The notes: generated from the sequence alone by a model not told the origin. DNA of 64,000 nucleotides from a virus (IMGVR_UViG_3300014208_000001:229318-293317), one strand, 5' to 3'; positions 1 through 64,000 are shown, numbered from the stretch's first letter. Program-made: numbers and translations.

Positions 1-716
1 GTAACAGAGATCCTTATCGATAATCCATTACCCAATGATATCCAATTAGAGACTCCAAGTTCTCCAGAATCTGATAATGTTCCTTCAGCAACAACTTCAC
101 CGTCACTATTTCTAATAACTTGAAATGTTGCTCCAGATATTGACGCTGCATCAGATGTACTTGGTGCACCTGTTATAACCATAACAAATGAGTCATCGAT
201 CGCATCAGTATATGTGCCAAGAGTTTCTAATGTAGCTGTTGTAGCACCATCAGTAGTACTCAACACAGCATCATTATATGATATATTATCAACAGATGAT
301 GCGTGTATTACAACTGGTGCATCTGTCGATACTTCTCTTAATGTTATTCGACCATAATCGATACCAGTGAAAACTGGTATTCTACCCCATCCATGTGCTC
401 TCGATCCTGATACGTCAATTGCTATATCAAGCAAGTCAGCGTCTAATCCTTCTTCATATTCTATACCAACACGCATAACATAGCATTGATTACCTTCCTC
501 TTGGTATGCTAAAACAGCATACATGAGGTAACTCTCTGGGAATGGATCACCAAATGTATCTAATGCTTGTTGTGACGTTGTGATTAACACTGCTTCATTC
601 ATAGGCCCTTTTTTGGCAGTACCTATAAATGCTGGGCGTAGAGGACCAACGGCAGCAGAAACAACAGAGAGATCTATCTCCCTTGGAAACACACCAGGTG
701 ATAGGTACACTGCCAT
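1..716 (-). CDS. Tail sheath protein, N-terminal part (runs off the window; absent from the ORF track)
   Basis: Manual translation from ATG at 716: MAVYLSPGVFPREIDLSVVSAAVGPLRPAFIGTAKKGPMNEAVLITTSQQALDTFG, the typical SPGV..EID / F.G...KGP sheath N-terminus; GGAG RBS upstream. Confidence 0.9.
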   Translation of the reverse strand, partial: MAVYLSPGVFPREIDLSVVSAAVGPLRPAFIGTAKKGPMNEAVLITTSQQALDTFGDPFPESYLMYAVLAYQEEGNQCYVMRVGIEYEEGLDADLLDIAIDVSGSRAHGWGRIPVFTGIDYGRITLREVSTDAPVVIHASSVDNISYNDAVLSTTDGATTATLETLGTYTDAIDDSFVMVITGAPSTSDAASISGATFQVIRNSDGEVVAEGTLSDSGELGVSNWISLGNGLSIRISV

Positions 717-817
717 TTAATTACTCCAATTATCTTTATTGGCTAACCCAACTGATAGCTAAAATAAATTTGCATAAATAACAATTGTAAATACGCAATA
801 AAGGAGGATCTACTCTT

Positions 818-1069
818 ATGTATAATTTAAATGACATAGTTAAACTGACTAAGCCAAACGCAATATATTATGGTAAAATAGTCGGACTAGCAACACATTC
901 TGACACCACAACATACGCTTTCGAAGATATATTTGGAAATACTATGATGAATAAACAAGGATATTTTACCCCAGTTAGAGAATCAGAACTACAGCCAGCT
1001 AGCATAATAAATCTATATGAAGAATGCGATAGATGTATTACTAATGGTATCAGAAAGTATGACTATTAA
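818..1069 (+). CDS. Hypothetical protein
   Basis: 83 aa ORF with a strong AGGAGG RBS. Confidence 0.6.
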   Translation: MYNLNDIVKLTKPNAIYYGKIVGLATHSDTTTYAFEDIFGNTMMNKQGYFTPVRESELQPASIINLYEECDRCITNGIRKYDY

Positions 1070-1070
1070 A

Positions 1071-3509
1071 TTATCTTGGTAATAATGGTGTTGAAACTTG
1101 CTGCCTACAAGGTCCTATAACAGTTCTTTCTGCACCAACACTTATACCACTTAATGCTGCAGTGATAGCTGTTTTAGCAGAATCTGACAATGTAACGCCA
1201 ACTGTGTTCAATGCAGTTACTGTGCCATTAATTATGAGATTAATATCGGACGTTTTAAGAACATATGCATTAACTGTATTAGTTATAAATGTCTTATCGG
1301 TTGTTGTTAACGATACACCAGACGCATTCAATGATGTTAATATGCTATTAACTATAGTATTAATATCGCCAGCAGTTAATGATACAGTAGCAGACGAATC
1401 AACAACATTTGGAGTTGTGAATGTTAATTGATCAGTTTTAGCTTTAATAGCGGTATTTGCACTAATAATTGTCGTTTGATTAGTGGCTGTCCCTAATCCG
1501 CTCTGAATTGCTGTTATTGCCGTAGCATTAGGAATATTAATAAGATCCATTTGGTTACCAGCTTGAGCTGCTGTTTTAGCAGCATCATAAGCCGCAGTTA
1601 ACGCCATAGCATCACCAACTTTAGCTGGAGCATAATTGCCTTGAGCGGTGGCTAACGTAACACCATCAATACCAGTAATAGTATCAAGATCACTCTGAGC
1701 AGTAGCAACAGCAGCCAATACTAATGTTTCATCAGCGATATTATTAGTCGGTAATTTATTATAAATAGCAGTCAAGTATGTAGCATCAGTACTTGTCCAT
1801 GTGGCGCTAACCAAGTCAACCACTTGTGAATATACAGATAACGTAAACGTTGCCGTGCTAATTGTAGCTGAAATATCGCATCTGATCGGTTCAATAGTTG
1901 CTGTGCTTAAGACAGTATATAACCATCTATAAACGCCAGTAGCCGGATTAGATGCGACACCTAAATTAGCCGCCAAACTTCCGGTAGTTTGGCCAGTAAC
2001 CGTTAATGTTGGTGTTGAATCAGCATTTACACTCGAACCATCTGATGCACTATATGTTCTTGCTTCAATAGTATAAATTGTTGAGCCAGAATCTGGTCTC
2101 TCATATTGTCCAACAGTAGTCAATATTATATGTTTAGATGATGAAGTATTTATAGCCAATATATCAGCCTGTGATGCAACAGCACCACCAACATTCAAAT
2201 TATCCAAATATCCAGCTCTAGCAGCGGTCAACCTACCAACTAACGTAGTTAAATCAGATTGAGCAGTAGTAAGAGCACTACTAGTAGCTAATCCACTCTG
2301 AATAGCTGTTACTGCCGTGGCATTTGGAGCACTGATTAGATCCATTTGGTTACCAGCTTTAGCTGGAGCATAATTACCTTGAGCGGTAGCTAACGTAACG
2401 CCATCAGAACCAGTAATAATATCAAGATCACTTTGAGCAGTAGCAATTAACCCAGCAACAACAGACGCGGATGCCGGATCAGATGGTAAATTATCAGTTT
2501 TAGCTTTAATAGCATTAATTTGTGTTAATGTATCATAGTTAACAACAGCCCCGATCCACTCAATGTATCTTGCTTCAGCACTGACTGCACCAGAACATGT
2601 GATCCGCAATGATTCTTCGCTGTCAGTTGATGATACTGAATATGTGAATGTATATCTCCCAGTCGCCGGGCTACTCACTATGGACAAATTAGCAGATCTA
2701 TCTATCCCAGATGCATTAGCAGCTGTAATCGTTGGAGACGCATCAAGATTTACTAATTTACCTTCATTATCGCGGGCCACGACAGTAAATGCAAATAATG
2801 TTGATGATGAATCTGGGATTTCTAATAATGGCGACCCATAAATATTAATCAATGCAGATAGATTATTTAGATTGCTAATTGCTGTTATAACAGATGAAAT
2901 CGATGCATCTAAATTAGCAAGTCGTGTATCACCTAATGCAGTCAAGCCGGCACCAGCGTTGCCGATTCTGGCATAACTATCACCAGTTTGTGGGGTATTG
3001 CTAGTATATGTTGTGAGCGTATCTGTTAGCACAACACCCTGAACTTTGTGTGCTACTGGATCATATCCGGTGTCAGCAAAATCTTTCAGATCGGTTGCTG
3101 ATTGGGAGGCACCACCAATTTGCGTTAAATTAACATCTGGAGCACCCTGATAATCGATCGCATCTAGCTCGAATTCAATTTTCACCGGCAGCATGTTGGC
3201 CGCGCCGTAGTATTCGAGTTCGACCCACATGGCTCCGGCGGCCAGGGCGGCGTCGGGAATGCCGACTTCGTAGCTCCCGGTCACTCCGCCGGACGTGATA
3301 AATCCGCCGCTAGTGAACGTGCCCAGAGTGGCCGTCACGAGTGTGATCGTCGTCCATGAGCTGGCCCCGGCGCGGCGGTAGCGGGCCGCCAGGCTGGCCG
3401 TGTTGTAGACCAGCGACCCCAGCCCGCTCCCATCCGTGGCGGTGGAATCCTGCACGAAGATCGGCAGCATGACGGACGTCGACCCGGCCTTGATCTTGCG
3501 ACGACTCAT
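1071..3509 (-). CDS. Large Ala/Thr/Ser-rich virion-associated protein with two Ig-like beta domains; chimeric gene
   Basis: 812 aa next to the sheath gene; two similar ~100 aa beta-rich domains (..VNLDASPTIT..SPATGRYTFTY and ..VNADSTPTLT..NPATGVYRWLY); first ~110 codons GC-rich, remainder AT-rich. Confidence 0.6.
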   Translation of the reverse strand: MSRRKIKAGSTSVMLPIFVQDSTATDGSGLGSLVYNTASLAARYRRAGASSWTTITLVTATLGTFTSGGFITSGGVTGSYEVGIPDAALAAGAMWVELEYYGAANMLPVKIEFELDAIDYQGAPDVNLTQIGGASQSATDLKDFADTGYDPVAHKVQGVVLTDTLTTYTSNTPQTGDSYARIGNAGAGLTALGDTRLANLDASISSVITAISNLNNLSALINIYGSPLLEIPDSSSTLFAFTVVARDNEGKLVNLDASPTITAANASGIDRSANLSIVSSPATGRYTFTYSVSSTDSEESLRITCSGAVSAEARYIEWIGAVVNYDTLTQINAIKAKTDNLPSDPASASVVAGLIATAQSDLDIITGSDGVTLATAQGNYAPAKAGNQMDLISAPNATAVTAIQSGLATSSALTTAQSDLTTLVGRLTAARAGYLDNLNVGGAVASQADILAINTSSSKHIILTTVGQYERPDSGSTIYTIEARTYSASDGSSVNADSTPTLTVTGQTTGSLAANLGVASNPATGVYRWLYTVLSTATIEPIRCDISATISTATFTLSVYSQVVDLVSATWTSTDATYLTAIYNKLPTNNIADETLVLAAVATAQSDLDTITGIDGVTLATAQGNYAPAKVGDAMALTAAYDAAKTAAQAGNQMDLINIPNATAITAIQSGLGTATNQTTIISANTAIKAKTDQLTFTTPNVVDSSATVSLTAGDINTIVNSILTSLNASGVSLTTTDKTFITNTVNAYVLKTSDINLIINGTVTALNTVGVTLSDSAKTAITAALSGISVGAERTVIGPCRQQVSTPLLPR
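1488..2444 (-). repeat. Intragenic duplication, copies at ~2284-2444 and ~1488-1706
   Basis: ATAQSDLD.ITG.DGVTLATAQGNYAPAK...AGNQMDLI..PNATA.TAIQSGL occurs twice, near-identical in DNA; the second copy has a ~19 aa insertion. Confidence 0.9.
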
Positions 3510-4597
3510 CCCGCGAGCCCTCCGTTGTAGCCGACCCGAATGAGTCCGCCACCGCCGCCGCCCGCCAAAGCCAGCTCAATCACCGTCGCGGTCCCCGAGA
3601 TCGTCGCCCCGCCAGACAGAGCCCCGAGCGAGTAGATCGTCTGGATGTTATTGGGGATCACTGCGTTGCAATTTGGGCCATTCACGAAACACGTTGACCC
3701 ATTCCACGTGTTGACCGCCCGGCCCGTGGAGTCAGTCATTGCCCCTGTAATCATGCCGTTGTTGGTGCTGATTCCATACGCACTAGACGCACTGCCGCCA
3801 GTCGCCGAATTGACCGTGCCGTTGTTGATGCTGACGCCGTGAGCGCCATTTGCTATGCCGCCAGTCGCCGAATCGACCGTGCCGTTGTTGATGTTGACTC
3901 CGAAAGCACTACTTACACTGCCGCCGGTCGCCGAATTGACCGTTCCATTGTTGGTGCCGACTCCGGTGGCACTACTTGCACTGCCACCATAGGCAGCAGT
4001 CACGACGCCGCCGCTGGCATTGGTGCCGACCCCGGTGGCACCACTCGCACTGACGCCATAGGCAGCAGTCACGACGCCGCCGCTGGCATTGGTGCCGACA
4101 CCGTATGCACCATTTGTGGTGCCGCCGTATGCCGCCCCGATGACGCCACCGGAGGCGTTCGTGCCGACCCCGTGACACGACGAGTTGTTGCTGCCGCCGG
4201 TGGCCGAGGCGACGGTCCCATTGTTGGTCAACACCCCCTCTGTCGATGTCGCCGTGCCGCCCTGCACCTCATTGACTGCCCCGCCTGCTGCAATCGTCGT
4301 CACTCCGCGAGACAACGACGCGGTCCCGCCGATGATCTTGCCGCCAATCGTCTGCCCAGATGCCACGGTCGCGATGAGCAGCCCGGTCCCTGCGGTCATC
4401 ACCCACCCGGTCAGCGGGTAGGTTGTCGTCAGGGCGAACGTGAGCTTGCCCGTCGTGCCGGGAGTCTGGACGATCACCCCGGTCTCGGCCGGCACTACAT
4501 CGAAATTCAGCGTGAAGCCGGCCAGTTCAATCGTGTCGCCGTTGGCGACCGTGAGTGCGGAATAATTCGTGTTTGCGACGAGCGTGATCGTGCTCAT
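3506..4597 (-). CDS. Gly/Ser/Thr-rich repeat protein, probably a beta-helical fibre or adhesin-like virion protein
   Basis: 363 aa with 21-23 aa repeats such as GVGTNASGGVVTAAYG and GV.INNGTV.SATGG. Confidence 0.65.
   Translation of the reverse strand: MSTITLVANTNYSALTVANGDTIELAGFTLNFDVVPAETGVIVQTPGTTGKLTFALTTTYPLTGWVMTAGTGLLIATVASGQTIGGKIIGGTASLSRGVTTIAAGGAVNEVQGGTATSTEGVLTNNGTVASATGGSNNSSCHGVGTNASGGVIGAAYGGTTNGAYGVGTNASGGVVTAAYGVSASGATGVGTNASGGVVTAAYGGSASSATGVGTNNGTVNSATGGSVSSAFGVNINNGTVDSATGGIANGAHGVSINNGTVNSATGGSASSAYGISTNNGMITGAMTDSTGRAVNTWNGSTCFVNGPNCNAVIPNNIQTIYSLGALSGGATISGTATVIELALAGGGGGGLIRVGYNGGLAG
3760..4190. repeat. Coding tandem repeats with 63 bp and 69 bp periods
   Basis: gccagtcgccgaat(t/c)gaccgtgccgttgttgatg recurs every 63 bp; aggcagcagtcacgacgccgccgctggcattggtgccgac at 3991 and 4060. 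Confidence 0.9.
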
Positions 4598-5136
4598 TCA
4601 GCCCCCAGCGCCGCACGGACGGCGTCCCAGGTGGCGACCTCGCCGGCGTCGATCGCAGCCACGACGGCGTTGTATCGGTCTGCGAGCTGCTGCCGGACCG
4701 CGTCGGTCGCGATCGTGGCGCGGGCCGCGGCGATGCTCTCCAGCGTCGGCTCGACGGTGATAGAGGACCCGTAGGACTGCCACCGGGGGGCCGTCTGAAT
4801 GCCAATGCCCTGTAGCTTGGCCAGCGTCTCCGCCGGCCAGCTCCCCGCGGCTGCGAGCAGGTCCAGTCGCGACTGGAATCGACTGTCCGACCAATCGAGC
4901 CCCGGACCGAGCAGCAGCGCCCGATAGTCCGCCATCGCCGCGGACTGCCCGGCCGCCGCCAGGAGCGTGGCGGAGACCAGCTCCTGTTCCTCATCGGTCA
5001 GTACCTTGGCCGCCGCGGCGAGCGACTGCTGCACGGTGACGCGGCCGGTCTCGATCACCTCCAGCAGACGATCGAGGGCCTGCTGATCGGTCAGGCCGGC
5101 GTATTCGGCGAGCTGCAGGACGTCGCGGTCGGACAT
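4594..5136 (-). CDS. Hypothetical phage protein (island)
   Basis: 180 aa, GC3-rich, 4-nt overlap with the next gene. Confidence 0.7.
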   Translation of the reverse strand: MSDRDVLQLAEYAGLTDQQALDRLLEVIETGRVTVQQSLAAAAKVLTDEEQELVSATLLAAAGQSAAMADYRALLLGPGLDWSDSRFQSRLDLLAAAGSWPAETLAKLQGIGIQTAPRWQSYGSSITVEPTLESIAAARATIATDAVRQQLADRYNAVVAAIDAGEVATWDAVRAALGAE

Positions 5137-5260
5137 GGTTCACCCCAAAACATAAATATCCACAAAAATTGCAACCACTTTGTGTATAACCACACTAATT
5201 CGATTTCTATAAATTTGCATCATATTCATCATACGCATTATATTCATAAATTTACATACA

Positions 5261-5476
5261 TTATTCAATAGATGTATCACTCATAACTTTCAACATACCT
5301 TTAGCACATAAATTAGTTATTTGATCAATATTAACATGAGATTTTGGAAGTGTAACAGTTTTCCTTGGACCAATCCAAATCTGTTGCTCACTTCTAAAAA
5401 AATCAGAACCAGGCGGTCTAGCACTCAAACCAATAGCCTGTTTTGAAACATTATAAACAGTGATGTCGCCCTTCAT
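5261..5476 (-). CDS. Small putative virion protein, paralog of 16410-16634
   Basis: Shared pattern V.N.S.Q.I ... I.P...I......Q...L..K..I.V; coupled to the gp15-like gene. Confidence 0.55.
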   Translation of the reverse strand: MKGDITVYNVSKQAIGLSARPPGSDFFRSEQQIWIGPRKTVTLPKSHVNIDQITNLCAKGMLKVMSDTSIE

Positions 5477-6276
5477 ATATTCCGCTCCAGAAGAGTACCA
5501 GAAATCTCTTTAAATGATCGAACATTGCCCATAACAGTATGTACAATTTTCTCTGGTAAAGGCAACCATGCCTCAGCTATCATATTAATCTCATACCGTA
5601 CTTCAGAATTCTGATCAAATCCAACTTCTTTATCACTAGCATCAGTCACACCACCAAATCTCAATTGTACATTACCCTGAATATGGCCATCAAACATTCT
5701 AAATTCAGCCAATGGATTAAATCTACTCATCACTTGATACTTAATATATTCAGCATGAGTCTTACGCTCAGCCCACACAACCAACGTATAATTAACTAAC
5801 CATGATGTTGGCCTATAAACCTTAGCAGCCATACTACCAGCAGCATTTAAATATCTATATGTCATAGCATTATATGGCGGACTGAATTTATCTGGATTAA
5901 ATTCCTCACCAGTTCTATTAATAGCAGCCAACGGCATGAGAGCTTTACCCTCATTAATCTCATCATTCCAAATCAAAACACTTTTATCACCACCAGCAAT
6001 TTTAACTCTCATAAATCGATAATTATCTCTAGTCGGTACCCTAATACCAGTCCAATAAGCTTTCATAGCCTCATCTAATGCCCTAAATCCAGGAACAACG
6101 AATTCTTCTAAATATTGTGATTGATCTTGTACAGCAACACCATCTGGGATATTGAATCTTCCTTCTTCAATATGTGCCGATTGCCGTATACCAGGTATTT
6201 CACCATTACCATTTGGATATGCAACCGTATGTGATGCTGGAACACCAAAATCAGCATTAAAATCATATATAGGCAT
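5473..6276 (-). CDS. Tail terminator / tail completion protein (T4 gp15-like)
   Basis: P.AAI.RTG.E.NPDK...RP......YTL.VWA.......I..Q....FNP pattern; lies beside gp14-like gene. Confidence 0.55.
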   Translation of the reverse strand: MPIYDFNADFGVPASHTVAYPNGNGEIPGIRQSAHIEEGRFNIPDGVAVQDQSQYLEEFVVPGFRALDEAMKAYWTGIRVPTRDNYRFMRVKIAGGDKSVLIWNDEINEGKALMPLAAINRTGEEFNPDKFSPPYNAMTYRYLNAAGSMAAKVYRPTSWLVNYTLVVWAERKTHAEYIKYQVMSRFNPLAEFRMFDGHIQGNVQLRFGGVTDASDKEVGFDQNSEVRYEINMIAEAWLPLPEKIVHTVMGNVRSFKEISGTLLERNI

Positions 6277-6887
6277 CAGATGTGCTCCTTATATCTCATT
6301 TCTGGCTCTATTATTGGAGGGTTAATATCGTTCTCTGGCCTAATCGCAATATCAGAATTAAGCAATTCAGCCACACACGTTAAATATAACCACGTATAAC
6401 GATAATTACCACTAGGCGTAACATTATTAACCTTATAATTCTTAGGCCCTTTTATATGACCATATGGTAACTGAATAACATCTCCAGGTCTCATTAATCT
6501 ATCACCGAATTCATCATAAATAGATAAATAGCTAAAAACTATTTCAGTCTTATTTTTATTGTCTATACCCCACAATTTCATTTCGAGTTCAAATGGTTGT
6601 GGCTTAAAATATGCTTTTAATTGTGTTTTGTTCCAATATGTCGGATCTGGCTCTTCATCCCACACATTATCGGTTGTTGAATTATCAGTTCTTATATAAA
6701 CTATAACTTCAGCGCCAGATATATTTATTATTTCGTCAGCATGCCGCTTGACATTCTTGATATCATCATTATTTAAATTATATATCGATACTGGTGAGTA
6801 TCTATTTTCAACATCAGTCCTAACTGACTCATGTTTTTGTAAATAATCAGCTGGCGATTCAGCATTCTGACTAAAATCATAAATCAT
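6276..6887 (-). CDS. Neck / head completion protein (T4 gp14-like)
   Basis: DN.WDEE.DP.Y, WGID...EI.FS, RPGDVIQLP motifs. Confidence 0.6.
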   Translation of the reverse strand: MIYDFSQNAESPADYLQKHESVRTDVENRYSPVSIYNLNNDDIKNVKRHADEIINISGAEVIVYIRTDNSTTDNVWDEEPDPTYWNKTQLKAYFKPQPFELEMKLWGIDNKNKTEIVFSYLSIYDEFGDRLMRPGDVIQLPYGHIKGPKNYKVNNVTPSGNYRYTWLYLTCVAELLNSDIAIRPENDINPPIIEPEMRYKEHI

Positions 6888-7339
6888 ACATTATTCCAAA
6901 CCGGAGGCCATCTTAATATGCCACCAACTTGACCAAATGCGGTACCACCTGGTGTGCTATAACCATATGTATCGCCATCATCTGAAATTTGACAAAAACC
7001 TAAATCAATAGTATTGCAATCAACTTCTTCAACTACATCTTCTTCGACAGCGATATCTCTGAGAATTTGATAATAATCAACAGATAATGAACACGGACAT
7101 TCAACTTCTCTTGGCGGAAATACAAACCATTTTAATCTCCTACCAAACCCAGAATTATATCCAAATTCAACATATGATCCTGGTATCGCTTTTAATGCAT
7201 CAGATAAACTAACTAGTGGTTGATTACAATTCAATCCAGCAGCCAACGTTGTAGACGAAATAGCAGATGCTGGTTCACACCCAGGCACAATAATTTTATT
7301 GTTAGCTATAACATTTAATTTATTTGCTATTTCTGCCAT
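6884..7339 (-). CDS. Hypothetical Cys-containing protein
   Basis: 151 aa ORF coupled within the structural operon. Confidence 0.5.
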   Translation of the reverse strand: MAEIANKLNVIANNKIIVPGCEPASAISSTTLAAGLNCNQPLVSLSDALKAIPGSYVEFGYNSGFGRRLKWFVFPPREVECPCSLSVDYYQILRDIAVEEDVVEEVDCNTIDLGFCQISDDGDTYGYSTPGGTAFGQVGGILRWPPVWNNV

Positions 7340-7772
7340 GATTTTTAATGTAACCTTTTTGCTCCATTACATCAGCAACTCTAATTTCAACACCACGTTC
7401 GACAATGATAAGTGATCCTATAATTCTTCCAGTAGTATCTCGTGGCGTATCACTTGGTATCAATTTTATTGAATCAGCGTTTAATAATAAAGCATTTAAT
7501 TCATTTTTAGCGCTATTTTGACTGGCTGGGTCGCTAATTAATTCATAATCAAATTTGACAGGTACATCAGCAAGTATAATATTCCACGGCAAAGCAATAT
7601 CTGCTTTTTTAAATGAATTATAACTATCTAATTCCCATTTACTAACCATTCCACTAATTACTTTTTCATTTTTGATCACCCGTTCTTGTGGCAGATCACT
7701 TGATGATAATACTGTCCGTATCCCCAGTAAACTTATCAATATTATAATAAAGTATTTCACACCAGCATCCAT
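7320..7772 (-). CDS. Membrane-anchored protein with possible thermonuclease-like C-terminus
   Basis: N-terminal hydrophobic helix; RDTTGRIIG...VM.QKGY weakly resembles SNase D.YGR.L...L..G. Confidence 0.3.
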   Translation of the reverse strand: MDAGVKYFIIILISLLGIRTVLSSSDLPQERVIKNEKVISGMVSKWELDSYNSFKKADIALPWNIILADVPVKFDYELISDPASQNSAKNELNALLLNADSIKLIPSDTPRDTTGRIIGSLIIVERGVEIRVADVMEQKGYIKNHGRNSK

Positions 7773-7867
7773 TGGGTCATCTTTCTATAAATAAAGTGCA
7801 CAACAGACCTAACCTTAAATTTGGCTGAAAATTTTACAAAAACACATCATATTGTAATAATAGTTCC

Positions 7868-8191
7868 ATGAACATCATACTAGCATTGTCACATACAATC
7901 CAAGACACGTTAATATCATCTAAAATCAATAGTGTAATCTATGAAATAAATCCTTCATATTTTGTAGTTATCCCAACAGCAAACAAGTATGATAATATCA
8001 TCTACGACTCGGATACACTACCGAATTTGGACAGAGACACTACCAGGGATAAATATTATTGTATTATTATTAATACGGCACCGTCAACAGTAACATTATC
8101 AATTAAGAAAATATCAAAAACATTCGACTTGCTTGATAATAACCTATGTATAAATATAAGCATATGGATATCCAATAAAATTACAGTATGA
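7868..8191 (+). CDS. Hypothetical protein
   Basis: 107 aa ORF, ATGA overlap with the next gene. Confidence 0.4.
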   Translation: MNIILALSHTIQDTLISSKINSVIYEINPSYFVVIPTANKYDNIIYDSDTLPNLDRDTTRDKYYCIIINTAPSTVTLSIKKISKTFDLLDNNLCINISIWISNKITV

Positions 8192-8526
8192 AAAAATCAC
8201 ATGCATCATTAGAATTATTAATTATCACAATTCTTAGCATTTTATATTCTATGTATTATACGCAATTGCTTTTAATATATCCATCGATAATCATATTATA
8301 TTCTGCATCACGCATAGCTTCAAATTTAGAGCCATCAACATGTAGATTCTCACATGTGATAACGCCATTGTCACTATGTGTGTCAAACGCTATGCGTGAC
8401 GCATTAATAAAATCAAATTCATCATATATGGTAAGTGTTTATATGCTCATAATAAGCACATTATTTTATTTATTCTCCATCAACCTTGACAGACGATATA
8501 AGACTATTAACAAAAGCTGTAGCTGA
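8188..8526 (+). CDS. Hypothetical membrane protein
   Basis: Several hydrophobic segments. Confidence 0.4.
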   Translation: MKKSHASLELLIITILSILYSMYYTQLLLIYPSIIILYSASRIASNLEPSTCRFSHVITPLSLCVSNAMRDALIKSNSSYMVSVYMLIISTLFYLFSINLDRRYKTINKSCS

Positions 8527-9051
8527 CTCAATCGATTGAGCCTCCACTGAATACTCACCATGCCTAGCAACTACATCTCTAAATCCATCACCAACATTCC
8601 AATCACCTTTCCTAATCTTCAATATTGGTCTACCTATATCATCTATTTCTATTTCACTATTGTTATGAATTTCTTCATCATCAGATTCATTTTCGTCTGA
8701 TTCTTTTTTATTCTTTTTAACTTTTTTCTTTTTCAACTGTAAGTGGCTGAGTTCATGATCTATTAATGCTGCTCTTGATTTATCACACGACGTTTTCCAA
8801 TTATCGGCATCAATTAATAATTCGGCATCATATCCTTTGCTTATTCGATCTTTCAATGATATCAGTTTAATAGTGGCATATGCGGGATACCCTGCATGCC
8901 TAACAGATGGTTTATTTTCACTACCACTATACGCAAATATTATCCCTATTTTAACTTTAGCAGATTTTAATTCATTATGATACAATGCCATAACTGAATC
9001 GACAAAGCTAACAACTGTATCATCCGCTTTCCAGTATACTGTGCTCATCAT
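8470..9051 (-). CDS. Putative phage metallopeptidase
   Basis: ALIDHELSHL HExxH motif followed by D...F..VV.RHG, as in the putative phage metallopeptidase family. Confidence 0.65.
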   Translation of the reverse strand: MMSTVYWKADDTVVSFVDSVMALYHNELKSAKVKIGIIFAYSGSENKPSVRHAGYPAYATIKLISLKDRISKGYDAELLIDADNWKTSCDKSRAALIDHELSHLQLKKKKVKKNKKESDENESDDEEIHNNSEIEIDDIGRPILKIRKGDWNVGDGFRDVVARHGEYSVEAQSIESATAFVNSLISSVKVDGE

Positions 9052-9091
9052 TATCCTAATTCTGAAGAAAGAGATCCGCCTCTAAAATACA

Positions 9092-9877
9092 TTGAGTTTC
9101 TCTCAAAATTACAATATGGCAATAATCTCACCAGCAGACCTACCAGCGGTATTGAAAATACAGAGTGATCCTATTAAGGATTACGTGTTTAAAAAACTAG
9201 GCCATCCAGTAGTAGAAGTAGAAATAACTGAAAACCAATTAGAAACCGTTATTAGATCATCAGGCGATTTTATAGCAGAATATTTTCCAAAAGAAGAACG
9301 ATACGCATTATTCTATACATCACCATTAAAATCAACATACCCTATGCCAGCTGATGCATACTGGCTACGAGAAGTTGCGTGGGATCCATCTAGTACTAAT
9401 ATTGGCGATATATTTGGTGCAGAAAGTTACCTTTTTAACATTGGAAACGTAACTGGTATTACTAATATATTGACCGATTTGCATTTACTGCAAGCTTACC
9501 GAAAATTTAGCAGAAAAATACTGGGTACAGAAGGTCATTGGGAAGTAGTTAATGAAGTAAATGGCGATTCACATGATCAATTAATAAGACTATATCCAAC
9601 CCCTAAAGGTGCTTTTCCGGTAGTCGTCAGATACTTACCATTTGTTACACATTTTAGAAGCCCACAAGCTAAAATGATATGCTACGAAATGATTGAGGCA
9701 GAAGCCAAAATCATGCTAGGACACGCAAGACGCAAAATAGCCGGTATGCCAACGCCAGATGGTGGAGGCATAAATTATGATGGCGATGCTTTAGTCCAAG
9801 AAGGACAAAAAGCAAAAGACGAAATAATACAAAAAGCAATATATCTTGGCGAACCAATGGCAGTTTACTTATGGTAA
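9092..9877 (+). CDS. Neck / head-tail adaptor protein (T4 gp13-like)
   Basis: YV..KLG.PVV.VEI.E.QL at N-terminus; A.AK..LG.AR.K..G..P.GG.I..DG..L..EG at C-terminus; probable start ATG 9116. Confidence 0.75.
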   Translation: MSFSQNYNMAIISPADLPAVLKIQSDPIKDYVFKKLGHPVVEVEITENQLETVIRSSGDFIAEYFPKEERYALFYTSPLKSTYPMPADAYWLREVAWDPSSTNIGDIFGAESYLFNIGNVTGITNILTDLHLLQAYRKFSRKILGTEGHWEVVNEVNGDSHDQLIRLYPTPKGAFPVVVRYLPFVTHFRSPQAKMICYEMIEAEAKIMLGHARRKIAGMPTPDGGGINYDGDALVQEGQKAKDEIIQKAIYLGEPMAVYLW

Positions 9878-9978
9878 AAACATGAACAGAATAATAACAT
9901 TATTAATAATGATAATAGCACGCTTAATAAAGTTATTAATATGGTTAATGACTAATTACGTTGGTACCTCTAAACCAC

Positions 9979-10512
9979 CTACTTCGGAAAATGAAACCCA
10001 CGATCACCCCACTTAATACCATTATAATTAATAGCTAATATTTTATAATCATACACAGCTGGAAGCGATGCATTTATAGCACTTTCTAATGTGGTTTTTA
10101 GATTTTTAACTTCAGTCTCAGTAGTTGTACTTGGTAATGAATCCCAATGATGCTGGCCGCCATAACCAGTCCACGTAGTACCATTAGATATAATAGTCAT
10201 TTGTGGTTCTGGTTGTTCAGAGATAGCATCAGTAGTGACTAAATTAAACGCTGTAATCATCAACTTTGGCGGTTGTTCACCAAATTGAGGTGTAATAGAT
10301 AAACCATTCGTATAGCTATCAAATTGACCAAATGATGCTTCTTGACCACTTCCAGGCATTGCAAGATTAATAGTTGTAATGCTGCTTAATGCTGTGTATA
10401 CAAGCCTTGATATTGTTTGTAATTCTCTAGTGTTTTCAGATCTTTTACCAGGTTCAACCGGGAAAAGTTCAATTTGCAAAGTAAACGGTACATATTTCAT
10501 AATCAACTCCAA
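9979..10512 (-). CDS. Hypothetical protein
   Basis: 177 aa ORF with GGAG RBS. Confidence 0.6.
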   Translation of the reverse strand: MELIMKYVPFTLQIELFPVEPGKRSENTRELQTISRLVYTALSSITTINLAMPGSGQEASFGQFDSYTNGLSITPQFGEQPPKLMITAFNLVTTDAISEQPEPQMTIISNGTTWTGYGGQHHWDSLPSTTTETEVKNLKTTLESAINASLPAVYDYKILAINYNGIKWGDRGFHFPK

Positions 10513-10551
10513 AGTTATTATATATTTGATTGGTTTAGACGCATAGGTTAA

Positions 10552-10959
10552 TTACATATCATCAAGTTCATTAAAAAACGTATCAACAAAATCACAATCA
10601 AATATATCAACTAATATAATATTATTAAATTTGTCAACATGTATGTGTACTTTATTATTAATTATCCCATGTTCATAATTAACTGACATTAATATATCTT
10701 TTTTATCATCGCGCATAATTACATTTATGAATCCATCTGTTACTCTAACTTTTATTATTGAATATCCGTATATAATAGTATTCAATAATATTTCTCTAAA
10801 AACAACATAACAAATATTGCTGATAATATCTTCGCAACTAGTTAATGTTCGTTGATAACAAATATCAATAGCATCTTTTATTACAATGGAGTCCAATACT
10901 TTATCTATTAAATTTATCATTTCAATATCAGAATTTTTATCTATATTGATATCTGCCAT
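10552..10959 (-). CDS. Hypothetical protein
   Basis: 135 aa ORF. Confidence 0.5.
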   Translation of the reverse strand: MADINIDKNSDIEMINLIDKVLDSIVIKDAIDICYQRTLTSCEDIISNICYVVFREILLNTIIYGYSIIKVRVTDGFINVIMRDDKKDILMSVNYEHGIINNKVHIHVDKFNNIILVDIFDCDFVDTFFNELDDM

Positions 10960-10994
10960 GCGTTCTTATTACAAACACATATGACATTGTAAAA

Positions 10995-12710
10995 TCATTT
11001 TTCATATACAAAACAAATTTTCCTACCGCCATATTGCTTTATATATCCATGATGTTCAGCGTATTGTGATTCTACCATATTATTTCTGATAGCTCTGTTA
11101 TACAACGTTTTCTTATGCAATATGCTATTGTCTTGACCAATATACCAATAATCTGATTCAACATAATGGTCAAGTTTGAAATTCAATGCTTTGTATACAG
11201 ATCCAAAATGTCCAACGGTTAAATCTGAATACGCAATAAATGTATCATAATCAATCGAGTCAATCGCTCTCGATATAAACCACGATACTAAATTATATTT
11301 TCTATATGTTGGATTAACACAAATTCGTGATATTTCTATGGCATCATTATATTTATGACTAATATTTTGCCTTATTAACGAGCTAAATAACACACATATT
11401 ACCAATTCATCATTTAAATATGCGCCATATGCAATACCTCCCCTAGCAGCTCCTAAATAGTGATACGCATCAAGTATTTTCTTTGCTTCATCGTACGATA
11501 CTTCTTTTATTATCAATTCATCAAATGAATAATCGGTAGTTGCATTCAATCGTAATTTAGATAATATTCTGTCTTTAATGTTATCGACATTGTTAAATTC
11601 ATGCTCCCACACATATATTAAATGGTCATTTTGATAATACTTATCTAAAAAATTGAATTTTCTTCTATCATTATTACGAACTCTATCTAAAGAATGCCAG
11701 TAATCACCTTGTACTTCAATTAATAGATTATAATCTTTATAATATTTCTCGATCATACAATCGAATGAATAAAATCCTCGTAATGTCTCTTTTGATTCTT
11801 TGATAAATTTTATATTCAATGATTGTAATAAATCATATAGTAACTGCTGTGGGCGACTAACATTATCTCTTTGTGTTAGTCTCTTATTTGCTATGTGAAC
11901 TGCATATTCATCATCATTGAATTTATCTTTATTAGACTGAATGACTTTATCTCTAAAATTTTGGTTTTGCCATTTAACTATTGATGCATTAGATAATGAA
12001 TCGCTAGATGGCCCTGTCCTAACTATTGGAACAGTATCAAATTTTATTTTAAGATCTGTGCATAAATCAACTATACCTGTTTTAAGCATTCCATATTTCG
12101 ACATGACATATGATATGTTATTATTTTTAATATCATTTTCAAACTCTGCAAAATCAACTTCATGATATTCAGGTAATATATGATTTAAAATATTAGTCGG
12201 TCCTTTGTTGTCTTTTAAATCTATATTAAATTCAATAAGTGATTTTCTTATTCTACTATATGACCATCCAGTATGTTTAGCTATAATATTTATTGATGAT
12301 ATCTGATACGCTCGGTTAAGCCATTTATATTGTTCCCATTTCCACCTTGGTGTTATATTTTGTTTATTTATAGATCTTGATAAATTATTAGATCGTAATT
12401 TTATACCTGATGATTTCATAAAATTGCGCATTACTGAATATGATACGTTATATTTTATAGCTAGTTTAGATATTGGCATACCGTTTGCATATAATTCTGA
12501 TATTTCATCTTTTGGTAAATCATTGATTAATAATCTGCTCTCTGATACAGTCCTTGATTTAATACCATATTTATCAGCATACTGTAATAATAGTACATCT
12601 GATACTTTTAATTCGTCAGCTATTTGTCTCCAACTTTTGCGATTTACGCAATATTCATTTATGAGGAGTTCTTTAGTTATTTTATCATAATTTAGCATGC
12701 CCAAATCCAA
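10995..12710 (-). CDS. HTH repeats + Vsr/DUF559-like endonuclease + C-terminal Mom-like GNAT domain
   Basis: FD...LLIEVQGDYWHSL..ND..K..WEHE nuclease motif; YHYLG..EISRIC..NLVSWFISR..IAYSD..GH.G.VYKA.NF Mom-like motif. Confidence 0.7.
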   Translation of the reverse strand: MDLGMLNYDKITKELLINEYCVNRKSWRQIADELKVSDVLLLQYADKYGIKSRTVSESRLLINDLPKDEISELYANGMPISKLAIKYNVSYSVMRNFMKSSGIKLRSNNLSRSINKQNITPRWKWEQYKWLNRAYQISSINIIAKHTGWSYSRIRKSLIEFNIDLKDNKGPTNILNHILPEYHEVDFAEFENDIKNNNISYVMSKYGMLKTGIVDLCTDLKIKFDTVPIVRTGPSSDSLSNASIVKWQNQNFRDKVIQSNKDKFNDDEYAVHIANKRLTQRDNVSRPQQLLYDLLQSLNIKFIKESKETLRGFYSFDCMIEKYYKDYNLLIEVQGDYWHSLDRVRNNDRRKFNFLDKYYQNDHLIYVWEHEFNNVDNIKDRILSKLRLNATTDYSFDELIIKEVSYDEAKKILDAYHYLGAARGGIAYGAYLNDELVICVLFSSLIRQNISHKYNDAIEISRICVNPTYRKYNLVSWFISRAIDSIDYDTFIAYSDLTVGHFGSVYKALNFKLDHYVESDYWYIGQDNSILHKKTLYNRAIRNNMVESQYAEHHGYIKQYGGRKICFVYEK

Positions 12711-12721
12711 ACGCTAATCAA

Positions 12722-12763
12722 AATACAAAAGAAAAGCCACGAGAGAAATTCTCTCGTGGCTTT
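12722..12763 (-). terminator. Rho-independent terminator
   Basis: 13-bp perfect stem AAAGCCACGAGAG / CTCTCGTGGCTTT with a U-rich tail on the minus strand, just downstream of 12782-13186. Confidence 0.9.
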
Positions 12764-12781
12764 AACGACCTCAAGTGTGCT

Positions 12782-13186
12782 TTACAGTGCTCTAAGATCA
12801 GCTTGTAGATCTTGAGTTGTAATACCAGCGGTTGTGTTGGCGAGGAACTTATCCTGACCAATTTGGAATGCGAAGTCAATCGCGGTCAAGTTAGCTTGAG
12901 CAGACGCAAACGTCACAGGCGTAGTTAGGCCAATGACAATCGGAAAACCACGGCTTGCGCCGTAACGTGCTTCGCCGCAGTATGGGCTGAAGTCCGAAAC
13001 TGATGTGTCTCTTGCAAGCGTTGTCACCAGTTGCTCTTCACCGGGGACCATCATCGTCAATGGACGTAGACGTTTGATGATAGCCGCGATGGACTCATAC
13101 CGATTGAATTGGCGGAATGAGCGCACATTGAGATAGACGCTAATCGTTGAATTAAGAGGTTGGGCGGTAGCCATTGTAATCTCCAA
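12782..13186 (-). CDS. Probable abundant structural protein (head decoration-like), unknown family
   Basis: Higher GC and host-like codon use, GGAG RBS, own strong terminator; probable start MATAQ at 13174. Confidence 0.5.
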   Translation of the reverse strand: MEITMATAQPLNSTISVYLNVRSFRQFNRYESIAAIIKRLRPLTMMVPGEEQLVTTLARDTSVSDFSPYCGEARYGASRGFPIVIGLTTPVTFASAQANLTAIDFAFQIGQDKFLANTTAGITTQDLQADLRAL

Positions 13187-13259
13187 AAATCTCTAATCTT
13201 ACTACACTCTTGAGGTCGTTCCTCCATATTATTTTTGAATAAAAGTTATATTGCTTCAT

Positions 13260-13553
13260 TTATTCTTTTATTGACCTAACAGCAGCGATACCAATTTCTC
13301 CAGCAGGAGAAGGAATACATTCTGACGCAATATATGAAATAGAACTATTTAATATTTCATCTCCACGATCATCATAATCAATTATATTAACAAATATATT
13401 AACACCTTCATCAATAATAAATTCTGGAGCAGATTGGTCTCGATATAATTCATGCGTAATTCTGGACGCATCACCTATAGTAATATTAAATTCTCTACTC
13501 TTAACATTATTGTACATCTTTGGTAATAAAAACGTATACCCATATCGTTGCAT
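13260..13553 (-). CDS. Hypothetical protein
   Basis: 97 aa, 1-nt overlap with the gmd stop. Confidence 0.5.
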   Translation of the reverse strand: MQRYGYTFLLPKMYNNVKSREFNITIGDASRITHELYRDQSAPEFIIDEGVNIFVNIIDYDDRGDEILNSSISYIASECIPSPAGEIGIAAVRSIKE

Positions 13554-14521
13554 TATTTGCCTTTCAATAGTTGAAAGTCATTTTCAACCATAATAGAAAC
13601 CAATGACTCAAAAGATGTGGACGGAACCCATCCTAATTTGCTTTTAGCTTTCGAATAATCGCCAAGCAACAAATCAACTTCAGCCGGTCTTATAAATTTT
13701 GGATCAATTTCAACATATTTCTCCCAATTCAATGCGGCATAATCAAAAGCATATTGTACAAATTCTTTAACCGTGTGCGTTTCGCCAGTAGCAATAACAT
13801 AATCTTCTGGAGTATCTTGTTGAAGCATTAACCACATCATTTCACAGTAATCTGGGGCATATCCCCAATCTCTTTTTGAATCAAGATTACCTAAGAATAA
13901 CTTATCTTGCAATCCTAATTTAATCCTGGCAACTGCAGAACTAATTTTTCTAGTTACAAATTCAATACCACGCCTTTCGCTTTCATGATTGAATAATATA
14001 CCAGATACATTAAACATATTATAACTCTCTCGATAATTAACAGTAATCCAATGTGCAAATAATTTAGCAACTCCATATGGACTTCTGGGGTAAAATGGCG
14101 TATTCTCGGTTTGAGGAGTTTGCTGTACTTTACCAAACATTTCACTAGATGACGCTTGATAAAATTTGATATTTTTATCACATGCTCTTATAGCCTCCAA
14201 AACCTTCAATGGTCCAATAGCAGTAAATTCAGCAGTCGCTATTGGCTGTTCAAACGATGTACCGACAAATGATTGAGCCGCTAAATTGTAGATCTCGTCT
14301 GGCTGAACAGATTTGATTATTCTTGATAATGCTGCTTGATCCAACAAATCAGCTTGATGCAATATTAATTTATCTATTATGTGCATTATACGATCATATT
14401 TTGCGATACTAGTTCTTCTTATTATACCATGAACTTCATATCCTTTTTCTAAAAGCAATTCGGCCAAAAATGATCCATCTTGGCCTGTCACACCGGTTAT
14501 CAACGCTGTTTTCTTAGACAT
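13553..14521 (-). CDS. gmd: GDP-mannose 4,6-dehydratase
   Basis: [72 protein letters not shown]. Confidence 0.97.
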
Positions 14522-14569
14522 ACAACACTCCAGTTATGTATATATTTACTAAAAAAGATAAATAAACCT

Positions 14570-14833
14570 ATGCATACGATACTAACATACAGATCAACAT
14601 CAGAACTCAATAAACACATTCCAGAAAATTATACTGGATCAATAAAATTACGTCTTGACATAACACACAAAAATATATCATATATAATAGATCCGTGTAT
14701 CTATTCATTAGATAAACAATTAATTAAATTAACAATATTGGAACACGATTCAATAGACGAAGAAGTATACGATGGAATACAAGCAATATTAAGAAGTGTG
14801 TTGTTAATGCTTACGCAATGTAATATTTCCTAG
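14570..14833 (+). CDS. Hypothetical protein (probable start 14570)
   Basis: Part of ORF 14480-14833 that does not overlap gmd. Confidence 0.4.
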   Translation: MHTILTYRSTSELNKHIPENYTGSIKLRLDITHKNISYIIDPCIYSLDKQLIKLTILEHDSIDEEVYDGIQAILRSVLLMLTQCNIS

Positions 14834-15629
14834 GTCTAGGCCCATATAATTTATGGTCGCCTGGCCCAATACAACTAGACGACGCGTAATGTAAAAAACT
14901 GGTAGTTAATATAGCATTATGCGATAAATATAATCCTATTAATCTTTCAAAGACATGTGGTGTCCATAACCCAATATCATCAAGTGTCATTTTGCTAGCT
15001 ACAGTCATCAATTTACCACCAAGTTCAATAAATTCATCATAATTGCACGCAAATTGATGTGCATAAATCATCTGTGGTTTCTTCCTAAGAGCATACTCAT
15101 ATATTATTTTATCATACTTCGCAATAAGATCCCAAACTTTAATATTAGAATCAAATTCACACGTAAACATTGGATCAGAATCTATATTGAACATTGGGTG
15201 TGGTTTCACAACCATATCCTTAAAAGCTTTTTTATGATCTGAATTTATAGTTAATCCTATATTATGATTAGCTATATTATCACTAATATATTTAAATATA
15301 GTTTTAATATTATGATTAGTTCTAATATCGGTATGTAAAAATGCTACGTTACATCCATCAAGTAACTCTTTGGCATGTTTCCATACGGTTAGTATTACTG
15401 ATGATTCAAATAATGCACTATTCCAACTAGCGTACGTCGGATAAAAATCATTGGCTTCAGATAAATTAACATTTATCATTTTAGTTGTGCCGCATGATAT
15501 TTTAATAAATTCAACATCATCTATATTATATGCACTAGGTTCGAATAGTGCTACAGACTGTGGGTGGCACAGAACAAACACTTTAGTCTTCAAATTGGAC
15601 TCCGATACCTTGGATTTTAATTTCAACAA
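14811..15629 (-). CDS. Glycosyltransferase-like protein (DUF4422-like)
   Basis: ESSVI..VWK, FLHTD and VFERLIG motifs; context in the gmd cluster. Confidence 0.5.
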   Translation of the reverse strand: MLKLKSKVSESNLKTKVFVLCHPQSVALFEPSAYNIDDVEFIKISCGTTKMINVNLSEANDFYPTYASWNSALFESSVILTVWKHAKELLDGCNVAFLHTDIRTNHNIKTIFKYISDNIANHNIGLTINSDHKKAFKDMVVKPHPMFNIDSDPMFTCEFDSNIKVWDLIAKYDKIIYEYALRKKPQMIYAHQFACNYDEFIELGGKLMTVASKMTLDDIGLWTPHVFERLIGLYLSHNAILTTSFLHYASSSCIGPGDHKLYGPRPRKYYIA

Positions 15630-16419
15630 AATCTGGGCCAGATAATTTGTAATTAATATAGCTTATTAATTCATTATTATTCCAATGCATATGAGTACCA
15701 AGCAATGTTTTAAATTTATGTGACCATTTTTTGTGTAGCATATGGAATAATTTCCAATATGATGCATCGCTCATGCTGGTTGAATATTTACCATAATGAA
15801 TAATAGGTAAATTCGCAGCATATACACCATATTTTTTAGCTCTGGCTTGTAAACATATATCAGTTCCATAAAAATGGAAACCATTTAAATCTTCATCGAA
15901 TATCAATTTAGTCTTTTTATTCAAAACAAATAAACACTCATCGACACAATGAACTTTCATTGTGTCTTTAATACCATCCCATGATGGTTTGATTTCATTA
16001 TCTGACCCATATACCACTCCAACGGCAACCTGCGAATGTTTGTAACCACCCCATTTACCTATGTTCCTAATCGAGAATTTCCGACCAATACCAGCACATC
16101 CTATTATGCCCCAATCTGGGCATGATTCTATAATATTCACTAATTTGTCAAACCATTTATCAGTAAATTTAACATCTTGGTGTGTGAAGATTAAATTATC
16201 TGATTTAGCACATCTAATGGCCGCATTATATGCTGCCGGCATAGTATAAATATTATTAGTATTTATAATTGGTATGATTTCGCAATCGTATTTTCCTCTA
16301 ACATCGTTCAGTGATTTTATTATACATTCGTTGTATACTTTTTTATTCGACACACATGTTATTATTGAAAATTTAGACATGTGAGCAAAAATTTCTTGGA
16401 GGACAAACAATGGCAACAC
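15583..16419 (-). CDS. GT-A fold glycosyltransferase (GT2-like)
   Basis: AAYN.AI..AK..LIFTHQDV (DxD-like), VDEC.F, FHFYGTDICLQA. Confidence 0.8.
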   Translation of the reverse strand: MLPLFVLQEIFAHMSKFSIITCVSNKKVYNECIIKSLNDVRGKYDCEIIPIINTNNIYTMPAAYNAAIRCAKSDNLIFTHQDVKFTDKWFDKLVNIIESCPDWGIIGCAGIGRKFSIRNIGKWGGYKHSQVAVGVVYGSDNEIKPSWDGIKDTMKVHCVDECLFVLNKKTKLIFDEDLNGFHFYGTDICLQARAKKYGVYAANLPIIHYGKYSTSMSDASYWKLFHMLHKKWSHKFKTLLGTHMHWNNNELISYINYKLSGPDFVEIKIQGIGVQFED

Positions 16420-16634
16420 GGTTAGTGAATATCACGAACATTTCAAATCAAATTGTTCCGATACTTTATGGTACAATCGACGCTGCTAAAAGCAATTCAA
16501 CTGTCGATTATACCAAATCAGGCACATTGATTATATCACCAAGCACTTCAATTGAAATAGAAAAACAGCGTACAGACGCTGGTCAATTAGATCAATTGAA
16601 GAACAAAAAAATAATAACAGTTACTGAACGATAG
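16410..16634 (-). CDS. Small putative virion protein, paralog of 5261-5476
   Basis: Visual alignment; overlaps both neighbours. Confidence 0.55.
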
Positions 16635-17583
16635 GCACAGTATCTAATAATGCTTTGGCTTCATCAGTAAACCCCAAAGCATTAAATAAGTTAGCCAATC
16701 TATGTGCGTATGTATGTGCTGACAAAACATCTTTACGTTGTTCATCTGATTTCTTTTGTATATGATCTGGTGGCATATTAGCCCAATAATGACACATATC
16801 ACTAAATTCAGCCGGATTTCTAGCAATCAATAAAGATGGTATTTGATCTGCCAATGATTGTGTATTGTCATGAACAGCAACAGTGCCACTCATTATAATT
16901 TTAAAAACACGTTCAGGAACATCAATACCATATTGATGAGTATGCGGCTCACTTATACATGGCCCAACCGATCCGGATGACAAAAAATTTGGGACATCAT
17001 TATCGGTTATACCACCGCTACAATGATTATGAGACCATTCGCCCCATCCATATAATTTATACGTTAAAGTACCACCAGTCAATAATGGTAACAAATATGC
17101 ATCTATTGATTTAGATTTATATGCCCATTTGCCGCCAACATAAACTATATCATATTTCTTGTTATTTTCATACTTCTTATTAAACAATGTTATATCAGCT
17201 GCGTTAGCCATTGGAACCCATTTGATACCATATTTCGATTCCCAATATGACCAATAATCGCGATCTTTCTCAAACCCATATCCAAATACAACGTTTGGAT
17301 TTTGACTTATTGTCCATTTAATGCTTTCATTTGATTCATTTATTTGACCAAGATCTTTTTGGCCACATGGATTAACATGAATTGCTATTTTGGTTCTTGA
17401 TTTTGGTATTGGTTGCCTATGCCCAGAACAACCAATATATAAATCTGGGTCATATGCATGCCATGATTCTGGTGACCCATTCCACCTCATCGCATTTATT
17501 TTAGCTGATCGTAATGTATTTAACCACGACTCAGATATATATCCATATGCACCACCAGGCTTGTGTGTTAGTAATACTCTCAT
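16621..17583 (-). CDS. GT-B glycosyltransferase (CgeB / Glyco_trans_1_2-like)
   Basis: YDIVYVGG, KLYGWG, GPCISE....V.ERVFKI..SG, HTY.HR. Confidence 0.75.
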   Translation of the reverse strand: MRVLLTHKPGGAYGYISESWLNTLRSAKINAMRWNGSPESWHAYDPDLYIGCSGHRQPIPKSRTKIAIHVNPCGQKDLGQINESNESIKWTISQNPNVVFGYGFEKDRDYWSYWESKYGIKWVPMANAADITLFNKKYENNKKYDIVYVGGKWAYKSKSIDAYLLPLLTGGTLTYKLYGWGEWSHNHCSGGITDNDVPNFLSSGSVGPCISEPHTHQYGIDVPERVFKIIMSGTVAVHDNTQSLADQIPSLLIARNPAEFSDMCHYWANMPPDHIQKKSDEQRKDVLSAHTYAHRLANLFNALGFTDEAKALLDTVPIVQ

Positions 17584-17584
17584 G

Positions 17585-17800
17585 TTAAATCCCGTAATTT
17601 ACCCATGTAATGTCTGATTTTGATGCGACAATTTCAACATCGTTATCATCTGCAAAAATTGTCGTCAATCCGCCTATTTCGATAATGTTTTTATTATCAG
17701 AATGTCCAACAATGACACCAGTAATACCTTTATTATAACAAAATTCAGCTACATTATTGGCTGCTTTTTTAAATTTAATAATGCACCCTGATTCAATCAT
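17585..17800 (-). CDS. Small hypothetical protein
   Basis: MIESGC start coupled to the upstream GT stop. Confidence 0.45.
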   Translation of the reverse strand: MIESGCIIKFKKAANNVAEFCYNKGITGVIVGHSDNKNIIEIGGLTTIFADDNDVEIVASKSDITWVNYGI

Positions 17801-19691
17801 TTTTGGTAGCTTTCGAAATCTGTTCGTTGTACTTACCAGATAATTGTTTATATTGGGCATTAAGTCTTATATCCATTGGCATACCATATAATTTAGCTTC
17901 GATTGCTTTATTTGCTGTATGACATTCACCCCATCCATCAGTCCTAGAATGCCATAAATGGACCAGATCAAATTCTCTACGTTCTAACCATTTAGAATTC
18001 TTCGATAATCTATTGTAAAATTCAGTATCTTCACATCCATATCCAACAAAATTTTCATTAAAAGCGCCAATTTTCCAATACGTTCTTATTTTACAAGCAA
18101 GTGACCCACCTTCATAATATCCAACAACTCTCTCACATAAAATCCGTTCATCAACAATACTGGTATCATATACAGTTTTAGCAGATTCATTACACGTATA
18201 GATAACAGTTTTACCCAAATGGCATGCTTCATACTCATTTAATATGTTAAAAACAGTTGACGCATAATTTCTTTGAACTATAGTATCAGCGTCATGCAAT
18301 ATAACAGAATCAGATGTTACTAATGATACTCCTTTATTGAAAGCTTTAGATTTATTAAAATGGGTATTTTCATGAACTAAACAATACGTGATTGGCATCA
18401 ATTCTTCAACATTAATATGTGTGCCATTATCGTGTTCAGAAATAACAATTTCAATATTTGGAAATGCTTGAGCACGTATGTTGTTTATAACTGATTTTAT
18501 AGCTTCTCCACGATCTATATTTCTAACAGGAATGACATACGATATTTTAGGCACCACAGCTTTGTAAGAACATTCAACATATTCAGAAACACGGTTTTTG
18601 TGCACTTCTTTTGCATGTTTAAGATGTGAAGATTTATCATCGATTATGGTTTTTTCTTTATGTATCACAAAATATTTATTCGAATTTAGTAAATCAAAAT
18701 ACCCTTTTTGTTGTAACCCCATTTCATATATGCGAGTTGACCAATCAACATGCTCCATACCATACATACCATACTCTTCATTAAAATATCCGCATTCTTT
18801 AATGCATTTATTTGTAAATGCTAGAACAGCACCATGTGGTTTTTCATCTGTTTTTAGATGAATGATACCATTTATATCAACTTGTAAACCTACCTCAGCA
18901 CCATATACACCTTCCTGCCTATAAATATAATGGTTAAATCCAGATCTCTTCATATGATCAAAATAGAAAGAATCCCATCCATCTTTTATTATTTCAACAT
19001 CATCATTTAATAGCATACCATATTTAAATCTGCTTAAACAATTTAATAATCTGTTTGAATTACCAGCTATACCCAATCGTTCATTATTGCGTATGATTAT
19101 AAATTTATGTTGATAAATATCTAGTAAATATTGATAATATGATAATAGTTCTTGATCATCGCTGTTATCATCACTAATGAAAATTGTTGTTTTGCGTAAA
19201 TCTGTGTATCTAACGATTGATTCTATTAATCTTTTAAATGATTCTGCTCTGTTATATGACAATATGCCAATACCTATATTATTACTAATAGCATAATCGC
19301 ATTTTGCTATGTTTTGTTTTAGTAGATCTGTCGCATCGACATTTATTCTTCTTCCTATTGGTGGTTTTATAATTTTTGGCGCTTTATTGACTATATTTTG
19401 GATACGTTTAGCTTGAATTTGTGCTCGTTGCTTTTGAGAGGCTTGAGTATTGATATGTTTTGGTTGTGGTTGTTTTTGTTGATTTATTCTTGCCACTAAT
19501 ACTGTATTTTGCTTTTGCGGTATAATAACAGTTTCATTAACAGATTGAATTTTGGTTATATATCCTCTGGCACAATATCTATCAAAAAAATCATTTAGAT
19601 GTTTTTTCTCTCTACTTTTTATTTGTATTGTTTTGCCATCTGGCCCAGGCAAATAAACTGTGTGATTATTGTTGTTGATGTATTCTGGCAT
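17793..19691 (-). CDS. Double GT2-domain glycosyltransferase with a Q/N/K/P-rich N-terminal extension
   Basis: Domain 1: ILSYNR..SDDNS..LLNDD..YGMEHVDW; domain 2: VIPVRN..FNKSKAFN..LHDAD..GYGCEDTEF. Confidence 0.85.
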   Translation of the reverse strand: MPEYINNNNHTVYLPGPDGKTIQIKSREKKHLNDFFDRYCARGYITKIQSVNETVIIPQKQNTVLVARINQQKQPQPKHINTQASQKQRAQIQAKRIQNIVNKAPKIIKPPIGRRINVDATDLLKQNIAKCDYAISNNIGIGILSYNRAESFKRLIESIVRYTDLRKTTIFISDDNSDDQELLSYYQYLLDIYQHKFIIIRNNERLGIAGNSNRLLNCLSRFKYGMLLNDDVEIIKDGWDSFYFDHMKRSGFNHYIYRQEGVYGAEVGLQVDINGIIHLKTDEKPHGAVLAFTNKCIKECGYFNEEYGMYGMEHVDWSTRIYEMGLQQKGYFDLLNSNKYFVIHKEKTIIDDKSSHLKHAKEVHKNRVSEYVECSYKAVVPKISYVIPVRNIDRGEAIKSVINNIRAQAFPNIEIVISEHDNGTHINVEELMPITYCLVHENTHFNKSKAFNKGVSLVTSDSVILHDADTIVQRNYASTVFNILNEYEACHLGKTVIYTCNESAKTVYDTSIVDERILCERVVGYYEGGSLACKIRTYWKIGAFNENFVGYGCEDTEFYNRLSKNSKWLERREFDLVHLWHSRTDGWGECHTANKAIEAKLYGMPMDIRLNAQYKQLSGKYNEQISKATKND

Positions 19692-20297
19692 TCATCGTAC
19701 CATTTCTAAATAATATGGGTCTATTTTATTGCCATTCATCACAGTGCGATAAACTGATGGTTTTATTATTAAATTGCCTTCGTATGAACCAATCCCTTTA
19801 TTAACGTATTCGATAAATCTATCATCTATATTTTCGATTTTGATAATCTCTTGAGTAGTCAAAATCTTTGAAAACAAATCACGTATGAAACCTGGTCCAA
19901 GAAATTTATTAATTGATATTCTGACATCTACTAACATTAGTTCATCATTATTGATTATAGTAAAATAAAATTGAGCTTTATCGAGCGCTATGGTATACAT
20001 TAATTCGATCAATTTATTTAATTTATCTGATGCAAATTTTAGCGCTATATTAGTATATCCACTACCATCATTAAGATCTAATTTGTTACCGCACCAATCA
20101 CTAAACATAATATATACCGTATCATTAGCCCTATCTCTTGTTACAATTATTGAAATACCTTCTTTTCCATAATGTTTAATAACATAAACTAACATGCCTT
20201 TGATAGCACGTTCATCAGTCATATTGAGTATATTTGGATATGGTAATACAGCAGGAAGATTAGATGTGCCAGACGCTGACATGTTCTTTGTAGTCAT
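19692..20297 (-). CDS. Hypothetical protein
   Basis: 201 aa ORF abutting the GT start. Confidence 0.55.
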   Translation of the reverse strand: MTTKNMSASGTSNLPAVLPYPNILNMTDERAIKGMLVYVIKHYGKEGISIIVTRDRANDTVYIMFSDWCGNKLDLNDGSGYTNIALKFASDKLNKLIELMYTIALDKAQFYFTIINNDELMLVDVRISINKFLGPGFIRDLFSKILTTQEIIKIENIDDRFIEYVNKGIGSYEGNLIIKPSVYRTVMNGNKIDPYYLEMVR

Positions 20298-20547
20298 GTT
20301 GGATTGCTGTCCATGTTCCGCGCCGTGATTTTCTGATCTTCGACAAATTTATCTGATACGTGTTTGACTCATATTCATAATCATCCAGTGCAGCTAATAA
20401 ATATGGCGTGCCTTCAAATATTATATACAATGTATGCGTTCTAATATCATACGCATGCACTATGCCATACCATGTCGTGAACCATTTAGTCCATATTATA
20501 GTATCACCAATCGCTGGTTCATATGCGTCAATTGGTTTCCTAATCAT
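20260..20547 (-). CDS. Hypothetical protein
   Basis: 95 aa ORF in the operon. Confidence 0.5.
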   Translation of the reverse strand: MIRKPIDAYEPAIGDTIIWTKWFTTWYGIVHAYDIRTHTLYIIFEGTPYLLAALDDYEYESNTYQINLSKIRKSRRGTWTAIQHDYKEHVSVWHI

Positions 20548-20549
20548 TA

Positions 20550-20984
20550 TTATTCCTTATATAATTTATCTTCAAAAATGTTATACTTATACTCATCACC
20601 ATTTATGTGCCATATTATATCAACACAATTTCTAGTGGCACCAAGCCATCTTTCAATTAACTGATCTAACCACGGCAATGCCACATTAGCTTTTAAGCTA
20701 TATGGCTTACATTCACGTCCATTAATAACAATACCAGACGAAGCAGATTCTATATTCATCCTCGCTTTAATCAACTCAAATCCATCTCGTAACGTTTCTT
20801 TCTTCGATTTGTGCTTAACATTAGCTTTAATATGATATGTAGTTGGCGTTTCATTTTCTGATAATCCAGAAAAATTAGTATCTATACTTAGATCATCACT
20901 ATTATTAGATAAACTCTTAATCACATAAATTATGTCATCGACACTTTTAATCGATGGAGGATCATAAATACTACTCATTTTCAC
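20550..20984 (-). CDS. Hypothetical protein
   Basis: 144 aa ORF in the operon. Confidence 0.5.
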   Translation of the reverse strand: MKMSSIYDPPSIKSVDDIIYVIKSLSNNSDDLSIDTNFSGLSENETPTTYHIKANVKHKSKKETLRDGFELIKARMNIESASSGIVINGRECKPYSLKANVALPWLDQLIERWLGATRNCVDIIWHINGDEYKYNIFEDKLYKE

Positions 20985-21354
20985 TCTCTTTCATTTTCAT
21001 TTCAACATCAAGAGATATAACTCTCCCTTTGGTGAATACTTGAATACCCACATGAAAAATATTAGCCAATCTATGAATAACGAACACCAATATTGCCCAC
21101 TTTATCAAATTATTATTAGTAATCATTTGATTATACATCATACTATATACAACAATAGCTGATACCCAAACACTTAAACAATATCCACAAGATGTTAATT
21201 TATACAGAAATAAATAGATTGAATTATTTTCTGGCACATCTGGAAATGCTTTTATTGCTATATATTTTCTTATTGGTTCAAATAATTTAGAATCCACCAA
21301 TATTTCGGTTATAGCTTCAGTAGCTATGGCTGCTATAAGTATTTCTAAGATCAT
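20971..21354 (-). CDS. Membrane protein (DUF1360-like)
   Basis: Hydrophobic helices with L.SCGYC.SVW motif. Confidence 0.55.
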   Translation of the reverse strand: MILEILIAAIATEAITEILVDSKLFEPIRKYIAIKAFPDVPENNSIYLFLYKLTSCGYCLSVWVSAIVVYSMMYNQMITNNNLIKWAILVFVIHRLANIFHVGIQVFTKGRVISLDVEMKMKESENE

Positions 21355-21587
21355 TTTACTCTACAATTAGCATTAGAGCATTTACGATATGAAACTCCAT
21401 TATTAGTTACAGTCATCATTGGAAAACCGCATGTACACATACTTGGGGCATCAATTGTTTGACGTTTTATCGTTAACTTATTGATATTGCTATCTTTAGC
21501 CATGCGTTGAATAATAACTGGCTGCTTAGTTCTTGGTGATGACACAACTTGCGTTTTTATTGGGACCGATTTTCCTGTACAACACAT
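21351..21587 (-). CDS. Small Cys-rich (zinc ribbon) protein
   Basis: MCC start, C.CG..M....C....C. Confidence 0.5.
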   Translation of the reverse strand: MCCTGKSVPIKTQVVSSPRTKQPVIIQRMAKDSNINKLTIKRQTIDAPSMCTCGFPMMTVTNNGVSYRKCSNANCRVK

Positions 21588-21710
21588 AATTATATCCTAT
21601 GCTTATTAACCTCATTTTTAGCAGCATTTTTAATATTTTTGGCGGATACTGGTCTAATAACCCTAATTGGATTAGGGGTTTTAATCGGTGTAATAGCAAT
21701 GGTTCCACAA

Positions 21711-22370
21711 TTACACATTATTCAATTTCAACAAATCTGATTTTACATTTTCGCGAAAATCATCCCATCGCATTAAAATTGGTGTTGGTAATTTCATATC
21801 AACAACCACTTTATTTTTCTTAGAATGTGATATATCAATCTCAATAGTATCAATCGTATCATATGCGTGATATATAAAATGTGGAAAATTAATATGGTTA
21901 GTTAACTTTAATAATCCAGATCTCGGCATAGCAATCCATTCATAATTAGTATGTGGTTTAAAAAATAGCCATGGATATACTAAATATCCTCTTGACTTCT
22001 CTAAAATCATAGCATCATAACTTACTTGACCCCACCATTTAGTAAATATCCCATTTGTCGGATTCATTAACATACTATTCATAGTAAATCCAGCACCGCA
22101 CTTTGCTTCGATAGAAAATGGTATATCATATGATGCCGGAATAACATCAGATGTGGATTCACGGTCAACAATAGTTGAATCTCTTCCTTCTACTCTACGA
22201 CGTCTAAACTCAGTTCCACTCCATTCGGTTAATAATTTAGCAACTCTGCGTTCGAATGTTTTGCCACGTCTACTATTAGACTTACCAACTTTTGAACGTT
22301 TCTCAAACAGTTCATCTTCTTCTTTTGTCATTATTTGTCTCCTATAACACCTATTTACAAATATAAACAA
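21711..22370 (-). CDS. Holliday junction resolvase-like PD-(D/E)XK nuclease
   Basis: GK.FERRVAK.L, SDVI, SIEAK; probable start 22331. Confidence 0.7.
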   Translation of the reverse strand: MFIFVNRCYRRQIMTKEEDELFEKRSKVGKSNSRRGKTFERRVAKLLTEWSGTEFRRRRVEGRDSTIVDRESTSDVIPASYDIPFSIEAKCGAGFTMNSMLMNPTNGIFTKWWGQVSYDAMILEKSRGYLVYPWLFFKPHTNYEWIAMPRSGLLKLTNHINFPHFIYHAYDTIDTIEIDISHSKKNKVVVDMKLPTPILMRWDDFRENVKSDLLKLNNV

Positions 22371-22427
22371 TTAATCAAATATAGCGATTGTTGATTTTAA
22401 AGTATCCAATATATAATATATCACATG

Positions 22428-23117
22428 TTAGCTCTTAAATCTATCAGCTTTGCTCCATGACCCTATATGAGTTGGGACATCAGATAAATCATATTTCCTG
22501 CCATTTAAATAATCTAAATCTTTAGTATACTCTGGCCTCGAACGTTTAGCAAGCCATGCACCATATTCAGGCGGCATATTATCGTGATTAACCAACGTAG
22601 CTGCACCACCATACCCTTTATATAGAAACATTTGAGCGATAGGTTGTCCTTTGAAAACAATAAACTCACCTGGCCTATTCAACATAAAAACTAATCCAAA
22701 GTTAGCAACACTCCACCATGCTTCGATACATGCCTCCATACATGTGAAAAATGGAAATCTTTCATTTGGTATATTTTTAATATAAATAAAATCACCAGGT
22801 TCATCAGTCATAACCACAAATTTAGGTTGCACAACGAACCCGCCAAATGTAGCGTGTACATCAACTTCATAATGATGTGACTTGTCTATATGTTCTATTA
22901 TACAATCTGACTGAATATCTCCATCCCAAATAATTTTAAATGTTCCTGGTGATAATATGTAATATCCTAAACTATTGGCCATTGTCAATGGTTGACAATG
23001 TTTAGCATGATTTACAGTTTTTGGATTGTCTTCCCACCAATTTTTTAACTTTGATGCTTGAATTGGTGCTAGTGACATATCATATGGTTGTATATAATGG
23101 ACATGTATATTATTCAT
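22428..23117 (-). CDS. DUF6065-like protein
   Basis: HCQPLTMANSLGY.ILSP, WWS..NF, F.KGQPIAQ. Confidence 0.55.
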   Translation of the reverse strand: MNNIHVHYIQPYDMSLAPIQASKLKNWWEDNPKTVNHAKHCQPLTMANSLGYYILSPGTFKIIWDGDIQSDCIIEHIDKSHHYEVDVHATFGGFVVQPKFVVMTDEPGDFIYIKNIPNERFPFFTCMEACIEAWWSVANFGLVFMLNRPGEFIVFKGQPIAQMFLYKGYGGAATLVNHDNMPPEYGAWLAKRSRPEYTKDLDYLNGRKYDLSDVPTHIGSWSKADRFKS

Positions 23118-23926
23118 TTTAATTTCCTAAAATGCGGCGCGTAGTTATTATGTTCCATTAAATACGACGTTAATTTTAACTCTTTACATGAATCTATTAT
23201 TTTTTGATTATCATAATTTACAATTTTCGATAAAATATCCATACAATATAATTTATTAATCATCAAATGTGGGCATACCGACAAATCAACCAATACCATA
23301 TTAAATTTAAATTTTTCTTTATTATCTTTAGAGAAATCATAAAAGCCATATTTTGACTCTAATAAAGCAGTGGCTTTCTTATCGCCTATTCCACGGAATC
23401 CCTCAATAGTATCTGATTTGTCACCAGTCAATATTTTCATATATACTGGATCATGTTCTGGTTTCTTAACTTCACAATTGGTTGATGAGTTAAATAAGGT
23501 CACATTATTATACCTATATATTATTTGAGCCATATCTCCGTCGGTTGAAACTATTGCGATATTTTGTGGATATAAAACATTAACAGCAGCGTATATTAGA
23601 TCATCGGCTTCCATTGATTTTTTGCTATATTGCCTAATTCCCATATTATTAAATAATATTTGTGCTTGATTAATTGTTTTTTCTATTTCTGGCTTTATAT
23701 TTTCAATATATTCATTACCTTCTCTGTCTTTATATGTTGGGTGTATTTTACGACGCCATACTTCTGCTCTAGGAGCATCCCAAAATACATGCACGCTATC
23801 TGGATTATACTTTATCATCCACGATGCGATTTGCCTTATTAAGTATGTAAATGATAATCCTTTACTCTTTTGTGAGGCGTATACCGCTCTATATATCGCA
23901 TTTTTACCATCAATAAATAAATGCAT
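23114..23926 (-). CDS. rnh: 5'-3' exonuclease / RNase H (T4 rnh-like, FEN family)
   Basis: FIDGKN, FWD, EADD, STDGDM, GDKSD.I.G..GIG.K.A. Confidence 0.9.
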   Translation of the reverse strand: MHLFIDGKNAIYRAVYASQKSKGLSFTYLIRQIASWMIKYNPDSVHVFWDAPRAEVWRRKIHPTYKDREGNEYIENIKPEIEKTINQAQILFNNMGIRQYSKKSMEADDLIYAAVNVLYPQNIAIVSTDGDMAQIIYRYNNVTLFNSSTNCEVKKPEHDPVYMKILTGDKSDTIEGFRGIGDKKATALLESKYGFYDFSKDNKEKFKFNMVLVDLSVCPHLMINKLYCMDILSKIVNYDNQKIIDSCKELKLTSYLMEHNNYAPHFRKLK

Positions 23927-23994
23927 GTTAACCTCTACAAAAACGGCCTCAACATTGCTGTTGAGGCCGTCTTAATCACCCATCCATGTTGTGA

Positions 23995-25005
23995 TTATTC
24001 GTCGTCGCTGTCTGCGTTCATAGCAGCCATCAACCTATCAACTTCATCTCCGTCGTCATCGAATGGTGCATCCGAAGCCTTCGGCTTAACATCCTGTGCT
24101 TTCGGCTTCACAGAAGCAGAAGAACGTCCCGTTGGGATTTCTACAGCCTCTTCGAGAGTGTCAGCTTTCTTAGCATCTGACAGTTTAACAGGCTTGGTAT
24201 CATCTTCGTCAAATCCGCCATTGCTATCATCATCACCATTGACGATCTGATTTGCAATTTTAGCTATGACAGCAGAGTCAACATCCTGCAATTTGGTGAA
24301 AAGATCAATTCTTCTATCAAGAATCGATTGAATATCAGATTCTTCGGCTATTGGCCGAGATCCTTTTTCACCAACTATGAATTTCGATTGAGAATAACTA
24401 TTGTTCTGCCCATTCTTATTAACAGTTAACTGAAATAAGTAAGACGACTTCTCATCGAAAAACACACCAAAAGCTTGTGGGTCTTCTGGATCACCAGGAC
24501 CATCACGATTGATAGCATCACTCCACAATTTAAAGCATGTATGTGGCGCAGCAAAATATCTTACTTGTTTTCGAAGTTCTTCTGGATTAGATTTCGAATC
24601 AGTAAAATAAATATTGACCATTTGGGATGCTGTCGGCATCGCCACTTGCTTAACTTGTGTTCGAGCTTGAACATCATCCTTTGGAATATTGGCTAACATT
24701 TTAAACCCAGCATCACATACTGGACACTGTTCGCCATGAATTATTCTAGGACACCCATATGGACGATTGTTGACCCAGTGAACACCATTCTGGACAGAAA
24801 ATAATTCCATATTCTTGCTTGCCTTACCACCATGGCATTTATCACCTTGGCTTAAGGGTGGCAAGATAAAAAATCTGTACATTAATACTTCGCCATCAGC
24901 CGCCTTCTTTGGTTTAAATTCAAGCGGATCACTGCGTTTTCCAGCAGCGTCTTGAATCTTTTTGCGAATCGCACTCAAATCATACGCCATAATCAATCCT
25001 TTCAA
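23995..25005 (-). CDS. Single-stranded DNA-binding protein (T4 gp32-like)
   Basis: RFFILPP, C....G..CPVC, Y..SKF, acidic C-terminal tail. Confidence 0.8.
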   Translation of the reverse strand: MKGLIMAYDLSAIRKKIQDAAGKRSDPLEFKPKKAADGEVLMYRFFILPPLSQGDKCHGGKASKNMELFSVQNGVHWVNNRPYGCPRIIHGEQCPVCDAGFKMLANIPKDDVQARTQVKQVAMPTASQMVNIYFTDSKSNPEELRKQVRYFAAPHTCFKLWSDAINRDGPGDPEDPQAFGVFFDEKSSYLFQLTVNKNGQNNSYSQSKFIVGEKGSRPIAEESDIQSILDRRIDLFTKLQDVDSAVIAKIANQIVNGDDDSNGGFDEDDTKPVKLSDAKKADTLEEAVEIPTGRSSASVKPKAQDVKPKASDAPFDDDGDEVDRLMAAMNADSDDE

Positions 25006-25061
25006 CTATGCAAAATTGGCAACCAAACCATGCTTTTTAAATACGTCAAAGAGTTCAACTA

Positions 25062-25592
25062 TTATCTACTTTGTTCTTGCTTCTTAAAACCAGCAAGAGA
25101 TCTTAAATTATCGCATTTCATTTTTAACGCTTCGATTTTATACCACAATTTTCCAACATTCTTCTGTAATATCATATATTGGAATTCTAACTTATTTATA
25201 TTATCATCCTTTTCAACTAACCGCTCAATGACTTTTTCGGTCAATTTTGTATTATCTGCTTTAGCCTGATCGATAATAGCTTGATATAATCTGCCACGTT
25301 TAGCTTTAATTTTACGTTCTGCTATAGCCACATTCATTTTAAGCTCTGAATATATCGCACCATAAAATGCAAATATAGATGGTATATCTTCTAATTGATT
25401 TTCTATTTCTTCATATATAATATCTAAATCATTAAGCATATTAATTGTGATTTTAGTACCATTTTCAAGATTAATATTAAAAATTATAGCTTCAGAATCT
25501 AATATAGCAGCCGATTCTTCATTAATCCATTTTGGTCTGTCCATTTTATTTCCTATAAATTTTAAATTCTCGCCATGCTTTCCATTTACCAA
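25062..25592 (-). CDS. UvsY-like recombination mediator
   Basis: Helical protein with AL.MK..NLR C-terminus, directly upstream of the SSB. Confidence 0.55.
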   Translation of the reverse strand: MVNGKHGENLKFIGNKMDRPKWINEESAAILDSEAIIFNINLENGTKITINMLNDLDIIYEEIENQLEDIPSIFAFYGAIYSELKMNVAIAERKIKAKRGRLYQAIIDQAKADNTKLTEKVIERLVEKDDNINKLEFQYMILQKNVGKLWYKIEALKMKCDNLRSLAGFKKQEQSR

Positions 25593-26727
25593 TACTTACT
25601 TTAACAGGAAATATTATATCACCTTCTAAAATCCCATCAAATGGCCGCATCATAATATCTTTAGCAATCTTAATAGTTGTCTTAATCTCATTAACATCAT
25701 TATGACACATTATTGGAATAGAATCATGAATTTCAGTAATCAATCTATCGCCAAATACATCATATAATCTTGGCAATATAGCGTGCATAGCATGTGCTGT
25801 TGATCCCTGCATAGCACTATTAATTAATGATTTACTATTCCTTGCTTCTGATGCTTTAAACACACGCCCAAGTATAGATTTAACGTCATTGCCAGCATTT
25901 ATACTATCCCACATAGTATTAATCCACACACCGAGATTCTTATAAATATCAAACACTGGACTATTATCTAAAATGCCATTAATCGATCTTAACATAAATA
26001 TTTTAGTTTCTGATCGTGATAATTTATCATCATCGTCATTGTCTAAATTAAAAACATCCATTAAATATGTGTATGGATCAGATTCAAAAAATGAAGACTC
26101 GAGCACTTTATCATTTGATAGAATGGATGCCATTCTAAAATCAGCAGATAACCAGTCTAATGCAACAATGATATCAGTATCGTTGGATGATACTGCTCTA
26201 ATATTATCATCAACAATAGCGCCTTGAACATTAAAACCAGAGCATTTACTTCTACCAGTAAATGTATTATTAGACCATTTAGTTGACATATGTGTATAAT
26301 GCGATAAAACACCATTAGTTTCAAATGCTTTATAAACTCTAGCAGCTTTAGCCAATACATTTTGATATATTGCGGGTTCAGAACATTTATTTAACTTATC
26401 TTTTATCGCTTTCTTATCTCCATCAAATGTCCCATCGGTATCGAATAAATATATATGACAATCATATATATTTGTATGATTTACTGATTCTAAAATCGGA
26501 AATGCATAATAGTGTGATTTCAAATCATTAAATATAATTGTATTATTATGATCTATAATACTAATGAATAGTTCAGTCAATTCTTCTATTTTTTTATTGA
26601 TATCTTTAATTAATTTGTTAGCGCCATGTCTATATAAGTCAAAATATTTATCTTTACCATTATATCTTATACCAATTGTTCGTGGTTTATTTTTGTCAAA
26701 TATTGTTATAACATATAAATTACTCAC
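25546..26727 (-). CDS. Short divergent family A DNA polymerase
   Basis: TGR, NVQ, motif A DWLSADFR, motif B RSETKIFMLRSING, N..MQG..AH, motif C IHDS. Confidence 0.75.
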   Translation of the reverse strand: MSNLYVITIFDKNKPRTIGIRYNGKDKYFDLYRHGANKLIKDINKKIEELTELFISIIDHNNTIIFNDLKSHYYAFPILESVNHTNIYDCHIYLFDTDGTFDGDKKAIKDKLNKCSEPAIYQNVLAKAARVYKAFETNGVLSHYTHMSTKWSNNTFTGRSKCSGFNVQGAIVDDNIRAVSSNDTDIIVALDWLSADFRMASILSNDKVLESSFFESDPYTYLMDVFNLDNDDDDKLSRSETKIFMLRSINGILDNSPVFDIYKNLGVWINTMWDSINAGNDVKSILGRVFKASEARNSKSLINSAMQGSTAHAMHAILPRLYDVFGDRLITEIHDSIPIMCHNDVNEIKTTIKIAKDIMMRPFDGILEGDIIFPVKVSIGKWKAWREFKIYRK

Positions 26728-26772
26728 CTATATGCCTCAAAAATGACCATGTGTCATTTTAAAATACGATAT

Positions 26773-27240
26773 TTAAGACGACACAGCTTTATCAACTGCA
26801 TCCTGTGTAATATTTTTCATATCAACTATATTAGTCTTAGATTTTTTAGGTTTCTTAAATTTTTTAACCATATCATCAACTTCACCCGGTTGACGCATAT
26901 CATCATATGGATCTATTGTTTTACCTTCAGAATCTTTGGCAGTTAAATGATAGATATTCATATCTCTTTTAGCGCCGGCTCTATCATTAACTAATCCACT
27001 GCCTCTAACAAATACTGTCGGCCTATATAACCATATGGCATCCCCAGACGTTACATCAGATACTTTGCATCTCGGACACGTCATCGCTGTAATTTTCTGC
27101 GCATCTGTGTATGATATGCCGACATACGTTTCATAAACAGCTTTATCGGCATACACAGCCGCAATCTCATTAGTCAATCCTTGTGAATCGTCTAACTTAA
27201 GAGATTTTTTACATGTATTGCATACTATTAATTTATGCAT
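26773..27240 (-). CDS. FmdB-like zinc ribbon protein
   Basis: CNTC...CPRC followed by P.VF.RG.G. Confidence 0.5.
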   Translation of the reverse strand: MHKLIVCNTCKKSLKLDDSQGLTNEIAAVYADKAVYETYVGISYTDAQKITAMTCPRCKVSDVTSGDAIWLYRPTVFVRGSGLVNDRAGAKRDMNIYHLTAKDSEGKTIDPYDDMRQPGEVDDMVKKFKKPKKSKTNIVDMKNITQDAVDKAVSS

Positions 27241-27674
27241 TATTCCTCAACAATTTCGAATTCGATACTTGGCAATTTAGAAATCAAATTACGTTCAAAT
27301 ACCATAGCTATTTTCTTATTGGCATAAAATCCAGTAGATGGCATTATTTCTTCAACGATATCACGTATCCTGAATGTTACTTTATCGCCAAGAGCAACTT
27401 GTGATGGCAATCTACTATCACCAGCGATTATGCCATTACCAACACCAACAACAACTCCTTCATTTTTGTATTTGCTTGAATCAGTCAATGCGATAGTCGA
27501 CTCATTGCTTTCAAGAAGTATAGCAACCCATTCATTCAAGCATTTAATTGCTCTGATTTTGATAGGTCCTGATTGCGTAGCGGTCTCATTACTTGTCGGC
27601 ATCATGATATGCGACATATGCGAATTATCGCTTGATTCCATTGCTTTGAGAAGTTCTGATTTCGGAATTGCCAT
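27240..27674 (-). CDS. groES: Co-chaperonin GroES (gp31 analogue)
   Basis: IKCLNEWVAI, EGVVVGVGNG, V.LGDKV.F. Confidence 0.75.
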   Translation of the reverse strand: MAIPKSELLKAMESSDNSHMSHIMMPTSNETATQSGPIKIRAIKCLNEWVAILLESNESTIALTDSSKYKNEGVVVGVGNGIIAGDSRLPSQVALGDKVTFRIRDIVEEIMPSTGFYANKKIAMVFERNLISKLPSIEFEIVEE

Positions 27675-27682
27675 TTTAAACC

Positions 27683-27889
27683 TTATCTCGTTAAACTGTA
27701 CTGCAAGTAATGCAAATTTTGATCAAGTGATTTGTAGTCGTGTATAACGACACTATATTTACTAAACAATTCTTTAAAAGTAAATGTATCAAATATGTTA
27801 GTTTTAACTGTTAAATTCTGGAAATCATCCCCAATACTTATTTCTTCAATTGGAATGATTTTCACAAGGTTTTGTATCATCTGGTCCAT
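27683..27889 (-). CDS. Hypothetical protein
   Basis: 68 aa ORF in the operon. Confidence 0.4.
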   Translation of the reverse strand: MDQMIQNLVKIIPIEEISIGDDFQNLTVKTNIFDTFTFKELFSKYSVVIHDYKSLDQNLHYLQYSLTR

Positions 27890-28034
27890 ACGTGATCTTC
27901 ACCTTTCGCGATGTAATAAGCGGTGCGTTCGGTACCATGATGCATCCGGCGGCATCGACAGTAAATCCTGATCGCTTAATTGTAGCGGCAATTGTTTTTG
28001 AGACATCTGCTTCAATAGTAATCATCAATTTCAT
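27846..28034 (-). CDS. Hypothetical protein
   Basis: 62 aa ORF coupled to the helicase stop. Confidence 0.4.
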   Translation of the reverse strand: MKLMITIEADVSKTIAATIKRSGFTVDAAGCIMVPNAPLITSRKVKITYGPDDTKPCENHSN

Positions 28035-29365
28035 TAAACAGACTCTTTAATCAAAGACTTTTGGTAGTACACATCACAATGAACAATTCGATGTTTGGGA
28101 CCATTACGATTTTTACAAACAAAAAATCGCATTTTAGGTGGGTCTGGCTGCCTTTCTTCTTCTGATTGATTAAGACTAATAATATAATCTAAAGGCATAG
28201 TTTTACCATAACTCTCAGCAGAATTATCTAATCCTATTAAATCTGCAGTAGTACCGCTTCTATTGGTTTGCGTAGCTGTGAAGATCAAAGCATTTTCATT
28301 TTTGGCTAATCCTCTGATTTCAGTTGATACGTGTTTTTGCCTTTGGTATTCGTCTTTATTATAATACGCATGTCTACTTGTCATTAATTCAAGATAATCA
28401 ATGACTATAACATCAGGATGCCATCCTTTAGTACGTCTAAGTTCATCTATAATAGCATATATATCATTTACGCTACATTCATCTGGCGGTAACTCACAAA
28501 TATATAAATCAGTATTGAATTTTGATTTTATACTTTGAATTTTATTGTTTACTTCTTCTTTATTATTTGGTATTCCAACAATATTTGTATCTGTAATAGC
28601 ACCAACACATCGTAATGCGGTTTTGATATAATCAAGTTCAAATGTTACTAATAATACATTTTGACCATATATCCCTTCGTCTTGATTTACATATTTTAGA
28701 GATTCGACAGCACTAACACATAACGCTATTGATTTACCAACATTTGTTGGTGCCATATAGCATACTACTTCTTTTGGTGATGGTCCACCATTATTTAATA
28801 TTTCATCTAATTGTTTAAATCCAGTTGTTCTATGCTGAACAGCAGTCGGTTCAAATAGTCTATTAAATTCTTCTAAAAACCATATACCTTTAGCTTTAGC
28901 ATCAGTTACTCTATTAGCTTTATCGATTAAATCATCGATATACTTATAATCACCAGTTATAAACGCGTTATGTGCTTCATCTTCAAATAATAATGCATAT
29001 GTTTTATGTTTTGACCATTTAATAAGAGAATCTTTAATAAATGGTACTTCTCTCGGATTTGATTTAGTACCGATTAACTCAAATATTTCATCATATGGAT
29101 CATCTTCTGTTAATTGGTCTTCAAGCAACCTCTTACATATTGGTCTAGTTGGAATATGCGAATATTGTTCATGATAATTTAAGATCGTTGCGATTGTGTA
29201 TTTAGCGGCTGGACTATTAAACAATAATGGATCTAAATATTTTAATGCTGTCGAAAAAAATTCTGGAAAATCAAATGCTAATGATATTATAGCATTTTCT
29301 TCATGTATAGAAAATGGGTGTTCATCTTTTGACTTTAATTCTTTAAGCTTATCAAGTGCACTCAT
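28034..29365 (-). CDS. Replicative helicase (T4 gp41 / DnaB family)
   Basis: Walker A APTNVGKS, IVIDYLELM, TATQTNR, KNRNG. Confidence 0.92.
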   Translation of the reverse strand: MSALDKLKELKSKDEHPFSIHEENAIISLAFDFPEFFSTALKYLDPLLFNSPAAKYTIATILNYHEQYSHIPTRPICKRLLEDQLTEDDPYDEIFELIGTKSNPREVPFIKDSLIKWSKHKTYALLFEDEAHNAFITGDYKYIDDLIDKANRVTDAKAKGIWFLEEFNRLFEPTAVQHRTTGFKQLDEILNNGGPSPKEVVCYMAPTNVGKSIALCVSAVESLKYVNQDEGIYGQNVLLVTFELDYIKTALRCVGAITDTNIVGIPNNKEEVNNKIQSIKSKFNTDLYICELPPDECSVNDIYAIIDELRRTKGWHPDVIVIDYLELMTSRHAYYNKDEYQRQKHVSTEIRGLAKNENALIFTATQTNRSGTTADLIGLDNSAESYGKTMPLDYIISLNQSEEERQPDPPKMRFFVCKNRNGPKHRIVHCDVYYQKSLIKESV

Positions 29366-29680
29366 TTATCCACACAATGATGCTAATTGACTATCGATTG
29401 CGCTTAACCTAAGTTCATAATAACTTCTAGCAAGTCGCAATGCAGAGCAAACATCAACAAATTCCGATTCTGAAAAATACAAAACAGAACCGTTTACAAT
29501 ATTAACTCTGTCACCATACGTAGCATTTCCAATTGGTAATGATGGGCCAGCTGATACTGTGTATACCCACTCACTAGCATTCTTAGTGATCCCGGTGATT
29601 CTTACTGGCTCTAAATATCCTATTTGTGCCGATTCTGCTAAGTATACTGCATCACCAATATCATATAATGGACTACTCAT
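29366..29680 (-). CDS. Hypothetical protein
   Basis: 104 aa ORF between recA and the helicase. Confidence 0.55.
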   Translation of the reverse strand: MSSPLYDIGDAVYLAESAQIGYLEPVRITGITKNASEWVYTVSAGPSLPIGNATYGDRVNIVNGSVLYFSESEFVDVCSALRLARSYYELRLSAIDSQLASLCG

Positions 29681-31253
29681 CAGTATCCTCTATTTCAGTA
29701 AATGTATCATCATTAGCTAGATCATCAAACGTAGTGTTTTGTACTCTAGCCATCCTCGCTTTTAAGTCATTATATATTTGGTCAAAAAGTTCTTTATTAT
29801 TATCTAATGATCTAGCCGCATTATTTAATCCATTACCTAAAACTTTATCATTATATGAATAAGAACTACTCTTCCTCGTTACGATGCCAGCTTTGGCGGC
29901 TTCATCAACCAATGATGATGTCTTGTCGATACCACTTGGTAATCCATCAGTACCAAAACATATACGATATGTGGCTTCTCTAAATGGAGGGGCCATCTTA
30001 TTCTTGACAACTTTGATTTTTGGCTCAAATCCTACAATCTTATCACCATTTTTAGTCGGTGATCCTTTAGTTATCTGCATTCTAACAGATGTGTAAAATC
30101 TTAATGCTTTTCCTCCTGGAGTTGTTTCCGGAGAATTGTGAACTATAATACCATTGTGCTGCCCGCCAGCTGTATAATTATGGTTTTTATCGACCGTAAT
30201 ATCATATTTCCCTTTTTGTTTCATTTGCTTATTACTAGCTGTTCTAACTTCAGACACAATAGCATATGTTGTTTTAATATCATGCGTATTAGTCATTATG
30301 AGATCGCCATTAGTAATATCACTGGCTTTACGCCACCCATTATTAGTCATAATTTCATGTGTTGGCGTTACAGCAATGTTTAATCTTCCATTCTTATTGC
30401 CTGGGCCACAAGCAGAAATATTTATATAATCGGCTTTATCAATAACATCACCATTATGATGCCAATCAATAATATCAGCTGGTTCAATAGATTTTGTATG
30501 TTCGTTATATGACCATACTTGTCCTGTAATACGCTCTTCAACTACTGTTTTGATTGGTATCGATTTACCATCAACAAAATTAACCAATGTATTTGCGTGC
30601 AAGCAGCCAAACATCACACCTATTTTTTCTCTTGTCTGATTAATAAAAATTATCGTGGTTTTGGTAACACCTACTTTACCAACTAATTTACGTAATGCTT
30701 TACTCATTAATCTTGCTTGTGCACCAATACTAGAATCATTCAAATCACCATCTATTTCTTCTTTTGGAGTCAGTGCGGCCACTGAATCTATTACTATTAA
30801 ATCTATAAGTCCAGAATCGACTAAGTCTTCAGTTATACGTAGTGCTTCATCACCAGAATTTGGTTGTGATACCAATAATTTCTTAACATCAACACCAATC
30901 GACGTCGCCCATTTAGTATCTAATGCGTGTTCTGCGTCGATAAATGCGACGACACCATTTCTGCCGTCTTTATGTGGAAACATATGTGATTGAAATGATG
31001 CTATTATTTCCAAGCATGTTGTTGTTTTACCGCTGCTTTCAGCACCATATAATTCTATTATACGTCCCTCAGGAATACCAAATATACCAAGCGCATTATC
31101 TAATGATGCGATATTAGTTGGTATAGCATATACATTAGATATTGGTCCATCACTTATAGTCATTATAGATCCATCACCATATTTGGCGGTGATTTGTTGT
31201 TTCAGATTGGTCAAATCAGTAGCCGTCATTTTTTCAGATGGTTTTTTGGCCAT
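29673..31253 (-). CDS. recA: RecA recombinase (bacterial type) containing an intein
   Basis: GRIIELYGAESSGKTT, FIDAEHALD, DSVAAL, QARLMSKALRKL, INQTREKIGVMFG|SPETTPGGKALRFY. Confidence 0.97.
   Translation of the reverse strand: MAKKPSEKMTATDLTNLKQQITAKYGDGSIMTISDGPISNVYAIPTNIASLDNALGIFGIPEGRIIELYGAESSGKTTTCLEIIASFQSHMFPHKDGRNGVVAFIDAEHALDTKWATSIGVDVKKLLVSQPNSGDEALRITEDLVDSGLIDLIVIDSVAALTPKEEIDGDLNDSSIGAQARLMSKALRKLVGKVGVTKTTIIFINQTREKIGVMFGCLHANTLVNFVDGKSIPIKTVVEERITGQVWSYNEHTKSIEPADIIDWHHNGDVIDKADYINISACGPGNKNGRLNIAVTPTHEIMTNNGWRKASDITNGDLIMTNTHDIKTTYAIVSEVRTASNKQMKQKGKYDITVDKNHNYTAGGQHNGIIVHNSPETTPGGKALRFYTSVRMQITKGSPTKNGDKIVGFEPKIKVVKNKMAPPFREATYRICFGTDGLPSGIDKTSSLVDEAAKAGIVTRKSSSYSYNDKVLGNGLNNAARSLDNNKELFDQIYNDLKARMARVQNTTFDDLANDDTFTEIEDTDE
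30135..30605 (-). mobile_element. 157 aa mini-intein in RecA
   Basis: Starts CLHANT, block B TPTHEI, ends IIVHN followed by Ser; no LAGLIDADG motifs. Confidence 0.93.
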
Positions 31254-31530
31254 TTTCTCTCTCTAATAAACTATTAATTTGTCCAAGTGTTACATCATGA
31301 TCGCGAATTTTAATTACGTCAGCTATCGGAATTCGTATTGTGGTTGAGTTCTTAACAATTAATAAATCATTATCTATAACGCCCGCAACTGACCATTTTC
31401 CATCAGGTGTTATATTTGTTCCAGGTGGAGCCGATAAATATGTTACATTCTTGGTTGTGCGTAAAACAACTTGGTCAAATCTAGAAATACGCTGAAAACT
31501 ATCATGCATTATAATATTACTCCCAATCAA
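31234..31530 (-). CDS. Hypothetical protein
   Basis: 98 aa ORF upstream of recA. Confidence 0.45.
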   Translation of the reverse strand: MIGSNIIMHDSFQRISRFDQVVLRTTKNVTYLSAPPGTNITPDGKWSVAGVIDNDLLIVKNSTTIRIPIADVIKIRDHDVTLGQINSLLERENGQKTI

Positions 31531-31557
31531 AACTTCTTTTAGAGGAGATTATAAAAT

Positions 31558-32001
31558 ATGTCGAACATGACCAGTCACGAAAAAGCAATTGTAGAAGCAA
31601 TATCAACATTGTTACAACACGATGCAATGTTGGGATTATCTTTACACAGTAAAGCCCACGAGCACGCCGATACTATAGAGCATGGCGTCCAATTCATGTC
31701 TGGTCAAATAAGCGAAATGTTTGCTTTAAAAGCATCAAGCTCCCCATTTTATGAATCATTAAAACAAGCATTCTCAAAAGTCCATAATTATAAATATATT
31801 GATGATCCAACATTTACTATAGCTATGGAAAAAGAATTATCTGCTCAGGGCATTCCTGTCACAGAACGCACCAGTGCTTCTAAATACGTACATGAAATAA
31901 TAGAAGAATTACAAAAAGAAAATGACGCATGGGCTGAGAAAGATTATGGTTTCCACCCAAATCTAGACGAAGTGAAAGAAATACCAACACAATATGAATA
32001 A
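31558..32001 (+). CDS. Hypothetical protein
   Basis: 147 aa with GAGGAG RBS. Confidence 0.65.
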   Translation: MSNMTSHEKAIVEAISTLLQHDAMLGLSLHSKAHEHADTIEHGVQFMSGQISEMFALKASSSPFYESLKQAFSKVHNYKYIDDPTFTIAMEKELSAQGIPVTERTSASKYVHEIIEELQKENDAWAEKDYGFHPNLDEVKEIPTQYE

Positions 32002-32209
32002 CTTTTATAATCATAAAGTAAATCGAAATAATGTGCAATTACACGGTTTAAAATTATATTATAATCAAAATAATTCATCTAGCGGCGGTGATGTCAATAA
32101 CCAACCATCATCAAATGGGTTACCATCTAATATTCCAAATAATCCACGACATAGACAATATATGGGTTTGCAAAATAGAGGGTGTTCAATACTACCACCA
32201 TCATTATGA
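31994..32209 (+). CDS. Small Asn-rich low-complexity protein
   Basis: 71 aa, overlaps the upstream stop. Confidence 0.4.
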   Translation: MNNFYNHKVNRNNVQLHGLKLYYNQNNSSSGGDVNNQPSSNGLPSNIPNNPRHRQYMGLQNRGCSILPPSL

Positions 32210-32647
32210 TTTTTGGTTATTCAACCATTTTTCTATCATTGATAATATTCTATCTTTTTCTCTATACGCTGCATTAGGTGAATCGAACAAAAACGCTTGC
32301 GGCATCCAATACCCCTCATCATTCATATAATAATATTCACCAGTATCCTCACTGCGAGCAATATTTTCAATTTTATATGGTTCTACAGAAAACGTACCAG
32401 TTATCATCATCATAATAGATTGAAAATCAACAGAATGTAATTTCGGTATTAATCTGCCTTTAAATAAGCTGATATCCCACATATTAACCATCTTACGATC
32501 ATATATTACTTTCGGGTGATGATCGAGTACCCATTTGGTATCTTCATCCTGTTCAAAAGCCTGTGCACCAGGATGAACTATTGATAACCAATAAGGTTCA
32601 TCATTTATTTTATACTTGCCAAGTTGAAGAACTGATGTAATTTTCAT
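32204..32647 (-). CDS. Hypothetical protein
   Basis: 147 aa ORF. Confidence 0.55.
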   Translation of the reverse strand: MKITSVLQLGKYKINDEPYWLSIVHPGAQAFEQDEDTKWVLDHHPKVIYDRKMVNMWDISLFKGRLIPKLHSVDFQSIMMMITGTFSVEPYKIENIARSEDTGEYYYMNDEGYWMPQAFLFDSPNAAYREKDRILSMIEKWLNNQKS

Positions 32648-32704
32648 TCTATTTGCCCCACATGTTGGAAAAGTACAACAATGGTGCTACAACATCATTT
32701 ATGG

Positions 32705-32926
32705 TCACCCGCAGATAACTCTATTCGTCGCGTGGCTGACAATGTTTTCAGCTATAGCTTTATCTATGTTAACTGCAACTGGTGTCCATGTACCATTATC
32801 TTTAACTTCTATTTGGTGTAAACCACCATTAATTTGTTGCCCAGCCATCGGAACAACTCTACAATTAGTGGCTCCAGCCGCCTTCACACGACTAACAACA
32901 TAATTAACATCAACAACATCAGACAT
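32705..32926 (-). CDS. Hypothetical protein
   Basis: 73 aa with GGAG RBS. Confidence 0.55.
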   Translation of the reverse strand: MSDVVDVNYVVSRVKAAGATNCRVVPMAGQQINGGLHQIEVKDNGTWTPVAVNIDKAIAENIVSHATNRVICG

Positions 32927-32943
32927 TTTATTTCTCCAATTAA

Positions 32944-33273
32944 TTAACGAAGCCCGCCATTTAAATACTTTTCAACTGTGCTATATAATTCATCAAAACA
33001 TTCGCATTCATGTAATTTAATAATAGCAATAATACGATCAAAATACGCCTGGCATCTAATATCATAGTCATCATGAACGAATAATATTATGTTTGGCCCA
33101 CCCAAAACAGCTTCATCAAGTTTGATTTTAAATTCTGACGTATCAATAGTAAAATACATATACTCATTATATATAATAACATTATCAGTAATCCATGTGT
33201 CATTTATATAATTAATTATTGCTGATAAAATATCACACGGTTTTTCTACTATTCTGAAATCATCAGGTATCAT
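32944..33273 (-). CDS. Hypothetical protein
   Basis: 109 aa ORF in the operon. Confidence 0.45.
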   Translation of the reverse strand: MIPDDFRIVEKPCDILSAIINYINDTWITDNVIIYNEYMYFTIDTSEFKIKLDEAVLGGPNIILFVHDDYDIRCQAYFDRIIAIIKLHECECFDELYSTVEKYLNGGLR

Positions 33274-33571
33274 TAATATTGCTAACTATTTCCATAGACG
33301 TTATAACATAATATGGATCAGATACTCCTAAATCATTATAAAATTCTTCTAATGAAGTAACGCAATACAAAGGATCTTGCTGAGAATAACCCATACTTAT
33401 CTTCATGATATCGCCCTCATATATATCAACATTGTGTTTATCTTTAATATTAGAACATTGTTGGATAACACAATTAGTAACTGATATTAGCACACCCTTA
33501 TAAATAGTAATATTATCGCTAGGTTCAACATAACATTTATGATCTTTATGATACACTCTAAATTTTTTCAT
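33263..33571 (-). CDS. YopX-family protein
   Basis: KFRVY, IQQCSNIKDKHNVDIYEGDI, EIVSNI. Confidence 0.75.
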   Translation of the reverse strand: MKKFRVYHKDHKCYVEPSDNITIYKGVLISVTNCVIQQCSNIKDKHNVDIYEGDIMKISMGYSQQDPLYCVTSLEEFYNDLGVSDPYYVITSMEIVSNINDT

Positions 33572-33870
33572 AGTATAACCCTTGAATATGGCTCGGTTTC
33601 ATTAGGATTATTAATAAAAGTTATCAATTCATTTTCATAAGTTTCATTATATAATGAAACTTTTATTGTCCTAACAAAATATCCATTAATATTAGATATA
33701 TTTATATCATTATTATCATCTAATATTAATCTAAATTCTAACTCGTTCACATAAAACGTGTAACCATCAAAATAATAATCTGGCTCAGATATTATTCGTA
33801 TATTATCGACTTTACTTGTTATACCCTTCAAAATAATCGTCAAAATATCAGATGGGTATCTACGTGTCAT
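33568..33870 (-). CDS. Hypothetical protein
   Basis: 100 aa, coupled. Confidence 0.45.
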   Translation of the reverse strand: MTRRYPSDILTIILKGITSKVDNIRIISEPDYYFDGYTFYVNELEFRLILDDNNDINISNINGYFVRTIKVSLYNETYENELITFINNPNETEPYSRVIL

Positions 33871-34534
33871 ACTTTGCTCTTAATGCATCGAGTGCTAATG
33901 CAAATACTTGTTCTTTAGTTGTGCAATTTGGGTATTTTGAACCAAGACCATGTTTTAAAGCCACAATACACGATTCGTTCATATTTTGAAATACGCGTTC
34001 AAAATTGCAATCACCAAATCCAACAGGTTTAGCACCAAAACCAGTTTTATAATCATGTGCATATATAATACGAGTCCATCTGTTTAATAAAATCCAATAT
34101 TTAGTAATATGATCATGTTTCGATACTTTCAAAACATCGGCTGGATCATAAAGCACATGATATCTAACTTTATATAATAATTGGATAAAACTTACAAATT
34201 CATTTGATTGTTTAAATTTAATCATAGGGCGCATATTCAACCCTACTATTTTATTCTTCATTTCAGCTAATATTTGATGATCACATTCATAATTATTAAA
34301 ACACGCATATTTAGCACCAATAAATGATGCTTTATTAATAGTACTATCAGAAAATTCATCAGACACAAACGCATTGACTGTGATATTATTGTTTTTGCAT
34401 ATACTCCGTATAGCATGCAATTGAGTATCGGTATATATGTCATTTATAATGACATTATCTATACCATAATAAGCAAGCATATTAATAGCTGTGGTGTAAT
34501 TATCAGAAACCTCATCTAAATGAACAGAAATCAT
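33860..34534 (-). CDS. Xylose-isomerase-like TIM barrel (sugar phosphate isomerase/epimerase or AP endonuclease 2 superfamily)
   Basis: LYDPAD and IYAHD...PVGFGD.NF resemble the family C-terminal D..N and H.KD...G.G..D motifs. Confidence 0.55.
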   Translation of the reverse strand: MISVHLDEVSDNYTTAINMLAYYGIDNVIINDIYTDTQLHAIRSICKNNNITVNAFVSDEFSDSTINKASFIGAKYACFNNYECDHQILAEMKNKIVGLNMRPMIKFKQSNEFVSFIQLLYKVRYHVLYDPADVLKVSKHDHITKYWILLNRWTRIIYAHDYKTGFGAKPVGFGDCNFERVFQNMNESCIVALKHGLGSKYPNCTTKEQVFALALDALRAKYDT

Positions 34535-35658
34535 ACTTCAACCACATGGTTTAGCTGCGGACCGGTCCCGATAAGAGTCACTGGTATACTAACCAATTGC
34601 TCAATCATATCAATAAAATTCAAAATTTTATCTGATAATTGACCATAATCATTTGTGCCATAACATTTCCAATCAATATAATTAGCAAAATTTAATGCTA
34701 TTCTAGTAGCACCATTAACAGTAACAGCTTCAACCAATTGCTGTTTTGAAAATGTTGCAACTCTCCTAATTCGCCCTGTAACTGTCGTTTTTTCAGTTAT
34801 TGATAAGTCAGCTGGCACTCCTGCTGCTTTAGCAACATCTGACCACTCTATTTCATGCTGATCAGAATACCAATCGCCTGAATACCCAACAGTCGTATCT
34901 CCTTCAACAACATTACCAACTCTAATCGGATATGGTCTAATAACTAGATAAATATCTCCAACAGAATAAAACGGTATACCGATATCGGCCATCGCTTGAG
35001 TTGATATTGTCTGGCGGCTAGTACAAAATGGGTATGAATGACCATGATGGATATCTAATGAATATCCTTGACTGCCTTCATGAAGTATAGTCTTTTTTCC
35101 TATAACTTCATTTAATGCCATATGCATTGGTGTGTCAGCTTCTAATTCATTATCTAAATTAAATCTAGTATAATCAGTATATGCTGCTAATTCACTATAA
35201 TCTCTTGCAAGTTTAAGATCTTGCTTACGTGCTACTTTATTAGCTAAGAATGTGCCGCACCCTTGCATTGTGCTAGCTAAGTATTTAGTACCTAAAGCTT
35301 CTTGCTCTTTGTGTTCTTGCGTGATAACACCGGCACGTTGGTGTATAACGCATTTGTCTACTTCACATTCTATAACTTCTTTATACATTTGGTCTAGAGT
35401 AAATGCTGCCGATGACCCAACAACTAACCATGGGTTATATTCACCACCACTCCATTTTTTCAAAATTGCTGATGTTGGTAGTGCTTTAGCTATAAATTTA
35501 TCGCCATTTTCATTTACAGCTGTATGGCCAGCGTTAGCCATATTTGTGGTTGTTATAATTTCTGGTTTATATTTATTGGCTAAATATGTTGCGATAGCTC
35601 CTTTACCAGTTGATCCAAATTGGCCATCGAGTACTATGTTAAACAGTCCCTGTCTCAT
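34531..35658 (-). CDS. purZ: 2-amino-2'-deoxyadenylosuccinate synthetase (PurZ)
   Basis: DGQFGSTGKG (Ser where PurA has Asp), NAGHT, EGSQGYSL..H...YPFCTSR, RPYPIRV (PurA KAY.TRV), TTVT...RRV, LNFANY (PurA TKLD). Confidence 0.88.
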   Translation of the reverse strand: MRQGLFNIVLDGQFGSTGKGAIATYLANKYKPEIITTTNMANAGHTAVNENGDKFIAKALPTSAILKKWSGGEYNPWLVVGSSAAFTLDQMYKEVIECEVDKCVIHQRAGVITQEHKEQEALGTKYLASTMQGCGTFLANKVARKQDLKLARDYSELAAYTDYTRFNLDNELEADTPMHMALNEVIGKKTILHEGSQGYSLDIHHGHSYPFCTSRQTISTQAMADIGIPFYSVGDIYLVIRPYPIRVGNVVEGDTTVGYSGDWYSDQHEIEWSDVAKAAGVPADLSITEKTTVTGRIRRVATFSKQQLVEAVTVNGATRIALNFANYIDWKCYGTNDYGQLSDKILNFIDMIEQLVSIPVTLIGTGPQLNHVVEV

Positions 35659-36029
35659 TGTGATCCTTCTATTGTGTAACCATCAGAAAGCCAATTATCA
35701 ATTTGTGCGTCAGCGTTTGCCGATGCTAAATACGTATCACGATTTAAAGAATTTACCGCATCGTTTACTTTCTGTACCGAAATTTCAACATTAGTTATCT
35801 CATCGTTTTTTGTTATAATGTTTTGAACAGGCACCAAATTTGATTGCTGTAACATTCTTTTTAATGTAATAGCTTTATCAATTGCATGCAATTGATTTGA
35901 TATGATATATAATTCTGATACTAACTGATCTCTATGGGTTTGCAACCATACATCAGATCGAACAAGTAAATCAGCATTTTCACCTATTTGATCAGCAACA
36001 TATAACGACAATAACGCTTTGTTTCTCAC
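35655..36029 (-). CDS. Hypothetical helical protein coupled to purZ
   Basis: ATGA overlap with the purZ start; no HD or MazG motifs. Confidence 0.55.
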   Translation of the reverse strand: MRNKALLSLYVADQIGENADLLVRSDVWLQTHRDQLVSELYIISNQLHAIDKAITLKRMLQQSNLVPVQNIITKNDEITNVEISVQKVNDAVNSLNRDTYLASANADAQIDNWLSDGYTIEGSQ

Positions 36030-36036
36030 AATCGCC

Positions 36037-36711
36037 TCAAAAAGGAAACATAGATTCTTTTGTGATTACTTTAGCTTGCTGAAGACAAACAGCAAATTTT
36101 GATGCGCCAGCACAATTGGTTATATGCTGGAACGATGTAATATTACCACTTATTTTTATTGGATACCCAACTTTTGATCTAACCCGTTCAATATTAACAT
36201 TATGGATATCTGGAGATGCTTTAGATAATTGAATTTTAGTAACATTATCTAATCTTATTAAATTTGGTGTTCTTAATCCGACAAAAGCTGAACACATATC
36301 GTCAAAATTAGTATCTGTTATCGATGTAACTGGTATAACAAATCTGATATCTATCTGATCGCCCAAGTATTCTTTAACAAATTTCATAATTGCGTTGTAT
36401 TCATTTACCGTTTCTAAAACCGATTTATTTGGGGTTAACATAAATTCAAAACCTTCTACGGTCATTGAATCTATTGGTAATCCGCGCAGTTTTGTTAGTC
36501 CATAATTTTCGCCTTTTGGCCAGTCAACTGGTACAATTATTTTATATATTCCTTGTGATCTACCTCTTACTAATAGTGCTTCACGTACTAATTGAGTATG
36601 AACCACCATCGCTGGCAATTTAAATTTAACAGATAATTCAGATGCATCCTTTAATTCATTTAATTGCAGAACATCGATCTCTAATCTTGACACTTTTGAA
36701 TCAAATGACAT
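36037..36711 (-). CDS. Deoxyribose-phosphate aldolase (DeoC)-like TIM barrel
   Basis: VDWPKG resembles V.FP.G, EFML resembles D.V, PIKISGNI resembles .K.SGGI; the Schiff-base Lys position appears to be Arg (LIRLD). Confidence 0.55.
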   Translation of the reverse strand: MSFDSKVSRLEIDVLQLNELKDASELSVKFKLPAMVVHTQLVREALLVRGRSQGIYKIIVPVDWPKGENYGLTKLRGLPIDSMTVEGFEFMLTPNKSVLETVNEYNAIMKFVKEYLGDQIDIRFVIPVTSITDTNFDDMCSAFVGLRTPNLIRLDNVTKIQLSKASPDIHNVNIERVRSKVGYPIKISGNITSFQHITNCAGASKFAVCLQQAKVITKESMFPF

Positions 36712-37099
36712 TATATTTTAAAACCTCAATTACTCGTTGGAAAGCATCGTCTTTATTGTCAGTTATGTACACTGATGGTAATTTATAGAATGCCAACATT
36801 CGTTCTGATTTTTCTTCTTCCAGAATTACGACTGGTATCCCTGACGAATAAGCAACACCAAATTCAAAATGACTTCCTATGCGCGCTGGAAGAACCATTA
36901 ATAAACACGCAGCCGATTTAACACCATTATATTCGTTAACTGCTATCTGTGCCAATGCTTCTTCATCTGTTACATATCCATGTGATGTCCAATCATATGT
37001 GATATGTATACCAGCACTAACAAATTCATCTCGCAATTGTTTAATTCGTTCAACATTATTTAATGATGAAGCGATGTACAATTTCATTTTTACCTCCAA
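36701..37099 (-). CDS. Nucleoside 2'-deoxyribosyltransferase / DNPH1-like N-glycosidase
   Basis: LYIASS, YDWT, GSHFEFGVA..GIPV; probable start 37087 after GGAGG. Confidence 0.8.
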   Translation of the reverse strand: MEVKMKLYIASSLNNVERIKQLRDEFVSAGIHITYDWTSHGYVTDEEALAQIAVNEYNGVKSAACLLMVLPARIGSHFEFGVAYSSGIPVVILEEEKSERMLAFYKLPSVYITDNKDDAFQRVIEVLKYNVI

Positions 37100-37252
37100 A
37101 GTTTTAAATATCTACAACAGTGATACCTTCATTATCTCTTATAGCAATATAAAATAATATAAGTTATATATCATCACTATGACCAATACCAATGATTTAG
37201 CATAAAAACGACCTAACAAAAGTCAAATCAATACGCGACACATAACAACAAA

Positions 37253-37456
37253 TTATTTTGTATAATTACCTTTATACATCGACGGTGTGGTCACATTCGA
37301 TTTCTGCGTGTGACCTTGATGTGCGGGTAATACTTGAAATTGCCCTGCAACTGGCATTTGGTGATAATTGGTATTATTCAACCCACCAAAATCTCCAGAA
37401 GATGTAGATTGCGTTTTCAAACCGGGCATGATAAATGGCGATTTACCATAACACAT
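37253..37456 (-). CDS. Small low-complexity protein
   Basis: 67 aa ORF. Confidence 0.4.
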   Translation of the reverse strand: MCYGKSPFIMPGLKTQSTSSGDFGGLNNTNYHQMPVAGQFQVLPAHQGHTQKSNVTTPSMYKGNYTK

Positions 37457-37493
37457 AATAGCACCAATTGGTTAGAGTGTTAGCCTCCGTACT

Positions 37494-38486
37494 TTATATT
37501 TGTACACAATGATTATTTAAAATATGATCAATAGCTCCTGCATGATCTAACCTATTAAATTTTTCAACAAATGGCCATTGATTATATGAACTGCAAAATA
37601 CAAATTTCGACCTATCCGCTTCACTCATATTAGCCGCAGCATACTCATAATATTTGGCTTCTTGAGCGAATCTTTGAATTCTCTTTTCTGGCGGAACAGC
37701 AGGATTCACACCATAAAAATGTAATACTCCATTAACTTCACACATATCAACACCAAATATATAAACTTTATCATATGCCATCCATAAAGCAGTCTGCATA
37801 TTAGCATATGTCGTTGATCTACCAATATAAAATCCTTTAATAAGATCGAAACTAAAACCAAATCCTCCAATATTCTTAATTTGTATAGAATTCTCTTTCA
37901 AATGAGAAATGCCAGTACTATTAATAATAGTACCAGAATATGTTTCCCATAAATCTTTATATGCTGTGTATTGTGATGGATCACAAAATGCCCAATGTGT
38001 GGTGGGCCAAATTCTCTGGTCTGGCCTATTTATTGACATAGTATCAATATTATTATATCCACGTAATCTATTTAATTCTACTTCATTTATAGATGGCCCA
38101 TTGGCAATAATAATTAGTATTTTACCTATTCCATATGATTTTATTTTATTAATTTTTCTCTTTGAATCATCTGATATTTCTCTTGTTACATAATGTACTT
38201 TAGCCCCATTAGCTTTTTTAACTACTTTATTAACTACTGTATTACGTGTCGTTTTTTGAGGCTGTTTAACAATATTTCTTTTATTGACTACATTATTATT
38301 TGTTGGTAATACGCCATGCGATTGGACTGATATTATTGGTTGTGGCGTTTGTACTGTATTTGTTCTTGATATTGGTAATACTTGTTTTTGGGCTTGATTT
38401 ATTACAATTTTTACGTTTTTTGATACTTTAGGTGGGTTGACCGTCCTTATTAATTGAACCTGTTGTTTTACCACCACATGTCGCAT
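37494..38486 (-). CDS. DUF115 / Maf-like (MptE-like fold) glycosyltransferase with a disordered N-terminus
   Basis: IIANGPS, MSIN, AFCD, STTY..MQ.A.WM.Y..VYIFGVD. Confidence 0.65.
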   Translation of the reverse strand: MRHVVVKQQVQLIRTVNPPKVSKNVKIVINQAQKQVLPISRTNTVQTPQPIISVQSHGVLPTNNNVVNKRNIVKQPQKTTRNTVVNKVVKKANGAKVHYVTREISDDSKRKINKIKSYGIGKILIIIANGPSINEVELNRLRGYNNIDTMSINRPDQRIWPTTHWAFCDPSQYTAYKDLWETYSGTIINSTGISHLKENSIQIKNIGGFGFSFDLIKGFYIGRSTTYANMQTALWMAYDKVYIFGVDMCEVNGVLHFYGVNPAVPPEKRIQRFAQEAKYYEYAAANMSEADRSKFVFCSSYNQWPFVEKFNRLDHAGAIDHILNNHCVQI

Positions 38487-38524
38487 TTGGCGATCTTGAC
38501 AAAAGTGTTTTAGTATGATATAAT

Positions 38525-39169
38525 TTATTTAATCTTTAAGTAAGATTTGCATAAATGTTTCGTCTTAACCATACTTGACTCATCATCCGTAGATGATAAT
38601 GATCTGAATTGCCCTTTTTTCCTGTTCCTTTTGTTCAAAATCGAAAAAATACACCTATAGATTGTAGTAGTCAACAAATTAAACACCGGTGCTTTACCTG
38701 GTGTATAAATTAATTTGTTATTTACTAATTTGTTTGCAACTTGAATGAATGCTTCCCCAGCCAATTCTTGGTATTCTTCCTCTGAATTCAACGTAAATTT
38801 TGTTGATATTCCAGCACACATATTATTAATATCAACTAACATATTATTCCAACTATCATTAGTCGGTGCTTCTTTGATAAATCCATCACGATTCACATCA
38901 CCTGCTTCGTATTCAACAACAATCTCACCATCTACAGTTTCAATGAACTTCCCACTAATTAAATGAAATTTTTGAGAACATCTCGGATCTGGATACGTGC
39001 GTCCAGCGGGACCAACAACTGTAGTACCGTCCTTATTTTTCACAACATCACACATTTTTGTGTACAAAACACCCATTTGCCTGTAAGACTCAAACTGCGG
39101 CGTAGACTTGGCAAGTAACCAGTTAAACCATTCTTGTTCAAGCTTTTTAGTGTCGCAGTATTGGGCCAC
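38525..39169 (-). CDS. Sigma factor-like protein (T4 gp55-like late sigma)
   Basis: N-terminal Y.D.K.L; ELAGEAF.Q......Y.P.K..VF..LTT.IYRC resembles sigma region 2. Confidence 0.6.
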   Translation of the reverse strand: MAQYCDTKKLEQEWFNWLLAKSTPQFESYRQMGVLYTKMCDVVKNKDGTTVVGPAGRTYPDPRCSQKFHLISGKFIETVDGEIVVEYEAGDVNRDGFIKEAPTNDSWNNMLVDINNMCAGISTKFTLNSEEEYQELAGEAFIQVANKLVNNKLIYTPGKAPVFNLLTTTIYRCIFSILNKRNRKKGQFRSLSSTDDESSMVKTKHLCKSYLKIK

Positions 39170-39194
39170 TTAAAATCTCCAAAAGGACTATGGA

Positions 39195-40715
39195 ATGAGA
39201 CAATTACCAAAGTTGTACTTGCGCGGATCGCTCGCAACCGAAACTATGACAAACATTACGACCGACCAAATGAAGGAAATCACTGAAGCTTACAATAAAG
39301 TTATGAGTTACGAAAGTGTTGCTGTCAAACGATTCACGATGCGATCAGCATTAGGCCAAAAATCAATACGTGGAGATTACAAAGACCCATCTATATGCGA
39401 TCAAGATTTCAATATAGCAATATGGAAAGGCGTAGTAGAATTATTATTACACCATAAATACGAATACGAATGCGCAGCATGCTCATCAAGAACATACAAA
39501 AATAAACGCGGCCTCATAACACCAATCAACAAAAAAGAAAAAATCTGCCCTAATTGCAAATCTGTCAAAATAACAAAAACCGGTAACACCACTTTAACCA
39601 AAAACCACTACATCACATTCGAAGAATACCAAAAATCATATGAACATCTGACAGACGATGATATAGCACCACAATACACAAGTCCAATGATACCAATACA
39701 AATGGATAAAAAATATAATGATCCATATAATGTTATAAATGATGAATCGCAATCAGGTAAATTTTTCGGAACATACGTGTATGGCTACCTAAAGCAGCAA
39801 TTACGCGAAAATAAACGAGTACAAAAGAAAACAATCGAAACAGTAGAAGGTCAAGCAGACCTAATCATAGCACAAGAAATAACGGCCACATTCCAACAAT
39901 TAAATATAGCTCACGACTATATCAAAGAATATAATAAATTTATTATTAAATTAATACAACCATTATTGGCAAAAGTCGAAGCAACATCACGCCTCATACA
40001 ATCATTAGCAAAAGCCCAAAACGCAGGAATATCAATAAACATATTCGACAGAGAAATACACATATTATCACACGCAACAGCTCCAATAATCAGCGGTCAG
40101 ATTATGAAAGGGAAATATATATCTCAAACACAAAACTCTACAAGTATTGATGATAATACACAAATTGTGGATCTACTCAATACAAAAACAGTGAGAGGTC
40201 AAATGATAGAAGAATTGAAACATACAGAAATAATAGAACAAAATGATTTCATAAACAATTTAAGACAAACACTCCCAGAAGGACATTGTAGAGCAGTATT
40301 CGACATTTATCTTGGAGATGGCGAATCATATTCAACATTCGCCGAATCAACAGATGGAATAATTAAAAAATCAACAGTCGCAGAATACTTAGGAATAAAA
40401 CCAAAAATAGTCGAACAACATATCTCAACAATCAAATTAGCCCTATTAGCAACAAGCGACATAGGCACACCAACATCATGCAGAACATCCTTAATAAAAG
40501 AAAAAATCAACATGTCAATCGAAGAATTAAACTTACCAATCAAAATAGTCTCAACATTATTACAAGATAACATCAACACAATTTCTGACTTAATAGAATG
40601 CGACAATGCTTCACTATTAATGATTAATGACATAGAAGAAAACGATATTATACGAATAGACAACGCACTCAAAAAAATCGGCCTGCAACGTAACCCATAC
40701 TATACCAATAATTAA
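39195..40715 (+). CDS. Sigma70-like protein with zinc ribbon insertion and C-terminal RNAP alpha-CTD-like domain
   Basis: Region 2-like DQDFNIAIWKGV; CAAC..CPNC; region 4-like HTH (STVAEYLGIKPKIVEQHISTIK); SIEELNL...I.TI.DL...LL.I...I..AL.KIGL. Confidence 0.6.
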   Translation: MRQLPKLYLRGSLATETMTNITTDQMKEITEAYNKVMSYESVAVKRFTMRSALGQKSIRGDYKDPSICDQDFNIAIWKGVVELLLHHKYEYECAACSSRTYKNKRGLITPINKKEKICPNCKSVKITKTGNTTLTKNHYITFEEYQKSYEHLTDDDIAPQYTSPMIPIQMDKKYNDPYNVINDESQSGKFFGTYVYGYLKQQLRENKRVQKKTIETVEGQADLIIAQEITATFQQLNIAHDYIKEYNKFIIKLIQPLLAKVEATSRLIQSLAKAQNAGISINIFDREIHILSHATAPIISGQIMKGKYISQTQNSTSIDDNTQIVDLLNTKTVRGQMIEELKHTEIIEQNDFINNLRQTLPEGHCRAVFDIYLGDGESYSTFAESTDGIIKKSTVAEYLGIKPKIVEQHISTIKLALLATSDIGTPTSCRTSLIKEKINMSIEELNLPIKIVSTLLQDNINTISDLIECDNASLLMINDIEENDIIRIDNALKKIGLQRNPYYTNN

Positions 40716-41236
40716 GTTAATGAACTATATTGATTAGATTGCGGTATACTAGTCATCATCGACTTAGGAGCCATACTTCTATTCGATGATTTAACAGGTT
40801 GCTTAAGATCAATATACCCATTTTCATGCGTCCCAAGTACCTTAATAATAAAAGTAATAATTCTGCGCGGCGTCGTCTGATGTGACGCACTAATATCATT
40901 ATTAAACGGCATATCACCATTCTTAATCTGCATAGCCAATTCACGCAGATTATTATGATAAGTCTTACCAATAAACATCCTATGTGTACCAAGCACAAAC
41001 AAATTCCACCCTAACTCAGCTCTACCACTCATACCATCAATATTCATAGCATGCGGTATAATTTCTACTTTATCAGATAATAATGATAATACTATAGGTA
41101 AATCAGCTAAATCAGGCGGAAATATTAATCTATCAAAAGACTGAAAACCTTTCGTAATAAAATACTGTATTAACCCACGACGAACAACTTCAGTGTTCGT
41201 CATATGCTTAATACGTTGAATCTCATTTGTGTGCAT
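40712..41236 (-). CDS. Hypothetical protein
   Basis: 174 aa conserved-looking ORF. Confidence 0.6.
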   Translation of the reverse strand: MHTNEIQRIKHMTNTEVVRRGLIQYFITKGFQSFDRLIFPPDLADLPIVLSLLSDKVEIIPHAMNIDGMSGRAELGWNLFVLGTHRMFIGKTYHNNLRELAMQIKNGDMPFNNDISASHQTTPRRIITFIIKVLGTHENGYIDLKQPVKSSNRSMAPKSMMTSIPQSNQYSSLT

Positions 41237-41255
41237 ATAAACCCTCTATTTATAT

Positions 41256-42068
41256 TTGAATATAAAATACAGAACATTCAATAATTCAAAGAACACAATG
41301 TACTATTATAAATGGATACAATCGAACGAACCAATAATAACTCAGATACCATACTATGTATATACATCCCTAGAAGAAGCATACAAACACGAAGAACCAC
41401 ACAAAACCCTATACTCATTCGAAAGTATAGACCCAACACCAATAAAACAAGAATTACCCAAATCACTAACAACCATCACTCCAACAACCATCACTCCAAC
41501 AACAACAGAGCTAAATCAACATAATTATTATAAAATATTAAATCATTTTAATGATAAACCACGTAATCATTTACTAAACACATCAAATCACCAATTACAA
41601 TTGATGCAAAATCTATGTTATCATTTAGGTTGCTTACAAACAGAAAACACTAATACAGCATTATATCTATGGGAAACAACATTAACTCAAGAAAATAATT
41701 TTATCGTAATGCAATCAAAATCTGATTGCTTCTGTTCAACAGCTCCAGCAACTTTTACAGTATCAGGATCTGGTGTTGTGCCAACAGTATCATTACCATA
41801 TGTTGCATTATGCCAATGGAAAAACACAACCACATTATGCGGATTAAATTACTTAGTAAACTTACAAGTCTGCTTCACATGCTTAGGCGGCACAGCAAAC
41901 GATTGGATTCTTGACTTCATAAATTTAGACTTCTCAGGATATCAAGAAGCACGATATACTTCAGGAACAACACTCTGCACTCCAGGGGCCATGAGCCTAT
42001 TCACATACCCACCAACAATATATTGCCCAGGACTAACAAATTGGCCATCAACACTATCAGTGGCATAA
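41256..42068 (+). CDS. Paralog 1 with Cys-rich beta C-terminal domain
   Basis: YY.WI.SN....QIP..VYTSL.A shared with the next gene; probable start near 41297. Confidence 0.55.
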   Translation: MNIKYRTFNNSKNTMYYYKWIQSNEPIITQIPYYVYTSLEEAYKHEEPHKTLYSFESIDPTPIKQELPKSLTTITPTTITPTTTELNQHNYYKILNHFNDKPRNHLLNTSNHQLQLMQNLCYHLGCLQTENTNTALYLWETTLTQENNFIVMQSKSDCFCSTAPATFTVSGSGVVPTVSLPYVALCQWKNTTTLCGLNYLVNLQVCFTCLGGTANDWILDFINLDFSGYQEARYTSGTTLCTPGAMSLFTYPPTIYCPGLTNWPSTLSVA

Positions 42069-42866
42069 ATGCGATACTACACATGGATTAACTCAAACAG
42101 CGACACAACAATACAAATACCAGGTATGGTATATACCTCATTATCAGACGCAACAAAATATAATAATCAACATACTCTATACACATTCGAAGGTAAAGAA
42201 CCAACCAAAATAAACCAAATAATCACACCACAATTCATACAAACATTACAAACATCACAAATAACACCATACTCCGCAAAAGAACTATTAACAGCATTAA
42301 ACTACTTTTCAAAAAAACCAGAAAACCATTTCACAGCCAGAGAAGAATTAAATGATATTATATCAATACTACGCATAGCAAAATCAACATCATGCATACA
42401 ATATTCAAAATCACCCAAAGCATTATACGCAGAACAAGTTACACTATTAAAATACACCACTTTCGCAAATCAAGATTTTATAATAACACAATCAAAACCA
42501 GATTGCTTATGCCCAGAATTACCATTAACAATTAATGTCAATGGCGGAGGCTCAGTCCCAGCAGCAACCGCAACATATACAGGATCAGGAACATGTTTAT
42601 GGGAAGGATCATTAACAATATGTGGATATACTTATAGACTTGCAGTAGGAGTCAGCGTTGGCTCACCAGTCAATATAAATGTGGCATATACAAATTTAAC
42701 TTTCCCATCAGTTGCAGCATGGAACTCAATATACAATAGAAATAGTACCGATTGCACTCTAGGAGACTGTAGTTTATTCATGCCACAAGGATCAGATTAT
42801 ACAGCAGGATTACCATGCTCACCATTTGGCACACAATTTTGGCCAAATACTATAACAATATCATAA
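42069..42866 (+). CDS. Paralog 2 with Cys-rich beta C-terminal domain
   Basis: Same N-terminus and QSK.DC.C linker. Confidence 0.55.
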   Translation: MRYYTWINSNSDTTIQIPGMVYTSLSDATKYNNQHTLYTFEGKEPTKINQIITPQFIQTLQTSQITPYSAKELLTALNYFSKKPENHFTAREELNDIISILRIAKSTSCIQYSKSPKALYAEQVTLLKYTTFANQDFIITQSKPDCLCPELPLTINVNGGGSVPAATATYTGSGTCLWEGSLTICGYTYRLAVGVSVGSPVNINVAYTNLTFPSVAAWNSIYNRNSTDCTLGDCSLFMPQGSDYTAGLPCSPFGTQFWPNTITIS

Positions 42867-44693
42867 TTACCTAATATCAACCAATTGACTAAACCTATTA
42901 GTCCGCCTAACCAACAATTGCTTATGAAACATATCTTTCATAGAATCCTTATGAGACACAATAAGCACAGACTCAACTTTACTACTAATATCATTTTTAA
43001 TAATATTCACCAAACCATTAATCCCATCATCATCTAATCTACCATCTACCTCATCAAGAACAATAATATTACATTGACGGCCATATATTAACTCATGCAA
43101 ATCAAACATCGCAAGCATGAACGCAACATCAGTGCGTTTTCTCTCGCCGCCACTCTCAAATTCGTATCCCCATAAATTACTATCAACGCCCAAACTACTA
43201 TTCAATTGGATCTGAATATCCAACCCTAAAACTTCCAAATAATGTTTCAATCGCTTATTTATATAAGGAATATGCTCATCAAAAACATAGCTTTTAATTT
43301 TGTTACGATCAGAATATGCCTTCTGAATATATGTATAATGCGCTGTAAGAGCCGCATTACGCTCAATTTCAGATTCTAAAGCAACCTTATCATCTGATAA
43401 CTTCTCTAAATCAGCAACATATTGAGCGAGCATTTCATTATGTGGACTCTCTTCGGCTAAAATTCGTTCAATATCCTTCCTATGACGTTTAGCATTATCA
43501 TCATATGATTTCCACTGACGATGAATAGTTCTAGCATCTTCCAACGTCATCTTAGGAGATTTGGTAGAAATCAACTCTTTAGCAGCAAATAATTTCTTTT
43601 TAACAATCTCACACGAATCTTTAATCTCATTAATCTCAGAAAGTAAACTAGCATATTCTTCTTGAAGAGGAGCAATCCTATCAGTGGTGTGTGTTGATGT
43701 TATTTCTTGTTCACACTCAACACACATTTTACCATTTTTATTCTTCCATTCAGAAATCCTGGAAGAATAACTCTTAGCCATGCCCTCCTTAGTAGCTAAT
43801 TGTCGATTAAATCCAATAATCTGATCATCATATTTCTCAAGAATTATTTTGGCTTGAGCTACAATATCCCACTTCTTACTTAATGACTCTAAATCAGGTA
43901 ATACTAATTTATCACGTTTATCTAATTCACTCTTCTCAGCATCAACAGAAAATTGATAACGCTGAGTTTTACTAATATCATAATTATCAATAGCTTGCTG
44001 TAACCTAGCAATATTAGCATTAGTTGAATTGATATTACTTATTAATGATTCAACTTGCGCCCTGCGTTTCGATAATGATCTTTCTACAGCATCTGCTTTA
44101 TCTTTGGCTACTTTAGAATAACATGTGAACCTGTCAATATGCAAGATGCGCTCAATAGCTTTCTTACGCACAGTATCAGCCATTTCTAACCATGGCTTAC
44201 CATATTGCGTAAAAAACACACTACCACAAAACACATCCCAATCTAAATTAAAAATTTTATCTAATTTCTGCTGTTGAGCAGCAGCAGTCGATAATGTCTC
44301 AGAAGTCAACTTATTTTCATCACCATCTTTAGTATAAATGATCTCATTTACACCATTAACATTACGTAATCTAGTTATACTATCGCCATTTTTCATAGTT
44401 ATTTTAACATAACAATCTTTGCCTGTAAACCAATTAACTACTTTATTACCAGGATTAGTATTATGCATAGTACGTCCAAATAAACCATATTGAATAGCAG
44501 ATATGATAGAACTCTTGCCTGCCCCATTGCTTTTGCTAGTTTTACTAATGTATTCTTCACCCCTATCACCATCTTCATCATCAATAACTTCACCCAATAT
44601 TAAACATTGCCCCAATTCATCCAAACTTATTTTAGTTATATAATCGCCCCAGCTCAAAAAATTACGAAATTCAATTTCTTTTATCTCTATCAT
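42867..44693 (-). CDS. SbcC/Rad50-like ATPase (T4 gp46)
   Basis: F.NFLSWG, NGAGKSS, CVEC hook, SGGE signature, LDE, VSH. Confidence 0.92.
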   Translation of the reverse strand: MIEIKEIEFRNFLSWGDYITKISLDELGQCLILGEVIDDEDGDRGEEYISKTSKSNGAGKSSIISAIQYGLFGRTMHNTNPGNKVVNWFTGKDCYVKITMKNGDSITRLRNVNGVNEIIYTKDGDENKLTSETLSTAAAQQQKLDKIFNLDWDVFCGSVFFTQYGKPWLEMADTVRKKAIERILHIDRFTCYSKVAKDKADAVERSLSKRRAQVESLISNINSTNANIARLQQAIDNYDISKTQRYQFSVDAEKSELDKRDKLVLPDLESLSKKWDIVAQAKIILEKYDDQIIGFNRQLATKEGMAKSYSSRISEWKNKNGKMCVECEQEITSTHTTDRIAPLQEEYASLLSEINEIKDSCEIVKKKLFAAKELISTKSPKMTLEDARTIHRQWKSYDDNAKRHRKDIERILAEESPHNEMLAQYVADLEKLSDDKVALESEIERNAALTAHYTYIQKAYSDRNKIKSYVFDEHIPYINKRLKHYLEVLGLDIQIQLNSSLGVDSNLWGYEFESGGERKRTDVAFMLAMFDLHELIYGRQCNIIVLDEVDGRLDDDGINGLVNIIKNDISSKVESVLIVSHKDSMKDMFHKQLLVRRTNRFSQLVDIR

Positions 44694-45090
44694 TTAGAAC
44701 CCTATCAACAAATTTCAAAACAAATTGATCTTGTCCACTAGTATAACCAAGATAACAAAATACAGCATTAACAAGAAAAACTCTACAATATTGCAAATTT
44801 AACCCATACACACGACAATATTGTGCCAATAAATCATCATTCATATCTTCAGTTAAATACGTGTGCGGATCATAATTAGTATAAACTTCAAAACATTTGC
44901 GATATATTTCTGGTATCTCACTACAATCATATTCATTACGCGTATTCAAACCAAACACACGCATAAAACACCCAACAGGGCAACACATTTTACCATTTTT
45001 ATAAAAATATCCATACGCTCCAATTTTGGTAAAAATAGGAACATTATCTGGATATAACACCACTAATCCTTTCAACATATCTGTCGACAC
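44671..45090 (-). CDS. Hypothetical protein
   Basis: 139 aa ORF. Confidence 0.45.
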   Translation of the reverse strand: MSTDMLKGLVVLYPDNVPIFTKIGAYGYFYKNGKMCCPVGCFMRVFGLNTRNEYDCSEIPEIYRKCFEVYTNYDPHTYLTEDMNDDLLAQYCRVYGLNLQYCRVFLVNAVFCYLGYTSGQDQFVLKFVDRVLNDRDKRN

Positions 45091-45574
45091 AATCAGATAT
45101 CATATCAAATTCTTCAACAGATAATTTATCATAATCGCCATCAGAATATTTAAATATAGTATCAATATCAAAAGTTTGGTACCACGTTGGCCATTGCCAT
45201 TTATTAACAAAAATTTTCGAAACAATAGGTGTTCCAATTCTGGAACACCATTCAATACAAACAGCATCGCGATTAACTTCACATTTTATATTCTTGCGTA
45301 AAATAATAATATGAAATAAATTAAGTGGATATACATAATTATATTCAGCAATTCGGTATTGATGCTTTATTATAACATCAAATTTATTATTATGATATTT
45401 ATTAATTATCATATTCAATAAAACAGTATCAATAATATCACATTTTGAATAATATTTGAGGTCACCAGGATTAATAAATTTATTACACACCCCTACGTGC
45501 TTAGTATTCATCTTTTTATAAATAGCACCAAATCCACGTGTGTATAACTCATACTCCATGCATGCCGCTTTCAT
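45044..45574 (-). CDS. Hypothetical protein
   Basis: 176 aa ORF. Confidence 0.45.
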   Translation of the reverse strand: MKAACMEYELYTRGFGAIYKKMNTKHVGVCNKFINPGDLKYYSKCDIIDTVLLNMIINKYHNNKFDVIIKHQYRIAEYNYVYPLNLFHIIILRKNIKCEVNRDAVCIEWCSRIGTPIVSKIFVNKWQWPTWYQTFDIDTIFKYSDGDYDKLSVEEFDMISDCVDRYVERISGVISR

Positions 45575-47082
45575 TTAATATGAAAAATGTACCTATATTT
45601 TTCTGACGTTTTCATTTTTGTAAATTTGTATGTATTAGCGTAAACATTTTCGGTCATAGAATGTTTTATAGCTCTATTATATAACGTTTTCTTATGCATG
45701 ACCCAACCACCATTATTTATATAATAATATGATTCTGTGGTATTACCATCATATAACCAATTAGATGCTTTATAAATTGTGCCAACATGCCCAATAGTAC
45801 TATCAGCAAATGCAACCAAGCATTTCCATTTTTTATTATTTCTAATCCATTTAATCGATTTAGCTATGCACCACGACGCAAAATTCTTCTTCTGGTAATT
45901 AGGATGAATACAAAATCTTTTCAATTCTTTAACTTCATCAGATTTATAACCTAATCTAATAGCTGTTTCATTCCTACTTATTGATCCATATGAAGCGCAC
46001 GCAATCAATATATCATTAATATAAAAACCAATATTTATAGTATGATTAATCGGTCCTATATAATGGTATTTATACATAAATTCATTTATATCACTAGCAT
46101 TTACCAATTTAGCCGTAACATCATTAAAGTCAAAATGTGTAACGTTACTTTTATTTATATCCAGTTCATATTTCAACCTAGTATTTATAACATCCTTACC
46201 ATAAAATTCATATTCATAAAAATATAACATTTTAAATTTAGTATACTTATTAATATATGTAGCTTTAGCTTTATCTGATCTGATAGCTTTTGGTAATGAA
46301 TGCCAATAATCACCTTGTACTTCAATAAGACGGTTATATTTTGGCAAATAACAATCAAATGTCCATGGTCCAACTTTGTATTCATGAATGTATTCAATAT
46401 TTAAATCTTCTAATAATGAATATAGCCATTTTTGAGGTTTAGAAATACTTACCGTACTTGCTCTGATAGTAGCCATTTTATCTCTAAAAACATCATCTTT
46501 CCATAAATCAATAAAATGCTCTTTAGCAATTTTGGACATTTTTTCTCTATAACCAGGTCTATTCCAAAACGATTTCATAAACATTGAATATTCATCAGTT
46601 TTCCTACGATATAATTCTTTCTGTCTCCTATCTAAATTGCCCCATAATGCATCAGCACCAACTTTACCATTTCTAGATAATAATTCTTTATCGACCTTGC
46701 ACATACCACTTTTAACTAATTCAGAAAATGTACTATTGTTAATTCTATTTTTAGCCAATTGTTCATATATATCACGATTATCGTGATATCCTTTTATAGC
46801 AGCACATTTAATACATAATTTATTATTTCTACTACGATATTTAACTTCTCTATCTTCACCACATTGTGTGCATGTTATTTTGATTATAGTATTATTATTT
46901 ATACTAGCATATTTAGCTTTCATACGTTGTGAAATATTTATATTATTTCTTTTCCTGCAACAATCAGAACATAGAACTTCATCATATAATTTTAACTGCT
47001 TATAATAATTAACTGCCGATTTTTCTGATGGTATATTACATTTTGGACATGTGAATTTTTTACGTTTCATTTTATAATCCAC
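45571..47082 (-). CDS. Zinc ribbon + Vsr/DUF559-like endonuclease + Mom-like GNAT domain
   Basis: CPKC/CSDC/CTQC/CIKC; FD...LIEVQGDYWHSL; YHYIG..ELKRFC..NFASW..AFAD..GH.GTIYKASNW. Confidence 0.72.
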   Translation of the reverse strand: MDYKMKRKKFTCPKCNIPSEKSAVNYYKQLKLYDEVLCSDCCRKRNNINISQRMKAKYASINNNTIIKITCTQCGEDREVKYRSRNNKLCIKCAAIKGYHDNRDIYEQLAKNRINNSTFSELVKSGMCKVDKELLSRNGKVGADALWGNLDRRQKELYRRKTDEYSMFMKSFWNRPGYREKMSKIAKEHFIDLWKDDVFRDKMATIRASTVSISKPQKWLYSLLEDLNIEYIHEYKVGPWTFDCYLPKYNRLIEVQGDYWHSLPKAIRSDKAKATYINKYTKFKMLYFYEYEFYGKDVINTRLKYELDINKSNVTHFDFNDVTAKLVNASDINEFMYKYHYIGPINHTINIGFYINDILIACASYGSISRNETAIRLGYKSDEVKELKRFCIHPNYQKKNFASWCIAKSIKWIRNNKKWKCLVAFADSTIGHVGTIYKASNWLYDGNTTESYYYINNGGWVMHKKTLYNRAIKHSMTENVYANTYKFTKMKTSEKYRYIFHIK

Positions 47083-48775
47083 GTATGGCTTCTTTAAACC
47101 ATTTTGGAAACATACTACTATTATATTTCATCACATCTTTAAAAGATTCATCTATAATATATGTATCAGCATAATCTGTATTAGATCTGATTGAGCGCCC
47201 AACACTTTGTACTAATTTTAACGCAGTTAACCAATCATAATATTTAGGATCAAGCTCTTTACGCCTAGCCAATTGCTTATCACTATAAAAATTTGGATAT
47301 GGGATTTTAGCAATAATTTGAAATCTCGATAAATCATCTTTTAAATCTAGCCCTTCATGCATAGCTGGTGCAACAATCACAGTATCATCACATTTAGCAT
47401 GATATGCCAACATATCAGTTTTATCTGAAAAATTATTCTGATCTAAGAATCTACATCTAACATCAGAGTCGCATCCCTCGAGCAATGCTTTATGAATCGC
47501 AAAATTGTGTGTGTGAATAATACCTTTTTTGCCTTTATATTTTCTAACTAATTCATTAACTTTCTTAATAACCTTAGGCATCCAAACGGCAGATTGTGTT
47601 TTACCACCAGTTAACTTGCATACAGGATCAAAATGAATAAGCCTATTCTCAACAGGAAAATTATTACCAATTCTCTTCAATGCCGCATCATATCGCTCAA
47701 TACCTAAACTATTGCAAAACACATTACCGTCTAAAATAGTAGCAGATAACATTAACACTTTATTGGCATATTTATACAAAATGTCATTAGCATAATTTTG
47801 AACATACACAGGTTTAAATATGACTTTACGATACGTTCCTAAATCTTCATATTGTACTATCCATTCATCACCATATGTGTTATTATCAATTTTGTTTATG
47901 ACAGAATCATATGACTTAATCATATTAGTGATACTATCAATTTCATTATAAGTACTTACTCCAGAACATTTAAGTTCTTCACATACAGTAACCAATAAAT
48001 CACGAATTTTATTATCATTAACCCATTTAATATACTTAGCAACAGTATCGTATTCTGGTATCTTAATATTAAACTTCTTCAACCTATAATCTGATAATGT
48101 TGCACTAACCAAATCCATTAAAATAGATTCTTGATTATGTGCTTCATCTATAATCAATAAATCACGTACACCAAAACGTTGTATCGATGTTTGTGCCACA
48201 AAATTATTGAAATTCATTACAACTTTACGAGCTTTAACAGCATCAAATAATTTTTCAAAATATGGGCACGCACTATGCGTCATACCAAGAGGCAACTCAG
48301 TCAATTCACCAGGTAATTGGCCATTACTAGTAAAACATTGTTTACATGACGCTTTACCAGTGTGTTCATCACCTCGCAAACCACGTTTACAATACCCATT
48401 ATCACACGTTGGATTTTGTGATATAATAGTAGCTAACTCATTAGATGTCATCATTTTACGATCACGTAAAATACTATACCTGCGCGACCAATATGTACAT
48501 GGGTATGCATTTCTTCCTTTTAACACTACTATATCATCATAATCGTCTAATAATTGATCTTGTAATTGTTTAGATGATGTTAAATAATAACTAGATGATA
48601 CCATATTTGCTATAGTCATCGCTATAGCACTCTTACCACTACCAGTTGGACATTCAAGCACAACTGTTTTTTTATCACTGTTAAATTGATTAACAATGTA
48701 TTCTATACATTCACGCTGTTGCGGCCTATATGATTTTTTAGGAAAACACTGATCGATTTTGTCTAAGTCAAACAT
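47072..48775 (-). CDS. DinG/XPD-family helicase with Fe-S cysteines
   Basis: YRPQQ, CPTGSGKS, KGRNAY.C, CPYF, IIDEAH, EGLD, QSVGRSIR. Confidence 0.88.
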   Translation of the reverse strand: MFDLDKIDQCFPKKSYRPQQRECIEYIVNQFNSDKKTVVLECPTGSGKSAIAMTIANMVSSSYYLTSSKQLQDQLLDDYDDIVVLKGRNAYPCTYWSRRYSILRDRKMMTSNELATIISQNPTCDNGYCKRGLRGDEHTGKASCKQCFTSNGQLPGELTELPLGMTHSACPYFEKLFDAVKARKVVMNFNNFVAQTSIQRFGVRDLLIIDEAHNQESILMDLVSATLSDYRLKKFNIKIPEYDTVAKYIKWVNDNKIRDLLVTVCEELKCSGVSTYNEIDSITNMIKSYDSVINKIDNNTYGDEWIVQYEDLGTYRKVIFKPVYVQNYANDILYKYANKVLMLSATILDGNVFCNSLGIERYDAALKRIGNNFPVENRLIHFDPVCKLTGGKTQSAVWMPKVIKKVNELVRKYKGKKGIIHTHNFAIHKALLEGCDSDVRCRFLDQNNFSDKTDMLAYHAKCDDTVIVAPAMHEGLDLKDDLSRFQIIAKIPYPNFYSDKQLARRKELDPKYYDWLTALKLVQSVGRSIRSNTDYADTYIIDESFKDVMKYNSSMFPKWFKEAIRGL

Positions 48776-48803
48776 TCAGACCTCCAAAAACCAGAATACA
48801 CGT

Positions 48804-49115
48804 TCACTCAAACGAAATTATATCATTACTAACTATGTTATCAAATGTTATTTCAAATTCATTTAATCCATCCATATCATTAATATCAGAAATAAATAAA
48901 GACATCATAACACCACGAACAGAACAAATAAGATATTCTGTACCATCACCAACTTCAACAATTTTTAAAATTGGCTTATTAGTGGCACAACTATGAATAT
49001 TCACTTGTGTCAAACATACCACAGTATATACATATTTTGATTTAGTATATTTATTCATTATTTCATTACAAATCTGATATAACGCTAATAATATTAAATT
49101 CTCTTTATACGTCAT
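48804..49115 (-). CDS. Hypothetical protein
   Basis: 103 aa ORF. Confidence 0.4.
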   Translation of the reverse strand: MTYKENLILLALYQICNEIMNKYTKSKYVYTVVCLTQVNIHSCATNKPILKIVEVGDGTEYLICSVRGVMMSLFISDINDMDGLNEFEITFDNIVSNDIISFE

Positions 49116-50211
49116 TTTCTTCTAAATAAATAGCTTCACCTTCAGTAACAATTTCATTATTTAACCTCCGAAGAATCTGCACATTATATTGCTTTTCAAC
49201 ATTCTTCTGAGTTTTCAACCATATTTCAAATAAATCATATTTCGCAACTTTATCATTCATAGCCTGAATAATCAAATCACGATTTTCTTCAACAACAGTC
49301 TCAGGGATTTTATTCAACCACCTAACAGTTTTGGCACCTAAATTATTTAAATGCTCCTTAATCTGTAATTTTTCATCATTTCCATATTCACGCTTCAAAA
49401 TAACACGAATCATACTATTGTCAGCAACAGGTTTAGTGATACTATTAATATTGTTATCATCTACTGTTATAAACTGAGGAGGTTGCTTTTCATTAGGGAA
49501 AAATTGTGAACCGGCTTTCCAAATATCAACAAATTTTATATTATTCGTTTCAGTATCAAAAACATAAAAACCATGCGGAACGTCACCTTCATCAAATTTA
49601 AATGGTATTGGCGACCCAGGATACCAAACATTATGTCCCACTTGCTGTTTACTATGAAAATGCCCTGTAAACACATGTTGAAATCTTGAATCATCAAAAC
49701 TAACGAAACTCCAATCCTTCATAAGAAAACATGTGTTTAAAATTGACCCACGAACACCAATATGCGTTAATAATATATCACCATCCTCATACTGTTGCTC
49801 AATCAGTGATAATACAGTCATATAAGATCTCTCATATGTGACAAATGGTAATATCCAAAATCTACGATCACCATATTGAATTATTTTGACATCATCGATA
49901 ACTGTCAGATATTTCCTCAATGGTTGCAAACTGTTTATACGCCATGTATGGCGCAGAAACATATCATGGTTACCAGGAAAAGTAATCCAACTCTGATTAT
50001 ACTTCTCAGTAGCTTCTTCAAAGAAATTACAAACACGCGACATTACTTCAATATCAAATGATTTACGATTATGCCATAAATCACCACATACCATTATAGT
50101 ATCTATTCCGGCATTGGCACAATATTCACGAATTACACGAACTGACCATTCAATATCATCCAATCTGCCTTCAACACCAAAGTGAACATCAGCAGTAATC
50201 GCAAGTTTCAT
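49105..50211 (-). CDS. SbcD/Mre11-like nuclease (T4 gp47)
   Basis: ADVHFG, GDLWH, GNHD, GHFH, YPGSP. Confidence 0.92.
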   Translation of the reverse strand: MKLAITADVHFGVEGRLDDIEWSVRVIREYCANAGIDTIMVCGDLWHNRKSFDIEVMSRVCNFFEEATEKYNQSWITFPGNHDMFLRHTWRINSLQPLRKYLTVIDDVKIIQYGDRRFWILPFVTYERSYMTVLSLIEQQYEDGDILLTHIGVRGSILNTCFLMKDWSFVSFDDSRFQHVFTGHFHSKQQVGHNVWYPGSPIPFKFDEGDVPHGFYVFDTETNNIKFVDIWKAGSQFFPNEKQPPQFITVDDNNINSITKPVADNSMIRVILKREYGNDEKLQIKEHLNNLGAKTVRWLNKIPETVVEENRDLIIQAMNDKVAKYDLFEIWLKTQKNVEKQYNVQILRRLNNEIVTEGEAIYLEENDV

Positions 50212-50220
50212 ACTACTTCT

Positions 50221-50619
50221 TTAAAGAAATGTATCTTCTTTAGCACATTTCGGCAAATTATCAAAATCAATCACAGCGACAGCTTGATTAAACACAAAAA
50301 CAACAATTTTAGATTCATATTTTTTAAATGATAATACTTTAGCACATTGTTCTATCATAAAATGACTCAATCCATGATATGATATACCACCTATAATAAA
50401 CTTACTAAAGGAAAATTCTCTAACTGAACTAGCAACATTAGGATCACACCATTGATTATATGGATATGGATTATATGGATTCATAGAATGAATAGTAGTA
50501 GTATTGGACGTACCACAATACGTTGGAGCATAAATAGATGTTGGATACGATGTATTAGGTAACCCAGTAGCAATACTCCACGTCAAATCAATATCGTCAT
50601 CATTCATACTATTCTCCAT
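50221..50619 (-). CDS. Hypothetical protein
   Basis: 132 aa ORF. Confidence 0.45.
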   Translation of the reverse strand: MENSMNDDDIDLTWSIATGLPNTSYPTSIYAPTYCGTSNTTTIHSMNPYNPYPYNQWCDPNVASSVREFSFSKFIIGGISYHGLSHFMIEQCAKVLSFKKYESKIVVFVFNQAVAVIDFDNLPKCAKEDTFL

Positions 50620-50657
50620 TTAAAGTATGTGCAAGAAATTAAAATACATCAAGCGAA

Positions 50658-51074
50658 TCAATTATTATAATATGAAGAAACCACTCCATTTTTCACATCA
50701 GCCATTAATTTAAAAAGTAACTCAAACGAATACTCATATATTTGATTTATCCTAACATAATTATCGTCATTAAAACAATACACACCAATAACATCATTAA
50801 TAACAATATTATATTTAAGTGTCATTACAGTTAAAGTTTCACACTGACGATATCTCACGTCAATTAATATATCACTTATATGACTAATCATCTCAGATAA
50901 ATCTGATAATACAATTTGCAATACTTCATCAAATTTTGTATATTTAGAAATATCAAAAATCTGTTCACCAATAGTTATATAATGCACTCTATTTAAATCA
51001 GGAAAAAACATATATATTGGCGATGAAGGCATACTGCTATCGTAGTAATATATAACTTTCCTCTGTTGGTTCAT
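50658..51074 (-). CDS. Hypothetical protein
   Basis: 138 aa ORF. Confidence 0.45.
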   Translation of the reverse strand: MNQQRKVIYYYDSSMPSSPIYMFFPDLNRVHYITIGEQIFDISKYTKFDEVLQIVLSDLSEMISHISDILIDVRYRQCETLTVMTLKYNIVINDVIGVYCFNDDNYVRINQIYEYSFELLFKLMADVKNGVVSSYYNN

Positions 51075-51088
51075 TTTAATCCTTTAAA

Positions 51089-51535
51089 ATGAACGATATT
51101 ACCACGTCATTTGTTCGCGTAAAAGAAAGACGGAGGTTAAACATCAAAAACAACGAATATTACATCACATTTCACACACTATATAAACAAATAACACCAA
51201 CAACATGCGTACCAGTACTACCAAATAAAACATTACCATATATATGTTATACACATAAATGTACCAAATTACATGATATACAAAATCTAATAATAGATGA
51301 TATTTTGACCATGTATATAATAAATCACATTGATGTTTCATTTGAAATTTTATGTGTACTTAATAAATATTTTGGAATATCAATATCAAAAGATCATATA
51401 TCAATATCTTTCATTAATCCACATCCATATGATATTGAAATACTTTTTGTAGATTACACATCAACAGTCCTGTACGAAACGATCTCATCAAACATTTTGG
51501 AGCAAAATCTTGATAAAGTATTACGTATCAAATAA
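51089..51535 (+). CDS. Hypothetical protein, paralog of 51510-51872
   Basis: Shared L.DI.N.I.DDI and I..VDY.....LY/E motifs. Confidence 0.5.
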   Translation: MNDITTSFVRVKERRRLNIKNNEYYITFHTLYKQITPTTCVPVLPNKTLPYICYTHKCTKLHDIQNLIIDDILTMYIINHIDVSFEILCVLNKYFGISISKDHISISFINPHPYDIEILFVDYTSTVLYETISSNILEQNLDKVLRIK

Positions 51536-51872
51536 TTGGAGTTTATCAGTTCTGAAAGGAAATGAATATGTTTTGGTATCTACCAAATTGACACTGGCAC
51601 AAGAAACATTTACATTTCTTAATGATGTTGAATTAAATCACAAATTATTACCAGATATTCATAATATCATCGTAAATGATATTATGAATAAACATCAAAT
51701 TAAATACACAACCAATCATAATAATGTTTTAAACATAATATGTGATAATTATACATTTACATTTGGTGATGACGAATTAATCATTAATAGAACTAGTAGT
51801 GATATTATTATTAAATATGTTGATTATTCAATTGAGAAGTTATATGTTGTTTTAGATGCGCGTGATGAATAG
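51510..51872 (+). CDS. Hypothetical protein, paralog of 51089-51535
   Basis: See previous feature. Confidence 0.5.
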   Translation: MIKYYVSNNWSLSVLKGNEYVLVSTKLTLAQETFTFLNDVELNHKLLPDIHNIIVNDIMNKHQIKYTTNHNNVLNIICDNYTFTFGDDELIINRTSSDIIIKYVDYSIEKLYVVLDARDE

Positions 51873-51899
51873 GAATTGTTTGTTTTTGTGTGTATTTAA

Positions 51900-53060
51900 A
51901 ATGTCGCTGTCTAGGCAGCAGTATAGCAGCATTGTTTGCTGCGATGGCCAATTCGAAAAGGTTGGCTGATTTTGTGTGTGTTTGGGATGACCAGAATCAA
52001 CAGTTGGTATGGCGGGGAAACCCGGCGTTTGGGCATGTGCACGAAGGAGTCGACGTCAAAACACCAAACTCTTCTATTAATTATGAAGCATGCACGGCGT
52101 TATGTCAAGAATTGCAAAATAGGCTTCACTAAGTGATTAATAGAATTTTGAGTTTGGTCTTTTTTCAGCCAACAGCATAAGAAGTCCGCAAAACTGGCTT
52201 ATGGGTAGTTGGGCGTAGGCAACCAATGACGCCTGGATTCTGGTCGCAGACTGCAATGATTGCGATTTGCAAAACATACCAGAGGTAAAACGACCACAGA
52301 CGCAATGGCTTTTCTAGTGGTAAAATTCTGAGGAGTTTTACTAGGTGGCTATGCTCATCACGCATAAGGTGATGATCACGAATGAATCGTGTGGAAATGT
52401 CGGGGTGACCCGAGTCAGTAACGATACTAGAGGTAACGAAACGGCTCTACCGAGTAAGAAGAGGTCCACTGGAAATAGTGACCGGGCCGTAATTCGAAAT
52501 GGATACTCTAGTGGAAACAACCTCAAACAACCCAAAAGCTCACACAAACCATTTGCAGTCCTAGAATCACACAATTTAACGATAAGTTCCACAAACATTG
52601 CAATCAAGCTTGAAATCGCTCTTAGCACAACAGTATATGACACATCGCTCTTAGCACAACAGTTGACACAATCTGCAGTTTGTGGGCCGAAACTTAGGGG
52701 GGATTGTTGAACAATATGTCAACCACAAAATCGAAAAATTTCACACAGTAGGCATACTGGTTAGTGATTTTAATTGATTATGACATATGATTCTGCAATG
52801 GCTAACTCAAAACCTACGAGAACACCTAAGATTCTATGGAGTGTTCGACCGCTGGGTAAGCGGGAAAGATGGGCGTAGGTTCCGGGAGCAGAGTTTGACT
52901 TAACGCAGGCTGCCCAAACAAGTAAGACGTTAAGTGTTTATCTGCGACCCCTCAGCGACTTATTAAAGTGACCAGTTAAACTGAACAGTTGACAACTGCG
53001 AAATTAATAAGATCGTTAACCCAATAATTTCAATCACATTACTTTAATCGGTTAATGTGG
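51900..53060 (+). ncRNA. Candidate large structured non-coding RNA, unassigned (strand uncertain)
   Basis: GC-richer island with no convincing ORF and many perfect hairpins, some with GNRA loops, plus a multibranch stem. Confidence 0.5.
52615..52669. repeat. Direct repeat ATCGCTCTTAGCACAACAGT x2, each followed by TGACAC
   Basis: Identical 20-mers at 52615-52634 and 52644-52663. Confidence 0.9.
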
Positions 53061-53067
53061 GGAGAGG

Positions 53068-54090
53068 ATGGGGGGGCCAGTTTTCTATCCAAAATATCAA
53101 AAGAACAATATGAAAACAAATTCACCAATACCAAACATAGATACAAACGCTACATATCGAAAACTCAAACAACCATACCTAATAAATGGAATACTTTTTG
53201 ATCAATCAGTAAAAGGGACACTAAAATTACAGCACACACTACATGATGAATATTATTATTCAAGTACAAAATATATGTATGCTAACGATTCACAACGTAT
53301 GTGGTATTATAATCCATATGTAGTCGAAATACCAATAGGAGCAGTATATTGCCCTGAACAATATAACCAAATGCCATTTAAAACATCAATAGAAAAATTT
53401 AAATCAACAGAATTATATAAATCATTAATTAAATTGCGAAAATATGAAGATAATGATATAGTCGCCAAATATGCTGATGAATATCATGGTTTATTATATG
53501 AATATTATTATTCAAGATCAGAATTATATATTAGGAGAAGACTACCATGCCAGAAATGGATTACAGAAATAATTATTAAATTATCACTAAATGGAATAGT
53601 GGACGTACAATCCAAAAAAAGCGTACAACAATTAACGCTAGACCCATTAACATCATGCATACAATCGATTAGAGATAAATTATTATCTCGCTTGCTTATT
53701 AAATTTGGCGAAAAAATGGGCGGATTATGTGATTTAGATCCTATATTTAAACCGTGGGAACCAGAATATACTAAAACAGCATTAGGTTTCAGATCTAATA
53801 GTTCAATATATTATTCAGAAAATGTATTTTTATGCGATGTTACTGACAATGTTTTGACATTCAATGATCCAGTGTCTCCTAGGATACATTATGCATTTGA
53901 TGTCGTAACATATACAAATAGAAACATATTTATTATTGTTAATACTAATTTTTCAGAATATTTTATTTCAAAAGCGCGTAATAGATCTGGTTCTATTAAA
54001 TTGATAAATAATGAAAGCTTGCAGAGCATTAAATTATCAATACGTGATAAATCACTCCTTGAACATGCGTTAAGAAGAATATTATTATGA
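53068..54090 (+). CDS. Hypothetical protein
   Basis: 340 aa; probable start MKTNSP near 53110. Confidence 0.55.
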   Translation: MGGPVFYPKYQKNNMKTNSPIPNIDTNATYRKLKQPYLINGILFDQSVKGTLKLQHTLHDEYYYSSTKYMYANDSQRMWYYNPYVVEIPIGAVYCPEQYNQMPFKTSIEKFKSTELYKSLIKLRKYEDNDIVAKYADEYHGLLYEYYYSRSELYIRRRLPCQKWITEIIIKLSLNGIVDVQSKKSVQQLTLDPLTSCIQSIRDKLLSRLLIKFGEKMGGLCDLDPIFKPWEPEYTKTALGFRSNSSIYYSENVFLCDVTDNVLTFNDPVSPRIHYAFDVVTYTNRNIFIIVNTNFSEYFISKARNRSGSIKLINNESLQSIKLSIRDKSLLEHALRRILL

Positions 54091-54347
54091 GAGTATCACC
54101 ATATTGGCTAGTTGATAAAGGTTTTGAAAAACGAGGAGAATCTTATCATAAATATATTGGTGATATTGAAGGCGATCATTATTTATTGAGTGTGACATTT
54201 GAAAATAAAAAAGTTTATACGTATATTAGACAGCAGCGTAAACATGGATATAAAGTATTATGTGATATTATTACTTTGCCTAAGGTGCAGTCTACTGTTG
54301 CTGTTGAAATGTTATGGATTATGATTAGCGGTAATAAATTAAATTGA
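54087..54347 (+). CDS. Hypothetical protein
   Basis: 86 aa, ATGA overlap. Confidence 0.5.
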   Translation: MRVSPYWLVDKGFEKRGESYHKYIGDIEGDHYLLSVTFENKKVYTYIRQQRKHGYKVLCDIITLPKVQSTVAVEMLWIMISGNKLN

Positions 54348-54383
54348 TTATGAACGTTTGCGCAAATAGTAGATATATTTAAC

Positions 54384-54653
54384 ATGGACATACCTGAAGT
54401 TTTGGACAATGGCGCAGTTTTAATAGATGATTGCACAGTCACTATTAAATTTGGTGTATACAGTTCTGGTGATGGATCAGAAAATATTATAGCCGCCAGA
54501 GCATCATCTGATAAAAATATTCCAGTCGCATATTGGTTAACATCAGCAGAATATTTAGTATCAGTTGTATCAGCCATAAGTGGATTAGGTTTCGAAAAAA
54601 CAATAGAAACAATCATAGATGGCGCTGTAAAGTATAAGCATACAAAAGTGTAA
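54384..54653 (+). CDS. Hypothetical protein
   Basis: 89 aa ORF. Confidence 0.5.
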   Translation: MDIPEVLDNGAVLIDDCTVTIKFGVYSSGDGSENIIAARASSDKNIPVAYWLTSAEYLVSVVSAISGLGFEKTIETIIDGAVKYKHTKV

Positions 54654-54711
54654 AATATATCATATGTTAAAAAATATAAAAGTATGAAATTATCATGAGG
54701 TATGATGCATA

Positions 54712-56295
54712 ATGGCAGAGTGTAAAACATCAAAGAAAATCTCAAAATATCCAAAAGATGCGGATATTATATGTGATAAAGCAGGTAATATATTACAATA
54801 TGATATATTAACAAATACATGGATCTTCAAAGGCAAAATTTCACCACCAAATATAGTAACAGAAAATGAAAATGGTTTAATAGATACAACAATATATAAT
54901 AAACTACAAAAATTACGGACAGTATATGAATCAAATCAAATAAATTTCACGCCACTAAAATTAAAACCAGGCGTTGACGGATATTGGTACTACTTTAGAA
55001 GTAGTGACAAATTATACAGATTTATTCCAGAAGCAGAAGACACATTACGAATAGAAGTCGATAGAGCCAGAATATTTCAAATCGCATTAAAACAATTATG
55101 CCCAGGAGACAAAGGTGCTGAAGGTCTGCCAGGACCAAAAGGCCCAACAGGAGCATCAGGCGCACCAGAAATCTGCTATGCACCAATAACGATTGTTAAT
55201 AATCAATTATCATTTGCAATCTACACACCAACACCAATAATTGATTCACGAATATCATTTAGAATATATCCAGTATCGCGACCATTATCATCACAGACCG
55301 CAAATTTACAAAATCAATTACAATATTTAACATCATATTTAAAAAAATACGATACATCTACCAATAATATCGCTAAAATAACTGATATGAAAAAAATATT
55401 GATTGATAACGCATTAGGAATTAATAAACAAGCCGCATCCCAAGAATTAAGTCAGGTATTAACTGGTACGTTTTCAGTTGGCGACTCTTCATTAGAAATC
55501 AATATTGATCCGAATGATCCAACTGGTAATTCAACATTAGTTAGCACAACACTTCCGATTCAATTATCTGATACTATCAGCACATTTAAATTTGTTGATA
55601 ATGTTCTGTATGGAACGGTTATTTTAAGTAGTTCATGGAGTAGTCAAGGATCTGAATGGTGTTTGAGATCTAGACAACGTGGTCCAAAAGGTGATAAAGG
55701 TGATCCTGGATTATGTAGATTATCAGTAGTTAGTAGTACAATTGACAATAGTAATATGTTAGCCACATGTCCTATTGTCAATGTTAGATATGATTCACCG
55801 AAAAATACTCTTTATTGGAAATGCAGTGATTTATCATCTGACGTATGCGCCAATGCTGTTACTATTCTTGGTGGTGCAGCATCATTAAATGATAGATCTA
55901 TTATCGATAGTGAATTCGCATCGGCACAAATGATTTTAGATGATTGTAAATTAATCAATAAATATAAGCCATCATTACCGCAATTCATTCAACCAGAATT
56001 AGAACTAGTGAGTTGGGAGCCACAACCTAATTGTAACCTAAAAAGAAATTTCGACAGGCACACATTTAATTGGCAAGATACTCTATCAGCCGATAAGTGC
56101 AATACAGATGTTAAATGGTATGGTGTTGATGATTTAAAAGCGCCACAATACCCATATAATATTCAGAAATCTGATCCACCAGTCACAGATAAGTGCTGTG
56201 AAGATTCATTTTTCTTTTGCCCAAATGTTCAAGATGGGCCATGTATTGATAATGTTATAGCTAACGGCATAACAACTATAGCTGGTAAATTATAA
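54712..56295 (+). CDS. Putative tail/baseplate-associated protein with short collagen-like segments
   Basis: GDKGAEGLPGPKGPTGASG and GPKGDKGDPG; Cys-rich C-terminus; GAGG RBS. Confidence 0.55.
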   Translation: MAECKTSKKISKYPKDADIICDKAGNILQYDILTNTWIFKGKISPPNIVTENENGLIDTTIYNKLQKLRTVYESNQINFTPLKLKPGVDGYWYYFRSSDKLYRFIPEAEDTLRIEVDRARIFQIALKQLCPGDKGAEGLPGPKGPTGASGAPEICYAPITIVNNQLSFAIYTPTPIIDSRISFRIYPVSRPLSSQTANLQNQLQYLTSYLKKYDTSTNNIAKITDMKKILIDNALGINKQAASQELSQVLTGTFSVGDSSLEINIDPNDPTGNSTLVSTTLPIQLSDTISTFKFVDNVLYGTVILSSSWSSQGSEWCLRSRQRGPKGDKGDPGLCRLSVVSSTIDNSNMLATCPIVNVRYDSPKNTLYWKCSDLSSDVCANAVTILGGAASLNDRSIIDSEFASAQMILDDCKLINKYKPSLPQFIQPELELVSWEPQPNCNLKRNFDRHTFNWQDTLSADKCNTDVKWYGVDDLKAPQYPYNIQKSDPPVTDKCCEDSFFFCPNVQDGPCIDNVIANGITTIAGKL

Positions 56296-56685
56296 GTAAT
56301 CTATAGAACGGTGTAACCATTCAAATACTGACATAAATCCGGTATCATTGATTTCAATATTGCTCGGCTGTTCGTGAATTGATTTTGTCTGTGACCTGCG
56401 TATAACTCTTTTATTGATTAAATCTATTGTATCAGGCGATGGACTCGCGAATAGGTCTTTGGCGATTAAATTAGCAAATATTGAGCAGTCGTCTTCTGTT
56501 GTGCTTTCAACGCATTCAGGCACAGCTACAACACATGGACCATCTATTAACGCTACAATGATACTAACTGCTTCTGGTGTCGGCATTTGAATAGCGGCAT
56601 CTAATTGGCCCCAAGTACCACCTTTATCAAATCCAGTAAAATATAATCCTTTAAAATCACCATGCACAGCACGTATTGTGAACAT
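56290..56685 (-). CDS. Hypothetical protein
   Basis: 131 aa with GAGG RBS. Confidence 0.5.
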   Translation of the reverse strand: MFTIRAVHGDFKGLYFTGFDKGGTWGQLDAAIQMPTPEAVSIIVALIDGPCVVAVPECVESTTEDDCSIFANLIAKDLFASPSPDTIDLINKRVIRRSQTKSIHEQPSNIEINDTGFMSVFEWLHRSIDYL

Positions 56686-56692
56686 TTAATCC

Positions 56693-56983
56693 TCACACAT
56701 TGTAATGATAAGACGACTCGAGACGATAATTGTTAGTATCATTTCTGATATGGTCTAACATCATTCGTTTTTCTTTTTCTAATTTATTGTTATCTATATT
56801 GAAATGTTCAGCTAGGTATTTATTTATTGGTTGGCAATGTTCATACAAAACATCATCATCATAAACACATAGTCGTATTCCTTTTTCATTAATTAGCCAT
56901 TCAAGGAATTCGCCACATGCTTGCGATAATGGTTGAATAACTTTTAGTTTATCATGCTCAGGGTATGTAAAGTCGTGTGTCAT
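56693..56983 (-). CDS. Hypothetical phage protein
   Basis: YPEH.KL...SQ.CGEFLEWL...LAEHF.ID..KLE.EKR.ML. Confidence 0.6.
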   Translation of the reverse strand: MTHDFTYPEHDKLKVIQPLSQACGEFLEWLINEKGIRLCVYDDDVLYEHCQPINKYLAEHFNIDNNKLEKEKRMMLDHIRNDTNNYRLESSYHYNV

Positions 56984-57029
56984 ACTTGGCGTATTACATA
57001 TTCAATCGATTTTGTAAAATGAGGTTTTA

Positions 57030-58352
57030 ATGGCTTGCTTGATTTTTAAAGAATCTGATAATATTGAACGGACTATAGATGAGATTAAATACCAAACGCC
57101 AGATAAATATATCGATGATATTATAATATTAGATAAATCATTAAATCAAGCCGCCGAAATAAACAAAATAGCACGGACCACAACACATCAAGATATAGTA
57201 TATTTTAATAACTATGGAAAGGCTAGTGAACTTTTATTTGAAGAAATTATTTTATTATTGCATAATAATAAAACATCACTGATTAGTCCGCGAATTTATG
57301 ATTTTGATCCTGATCTATGGATGTCATTGCCTGACTACTATGAAAGAATCAACTTTAGGAATGATATATCATTATATAATAAAATTTCATATACACAACA
57401 ATTATTGGTTGAATCTCCTATTATATCTAAAGAGTGCGTATTTTTTGATAGAGAACATTTTGTTGAAATAGGTGGTTTAATCGAAGATATCGATGGATAT
57501 GAAATTACAGAATTGTCATTACGTAATTGGTCATATGGACATAAATGCTTGATAGATCATAAAGTTAGCTATTCAACAATAAATCAAATAAAATATGATA
57601 TGACTAGTGCCGCTATCGTTAGTGCATTATGGTTAGGAAAATATCATGAATTTGGTAATATTATACGATATGATAAAGTTATTAAAGATAATGCACTTAT
57701 TGAAGGCGATGATTTATTCATACGTATAAATCCAGAATTAATCGGATATAATAGAATTAAAAATGCAGCTAGAGGTAAAACTATAGGAATAATATGCGAT
57801 GGACCAAGTATTGATTATATTAATTATCGTGAAATATTTGATGTTAATGATATTTTGATTGGCGTTGATTTAGCATCTGATCTTATGAAATGTGATTATG
57901 TTGTGTCATTTAATTATAATTATATAGATTCGATTTTGAATAAATACGAACATACTAAAATATTAACGCCGCATGTGTTATATAATATGATTGGTAAAAC
58001 TGTCGCTGAGACTAGTTCTATTTCATCAGAGATTACACAGTTTGAATTGGCATCTCAGTCATGTTCATTATCTAACAAATATCCTATTATAAATAGTGGG
58101 CATCCTATTCATAGTTCGATTCATTTAGCATTGTTGATGAATCCATTAAAAATTAATATATATGGCGCTGATTTTAAATTTGTTGCTGGCAAGAGTCATA
58201 CTGAGCGTATTCCTATTTATAATAATGGTATGTATTATCCAGATAATGATACTACATTATCAACATATAATAGATATGAAGCTATGTTGACATATTTGGC
58301 TAGTTTATCGTCTAGTGTTGGTATTCCTGTTATTAGACATACACATATTTAA
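57030..58352 (+). CDS. Degenerate GT2-like domain fused to a DUF115 / Maf-like domain
   Basis: N-terminal GT-A-like (..IG G..ED..G.E..ELSLR.W..G); C-terminal IICDGPS..LIGVD..LAL.M....I.IYGADF. Confidence 0.6.
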   Translation: MACLIFKESDNIERTIDEIKYQTPDKYIDDIIILDKSLNQAAEINKIARTTTHQDIVYFNNYGKASELLFEEIILLLHNNKTSLISPRIYDFDPDLWMSLPDYYERINFRNDISLYNKISYTQQLLVESPIISKECVFFDREHFVEIGGLIEDIDGYEITELSLRNWSYGHKCLIDHKVSYSTINQIKYDMTSAAIVSALWLGKYHEFGNIIRYDKVIKDNALIEGDDLFIRINPELIGYNRIKNAARGKTIGIICDGPSIDYINYREIFDVNDILIGVDLASDLMKCDYVVSFNYNYIDSILNKYEHTKILTPHVLYNMIGKTVAETSSISSEITQFELASQSCSLSNKYPIINSGHPIHSSIHLALLMNPLKINIYGADFKFVAGKSHTERIPIYNNGMYYPDNDTTLSTYNRYEAMLTYLASLSSSVGIPVIRHTHI

Positions 58353-59566
58353 ATATCTGAATATAAATATTCATGGCTTATATTTTTATAATTAACAAAA
58401 TTATGATAGTTATTACCGTATTTTGGATCGGCATATATGAATTCTTCTGCTTCTGGCCATTTTCCTTTTATAACTTTTATGGCGTACACAACTGCTGCTT
58501 TCGCGTTCTTCATATCTAATATTAATTTCTCTGCTGCTGGCCATCGTTTTTTCATCATATAAGCTGCATACATAGCCGCGATATATGAAGCTTTTTCTTT
58601 TATGATATATGGTTCAGCTTCCGGAAATCTACCTCTAATTATATCATTGGCATATATGTATGCTTCTGTCGGATATTTTTTGATGACTTCTTCGCCTTCT
58701 GGCCATCTACCACGTATAACATGGTTTACATAAGATATAATGGTTTCTACATCTTGTAGAATATATGGTTCTGCTTCAGGCCATCTATCATGGATAACTC
58801 CTAGAGCGTATATTATTGAGCGATGTGGGTCTTTTTTGATGGTTTCTTCGCCTTCTGGCCATCTTTCTTGTATAATATGTTCAGCGTACCATACGTAATT
58901 AATCATACTTGATGATTGCACATCGGTTGGTTTTATGAATAATTCTGCTAATTTTTTGCGGTCCGTTGCTTCTATTTCATTATCTTTTCTATCCATAATT
59001 TGTAAATAGTCAGGAGTATATTGAATTATTGGCTTATTACCATCCCAAATCTGCCCAATCCAACCATGTTCATTAATATAATGTGATGCCATACAATCTT
59101 TATATGATCCTCTTGTGCACCATTTAGTACCTTCACCTAATTGTTGTAATGATTCGACTGAGGTAATTTTATAACTTTTATATTGATTTTTTGAATTATA
59201 TAATTCAACGCCCGGCAATTTAGTTGGGTCATTTATATCAGACCCGCCTTGCCTTTTGCTTACTGCGTCAGCGACTAATTCTAGTGCATCTTCTAAATCA
59301 GATAAGCGTTTATAACTTAATAGATCTTTATTTGATAATCTTGATTTAACATTATCAAATAAAAGTAATGCGTCACGTAACCTATTACTATCTTCTGGTA
59401 ATCGTACGTCTTGTTTAGCCCATTGTCGTAATACGAATTGTGAATATTTTTTAGTTGGTGCTGTTGTATTAATAATATAATTTATATAATCATGATCTAA
59501 GTGATCTCTTTTTGAGATCATATTTACCATGTCTTGGATAGTTTCAATGATTAGTGATAGTTTCAT
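58349..59566 (-). CDS. Paralog A with C-terminal YA..II..RWPEAE repeats
   Basis: TKWCT domain plus about six 23 aa helical repeats. Confidence 0.7.
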   Translation of the reverse strand: MKLSLIIETIQDMVNMISKRDHLDHDYINYIINTTAPTKKYSQFVLRQWAKQDVRLPEDSNRLRDALLLFDNVKSRLSNKDLLSYKRLSDLEDALELVADAVSKRQGGSDINDPTKLPGVELYNSKNQYKSYKITSVESLQQLGEGTKWCTRGSYKDCMASHYINEHGWIGQIWDGNKPIIQYTPDYLQIMDRKDNEIEATDRKKLAELFIKPTDVQSSSMINYVWYAEHIIQERWPEGEETIKKDPHRSIIYALGVIHDRWPEAEPYILQDVETIISYVNHVIRGRWPEGEEVIKKYPTEAYIYANDIIRGRFPEAEPYIIKEKASYIAAMYAAYMMKKRWPAAEKLILDMKNAKAAVVYAIKVIKGKWPEAEEFIYADPKYGNNYHNFVNYKNISHEYLYSDI

Positions 59567-59571
59567 TTATG

Positions 59572-60810
59572 TTATTTCTTTGAATCTATTATGTCGTCTC
59601 GCAATCTATAATGCCCTGATTTTACCATATTATAATATGTGGCCCCATAACGTGATTGTAGTAACATTTTTTCTGCTTCAGGCCATCTATCTTTAATAAT
59701 ATATCTAACATAAATTATTGCTGCTTGAGCATCTGTCATAATGTAAGGTTCTGCTTCAGGCCATCTATCTTCAATTATTAATGATGCATATAATGATGCA
59801 TAATATGGATTAGTTTTAATCGCTTCTTCACCTAATGGGAATCTACTATGCAAAACATGTTTAGCATAATCATATGATTCATACGCATCTTTCATGATAT
59901 AAGGTTCTGCTTCTGGCCATTCACTATGAAGTATAGTTTTACAATATAATACTGCAGCAGCAGGGTCTTTCATTATCACTGGTTCTGCTTCTAGCCACCT
60001 ACCTTTAATGACTTTCATAGCATATAATACAGAAATATTTGCATCTAATTTAATATACTTTTCAAAATTAGGAATTCTATCTAATAATATATTAGATGCA
60101 TAATTGAGTATGTTTAATAATTCTTCTTCATCATAGAAATCTGGCTTATTAATATCAATGTTTACTGATGGTGGTATTATTAAATCTTTGAAATAAGTAT
60201 TAACATATACAGTAATCATATCATCATTAACATTCATTACTTGTTCATAATCAGGGGTATATTGAATTATTGGTTTATTGCCATCCCAAATTTGCCCAAT
60301 CCACCCATAATCATTTATATACTCATCAGCCATACAATCATCGCCGTACGACCCTCTAGTACACCACTTAGTCCCCTCACCTAATTGCTTCAAAGAATCA
60401 ACATTATCAATTTTAAAACTTCTATAATTACCACGCTGTTTATATAATTCAACTCCAGGTAATTTAGTGGGATCTAGAATATCAGATCCGCCCTTTCTCT
60501 TACTGGTTGATCCTATTAATGGTTCAATTGCATTTTCTAAATCATTTAATGTTTTATAACTGAGTAAGTCCTTATTTGGTAATCTTGATTTAACGTTATG
60601 AAAGTTAGTTAGAGTTTCTTTTATTCTTGGTCCGTCTTCTGGGAGTCTAATGTTGTTTTTAGCCCATTGTCTGATGACGAATTGACTATATTTTGGATTA
60701 ACTGAATATTTGTTTATTATTTCTCGTATTTCATCTGGTGATATATGGTCTCTAGTTGATATGGTGTTTATTAGGTCTTCTACTGTTTCTAGTAATGTTG
60801 ATAATTTCAT
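59572..60810 (-). CDS. Paralog B with C-terminal YA..II..RWPEAE repeats
   Basis: Highly similar to paralog A (LKQLGEGTKWCTRGSY, GWIGQIWDGNKPIIQYTPDY). Confidence 0.7.
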   Translation of the reverse strand: MKLSTLLETVEDLINTISTRDHISPDEIREIINKYSVNPKYSQFVIRQWAKNNIRLPEDGPRIKETLTNFHNVKSRLPNKDLLSYKTLNDLENAIEPLIGSTSKRKGGSDILDPTKLPGVELYKQRGNYRSFKIDNVDSLKQLGEGTKWCTRGSYGDDCMADEYINDYGWIGQIWDGNKPIIQYTPDYEQVMNVNDDMITVYVNTYFKDLIIPPSVNIDINKPDFYDEEELLNILNYASNILLDRIPNFEKYIKLDANISVLYAMKVIKGRWLEAEPVIMKDPAAAVLYCKTILHSEWPEAEPYIMKDAYESYDYAKHVLHSRFPLGEEAIKTNPYYASLYASLIIEDRWPEAEPYIMTDAQAAIIYVRYIIKDRWPEAEKMLLQSRYGATYYNMVKSGHYRLRDDIIDSKK

Positions 60811-60913
60811 AAAATAATTTTGCTGTGTTGGCTGATCACCTTTACGTGGTTATATCTTCTGCAACAATCGATCGTATTTTAAACATGATATCAAAGATGA
60901 AAAGGTAAGAACT

Positions 60914-61507
60914 TTGAAAACGACAATCGTATCAGATAAAACTAAAACTATTATTAATAGGACTCTAAAATTAAAAGTTGGTAAATTTATTGTAACTGAG
61001 TCATATACAAATTCTAAATTGATTTCTCAAGAATGGTCAATAGATGGCGGGTTTGGTAAAACTCATAGATCAGCATATAATAGCAAAGATTTATACTTTC
61101 AATATTACGAAAATATTGATTTTTTAATTAGCGATATATGTTCTAATACAATGCGTTTTTATAATACGTTACCTGAGTATTCATTGGTTAAAGATTGGAA
61201 TGAATTTAAGGGTTTTAATCATGTGTTGTCTATTAATGTAGGTATAGATGGAAATATATATAGGATTGATAAGTCAACGCCGATTGAAATATGGAGGTTT
61301 AAAGATTCTATAAGTAGTTTCACTAATAAGAAATATAATTTATTAGATGTTAAAAAAGATTTAGAAAGTAAGAAGTGGATTCGTAATGTGCGAATTGTCA
61401 ATATTCCATATTATAATTGCCAAGATGATGAAACAGAAGCTATTGAATTTGAATATAAAGCATCAAGCAGCAAAGCGTTAGAGAAATTAGGATTAACTAT
61501 AGTATGA
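60914..61507 (+). CDS. Hypothetical protein
   Basis: 197 aa, TTG start. Confidence 0.5.
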   Translation: MKTTIVSDKTKTIINRTLKLKVGKFIVTESYTNSKLISQEWSIDGGFGKTHRSAYNSKDLYFQYYENIDFLISDICSNTMRFYNTLPEYSLVKDWNEFKGFNHVLSINVGIDGNIYRIDKSTPIEIWRFKDSISSFTNKKYNLLDVKKDLESKKWIRNVRIVNIPYYNCQDDETEAIEFEYKASSSKALEKLGLTIV

Positions 61508-62040
61508 TCAAACGCATCAATATTTTTGGCGGTGCTGGGGTTGGAAAGAGTACATTAACAGCTAAATTGTTTTCAGAGTTGAAAAGAGACAAGTATAACA
61601 TAGAACATGTTACTGAATATATTAAAAATTGGGTATATGAATCAAGAATCCCACAATCATGGGACCAATTATATATTCTTGGCCAACAATTGCATCGTGA
61701 AGATCTAATAATTAGGCAAGGCCCATCAATTATCACAGATAGTCCATTATTAATGCAAGCTGCTTATTCTCAATTTAATGGATTTCCTGCTACTAAGCAA
61801 TTAATAGAAATTGTGGATGAATTTGAAAAGCATTACAATTCCATTAATTTTTTCATACATAGAAAATATGCATATGTCGATACTGGACGTTTTCATTCTG
61901 AAGAGACAGCTATATTAATAGAAAATAACATTATAGAATTGTTAACTAACCGCACTGGTTCTATGATTGTATATTTAGAAAGTTTATGTGATGATGAAAT
62001 ATTAAATATAATTAAACAACACATAATATCGGAGCAATAA
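61504..62040 (+). CDS. P-loop NTPase (NadR/Ttd14 AAA_28-like kinase)
   Basis: INIFGGAGVGKST, EY.K.W, ITDSPLL. Confidence 0.75.
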   Translation: MIKRINIFGGAGVGKSTLTAKLFSELKRDKYNIEHVTEYIKNWVYESRIPQSWDQLYILGQQLHREDLIIRQGPSIITDSPLLMQAAYSQFNGFPATKQLIEIVDEFEKHYNSINFFIHRKYAYVDTGRFHSEETAILIENNIIELLTNRTGSMIVYLESLCDDEILNIIKQHIISEQ

Positions 62041-62294
62041 TGGTTATAATCAATCAATTATTAGAGATGTTGTGTAAAATTGCTTTTTTAATAATCTGTT
62101 ATAAATTATATAATATTAAGCAATCTCATATTGGGACCACAGCACTTCAACAGCATCAGATACCAAATATTCCAAAAAGCGATACTTTGAAACCTCAAAA
62201 GCAACAGTGCGTTGAAGAGTTGGCCCCTGAGATGATAGCTCCATATCTTTCAAATCCTCCGAGACCAAGTGGGGGATTTGGGCGGTCGCTATGA
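62040..62294 (+). CDS. Small membrane-anchored protein
   Basis: N-terminal hydrophobic helix, polar Pro-rich tail. Confidence 0.5.
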   Translation: MVIINQLLEMLCKIAFLIICYKLYNIKQSHIGTTALQQHQIPNIPKSDTLKPQKQQCVEELAPEMIAPYLSNPPRPSGGFGRSL

Positions 62295-63604
62295 CTGATC
62301 TGCCGTCATGCATTGTTATTTTAGAGAAAAATGGTAAAAAATATACTAAATATGTGAAACACCCACGTATTACTGATTTAGAAACACCCAAAAAACCAAT
62401 ATTTGATACTGTTATATCACAAGGCACATTAGCTACAACAGTTAAAGTAAATAATAATCACAAGATAACGACAATAGCACGAATTGGCGATTTTGTACTA
62501 GAAGGACCAATCATGACGACTATTGGATTAGATGTTGGAACAAAGACAATTGTATTAGCTTATAAGCATAAAGATGAATCAGTAGGTATTATATATGAAA
62601 TTAATGGTTATTGGTTATTTGAAAGACCATCAACATTTATAGAAAATATGTTAAATGATCCGACTAAAAAGCGATCAGATGGTACGGCACGCCCAGCAAG
62701 ATGGATTAAGCTACCAAGCACAGACCAAATTTGCGTTCTAGGACAAGACGGTGAAGAATTCGCTTATGCGAATAATGGAACATTATTAAGACCAATGGCG
62801 GAAGGTGGTATAACGCCTGATGAAGAGTCTATGACTGTATTATCAAGTATAGTGCATGGATTGCTAGAAACTGCAGAAAAAGATCTAGGATCATTTGATA
62901 AAACTATTAATATTTGTTATTGTACCACAGCACCTGCTGTTAATAAAGAGTCTAATATTGATTATCATAAAAAAGTTTTGGATCTCATAATTACAAATTA
63001 TAAGACTAAATCGAAAATATCGCTTAATAATGTCAGAGAGTCACATGCTATCGTTATTAATGATAGTCCAGATGGAACTGGTATCGGTATATCATGGGGT
63101 GCTGGAACTGTCACAGTATCATATGTAAAATATGGTGTTGAGATTTTCTCATTTTGCTGGGTTGGTAGTGGCGACTGGATCGACACACAAGTTGCGATGA
63201 GACATGGATATGATACTAATGCTTCGTTAGTTAGAAAGAAGACAGCTAGAGAAACTCCAACGACAGTTTGTAAGAGAAAGCATGATATTGATTTAACATT
63301 GAGTAAAGAACCACAGGATAGAGTTGGGTTTGATATTGTTTTACATTATGGAGTATTGATGGATCAGGTTATTAATGGTATCATACACGGATTTAACGAA
63401 CATGCGGTTGATGCAAGAATTGAAGAGGGAATCAACGTTTACATGGCTGGTGGTACGTGCTCACCAAATGGATTCGTTGAGAGATTTGATAGTTGCTTTA
63501 GAACCAAGGATTTACCTTTTGTCCTAGGAACTATAGCAAAATCAGAGTCGCCATTATTTAGTGTTGCACGTGGCTGCTTAAAAGCCGCAGAAATGAACAT
63601 TTAG
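62291..63604 (+). CDS. Actin-like ATPase (MreB/MamK/ParM superfamily)
   Basis: Phosphate-1 IGLDVGTKT, RPM..G, ESHA, phosphate-2 GISWGAGTV, GDWID, adenosine YMAGG, VARG; alternative start 62513. Confidence 0.8.
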   Translation: MTDLPSCIVILEKNGKKYTKYVKHPRITDLETPKKPIFDTVISQGTLATTVKVNNNHKITTIARIGDFVLEGPIMTTIGLDVGTKTIVLAYKHKDESVGIIYEINGYWLFERPSTFIENMLNDPTKKRSDGTARPARWIKLPSTDQICVLGQDGEEFAYANNGTLLRPMAEGGITPDEESMTVLSSIVHGLLETAEKDLGSFDKTINICYCTTAPAVNKESNIDYHKKVLDLIITNYKTKSKISLNNVRESHAIVINDSPDGTGIGISWGAGTVTVSYVKYGVEIFSFCWVGSGDWIDTQVAMRHGYDTNASLVRKKTARETPTTVCKRKHDIDLTLSKEPQDRVGFDIVLHYGVLMDQVINGIIHGFNEHAVDARIEEGINVYMAGGTCSPNGFVERFDSCFRTKDLPFVLGTIAKSESPLFSVARGCLKAAEMNI

Positions 63605-63614
63605 GAGAGTATGA

Positions 63615-63806
63615 ATGCTTATCAATGTTAAATATACTGTTGATATACCGGATGAGCATTTTAAAACTATTATAAAATCTGCAGAAGAGTTAGGATATGA
63701 TTTTGATGATGCTGGCAAAATCACGACAGTACGCAGAATGCTAATTAGAGAAGGTATTGATAAAGTGGAAGAGTGTGTTCAAGGTGTTACACTTAAATAT
63801 GAATGA
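63615..63806 (+). CDS. Small ribbon-helix-helix-like protein
   Basis: Beta strand VKYTVDIPDE, helix HFKTIIKSAEELG, helix VRRMLIREGID; AGGAG RBS. Confidence 0.45.
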   Translation: MLINVKYTVDIPDEHFKTIIKSAEELGYDFDDAGKITTVRRMLIREGIDKVEECVQGVTLKYE

Positions 63807-64000
63807 ACCAATAGCCGACTTTTATGATCCTATTGAATGGCCATGGTCAGAAGATGAGTATATAGTTCGCAAAATAATTCAAGAACTAGTTGAATCAATG
63901 AATAATGAATGATTCTGAATATATAATATATGTTATAGCCAATATGTTAAATTATTCGTTAGTATATTCATCAGATTCTATAAATAAGATATTTATTGTA

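Follow-up and report, generated by a model that had tools for sequence, protein, structure and literature searches.

There is, in our judgement, an even chance that a compact block of five genes (33860-37099, minus strand) in the genome of a large uncultured phage constitutes a purine-rewiring module of a jumbo-phage lineage, one that probably puts 2-aminoadenine (Z) into the phage DNA. The tightly packed ORFs encode, in succession, a protein of the NDT superfamily, a barrel with the DERA fold, a protein of 124 residues, a synthetase of PurZ type and a TIM barrel resembling xylose isomerase (Table 1). The window analysed is the whole stretch of 64,000 nucleotides, derived from a phage genome of 355,825 bp (DTR; CheckV completeness 100%). 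An earlier note on this DNA had described a coupled operon running from NDT through a DeoC-like and a hypothetical protein to PurZ and a TIM barrel in a myovirus; five close-packed ORFs on one strand are indeed present, with junctions consisting of overlaps of 11, 4 and 4 nt and one 7-nt gap, and the myovirus label is supported by a tail-sheath gene. The tight packing runs on downstream of the block (33568-33870, 33263-33571 and 32944-33273).

Table 1. Features of the block and its surroundings (window positions)
Feature	Position	Strand	Size and remarks
NDT/DNPH1-superfamily protein P0171	36701-37087	-	128 aa from ATG at 37087
NDT-like ORF, alternative start	36701-37099	-	132 aa from TTG at 37099
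DERA-fold TIM barrel P0003	36037-36711	-	224 aa
Conserved protein P0004	35655-36029	-	124 aa; no family match
PurZ-type succino-amino-deoxyadenylate synthetase homologue P0001	34531-35658	-	375 aa
Xylose-isomerase-like (AP_endonuc_2) TIM barrel P0005, divergent and shortened	33860-34534	-	224 aa
MptE-like/DUF115-like protein, syntenic upstream gene	37494-38486	-	330 aa; PF01973 E 1.7e-4, below cut-off
214-aa protein, syntenic upstream gene	38525-39169	-	no family match
73-aa and 147-aa proteins, syntenic downstream genes	32204-32926	-	orthologues after TIM-barrel gene in relatives
Weak family A polymerase palm/fingers ORF, not full-length DpoZ	25546-26727	-	393 aa

PurZ is the enzyme by which some phages swap adenine for Z in their DNA. 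The sequence of P0001 supports its assignment as PurZ-type and not PurA-type. The PurZ signatures reported earlier are confirmed: GSTGKG spans residues 15-20, RPYPIRV residues 241-247 and LNF residues 322-324. The protein matches PF00709 (E 9e-33) and phrog_1211 (E 4e-56), its top PDB match is the PurZ of S-2L (7ODX, 1.7e-39), and it retains the phiVC8 PurZ signature residues F12, S14, P233, Y244, W252, T262, F295 and Y298. In an alignment of the S14 column with the PurZ of VP5, S-2L and SH-Ab and with E. coli PurA, serine takes the place of the catalytic Asp13 of PurA; among the best 150 representatives it occurs in all 131 sequences bearing G-x-x-GKG, a motif not found in 20 of the 151 scanned. 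In the columns F12, T262, F295 and Y298, P0001 reads F, T, F and Y where E. coli PurA reads W, G, K and V; the first two residues are attributed to the 2-amino pocket and the last two to the adenine of ATP (bioRxiv 10.1101/2025.10.22.683976). When the tree is rooted on E. coli PurA, PurZ0 (Ghobes, Wayne, Hiyaa) branches off first and P0001 clusters with the PurZ of S-2L, VP5 and SH-Ab (clade support 90-98), within a separate subclade of 43-46 members (support 97-99). A larger FastTree unites its clade with those of characterised PurZ in a 113-row clade (support 98), the deep branching order differing between the two trees, both of which leave out archaeal PurA. The phylogeny proposed in the earlier note thus places P0001 with characterised PurZ, away from PurZ0 and PurA.

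The same data bear on an unlikely rival reading, according to which these are purine-salvage auxiliary genes in a phage without a Z genome: the synthetase would then count as an adenylosuccinate-synthetase-like enzyme, either ordinary or of another specificity, that boosts the supply of adenine nucleotides, and the NDT-like protein and the barrels would recycle host deoxynucleotides and sugars. It is favoured by the NCBIfam PurZ model NF038379, on which P0001 scores 221.3 bits (curated cut-off 300), nearly equal to its 211.6 bits on the archaeal-type PurA model NF003295 (cut-off 368), and by Pyrococcus PurA being its second-best solved relative. PurZ-signature genes are also present in housekeeping contexts of bacterial genomes, for instance as cmk-X-ham1-rpsA in a genome where no other PurA-family gene was found, so the signature may be insufficient evidence for dGMP specificity or for a Z genome. 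In two such genomes (G004, G005) the Ser-type homologue is the sole PurA-family gene detected, but these bacterial genomes are all MAGs of unknown completeness. Against salvage, P0001 resembles PurZ in that the guanine-specificity motif G4 of PurA has been replaced. Mutation of S14 to Asp in phiVC8 PurZ abolishes substrate selectivity, and the residues separating dZ-enriched from unmodified contigs are those that P0001 retains (bioRxiv 10.1101/2025.10.22.683976). In more distant members of its PurZ clade, purZ has other adenine- or dNTP-directed enzymes as neighbours: an adenosine deaminase gene overlaps it in one contig (L123) and a dUTPase gene adjoins it in another (L124); such recurrence of differing adenine-directed enzymes beside purZ is poorly explained by AMP supply.

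The NDT/DERA-like block stands in place of the usual helpers DatZ and MazZ. The complete genome was searched with phrog_7076, phrog_801, PF03819, the S-2L DatZ and MazZ, and phmmer with 12 reference proteins; neither these helpers nor DUF550/DUF5664 or DpoZ were found in the window or in the whole genome, so that the absence of DatZ, MazZ and full-length DpoZ, first remarked for 64 kb together with a call for a genome-wide search, holds throughout. The sole HD protein of the genome is YhaM-like and is encoded outside the window. The only PolA-like signal comes from the palm/fingers ORF (PF00476, 36.2 bits in total from two stretches; phrog_17, E 1.8e-5), and the phage has as its replicase a family C enzyme that is split and without known Z selectivity. 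PurB was not found in the complete phage genome. The sole dUTPase gene (genome positions 109812-110462, about 150 kb from the block) encodes a protein whose similarity to DutZ does not exceed that to E. coli Dut, and the genome also encodes an adenosine-deaminase-family protein, a MutT-like Nudix protein and a Nudix-dTMP-kinase fusion. Two Mom-like domains are also present in the window.

Modelling and sequence comparison support, for the protein encoded two genes upstream of purZ, an NDT-superfamily fold with an intact Tyr/Glu catalytic pair. Its match to PF05014 (E 9e-6, 26 bits) falls slightly below the 28.8-bit cut-off, a relative reaches 35.5 bits, and the AF2 model (pLDDT 92.9) yields Foldseek matches to BcmB, DNPH1, MilB and NDTs (TM 0.61-0.74), which bears out the NDT/DNPH1-like call made earlier. 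Residues Y4, E52 and E75 do not vary across 9 homologues. The enzyme of reference is DmtZ of PurZ0 actinophages, an NDT-family dAMP hydrolase which also acts as a deoxyribose-5-phosphate transferase to Z (Poubanne 2026, PMC12884076). Y4 and E75 align with DmtZ Tyr6 and Glu103, a pair essential by mutagenesis (PMC12884076), and the motifs WTxHG, LPA and G..E are common to both proteins. The column of DmtZ Asp12, also essential and a proposed contact of adenine N6 (PMC12884076), is occupied by Asn10 here, while relatives have N, E, H or D. For the third triad residue (DmtZ Asn77) the probable counterpart is E52 or N51, in a stretch of uncertain alignment. Comparison with Ghobes DmtZ gives a BLASTP E of 0.17 and an hhalign E of 8e-4 (probability 24%, 57 columns), BLASTP gave no match with Wayne DmtZ, and tblastn with P0002, the NDT-like query, gave none against 50,697 phage records. 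Judged by these alignments, the NDT-like protein appears to be a lineage separate from DmtZ and barely related to it.

The DeoC-like assignment of the second protein stands for the fold and fails for the sequence family and the Schiff-base lysine. All 50 Foldseek PDB matches listed for the AF2 model of P0003 (pLDDT 85.8, pTM 0.83) are deoxyribose-phosphate aldolases (TM 0.66-0.79, E down to 2e-10), and the Atlas structure agrees with DeoC clusters at TM 0.76-0.80. Nevertheless, Pfam, NCBIfam, PHROGs and a PDB profile search gave no DeoC match at the sequence level, and hhalign against E. coli DeoC reaches a probability of 0.15%. Compared with known DERA (E. coli 1JCL, B. halodurans 6D33), P0003 shares the TIM-barrel fold, the beta-2/beta-3 motif pattern and equivalents of K201 (K186) and K172 (K159), and keeps phosphate-site-like residues (K159, SGN loop), but it is only about 13% identical, has Glu at the Asp102 position and carries R153, invariant in 13 homologues (MAFFT), in place of K167, the Schiff-base residue on beta-6. 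The Lys167/Arg153 pairing is based on sequence alignment and predicted strands, not on structural superposition. An invariant arginine at this position makes ordinary aldolase disposal of deoxyribose-5-phosphate, as envisaged in the earlier note, doubtful, and the sequence does not support P0003 as a genuine aldolase.

P0004 has no match in families, Atlas or NCBIfam; its orthologues (32-40% identical) are located directly upstream of purZ in L006, L108 and L109, and in L110 one small reverse-strand ORF separates the two genes. The last protein, P0005, described earlier as a TIM barrel, is probably one: it has no Pfam match itself, but its Atlas structure has TM 0.86 to sugar-phosphate isomerase/epimerase clusters, and its orthologues of 259-281 aa match PF01261 (37.4 bits in L108, over the cut-off), which suggests a xylose-isomerase-like type. 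It is only 21-26% identical to them, it misses the Glu of their LEPNLG motif, and no Glu/Asp/His/Glu metal site of the usual kind was recognised.

The proposed check of neighbourhood conservation showed that four further contigs of large phages carry the block in synteny. The gene order 214 aa, MptE-like, NDT, DERA-like, 124 aa, PurZ and xylose-isomerase-like barrel is common to L006, L108 and L110, and to L109 up to the contig end, with protein identities of 24-59% (most genes 31-57%, the TIM barrel 24-31%). The MptE-like (43-50% identical) and 214-aa (37-46%) orthologues keep their places upstream of the NDT gene in all four contigs, and the 73-aa and 147-aa orthologues trail the barrel gene in L006, L108 and L110, so collinearity reaches past the five-gene block. 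Since these flanking genes are just as syntenic, the conserved order may reflect shared descent in one lineage and not function. The block would then be synteny without functional coupling, purZ relying on enzymes of the host or on phage enzymes encoded elsewhere, while the NDT-, DERA-, 124-aa and xylose-isomerase-like genes would be unrelated neighbours whose order persists only through the close kinship of the five contigs. The shortened barrel copy in the window, with its low identity to orthologues, would agree with this, as would the finding that, among the contexts examined, an NDT/DERA-like pair beside purZ was not found outside this phage lineage. We regard such a reading as quite unlikely, because start and stop codons overlapping by 4-11 nt point to co-translation, the core genes are still together despite unrelated inserts in relatives (a methyltransferase, PhyH, DUF6948, a reverse-strand ORF), NDT and purZ are present in all five examined contigs carrying the DERA-like gene, and published biochemistry independently ties NDT enzymes to dZ phages (PMC12884076; bioRxiv 10.1101/2025.10.22.683976).

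It is improbable that the base is other than plain Z, a group derived from a sugar phosphate being built or transferred by the DERA-, xylose-isomerase- and MptE-like proteins: the phosphate-site-like K159 and SGN loop without the aldolase lysine, the MptE-like (pyrophosphokinase/DUF115) gene always upstream, the methyltransferase or PhyH dioxygenase inserted in relatives' blocks and the Mom-like domains would fit, but such a purine has no known precedent, no donor or acceptor was identified, the MptE-like match is sub-threshold, and the inserted genes vary between relatives and are therefore not core.

In the preferred reading, a Z genome, PurZ would condense dGMP with aspartate, using ATP, and host PurB, invoked because the phage is without its own lyase, would complete dZTP together with host kinases. 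The NDT-superfamily protein would fill the adenine-exclusion role held by DatZ in small Z phages, cleaving dAMP in the style of DmtZ to adenine and deoxyribose-5-phosphate and perhaps transferring the latter to free Z. The dUTPase-family or Nudix enzymes of the phage would already have converted dATP to dAMP, and the DERA-fold and xylose-isomerase-like barrels may act on the sugar-phosphate product. We infer all of these substrates, as well as the Z in the DNA. Of the earlier proposal of a new route to a Z genome, the PurZ-type enzyme, the genome-wide absence of helpers and the NDT gene beside purZ in a conserved block are upheld; novelty and aldolase disposal are not. Work published in 2025-26 on small phages already describes N-glycosidic cleavage and base exchange as ways to remove dAMP (PMC12884076; bioRxiv 10.1101/2025.10.22.683976), and only the partners are new here. 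More tentatively, and with considerable doubt, jumbo phages with family C replicases might make Z-DNA via helpers of their own, namely a DmtZ-independent NDT-type N-glycosidase/transferase, an Arg-bearing DERA-derived barrel and a xylose-isomerase-like barrel. If true, this would be an undescribed enzymatic branch processing or recycling the deoxyribose-5-phosphate, or a deoxyribosyl intermediate, freed by adenine-nucleotide destruction.

The nearest known systems are the DmtZ/PurZ0 phages, which likewise have an NDT-superfamily protein near a PurZ-family synthetase, no DatZ or MazZ, and a dUTPase-family gene in the genome. The catalytic Tyr and Glu, WTxHG and LPA of DmtZ recur here. The systems differ in several points: the synthetase described here belongs to the PurZ branch and not to PurZ0, Asp12 is replaced by Asn and sequence similarity to DmtZ is marginal. 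DmtZ adjoins or is fused with DutZ, whereas the dUTPase here is distant, neither fused nor adjacent. The DmtZ phages are of about 45 kb with DpoZ/PrimPol, in contrast to the 356 kb and the family C polymerase of this phage, and the DERA-like, 124-aa and xylose-isomerase-like partners are absent from them.

The PurZ-MazZ-DatZ cluster of S-2L, phiVC8/VP5 and SH-Ab 15497 shares with this block a PurZ-branch synthetase, 32-33% identical and with the same dGMP/ATP pocket residues; unlike there, DatZ (HD/YfbR-like), MazZ/DUF550 and DpoZ are lacking here and the purZ-adjacent helpers are entirely different. Experimental enrichment of dZ contigs turned up NDTs with a preference for dA, one of which showed dA-preferring base exchange with Z (Yang 2025, bioRxiv 10.1101/2025.10.22.683976). 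Those enzymes, compared here by description and assayed on nucleosides, co-occur with DatZ and PolA and not directly with purZ, whereas in this phage DatZ and PolA are absent and the NDT gene is located two genes from purZ. In both cases a PF05014-family enzyme is tied to predicted dZ phages, those of Yang coming from water samples.

The five ORFs of the module are arranged head to tail on one strand; three of the junctions overlap, by 11, 4 and 4 nt, and the fourth has a 7-nt gap. The ORF map thus bears out the five-gene operon proposed in the earlier note. Three small ORFs downstream are packed equally tightly; the promoter and terminator scan stayed at background level and was uninformative on operon boundaries. 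The window corresponds to bases 229318-293317 of the 355,825-bp IMG/VR record, which carries direct terminal repeats and has a completeness of 100% (CheckV). Immediately upstream, the record contains a tail-sheath gene; the window itself forms a replication/recombination region encoding a DnaB-like helicase, a UvsX-like recombinase, an SbcC-like nuclease and a second helicase. Comparison of the module region with 50,697 phage records by blastn gave no match, and Rfam and tRNA scans across the window found nothing. The reading that the module serves the synthesis of DNA containing 2-aminoadenine (Z), with the nucleoside deoxyribosyltransferase (NDT)-like protein as the adenine-removing step, is given an even chance of being correct.

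Coordinates of the module and of other nucleotide-metabolism genes (G000:C1, the phage genome; L-numbers, related contigs or loci)
Feature	Position	Strand	Remark
NDT-like	window 36701-37099	-	ORF
DERA-like	window 36037-36711	-	ORF
124-aa unknown	window 35655-36029	-	ORF
PurZ-like synthetase P0001	window 34531-35658 (genome 263848-264975)	-	ORF
TIM barrel P0005	window 33860-34534	-	ORF
dUTPase ORF	G000:C1:109812-110462 (L008)	-	phmmer match
Nudix-dTMP-kinase fusion	G000:C1:137000-138100 (L127)	-	TIGR00041 above cut-off
MutT-like Nudix	G000:C1:91449-91859 (L128)	-	separate gene
Divergent adenosine-deaminase-family gene	G000:C1:81785-82708 (L126)	+	TIGR01430 124 bits, below cut-off
Named bacterial Ser-type loci	L064:5090-7095, L067:5273-7660, L024:5836-7122		PurZ-signature genes

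Several further features were observed in the window. Positions 2001-6000, spanning the minus-strand ORFs 1071-3509, 3506-4597 and 4594-5136, have a GC content of 0.50-0.54 compared to about 0.33 in the remaining window; an rRNA operon was ruled out here, without any Rfam match, and the segment was possibly acquired recently. A 506-aa ORF (39195-40715, plus strand), transcribed divergently from the module, weakly resembles in its C-terminal stretch the C-terminal domain of the RNA polymerase alpha subunit (NCBIfam E 6e-6, far under the cut-off), and a 632-aa protein (17793-19691, minus strand) contains two glycosyltransferase-type regions (phrog_2456, E 8.5e-27; phrog_1721, E 1.2e-9). Mom-like domains (phrog_1384, E 1.5e-15 and 1.4e-28) are joined to HNH/homing-endonuclease-like regions in two large minus-strand ORFs, 10995-12710 and 45571-47082. 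The target of Mom is the N6 of adenine, and the presence of these domains is curious if adenine is excluded from this genome.

For the synthetase P0001, family searches gave PF00709 (E 9e-33) and the PHROG that contains PurZ, phrog_1211 (E 4e-56). Ranked against solved structures, its best matches are S-2L PurZ (1.7e-39), the short Pyrococcus PurA (1.5e-37) and phiVC8 PurZ (1.5e-33), with PurZ0 and long PurA structures trailing far behind (8e-17 or weaker). Among phage records, P0001 shares 42% identity with the vB_BpsS-140 (Bacillus phage) PurZ-like gene, 32-34% with the PurZ of S-2L, VP5 and SH-Ab 15497, and 26-29% with Ghobes and Wayne PurZ0. The residues separating PurZ from PurA have been listed, in phiVC8 numbering, from physically enriched dZ DNA; F295 and Y298 of phiVC8 PurZ hold the adenine of ATP, and further discriminating residues are P233, Y244, W252, G256, S273, P144 and I34 (bioRxiv 10.1101/2025.10.22.683976). 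In the alignment (same numbering) P0001 keeps F12, S14, P233, Y244, W252, T262, F295 and Y298, i.e. all five structurally explained PurZ residues and 8 of the 12 listed, whereas E. coli PurA differs at all eight. In the exhaustive search, G-S-x-GKG was present in each of the 131 motif-bearing sequences among the best 150 representatives; the G-x-x-GKG motif was not found in 20 of 151 sequences scanned.

Two trees were rooted on E. coli PurA, a FastTree of 215 sequences and a smaller IQ-TREE quick tree; archaeal PurA is absent from both, and the deeper branching order is unstable between them. In both, the PurZ0 sequences branch off first and P0001 is located within a 43-46-member clade of metagenomic sequences (support 97-99). 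This clade joins the S-2L/VP5/SH-Ab PurZ clades in a 113-row clade of the FastTree (support 98), while in the IQ-TREE P0001 and vB_BpsS-140 share a 69-row clade (support 83); this is sister to characterised PurZ, and both lie within a clade of 125 rows (support 90). Signature residues and tree placement uphold the assignment to PurZ-type enzymes made in the earlier note, but the NCBIfam PurZ model scores 221 bits where 300 are required, and the archaeal-type PurA model 212 bits. In our view P0001 belongs, as a divergent protein, to the PurZ branch, and its substrate pocket is putatively PurZ-like. Close homologues of about twice the normal length were also noted, P0022, P0023, P0027, P0031, P0039 and P0051 (750-810 aa) and P0044 (1197 aa), with identity up to 58%. 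Their PurZ match falls into two stretches flanking an insert of roughly 230-400 aa (close to 230 aa for P0022 and P0023, some 350-400 aa for P0027 and P0031), with a weak intein-type match inside that of P0022; they look like intein-bearing purZ genes of related large phages.

A prokaryote-wide scan, with each species represented by a single genome, revealed 80 loci with Ser-type homologues, which keep F12/S14/T262/F295/Y298. About 60 of them, including L017-L060, belong to MAGs of gut Clostridia, Bacilli or “Tenericutes”, with contigs as long as 430 kb; others come from Micavibrio-like and other proteobacterial MAGs and from Chondromyces apiculatus DSM 436. One Micavibrio MAG, which also encodes a canonical PurA, has the PurZ-like gene 3 nt behind a tandem-MazG gene, in an operon. 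In the proteobacterium UBA6503 the PurZ-like gene is flanked by cmk and a Ham1 ITPase gene, just ahead of rpsA, and is the only PurA-family gene found. Both genes branch inside the characterised-PurZ clade (support 95). Given these homologues, a Z genome cannot be deduced from the Ser14 signature by itself; Z-genome calls made from that signature alone are weakened by such chromosomal genes, and confidence in a Z genome for the present phage is therefore lowered. The explanation that the module performs ordinary purine salvage is considered unlikely, though it survives best among the alternatives. NDT-like, DERA-like and xylose-isomerase (XI)-like partners were found at none of the bacterial Ser-type loci.

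As regards Z-DNA synthesis, the usual PurZ helpers were sought in the whole genome. S-2L DatZ and MazZ, phrog_7076 (DatZ), phrog_801 (pyrophosphohydrolase) and Pfam MazG gave nothing there at E up to 10. By phmmer, 12 reference proteins (three DatZ, MazZ, DUF5664-DUF550, DUF5664, DutZ, DmtZ-DutZ, DmtZ, VP5 gp25 and two DpoZ) were compared with each of the 2,981 stop-to-stop ORFs of 40 aa or more, and in the whole genome only one dUTPase ORF matched. The absence of DatZ, MazZ and full-length DpoZ, noticed earlier in the window, thus extends by profile, protein and phmmer searches to all 355,825 bp. The single HD protein of the genome (186 aa) was ruled out as a DatZ substitute, as its matches are to the HD domains of YhaM-type nucleases and to phrog_5889 rather than to DatZ; it directly follows the last piece of a split DnaE-type (family C) polymerase and is possibly a nuclease partner of the replicase. 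This polymerase occupies at least three ORFs outside the window (G000:C1:299105-305915; L003, L119-L121), one piece ending in an intein-like start; PolA similarity is confined to a weak signal in a 393-aa ORF of the window. No PurB was found in the genome, and the lyase step must therefore be supplied by the host, as it is in known Z phages.

The dUTPase is equidistant from E. coli Dut (33% identity) and DutZ (27-35%); if the long reading frame is used, it carries a Cys-rich N-terminal extension of about 85 residues (CxxC...C...CxxC). The Nudix-dTMP-kinase fusion and the MutT-like Nudix protein are candidate dNTP pyrophosphohydrolases replacing MazZ or DutZ. The adenosine-deaminase-family gene, about 180 kb from purZ, has intact HxH, HxxE and DD motifs (metal and catalytic). 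The dUTPase, the Nudix enzymes and the adenosine-deaminase-family protein could convert dATP to dAMP or remove adenine.

Sequence methods gave no DeoC match for the DERA-like protein: its family profile retrieved only chance matches among PDB sequences, and hhalign against E. coli DeoC, local and global, produced no usable alignment. The AF2 model (13 homologues; pLDDT 85.8, pTM 0.83) contains eight beta-alpha units, all 50 listed PDB matches are deoxyribose-phosphate aldolases, and the Atlas model is concordant. The strand motifs AAICIY, VTNFPHG and GFKPAGG of E. coli DERA are represented by PAMVVH, PVDWPKG and PIKISGN. In the MAFFT alignment K201 and K172 of E. coli DERA correspond to K186 and K159, and the Schiff-base K167 to R153, invariant in the DERA-like family, a pairing based on the sequence alignment and predicted strands. 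Arginine is unable to form a Schiff base, and the disposal of the sugar phosphate by DeoC, as formerly suggested, is therefore unlikely in its simple form. Either K186 may substitute for the Schiff-base lysine, or the barrel may bind a ligand resembling deoxyribose phosphate and carry out a different reaction. P0005 is similar in structure to xylose-isomerase-like (AP_endonuc_2) barrels (Atlas TM 0.86), and its orthologues match PF01261. It has 224 aa compared to 259-281 aa in the orthologues, shares only 21-26% identity with them, lacks the Glu of their LEPNLG motif and may be decaying in this genome. No relatives of the 124-aa protein were detectable outside the module in family searches and the Atlas. 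The Arg-for-Lys DERA-fold protein and its conserved 124-aa partner pose clean biochemical questions and could add enzymes for in vitro non-canonical DNA synthesis.

DERA-like homologues (38-63% identity) occur on contigs of up to 183 kb. The gene order (214 aa, MptE-like, NDT-like, DERA-like, about 125 aa, PurZ, XI-like, 73 aa, 147 aa) is kept on four contigs, L006 (a 227-kb IMG/VR contig), L108, L109 and L110, in L109 as far as the contig end inside purZ. Identities within the block are 24-59% (31-57% for most genes, 24-31% for the TIM barrel), and the contigs differ in their insertions, with a methyltransferase, PhyH dioxygenase or DUF6948 gene or a reverse-strand ORF at varying points. The flanks are collinear too, and the block is therefore conserved in one lineage, which is not proof of functional coupling; synteny without such coupling is considered somewhat less probable than salvage. 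A different modified purine is the least probable of the alternative readings. In more distant members of the PurZ clade of P0001, purZ is flanked by different genes. In L123 an adenosine deaminase gene (3934-5004), passing the NCBIfam cut-off, overlaps the purZ start, with NDK, DnaB and DnaE as neighbours; L124 encodes a dUTPase and a HAD-family protein in a T4-like context with PolB and gp23. This recurrent pairing with differing adenine- or dNTP-directed enzymes fits the “functional convergence” of Poubanne et al. (PMC12884076) and is the best contextual argument for adenine exclusion by these large phages.

The nine homologues of the NDT-like protein are 39-66% identical to it, with Y4, N11, W33, H36, G37, E52, P67, G71, H73, E75 and G77 invariant. 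Foldseek places its confident AF2 model (pLDDT 92.9) with nucleoside deoxyribosyltransferases, DNPH1 and two CMP N-glycosidases, BcmB and MilB (TM 0.61-0.74), the same mix of matches as reported for DmtZ (Poubanne et al., PMC12884076). By tblastn no match was found in 50,697 phage records, and phmmer against PDB sequences gave E 0.64 at best. DmtZ, described in February 2026, hydrolyses dAMP specifically, can also pass deoxyribose-5-phosphate on to Z, and is present in 85 of 98 PurZ0 genomes (PMC12884076); PF05014 NDTs were independently linked to dZ contigs in October 2025 (bioRxiv 10.1101/2025.10.22.683976). N-glycosidic cleavage of dAMP or base exchange in place of DatZ, put forward in the earlier note as a new route, is thus already known from DmtZ (PMC12884076).

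Compared to DmtZ (Ghobes gp53 and the N-terminal domain of Wayne gp52), the NDT-like protein shares the aligned catalytic Tyr and Glu, the WT-x-HG motif and the LPA motif ahead of the nucleophile. However, the similarity is marginal (BLASTP E 0.17; hhalign E 8e-4, probability 24%), the essential Asp12 of DmtZ aligns with an Asn, and DmtZ is usually fused to DutZ, whereas the gene here has no adjacent or fused Dut; a word-based homologue search with Ghobes DmtZ retrieved only that protein itself. That the NDT-like protein would work like DmtZ is inferred only from fold, catalytic residues and context, not from a place in the DmtZ group. Neither PMC12884076 nor bioRxiv 10.1101/2025.10.22.683976 describes phages this large or a partner resembling an aldolase or a xylose isomerase, and full-text literature searches on PurZ with jumbo phages or aldolase, and on 2-aminoadenine with deoxyribose-phosphate aldolase, returned nothing relevant. 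The new elements are (i) the occurrence of a PurZ-branch enzyme in contractile-tailed phages of 200-360 kb that have family C polymerases; (ii) a purZ-operon NDT lineage distinct from DmtZ; (iii) conserved companions, namely a DERA-fold barrel without the Schiff-base Lys, the 124-aa protein and the XI-like barrel. If the Z-DNA reading is true, Z-DNA extends beyond small siphoviruses and podoviruses of about 40-80 kb to 200-360-kb contractile-tailed phages with Pol III-type replication, and adenine exclusion has been solved at least four times: by DatZ, by DutZ/DmtZ, by adenosine deaminase and by the NDT-like/DERA-like set.

What the first reader, a model, noticed from the sequence alone, without database searches (positions are those of the whole stretch)
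51900..53060. About 1.1 kb hairpin-dense non-coding region: candidate new large structured RNA
Seen: GC well above background, no credible ORF, and many stems: GTAAAATTC/GAGTTTTAC (52320-52341), CATCAC/GTGATG (52356-52374), CACGA/TCGTG, TCGGG-GTGA-CCCGA (52400-52413, GNRA loop), CACTG-GAAA-TAGTG, and AACCTACG/CGTAGGTT (52811-52881) enclosing GAACAC/GTGTTC and CCGCT/AGCGG as a multibranch junction. I could not match it to tmRNA, RNase P, group I/II intron or tRNA motifs. Known: phages carry large ornate RNAs such as GOLLD and ROOL. Inference: an unclassified large RNA, or an origin-priming RNA given its position at the skew switch.
Basis: partly seen in the sequence, partly recalled or inferred. 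Interest (0 to 1): 0.75.

Follow-up and report, generated by a model that had tools for sequence, protein, structure and literature searches.

The report
New large pseudoknotted jumbo-phage RNA
The 1.2-kb gene-free stretch of this uncultured giant phage encodes a large, intricately folded non-coding RNA that is conserved, with compensating base-pair changes, in at least 15 related giant phages and matches no catalogued RNA family; what it does is still unknown.

Summary

Window 51892-53078 (+ strand) lies in a 355,825-bp uncultured jumbo phage. It has no codon periodicity, no protein homologue and no Rfam 15 match.

Folding energy alone does not single it out. GC-matched pieces of the same genome fold about as well.

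Iterated, it found 15 further related phage contigs, one copy each.
- 33 of 38 pairs show compensatory changes, and 90.8% of cells pair against 35-44% in slid controls.
- A pseudoknot (52908-52915 with 53071-53078), a long-range helix (51989-51998 with 52236-52245) and two 5' hairpins also covary.
- The conserved element therefore spans about 1.17 kb here and about 0.6-0.95 kb in relatives.

The element sits in the replication module: SbcD, then the RNA, then a 527-aa protein, then a glycosyltransferase. It is absent from more distant relatives and from RaK2 and 121Q.

Most likely it is a stable trans-acting structured RNA, a new family of the GOLLD/ROOL kind. An origin or primer RNA, or a long leader, remain possible. 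Transcription is not shown.

This scan had already flagged the homologous gap in a relative (e1-5431073). It has also reported other, apparently unrelated, large jumbo-phage RNAs.

The parts
51892..51899 (+). Conserved 5' motif GUAUUUAA. It marks the 5' limit of conservation. It is either the 5' end of the RNA or a locus-specific promoter element.
   Evidence: Present as GTATTTA[AG] in 11 of 13 members at the same place. It is not over-represented in five relatives' genomes, so it is not a general promoter motif.
51906..51919 (+). Hairpin P1 (GCUGU-CUAG-GCAGC).
   Evidence: Family hairpin GACGG...CCGUC with compensatory changes in all 5 pairs.
51922..51942 (+). Conserved single-stranded UAUAG (family consensus ACAUAG), followed by hairpin P2 (GCAGCA-UUGUU-UGCUGC).
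   Evidence: ATAG is invariant. Four of the five P2 pairs covary. A profile built from 12 relatives without this phage hits 51903-51971.
51946..51967 (+). Lineage-specific hairpin followed by a U/G-rich tail. It looks like a terminator and is absent from relatives.
   Evidence: it appears as an insertion in the alignment.
51989..52245 (+). Domain closed by long-range helix P4 (GACCAGAAUC 51989-51998 with GAUUCUGGUC 52236-52245). Its interior is expanded here, including a 96-nt hairpin at 52063-52158.
   Evidence: Pair probability 1.0. P4 covaries in 12 sequences: own-partner duplex energy -14.5 against -8.8 kcal/mol, and 0 of 20000 permutations match it. RNAalifold recovers P4 in the relatives.
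52246..52279 (+). Hairpin P5 followed by conserved single-stranded AAAACAUAC (family consensus CUAAAAGAAACAC).
   Evidence: The order is colinear with the relatives.
52284..52512 (+). Lineage-specific expansion made of several hairpins, including the GNRA-capped UCGGG-GUGA-CCCGA.
   Evidence: No alignable counterpart in relatives. Its structure rests on prediction alone.
52513..52586 (+). C/A-rich stretch predicted to be unstructured, ending in the conserved block CACAAUUUAACGAUAAG (family consensus CCAGUGUACCAGCAG).
   Evidence: z = +2.2. Block aligned.
52587..52696 (+). Variable insert with two exact 20-nt direct repeats (52615-52634 and 52644-52663).
   Evidence: The same position in relatives carries different repeats: 35 or more GAACCAGTT units in G002, and 2-3 repeats of 10-16 nt in L012, L056, L057 and L004.
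52697..52799 (+). Hairpin domain holding the counterpart of the conserved block GGAAGCAUCGGCAGUGAU (here GGCAUACUGGUUAGUGAU, 52750-52769).
52803..52945 (+). Conserved core ('domain V'): UAACUCAAA, a three-way junction at 52811-52881, and a hairpin at 52888-52945.
   Evidence: CM hits with E from 1e-9 to 1e-39 in the relatives. 33 of 38 pairs are compensatory; 90.8% of cells pair, against 35-44% in slid controls.
52908..52915 (+). 5' strand of the pseudoknot (GGCUGCCC), in the loop of the last domain-V hairpin.
   Evidence: Covaries with the 3' G-rich motif in all 13 sequences tested.
52954..53065 (+). 3' hairpins: 52954-53017 (a short GCGR-CAAGW-YCGC hairpin followed by UAACCC in relatives) and 53034-53060.
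53071..53078 (+). 3' strand of the pseudoknot (GGGGGGCC, within AGGAUGGGGGGGCC; family consensus UAGGACGGGGGGAG). It marks the 3' limit of the RNA.
   Evidence: Own-partner duplex mean -17.9 against -13.7 kcal/mol, and 0 of 20000 permutations match it. The motif is not repeated elsewhere in the genome.
53085..53089 (+). Conserved TATA-like block 8-10 nt after the G run. It may be a T4-late-type promoter for the downstream genes (inference).
   Evidence: TAT is invariant in the 13-sequence alignment. L012 reads CTATAAAT.
53110..54090 (+). Downstream ORFan gene. Its real start is probably ATG 53110, not the mechanical start at 53068.
   Evidence: ATG 53068 lies in the conserved motif at the pseudoknot's 3' strand and reads ACG in most relatives. 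The protein has no homologues.

Best explanation
Window 51892-53078, + strand, is the single-copy gene of a large, highly structured, pseudoknotted non-coding RNA. It is about 1.17 kb here and about 0.6-0.95 kb in relatives. It belongs to a family that is not in Rfam 15 and that I could not find in the searchable literature.

The family is confined to one clade of uncultured jumbo phages with a T4-like replication module.

Architecture: a conserved 5' domain (P1, P2, long-range P4, P5), then a tolerant variable insert that carries lineage-specific repeats, then a conserved 3' core. The core is a three-way junction plus a hairpin, and the hairpin loop forms a pseudoknot with a G-rich tail 150 nt downstream.

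Shown: homology, base pairing maintained by compensatory change, the strand, and the absence of coding signal.

Inferred: it is transcribed and acts as a folded RNA in its own right, as a scaffold or ribonucleoprotein of the 'large ornate RNA' kind (GOLLD, ROOL), with the variable insert displayed between two folded domains. I put the identity as a conserved structured RNA at about 0.9, and the trans-acting scaffold mechanism at about 0.45.
For: Non-coding and uncatalogued:
- No codon periodicity.
- The inner ORFs have no homologues.
- No Rfam hit in the window or in the relatives.

Homology:
- A single-sequence CM of 52800-52950 hit one distant phage over its full length: 49.5 bits, E 2e-11.
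- The two-sequence CM found 11 more.
- The 13-sequence CM found G005 and two Logan/NCBI contigs.
- A sequence profile built from 12 relatives without this phage hits the 64-kb window only at 52803-53098 (E 1e-4) and 51903-51971 (E 0.03). Both hits are on the + strand and colinear.

Covariation:
- 16 sequences: 33 of 38 pairs compensatory, 90.8% of cells paired against 35-44% in slid controls, 0 of 500 shuffles as good.
- The pseudoknot and P4 each beat 20000 partner permutations.
- P1 and P2: 9 of 10 pairs compensatory.

Strand: 32 G-U pairs against 3 A-C cells.

Copy number and context:
- One copy per genome.
- Conserved place in the module SbcD-RNA-527 aa-GT2.
- The RNA keeps its position even where opposite-strand genes follow it (L012, L080), which argues against a pure leader.
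Against:
- No sigma-70 promoter or intrinsic terminator flanks the element in the GC-rich relatives. The 5' conserved motif starts only 20 nt after the upstream stop codon, so an independent transcript is an assumption.
- Folding energy is no better than GC-matched controls.
- The CM alignments are fitted to the model, which inflates the share of paired cells.
- About 45% of the element in this phage (inside P4, and 52284-52512) has no alignable counterpart. Its structure there is prediction only.
- Covariation alone cannot distinguish RNA from single-stranded DNA pairing.
- Nothing indicates what the RNA binds or does.
Confidence: 0.8

Rival explanations
1. Origin-associated RNA. The transcript acts in cis as a pre-primer or R-loop former for phage DNA replication, as with ColE1 RNA II or the T4 oriF/oriG transcripts. 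The repeat-bearing insert would serve as iterons.
For: - The element sits inside the replication and recombination module: SbcC-helicase | SbcD-RNA ... DnaE.
- It lies next to the point of divergent transcription and the cumulative GC-skew minimum.
- The variable insert carries lineage-specific direct repeats.
- A G run followed by an AT-rich TATA block ends the element.
Against: - The G run covaries with an RNA hairpin loop. This fits an intramolecular pseudoknot and needs no DNA partner.
- The repeats range from 9 to 20 nt and from 2 to more than 35 copies. They look like slippage in an unconstrained linker rather than conserved iterons.
- In phages, GC skew follows transcription direction.
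- The element is absent from the more distant relatives, which must also have origins.
- In this phage SbcD is inverted, so the element's relation to the divergence point differs from that in relatives.
Confidence: 0.13
2. A very long structured 5' leader that controls the downstream late genes in cis (the 527-aa collagen-like protein and the GT2 glycosyltransferase). The pseudoknot would switch with a small hairpin formed by the G run.
For: - The RNA always lies upstream of the 527-aa homologue, on the same strand, 0.2-3 kb away, while its distance to SbcD varies from 0.6 to 10 kb.
- In some members the G run can alternatively pair with a CUUCC tract just downstream, as in L058, L005 and L036.
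- No terminator follows the element.
Against: - One to three unrelated ORFs lie between the RNA and the 527-aa gene here and in several relatives. These include opposite-strand genes in L012 and L080.
- There is no conserved start codon after the G run.
- The 527-aa gene exists in distant relatives without the RNA.
- 0.6-1.2 kb with multi-domain tertiary pairing is far beyond known bacterial or phage leaders.
Confidence: 0.1
3. Not an RNA. The stretch is a decayed foreign gene or mobile-element remnant, or a DNA-level element such as single-stranded DNA hairpins.
For: - The genome is a mosaic of GC-richer islands.
- Folding z-scores are equal on both strands and no better than controls.
- Covariation would also arise from pairing in single-stranded DNA.
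Against: - The element is conserved across phages whose SbcD is only 48-58% identical.
- It shows compensatory changes, a pseudoknot, and 32 G-U against 3 A-C cells.
- No translated similarity to anything.
- No terminal repeats.
- No reverse transcriptase in the genome.
- A 0.6-1.2 kb pseudoknotted single-stranded DNA element has no precedent.
Confidence: 0.03

Closest known systems
ROOL and GOLLD RNAs (large 'ornate' RNAs of phages, prophages and bacteria; cryo-EM in PMC12286853)
   Same: Large (over 500 nt), multi-domain, covariation-supported non-coding RNAs that are often phage-borne and of unknown function. The domain structure includes long-range pairings and variable inserts.
   Different: No sequence or structure match to either Rfam model. 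The genomic context differs: a replication module rather than tRNA clusters. This RNA is confined to one jumbo-phage clade, one copy per genome. Oligomerisation is untested.
OLE RNA (about 600-nt ribonucleoprotein RNA of extremophilic Firmicutes; PMC9723947, PMC12265935)
   Same: A large structured RNA with a conserved gene neighbourhood, which suggests protein partners.
   Different: No Rfam match. No homologues of the OLE-associated proteins were seen next to this RNA. It is a phage RNA, not a bacterial one.
ColE1/pMB1 RNA II pre-primer and the T4 oriF/oriG origin transcripts
   Same: A structured transcript of several hundred nucleotides beside replication genes, with a G-rich segment near its 3' end.
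   Different: Here the G run pairs with an RNA loop. There is no evidence for an antisense regulator, an RNase H site or an origin. RNA II has no pseudoknotted three-way-junction core.
Large pseudoknotted RNAs of RaK2/121Q-like jumbo phages, reported earlier in this scan (for example e1-306744, e1-1960512; AI notes, unpublished)
   Same: ORF-free, GC-enriched islands in jumbo phages that encode uncatalogued pseudoknotted RNAs of about 0.5 kb or more.
   Different: Those occur in 3-6 copies per genome and also in enterobacterial islands; this one is single-copy. Models R2 and R3 find nothing in RaK2 or 121Q. This phage has no close cultured relative: SbcD is at most 29% identical.
phi29 pRNA (packaging RNA)
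   Same: A phage-encoded structured RNA that acts as a folded molecule, with loop-loop pairing essential to its function.
   Different: pRNA is 174 nt and its loop pairing is intermolecular. No similarity was detected. This is a resemblance recalled from memory, not a test.

Membership tests
GOLLD, ROOL, OLE, raiA, HEARO and all other Rfam 15 families | A covariance-model match at or above the family's gathering score. | tested here: not met
   No matches in the 64-kb window. No relevant family at E<=10 in 51000-54000. No matches in 126 kb from 12 relatives. Only one chance-level plastid hit at E<=10 in 7 relatives.
tmRNA and tRNA | A tRNA-like acceptor/T-arm domain. For tmRNA, also a tag reading frame, as detected by ARAGORN or Rfam. 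| tested here: not met
   ARAGORN finds no tRNA or tmRNA in the window. The genome's 8 tRNAs lie elsewhere. No Rfam tmRNA hit. The GAUUUCGAC motif resembles the tmRNA 5' end only superficially.
Group I and group II introns; retron or DGR RNAs | A catalytic-core match (Rfam). For retroelements, an associated reverse transcriptase. | tested here: not met
   No Rfam intron hit. No RVT_1 match anywhere in the genome. No internal repeat elsewhere in the genome that could serve as a template or variable-region pair.
Large 'ornate' structured ncRNA (an operational class, not a homology family) | Over about 400-500 nt, non-coding, with several conserved helices supported by covariation, including long-range or tertiary pairings. 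| tested here: met
   The element is 0.6-1.2 kb. No coding signal. Covariation in P1, P2, P4, six domain-V helices and a pseudoknot.
Large 'ornate' structured ncRNA (an operational class, not a homology family) | Accumulates as a discrete transcript. | not testable with these tools
No promoter or terminator was recognisable.
ColE1-type primer RNA / origin transcript | A persistent RNA-DNA hybrid at a mapped origin, and processing to a primer. | not testable with these tools
   Only the context can be examined: replication module and skew minimum. The G run covaries with an RNA loop, which needs no DNA partner.
RaK2/121Q-like jumbo-phage large RNA (earlier scan notes) | Detectable homology to that family's members, and several copies per genome. 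| tested here: not met
   R2 and R3 give no match in RaK2 (JQ513383) or 121Q (KM507819). This RNA has one copy per genome. Only the 3' core model was tested, so very distant kinship is not excluded.

The most novel reading that the evidence does not exclude
This is a new class of phage RNA with a biochemical role of its own. It could be an RNA-only quaternary assembly or ribonucleoprotein machine that works with the phage replication and recombination module. It could also be an RNA that licenses or primes replication of a 350-kb genome. In either case the repeat-bearing insert would be the variable, specificity-giving part.
Probability: 0.2. Interest if true: 0.88.

Novelty: new variant of a known kind. 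Interest (0 to 1): 0.72.

Why it matters
Very few bacterial or phage RNAs above 500 nt have no known function. GOLLD, ROOL, OLE and raiA are the main examples. Each has proved structurally unusual: ROOL and GOLLD form RNA-only cages.

This family adds a further example with useful properties:
- A natural size series of about 0.58-1.17 kb around the same core. Lineage-specific expansions and repeat inserts mark the dispensable parts.
- A covariation-proven pseudoknot and three-way junction that give a firm starting model for probing or cryo-EM.
- A fixed place inside the replication module of a clade of giant phages that has no cultured member.

It also corrects the annotation. Public pipelines call a spurious 121-aa gene inside the RNA, and the start of the next gene is probably misplaced.

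Tried and rejected
**Homology searches that found nothing**
- blastn against 50,697 phage records: no match.
- nhmmer of the region against 35 SbcD-syntenic loci: nothing.
- BLAST against the 35 whole related records: noise only. An apparent cluster of short hits at 52767-52815 was just AT-rich background.
- Exact 20-mer of the GNRA hairpin in IMG/VR: none.
- Flanking ORFan proteins (340, 148, 120 aa): no relatives. Synteny through them therefore failed.
- The two other assemblies of this phage are identical over 9 kb, so there is no microdiversity to use.
- The closest SbcD relative (76% identity, a 5.3-kb Logan contig) lacks the RNA on its short contig.
- Back-translated 'pseudo-protein' scans of IMG/VR and the JGI metagenomes with the inner ORFs: nothing.

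**Pattern scans with conserved core motifs**
- IMG/VR returned only members already known.
- Three GTDB hits, in MAGs labelled Melainabacteria, Campylobacterales and Deltaproteobacteria, were at the number expected by chance. The CM did not confirm them, so I rejected them.

**Ideas considered and dropped**
- Thermodynamic z-scores as evidence: they do not discriminate.
- The 5' GTATTTAA and the 3' G-rich motif as general phage promoters: rejected, because neither is repeated or enriched.
- The similarity of TGATTTTGTGTGTGTT to three sites at 34-35 kb of the genome: those sites are a G+T-rich tandem gene array and are unrelated.
- SRP-like and tmRNA-like readings of short motifs: no partner elements and no Rfam support.
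- The G run as a Shine-Dalgarno sequence: no conserved start codon follows it.

**Literature and tools**
- Literature searches found no description of this RNA.
- The catalogue of 8,495 viral candidate RNAs (PMC10690425) holds short motifs, about 67 nt on average. I could not query it by sequence, so partial overlap cannot be excluded.

Full report
**Setting**

The window is G000:C1:229318-293317 of a 355,825-bp virus record with direct terminal repeats and 34% G+C. Two other public assemblies of the same phage are identical over the 9 kb compared.

The finding lies between two + strand ORFs: 51510-51872 (120 aa) and 53068/53110-54090. To the left are minus-strand genes for a helicase, an SbcD-like nuclease and others. 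The closest cultured phages share at most 29% SbcD identity, so this is an uncultured lineage.

**The observation**

G+C is 44%, against 28-29% in the flanks, and the cumulative GC-skew minimum is at about 51 kb.

The stretch is non-coding:
- The codon-phase chi-square is 3.6 over the whole stretch. The genome median for windows of this size is 30.8, and only 1.4% of windows score lower.
- The three longest inner ORFs have low coding scores, equal on sense and antisense, and no Pfam match.
- Two public pipelines call the 121-aa ORF as a gene. It has no homologue among 1.84 billion representative proteins, nor in IMG/VR or the JGI metagenomes.

Rfam 15 gives nothing at gathering score, and nothing meaningful at E<=10. 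There are no tRNA or tmRNA genes in the window.

**Hairpin density is not evidence here**

- 200-nt windows give a mean z of about -1.1 on both strands. GC-matched windows elsewhere in the genome give -0.88 +/- 1.35.
- The whole region has z -3.6 (+) and -3.7 (-). Three GC-matched 1187-nt controls gave -1.0, -3.7 and -4.05.

Judged by folding energy alone, the finding would have had to be called unproven.

**Finding relatives**

Sequence searches failed throughout, and the flanking ORFans have no relatives. The SbcD gene 1.7 kb away, however, recovered 35 related jumbo-phage contigs.

1. The hit was full-length, at 49.5 bits and E 2e-11 per genome, although BLAST sees no similarity. Between just these two sequences, 15 of 40 pairs changed on both sides.
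2. The two-sequence model found the element in 11 more records.
3. The 13-sequence model added G005 and two contigs from Logan and NCBI assemblies.

On the final 16-sequence alignment:

| Measure | Result |
|---|---|
| Pairs with compensatory changes | 33 of 38 |
| Cells forming standard pairs | 90.8% |
| Same, with the 3' partners slid by 1-3 columns | 35-44% |
| Column shuffles reaching the observed values | 0 of 500 |

The alignment is fitted to the model, which flatters the paired fraction. The slid controls and the first single-sequence hit do not depend on that.

G-U/U-G cells outnumber A-C/C-A cells by 32 to 3, so the + strand is the folded strand.

**The whole 1.2 kb belongs to the element**

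In every relative the core sits near the 3' end of an ORF-free stretch of 0.6-1.3 kb. Aligning these stretches shows conserved blocks from end to end:
- GUAUUUAA, hairpin P1, ACAUAG, hairpin P2;
- a long-range helix P4 enclosing GGUUCUUAGGGUGUUCUU;
- hairpin P5 and CUAAAAGAAACAC;
- CCAGUGUACCAGCAG;
- a variable insert;
- GGAAGCAUCGGCAGUG;
- the core;
- a short hairpin;
- UAGGACGGGGGGAG, followed 8-10 nt later by TATA.

The evidence for each pairing is as follows.
- **P1 and P2:** compensatory changes in 9 of 10 pairs.
- **P4** (here 51989-51998 with 52236-52245, pair probability 1.0): each sequence's 5' strand binds its own 3' strand at -14.5 kcal/mol on average, against -8.8 for other sequences' strands. 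None of 20000 permutations matched this.
- **Pseudoknot:** the G-rich 3' motif pairs with the loop of the last core hairpin. The two covary sharply: CCCCAC/GUGGGG, CCCACC/GGUGGG, CUCCACC/GGUGGAG, CUUCCCC/GGGGAAG, GGCUUCCCC/GGGGGGAGCC, and here GGCUGCCC/GGGGGGCC. The own-partner mean is -17.9 against -13.7 kcal/mol, with 0 of 20000 permutations as good.

A sequence-only profile built from the 12 relatives, without this phage, hits the 64-kb window at exactly two places. These are 52803-53098 (E 1e-4) and 51903-51971 (E 0.03), both on the + strand and colinear.

The element therefore runs from about 51892 to 53078. Relative to its kin, this copy is expanded inside P4 and between P5 and the C/A-rich linker (52284-52512). 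Those parts have no alignable counterpart, and their structure is predicted only.

**Boundaries and neighbours**

- Neither the 5' motif nor the 3' motif is a general promoter. They are not repeated or enriched in this genome or in relatives.
- No sigma-70 promoter or intrinsic terminator flanks the element in the GC-rich relatives. Transcript ends are therefore unknown.
- ATG 53068, the mechanical start of the next ORF, lies in the conserved motif at the pseudoknot's 3' strand. It reads ACG in most relatives, so the gene more likely starts at 53110.

In relatives the gene order is as follows: SbcC-like, then helicase, then (divergent) SbcD, then the RNA, then 0-3 small ORFs, then a 527-aa collagen-like protein, then a GT2 glycosyltransferase (440 aa here), then a 99-aa ORF, then an actin-like 'Volactin' protein, and further on DnaE.

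The RNA keeps its place upstream of the 527-aa gene, 0.2-3 kb away, while its distance to SbcD varies from 0.6 to 10 kb. In this phage SbcD is inverted.

The 527-aa gene also exists in more distant relatives, where no RNA is detectable.

**Distribution**

- There is one copy per genome.
- Members so far are this phage, 13 IMG/VR records whose SbcD is 48-56% identical, and two further contigs from other assemblies.
- It was not detected in 22 more distant records of the same SbcD clade, in RaK2 or in 121Q.
- A degenerate core pattern found only known members in IMG/VR. It found three chance hits in GTDB genomes, which the model rejected.

**What it does**

Nothing in the sequence names a function. 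My preferred reading, at about 0.45, is a stable trans-acting folded RNA or ribonucleoprotein of the GOLLD/ROOL kind. The reasons:
- it has multi-domain tertiary architecture;
- its insert tolerates anything from two 20-nt repeats to 35 or more 9-nt repeats;
- it persists where opposite-strand genes follow it.

The replication-module context, the skew minimum and the repeats keep an origin or primer role alive (about 0.13). Against it, the G run's partner is an RNA loop, and the repeats look like slippage.

A giant cis-leader for the downstream late genes is possible (about 0.1), but intervening genes and the lack of a conserved start codon argue against it.

There is no reverse transcriptase in the genome, which removes retroelement-type readings.

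**Novelty**

The element has no Rfam family, and I found no description in the searchable literature.

This scan's notebook holds an unfollowed first-reader note on the homologous 886-nt gap of relative G003 (e1-5431073). It also holds several reports of other large RNAs in RaK2-like jumbo phages. My core models do not detect those, and they differ in copy number.

I class this as a new family within the known kind 'large structured phage RNAs of unknown function'.

Noticed in passing
window 3000-5000 (also genome 1-2800 and 350001-355800): Islands of 59-68% G+C in a 34% G+C phage; a 400-nt window in the island peaks at 71.5%. The ORFs there (1071-3509, 3506-4597 and 4594-5136, all minus strand) have no Pfam match. 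The cause could be foreign origin, a compositional oddity or an assembly chimera; this is unresolved.
   Followed up: partly
genome 33.9-36.4 kb, outside the window (L048:1430-3880): A tandem array of seven paralogous ORFs of about 114 aa, with a period of 338-386 nt. The coding strand is almost entirely G and T.
   Followed up: partly
window 52345-52710 (+): Two public assemblies' gene callers annotate a 121-aa ORF (GTG start, GAGGAG 9 nt upstream) inside the RNA. It has no homologue in 1.84 billion proteins and is very probably spurious.
   Followed up: yes
window 53068-53110: The first ATG of the 340-aa ORF overlaps the conserved G-rich motif at the pseudoknot's 3' strand and reads ACG in most relatives. 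The gene probably starts at ATG 53110 (326 aa). The protein is an ORFan.
   Followed up: partly
L003:11118-11573 and L052:1-197 (record G002, across the contig ends): This relative's copy of the RNA carries at least 35 tandem GAACCAGTT units in the variable insert. Other members carry unrelated 10-20-nt direct repeats at the same position.
   Followed up: partly
window 47072-58352 compared with L002-L014, L036, L082 and L083: In relatives SbcD is divergent from the helicase and co-oriented with the RNA. In this phage SbcD and two small genes are inverted, so the RNA lies upstream of SbcD on the opposite strand.
   Followed up: yes
window 57030-58352 and 62291-63604; L083:13804-15228 and 15533-16927: In relatives, the 440-aa protein's homologue carries a Glycos_transf_2 hit, and the gene two places further on carries Pfam 'Volactin' (actin-like). 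This fits the actin-like gene that another reader noted at 62-64 kb.
   Followed up: no
L066, L067, L068 (GTDB MAG contigs): Three exact matches to a core pattern with 20 specified bases, in MAGs labelled Melainabacteria, Campylobacterales and Deltaproteobacteria, were chance. The covariance model scores none of them.
   Followed up: yes
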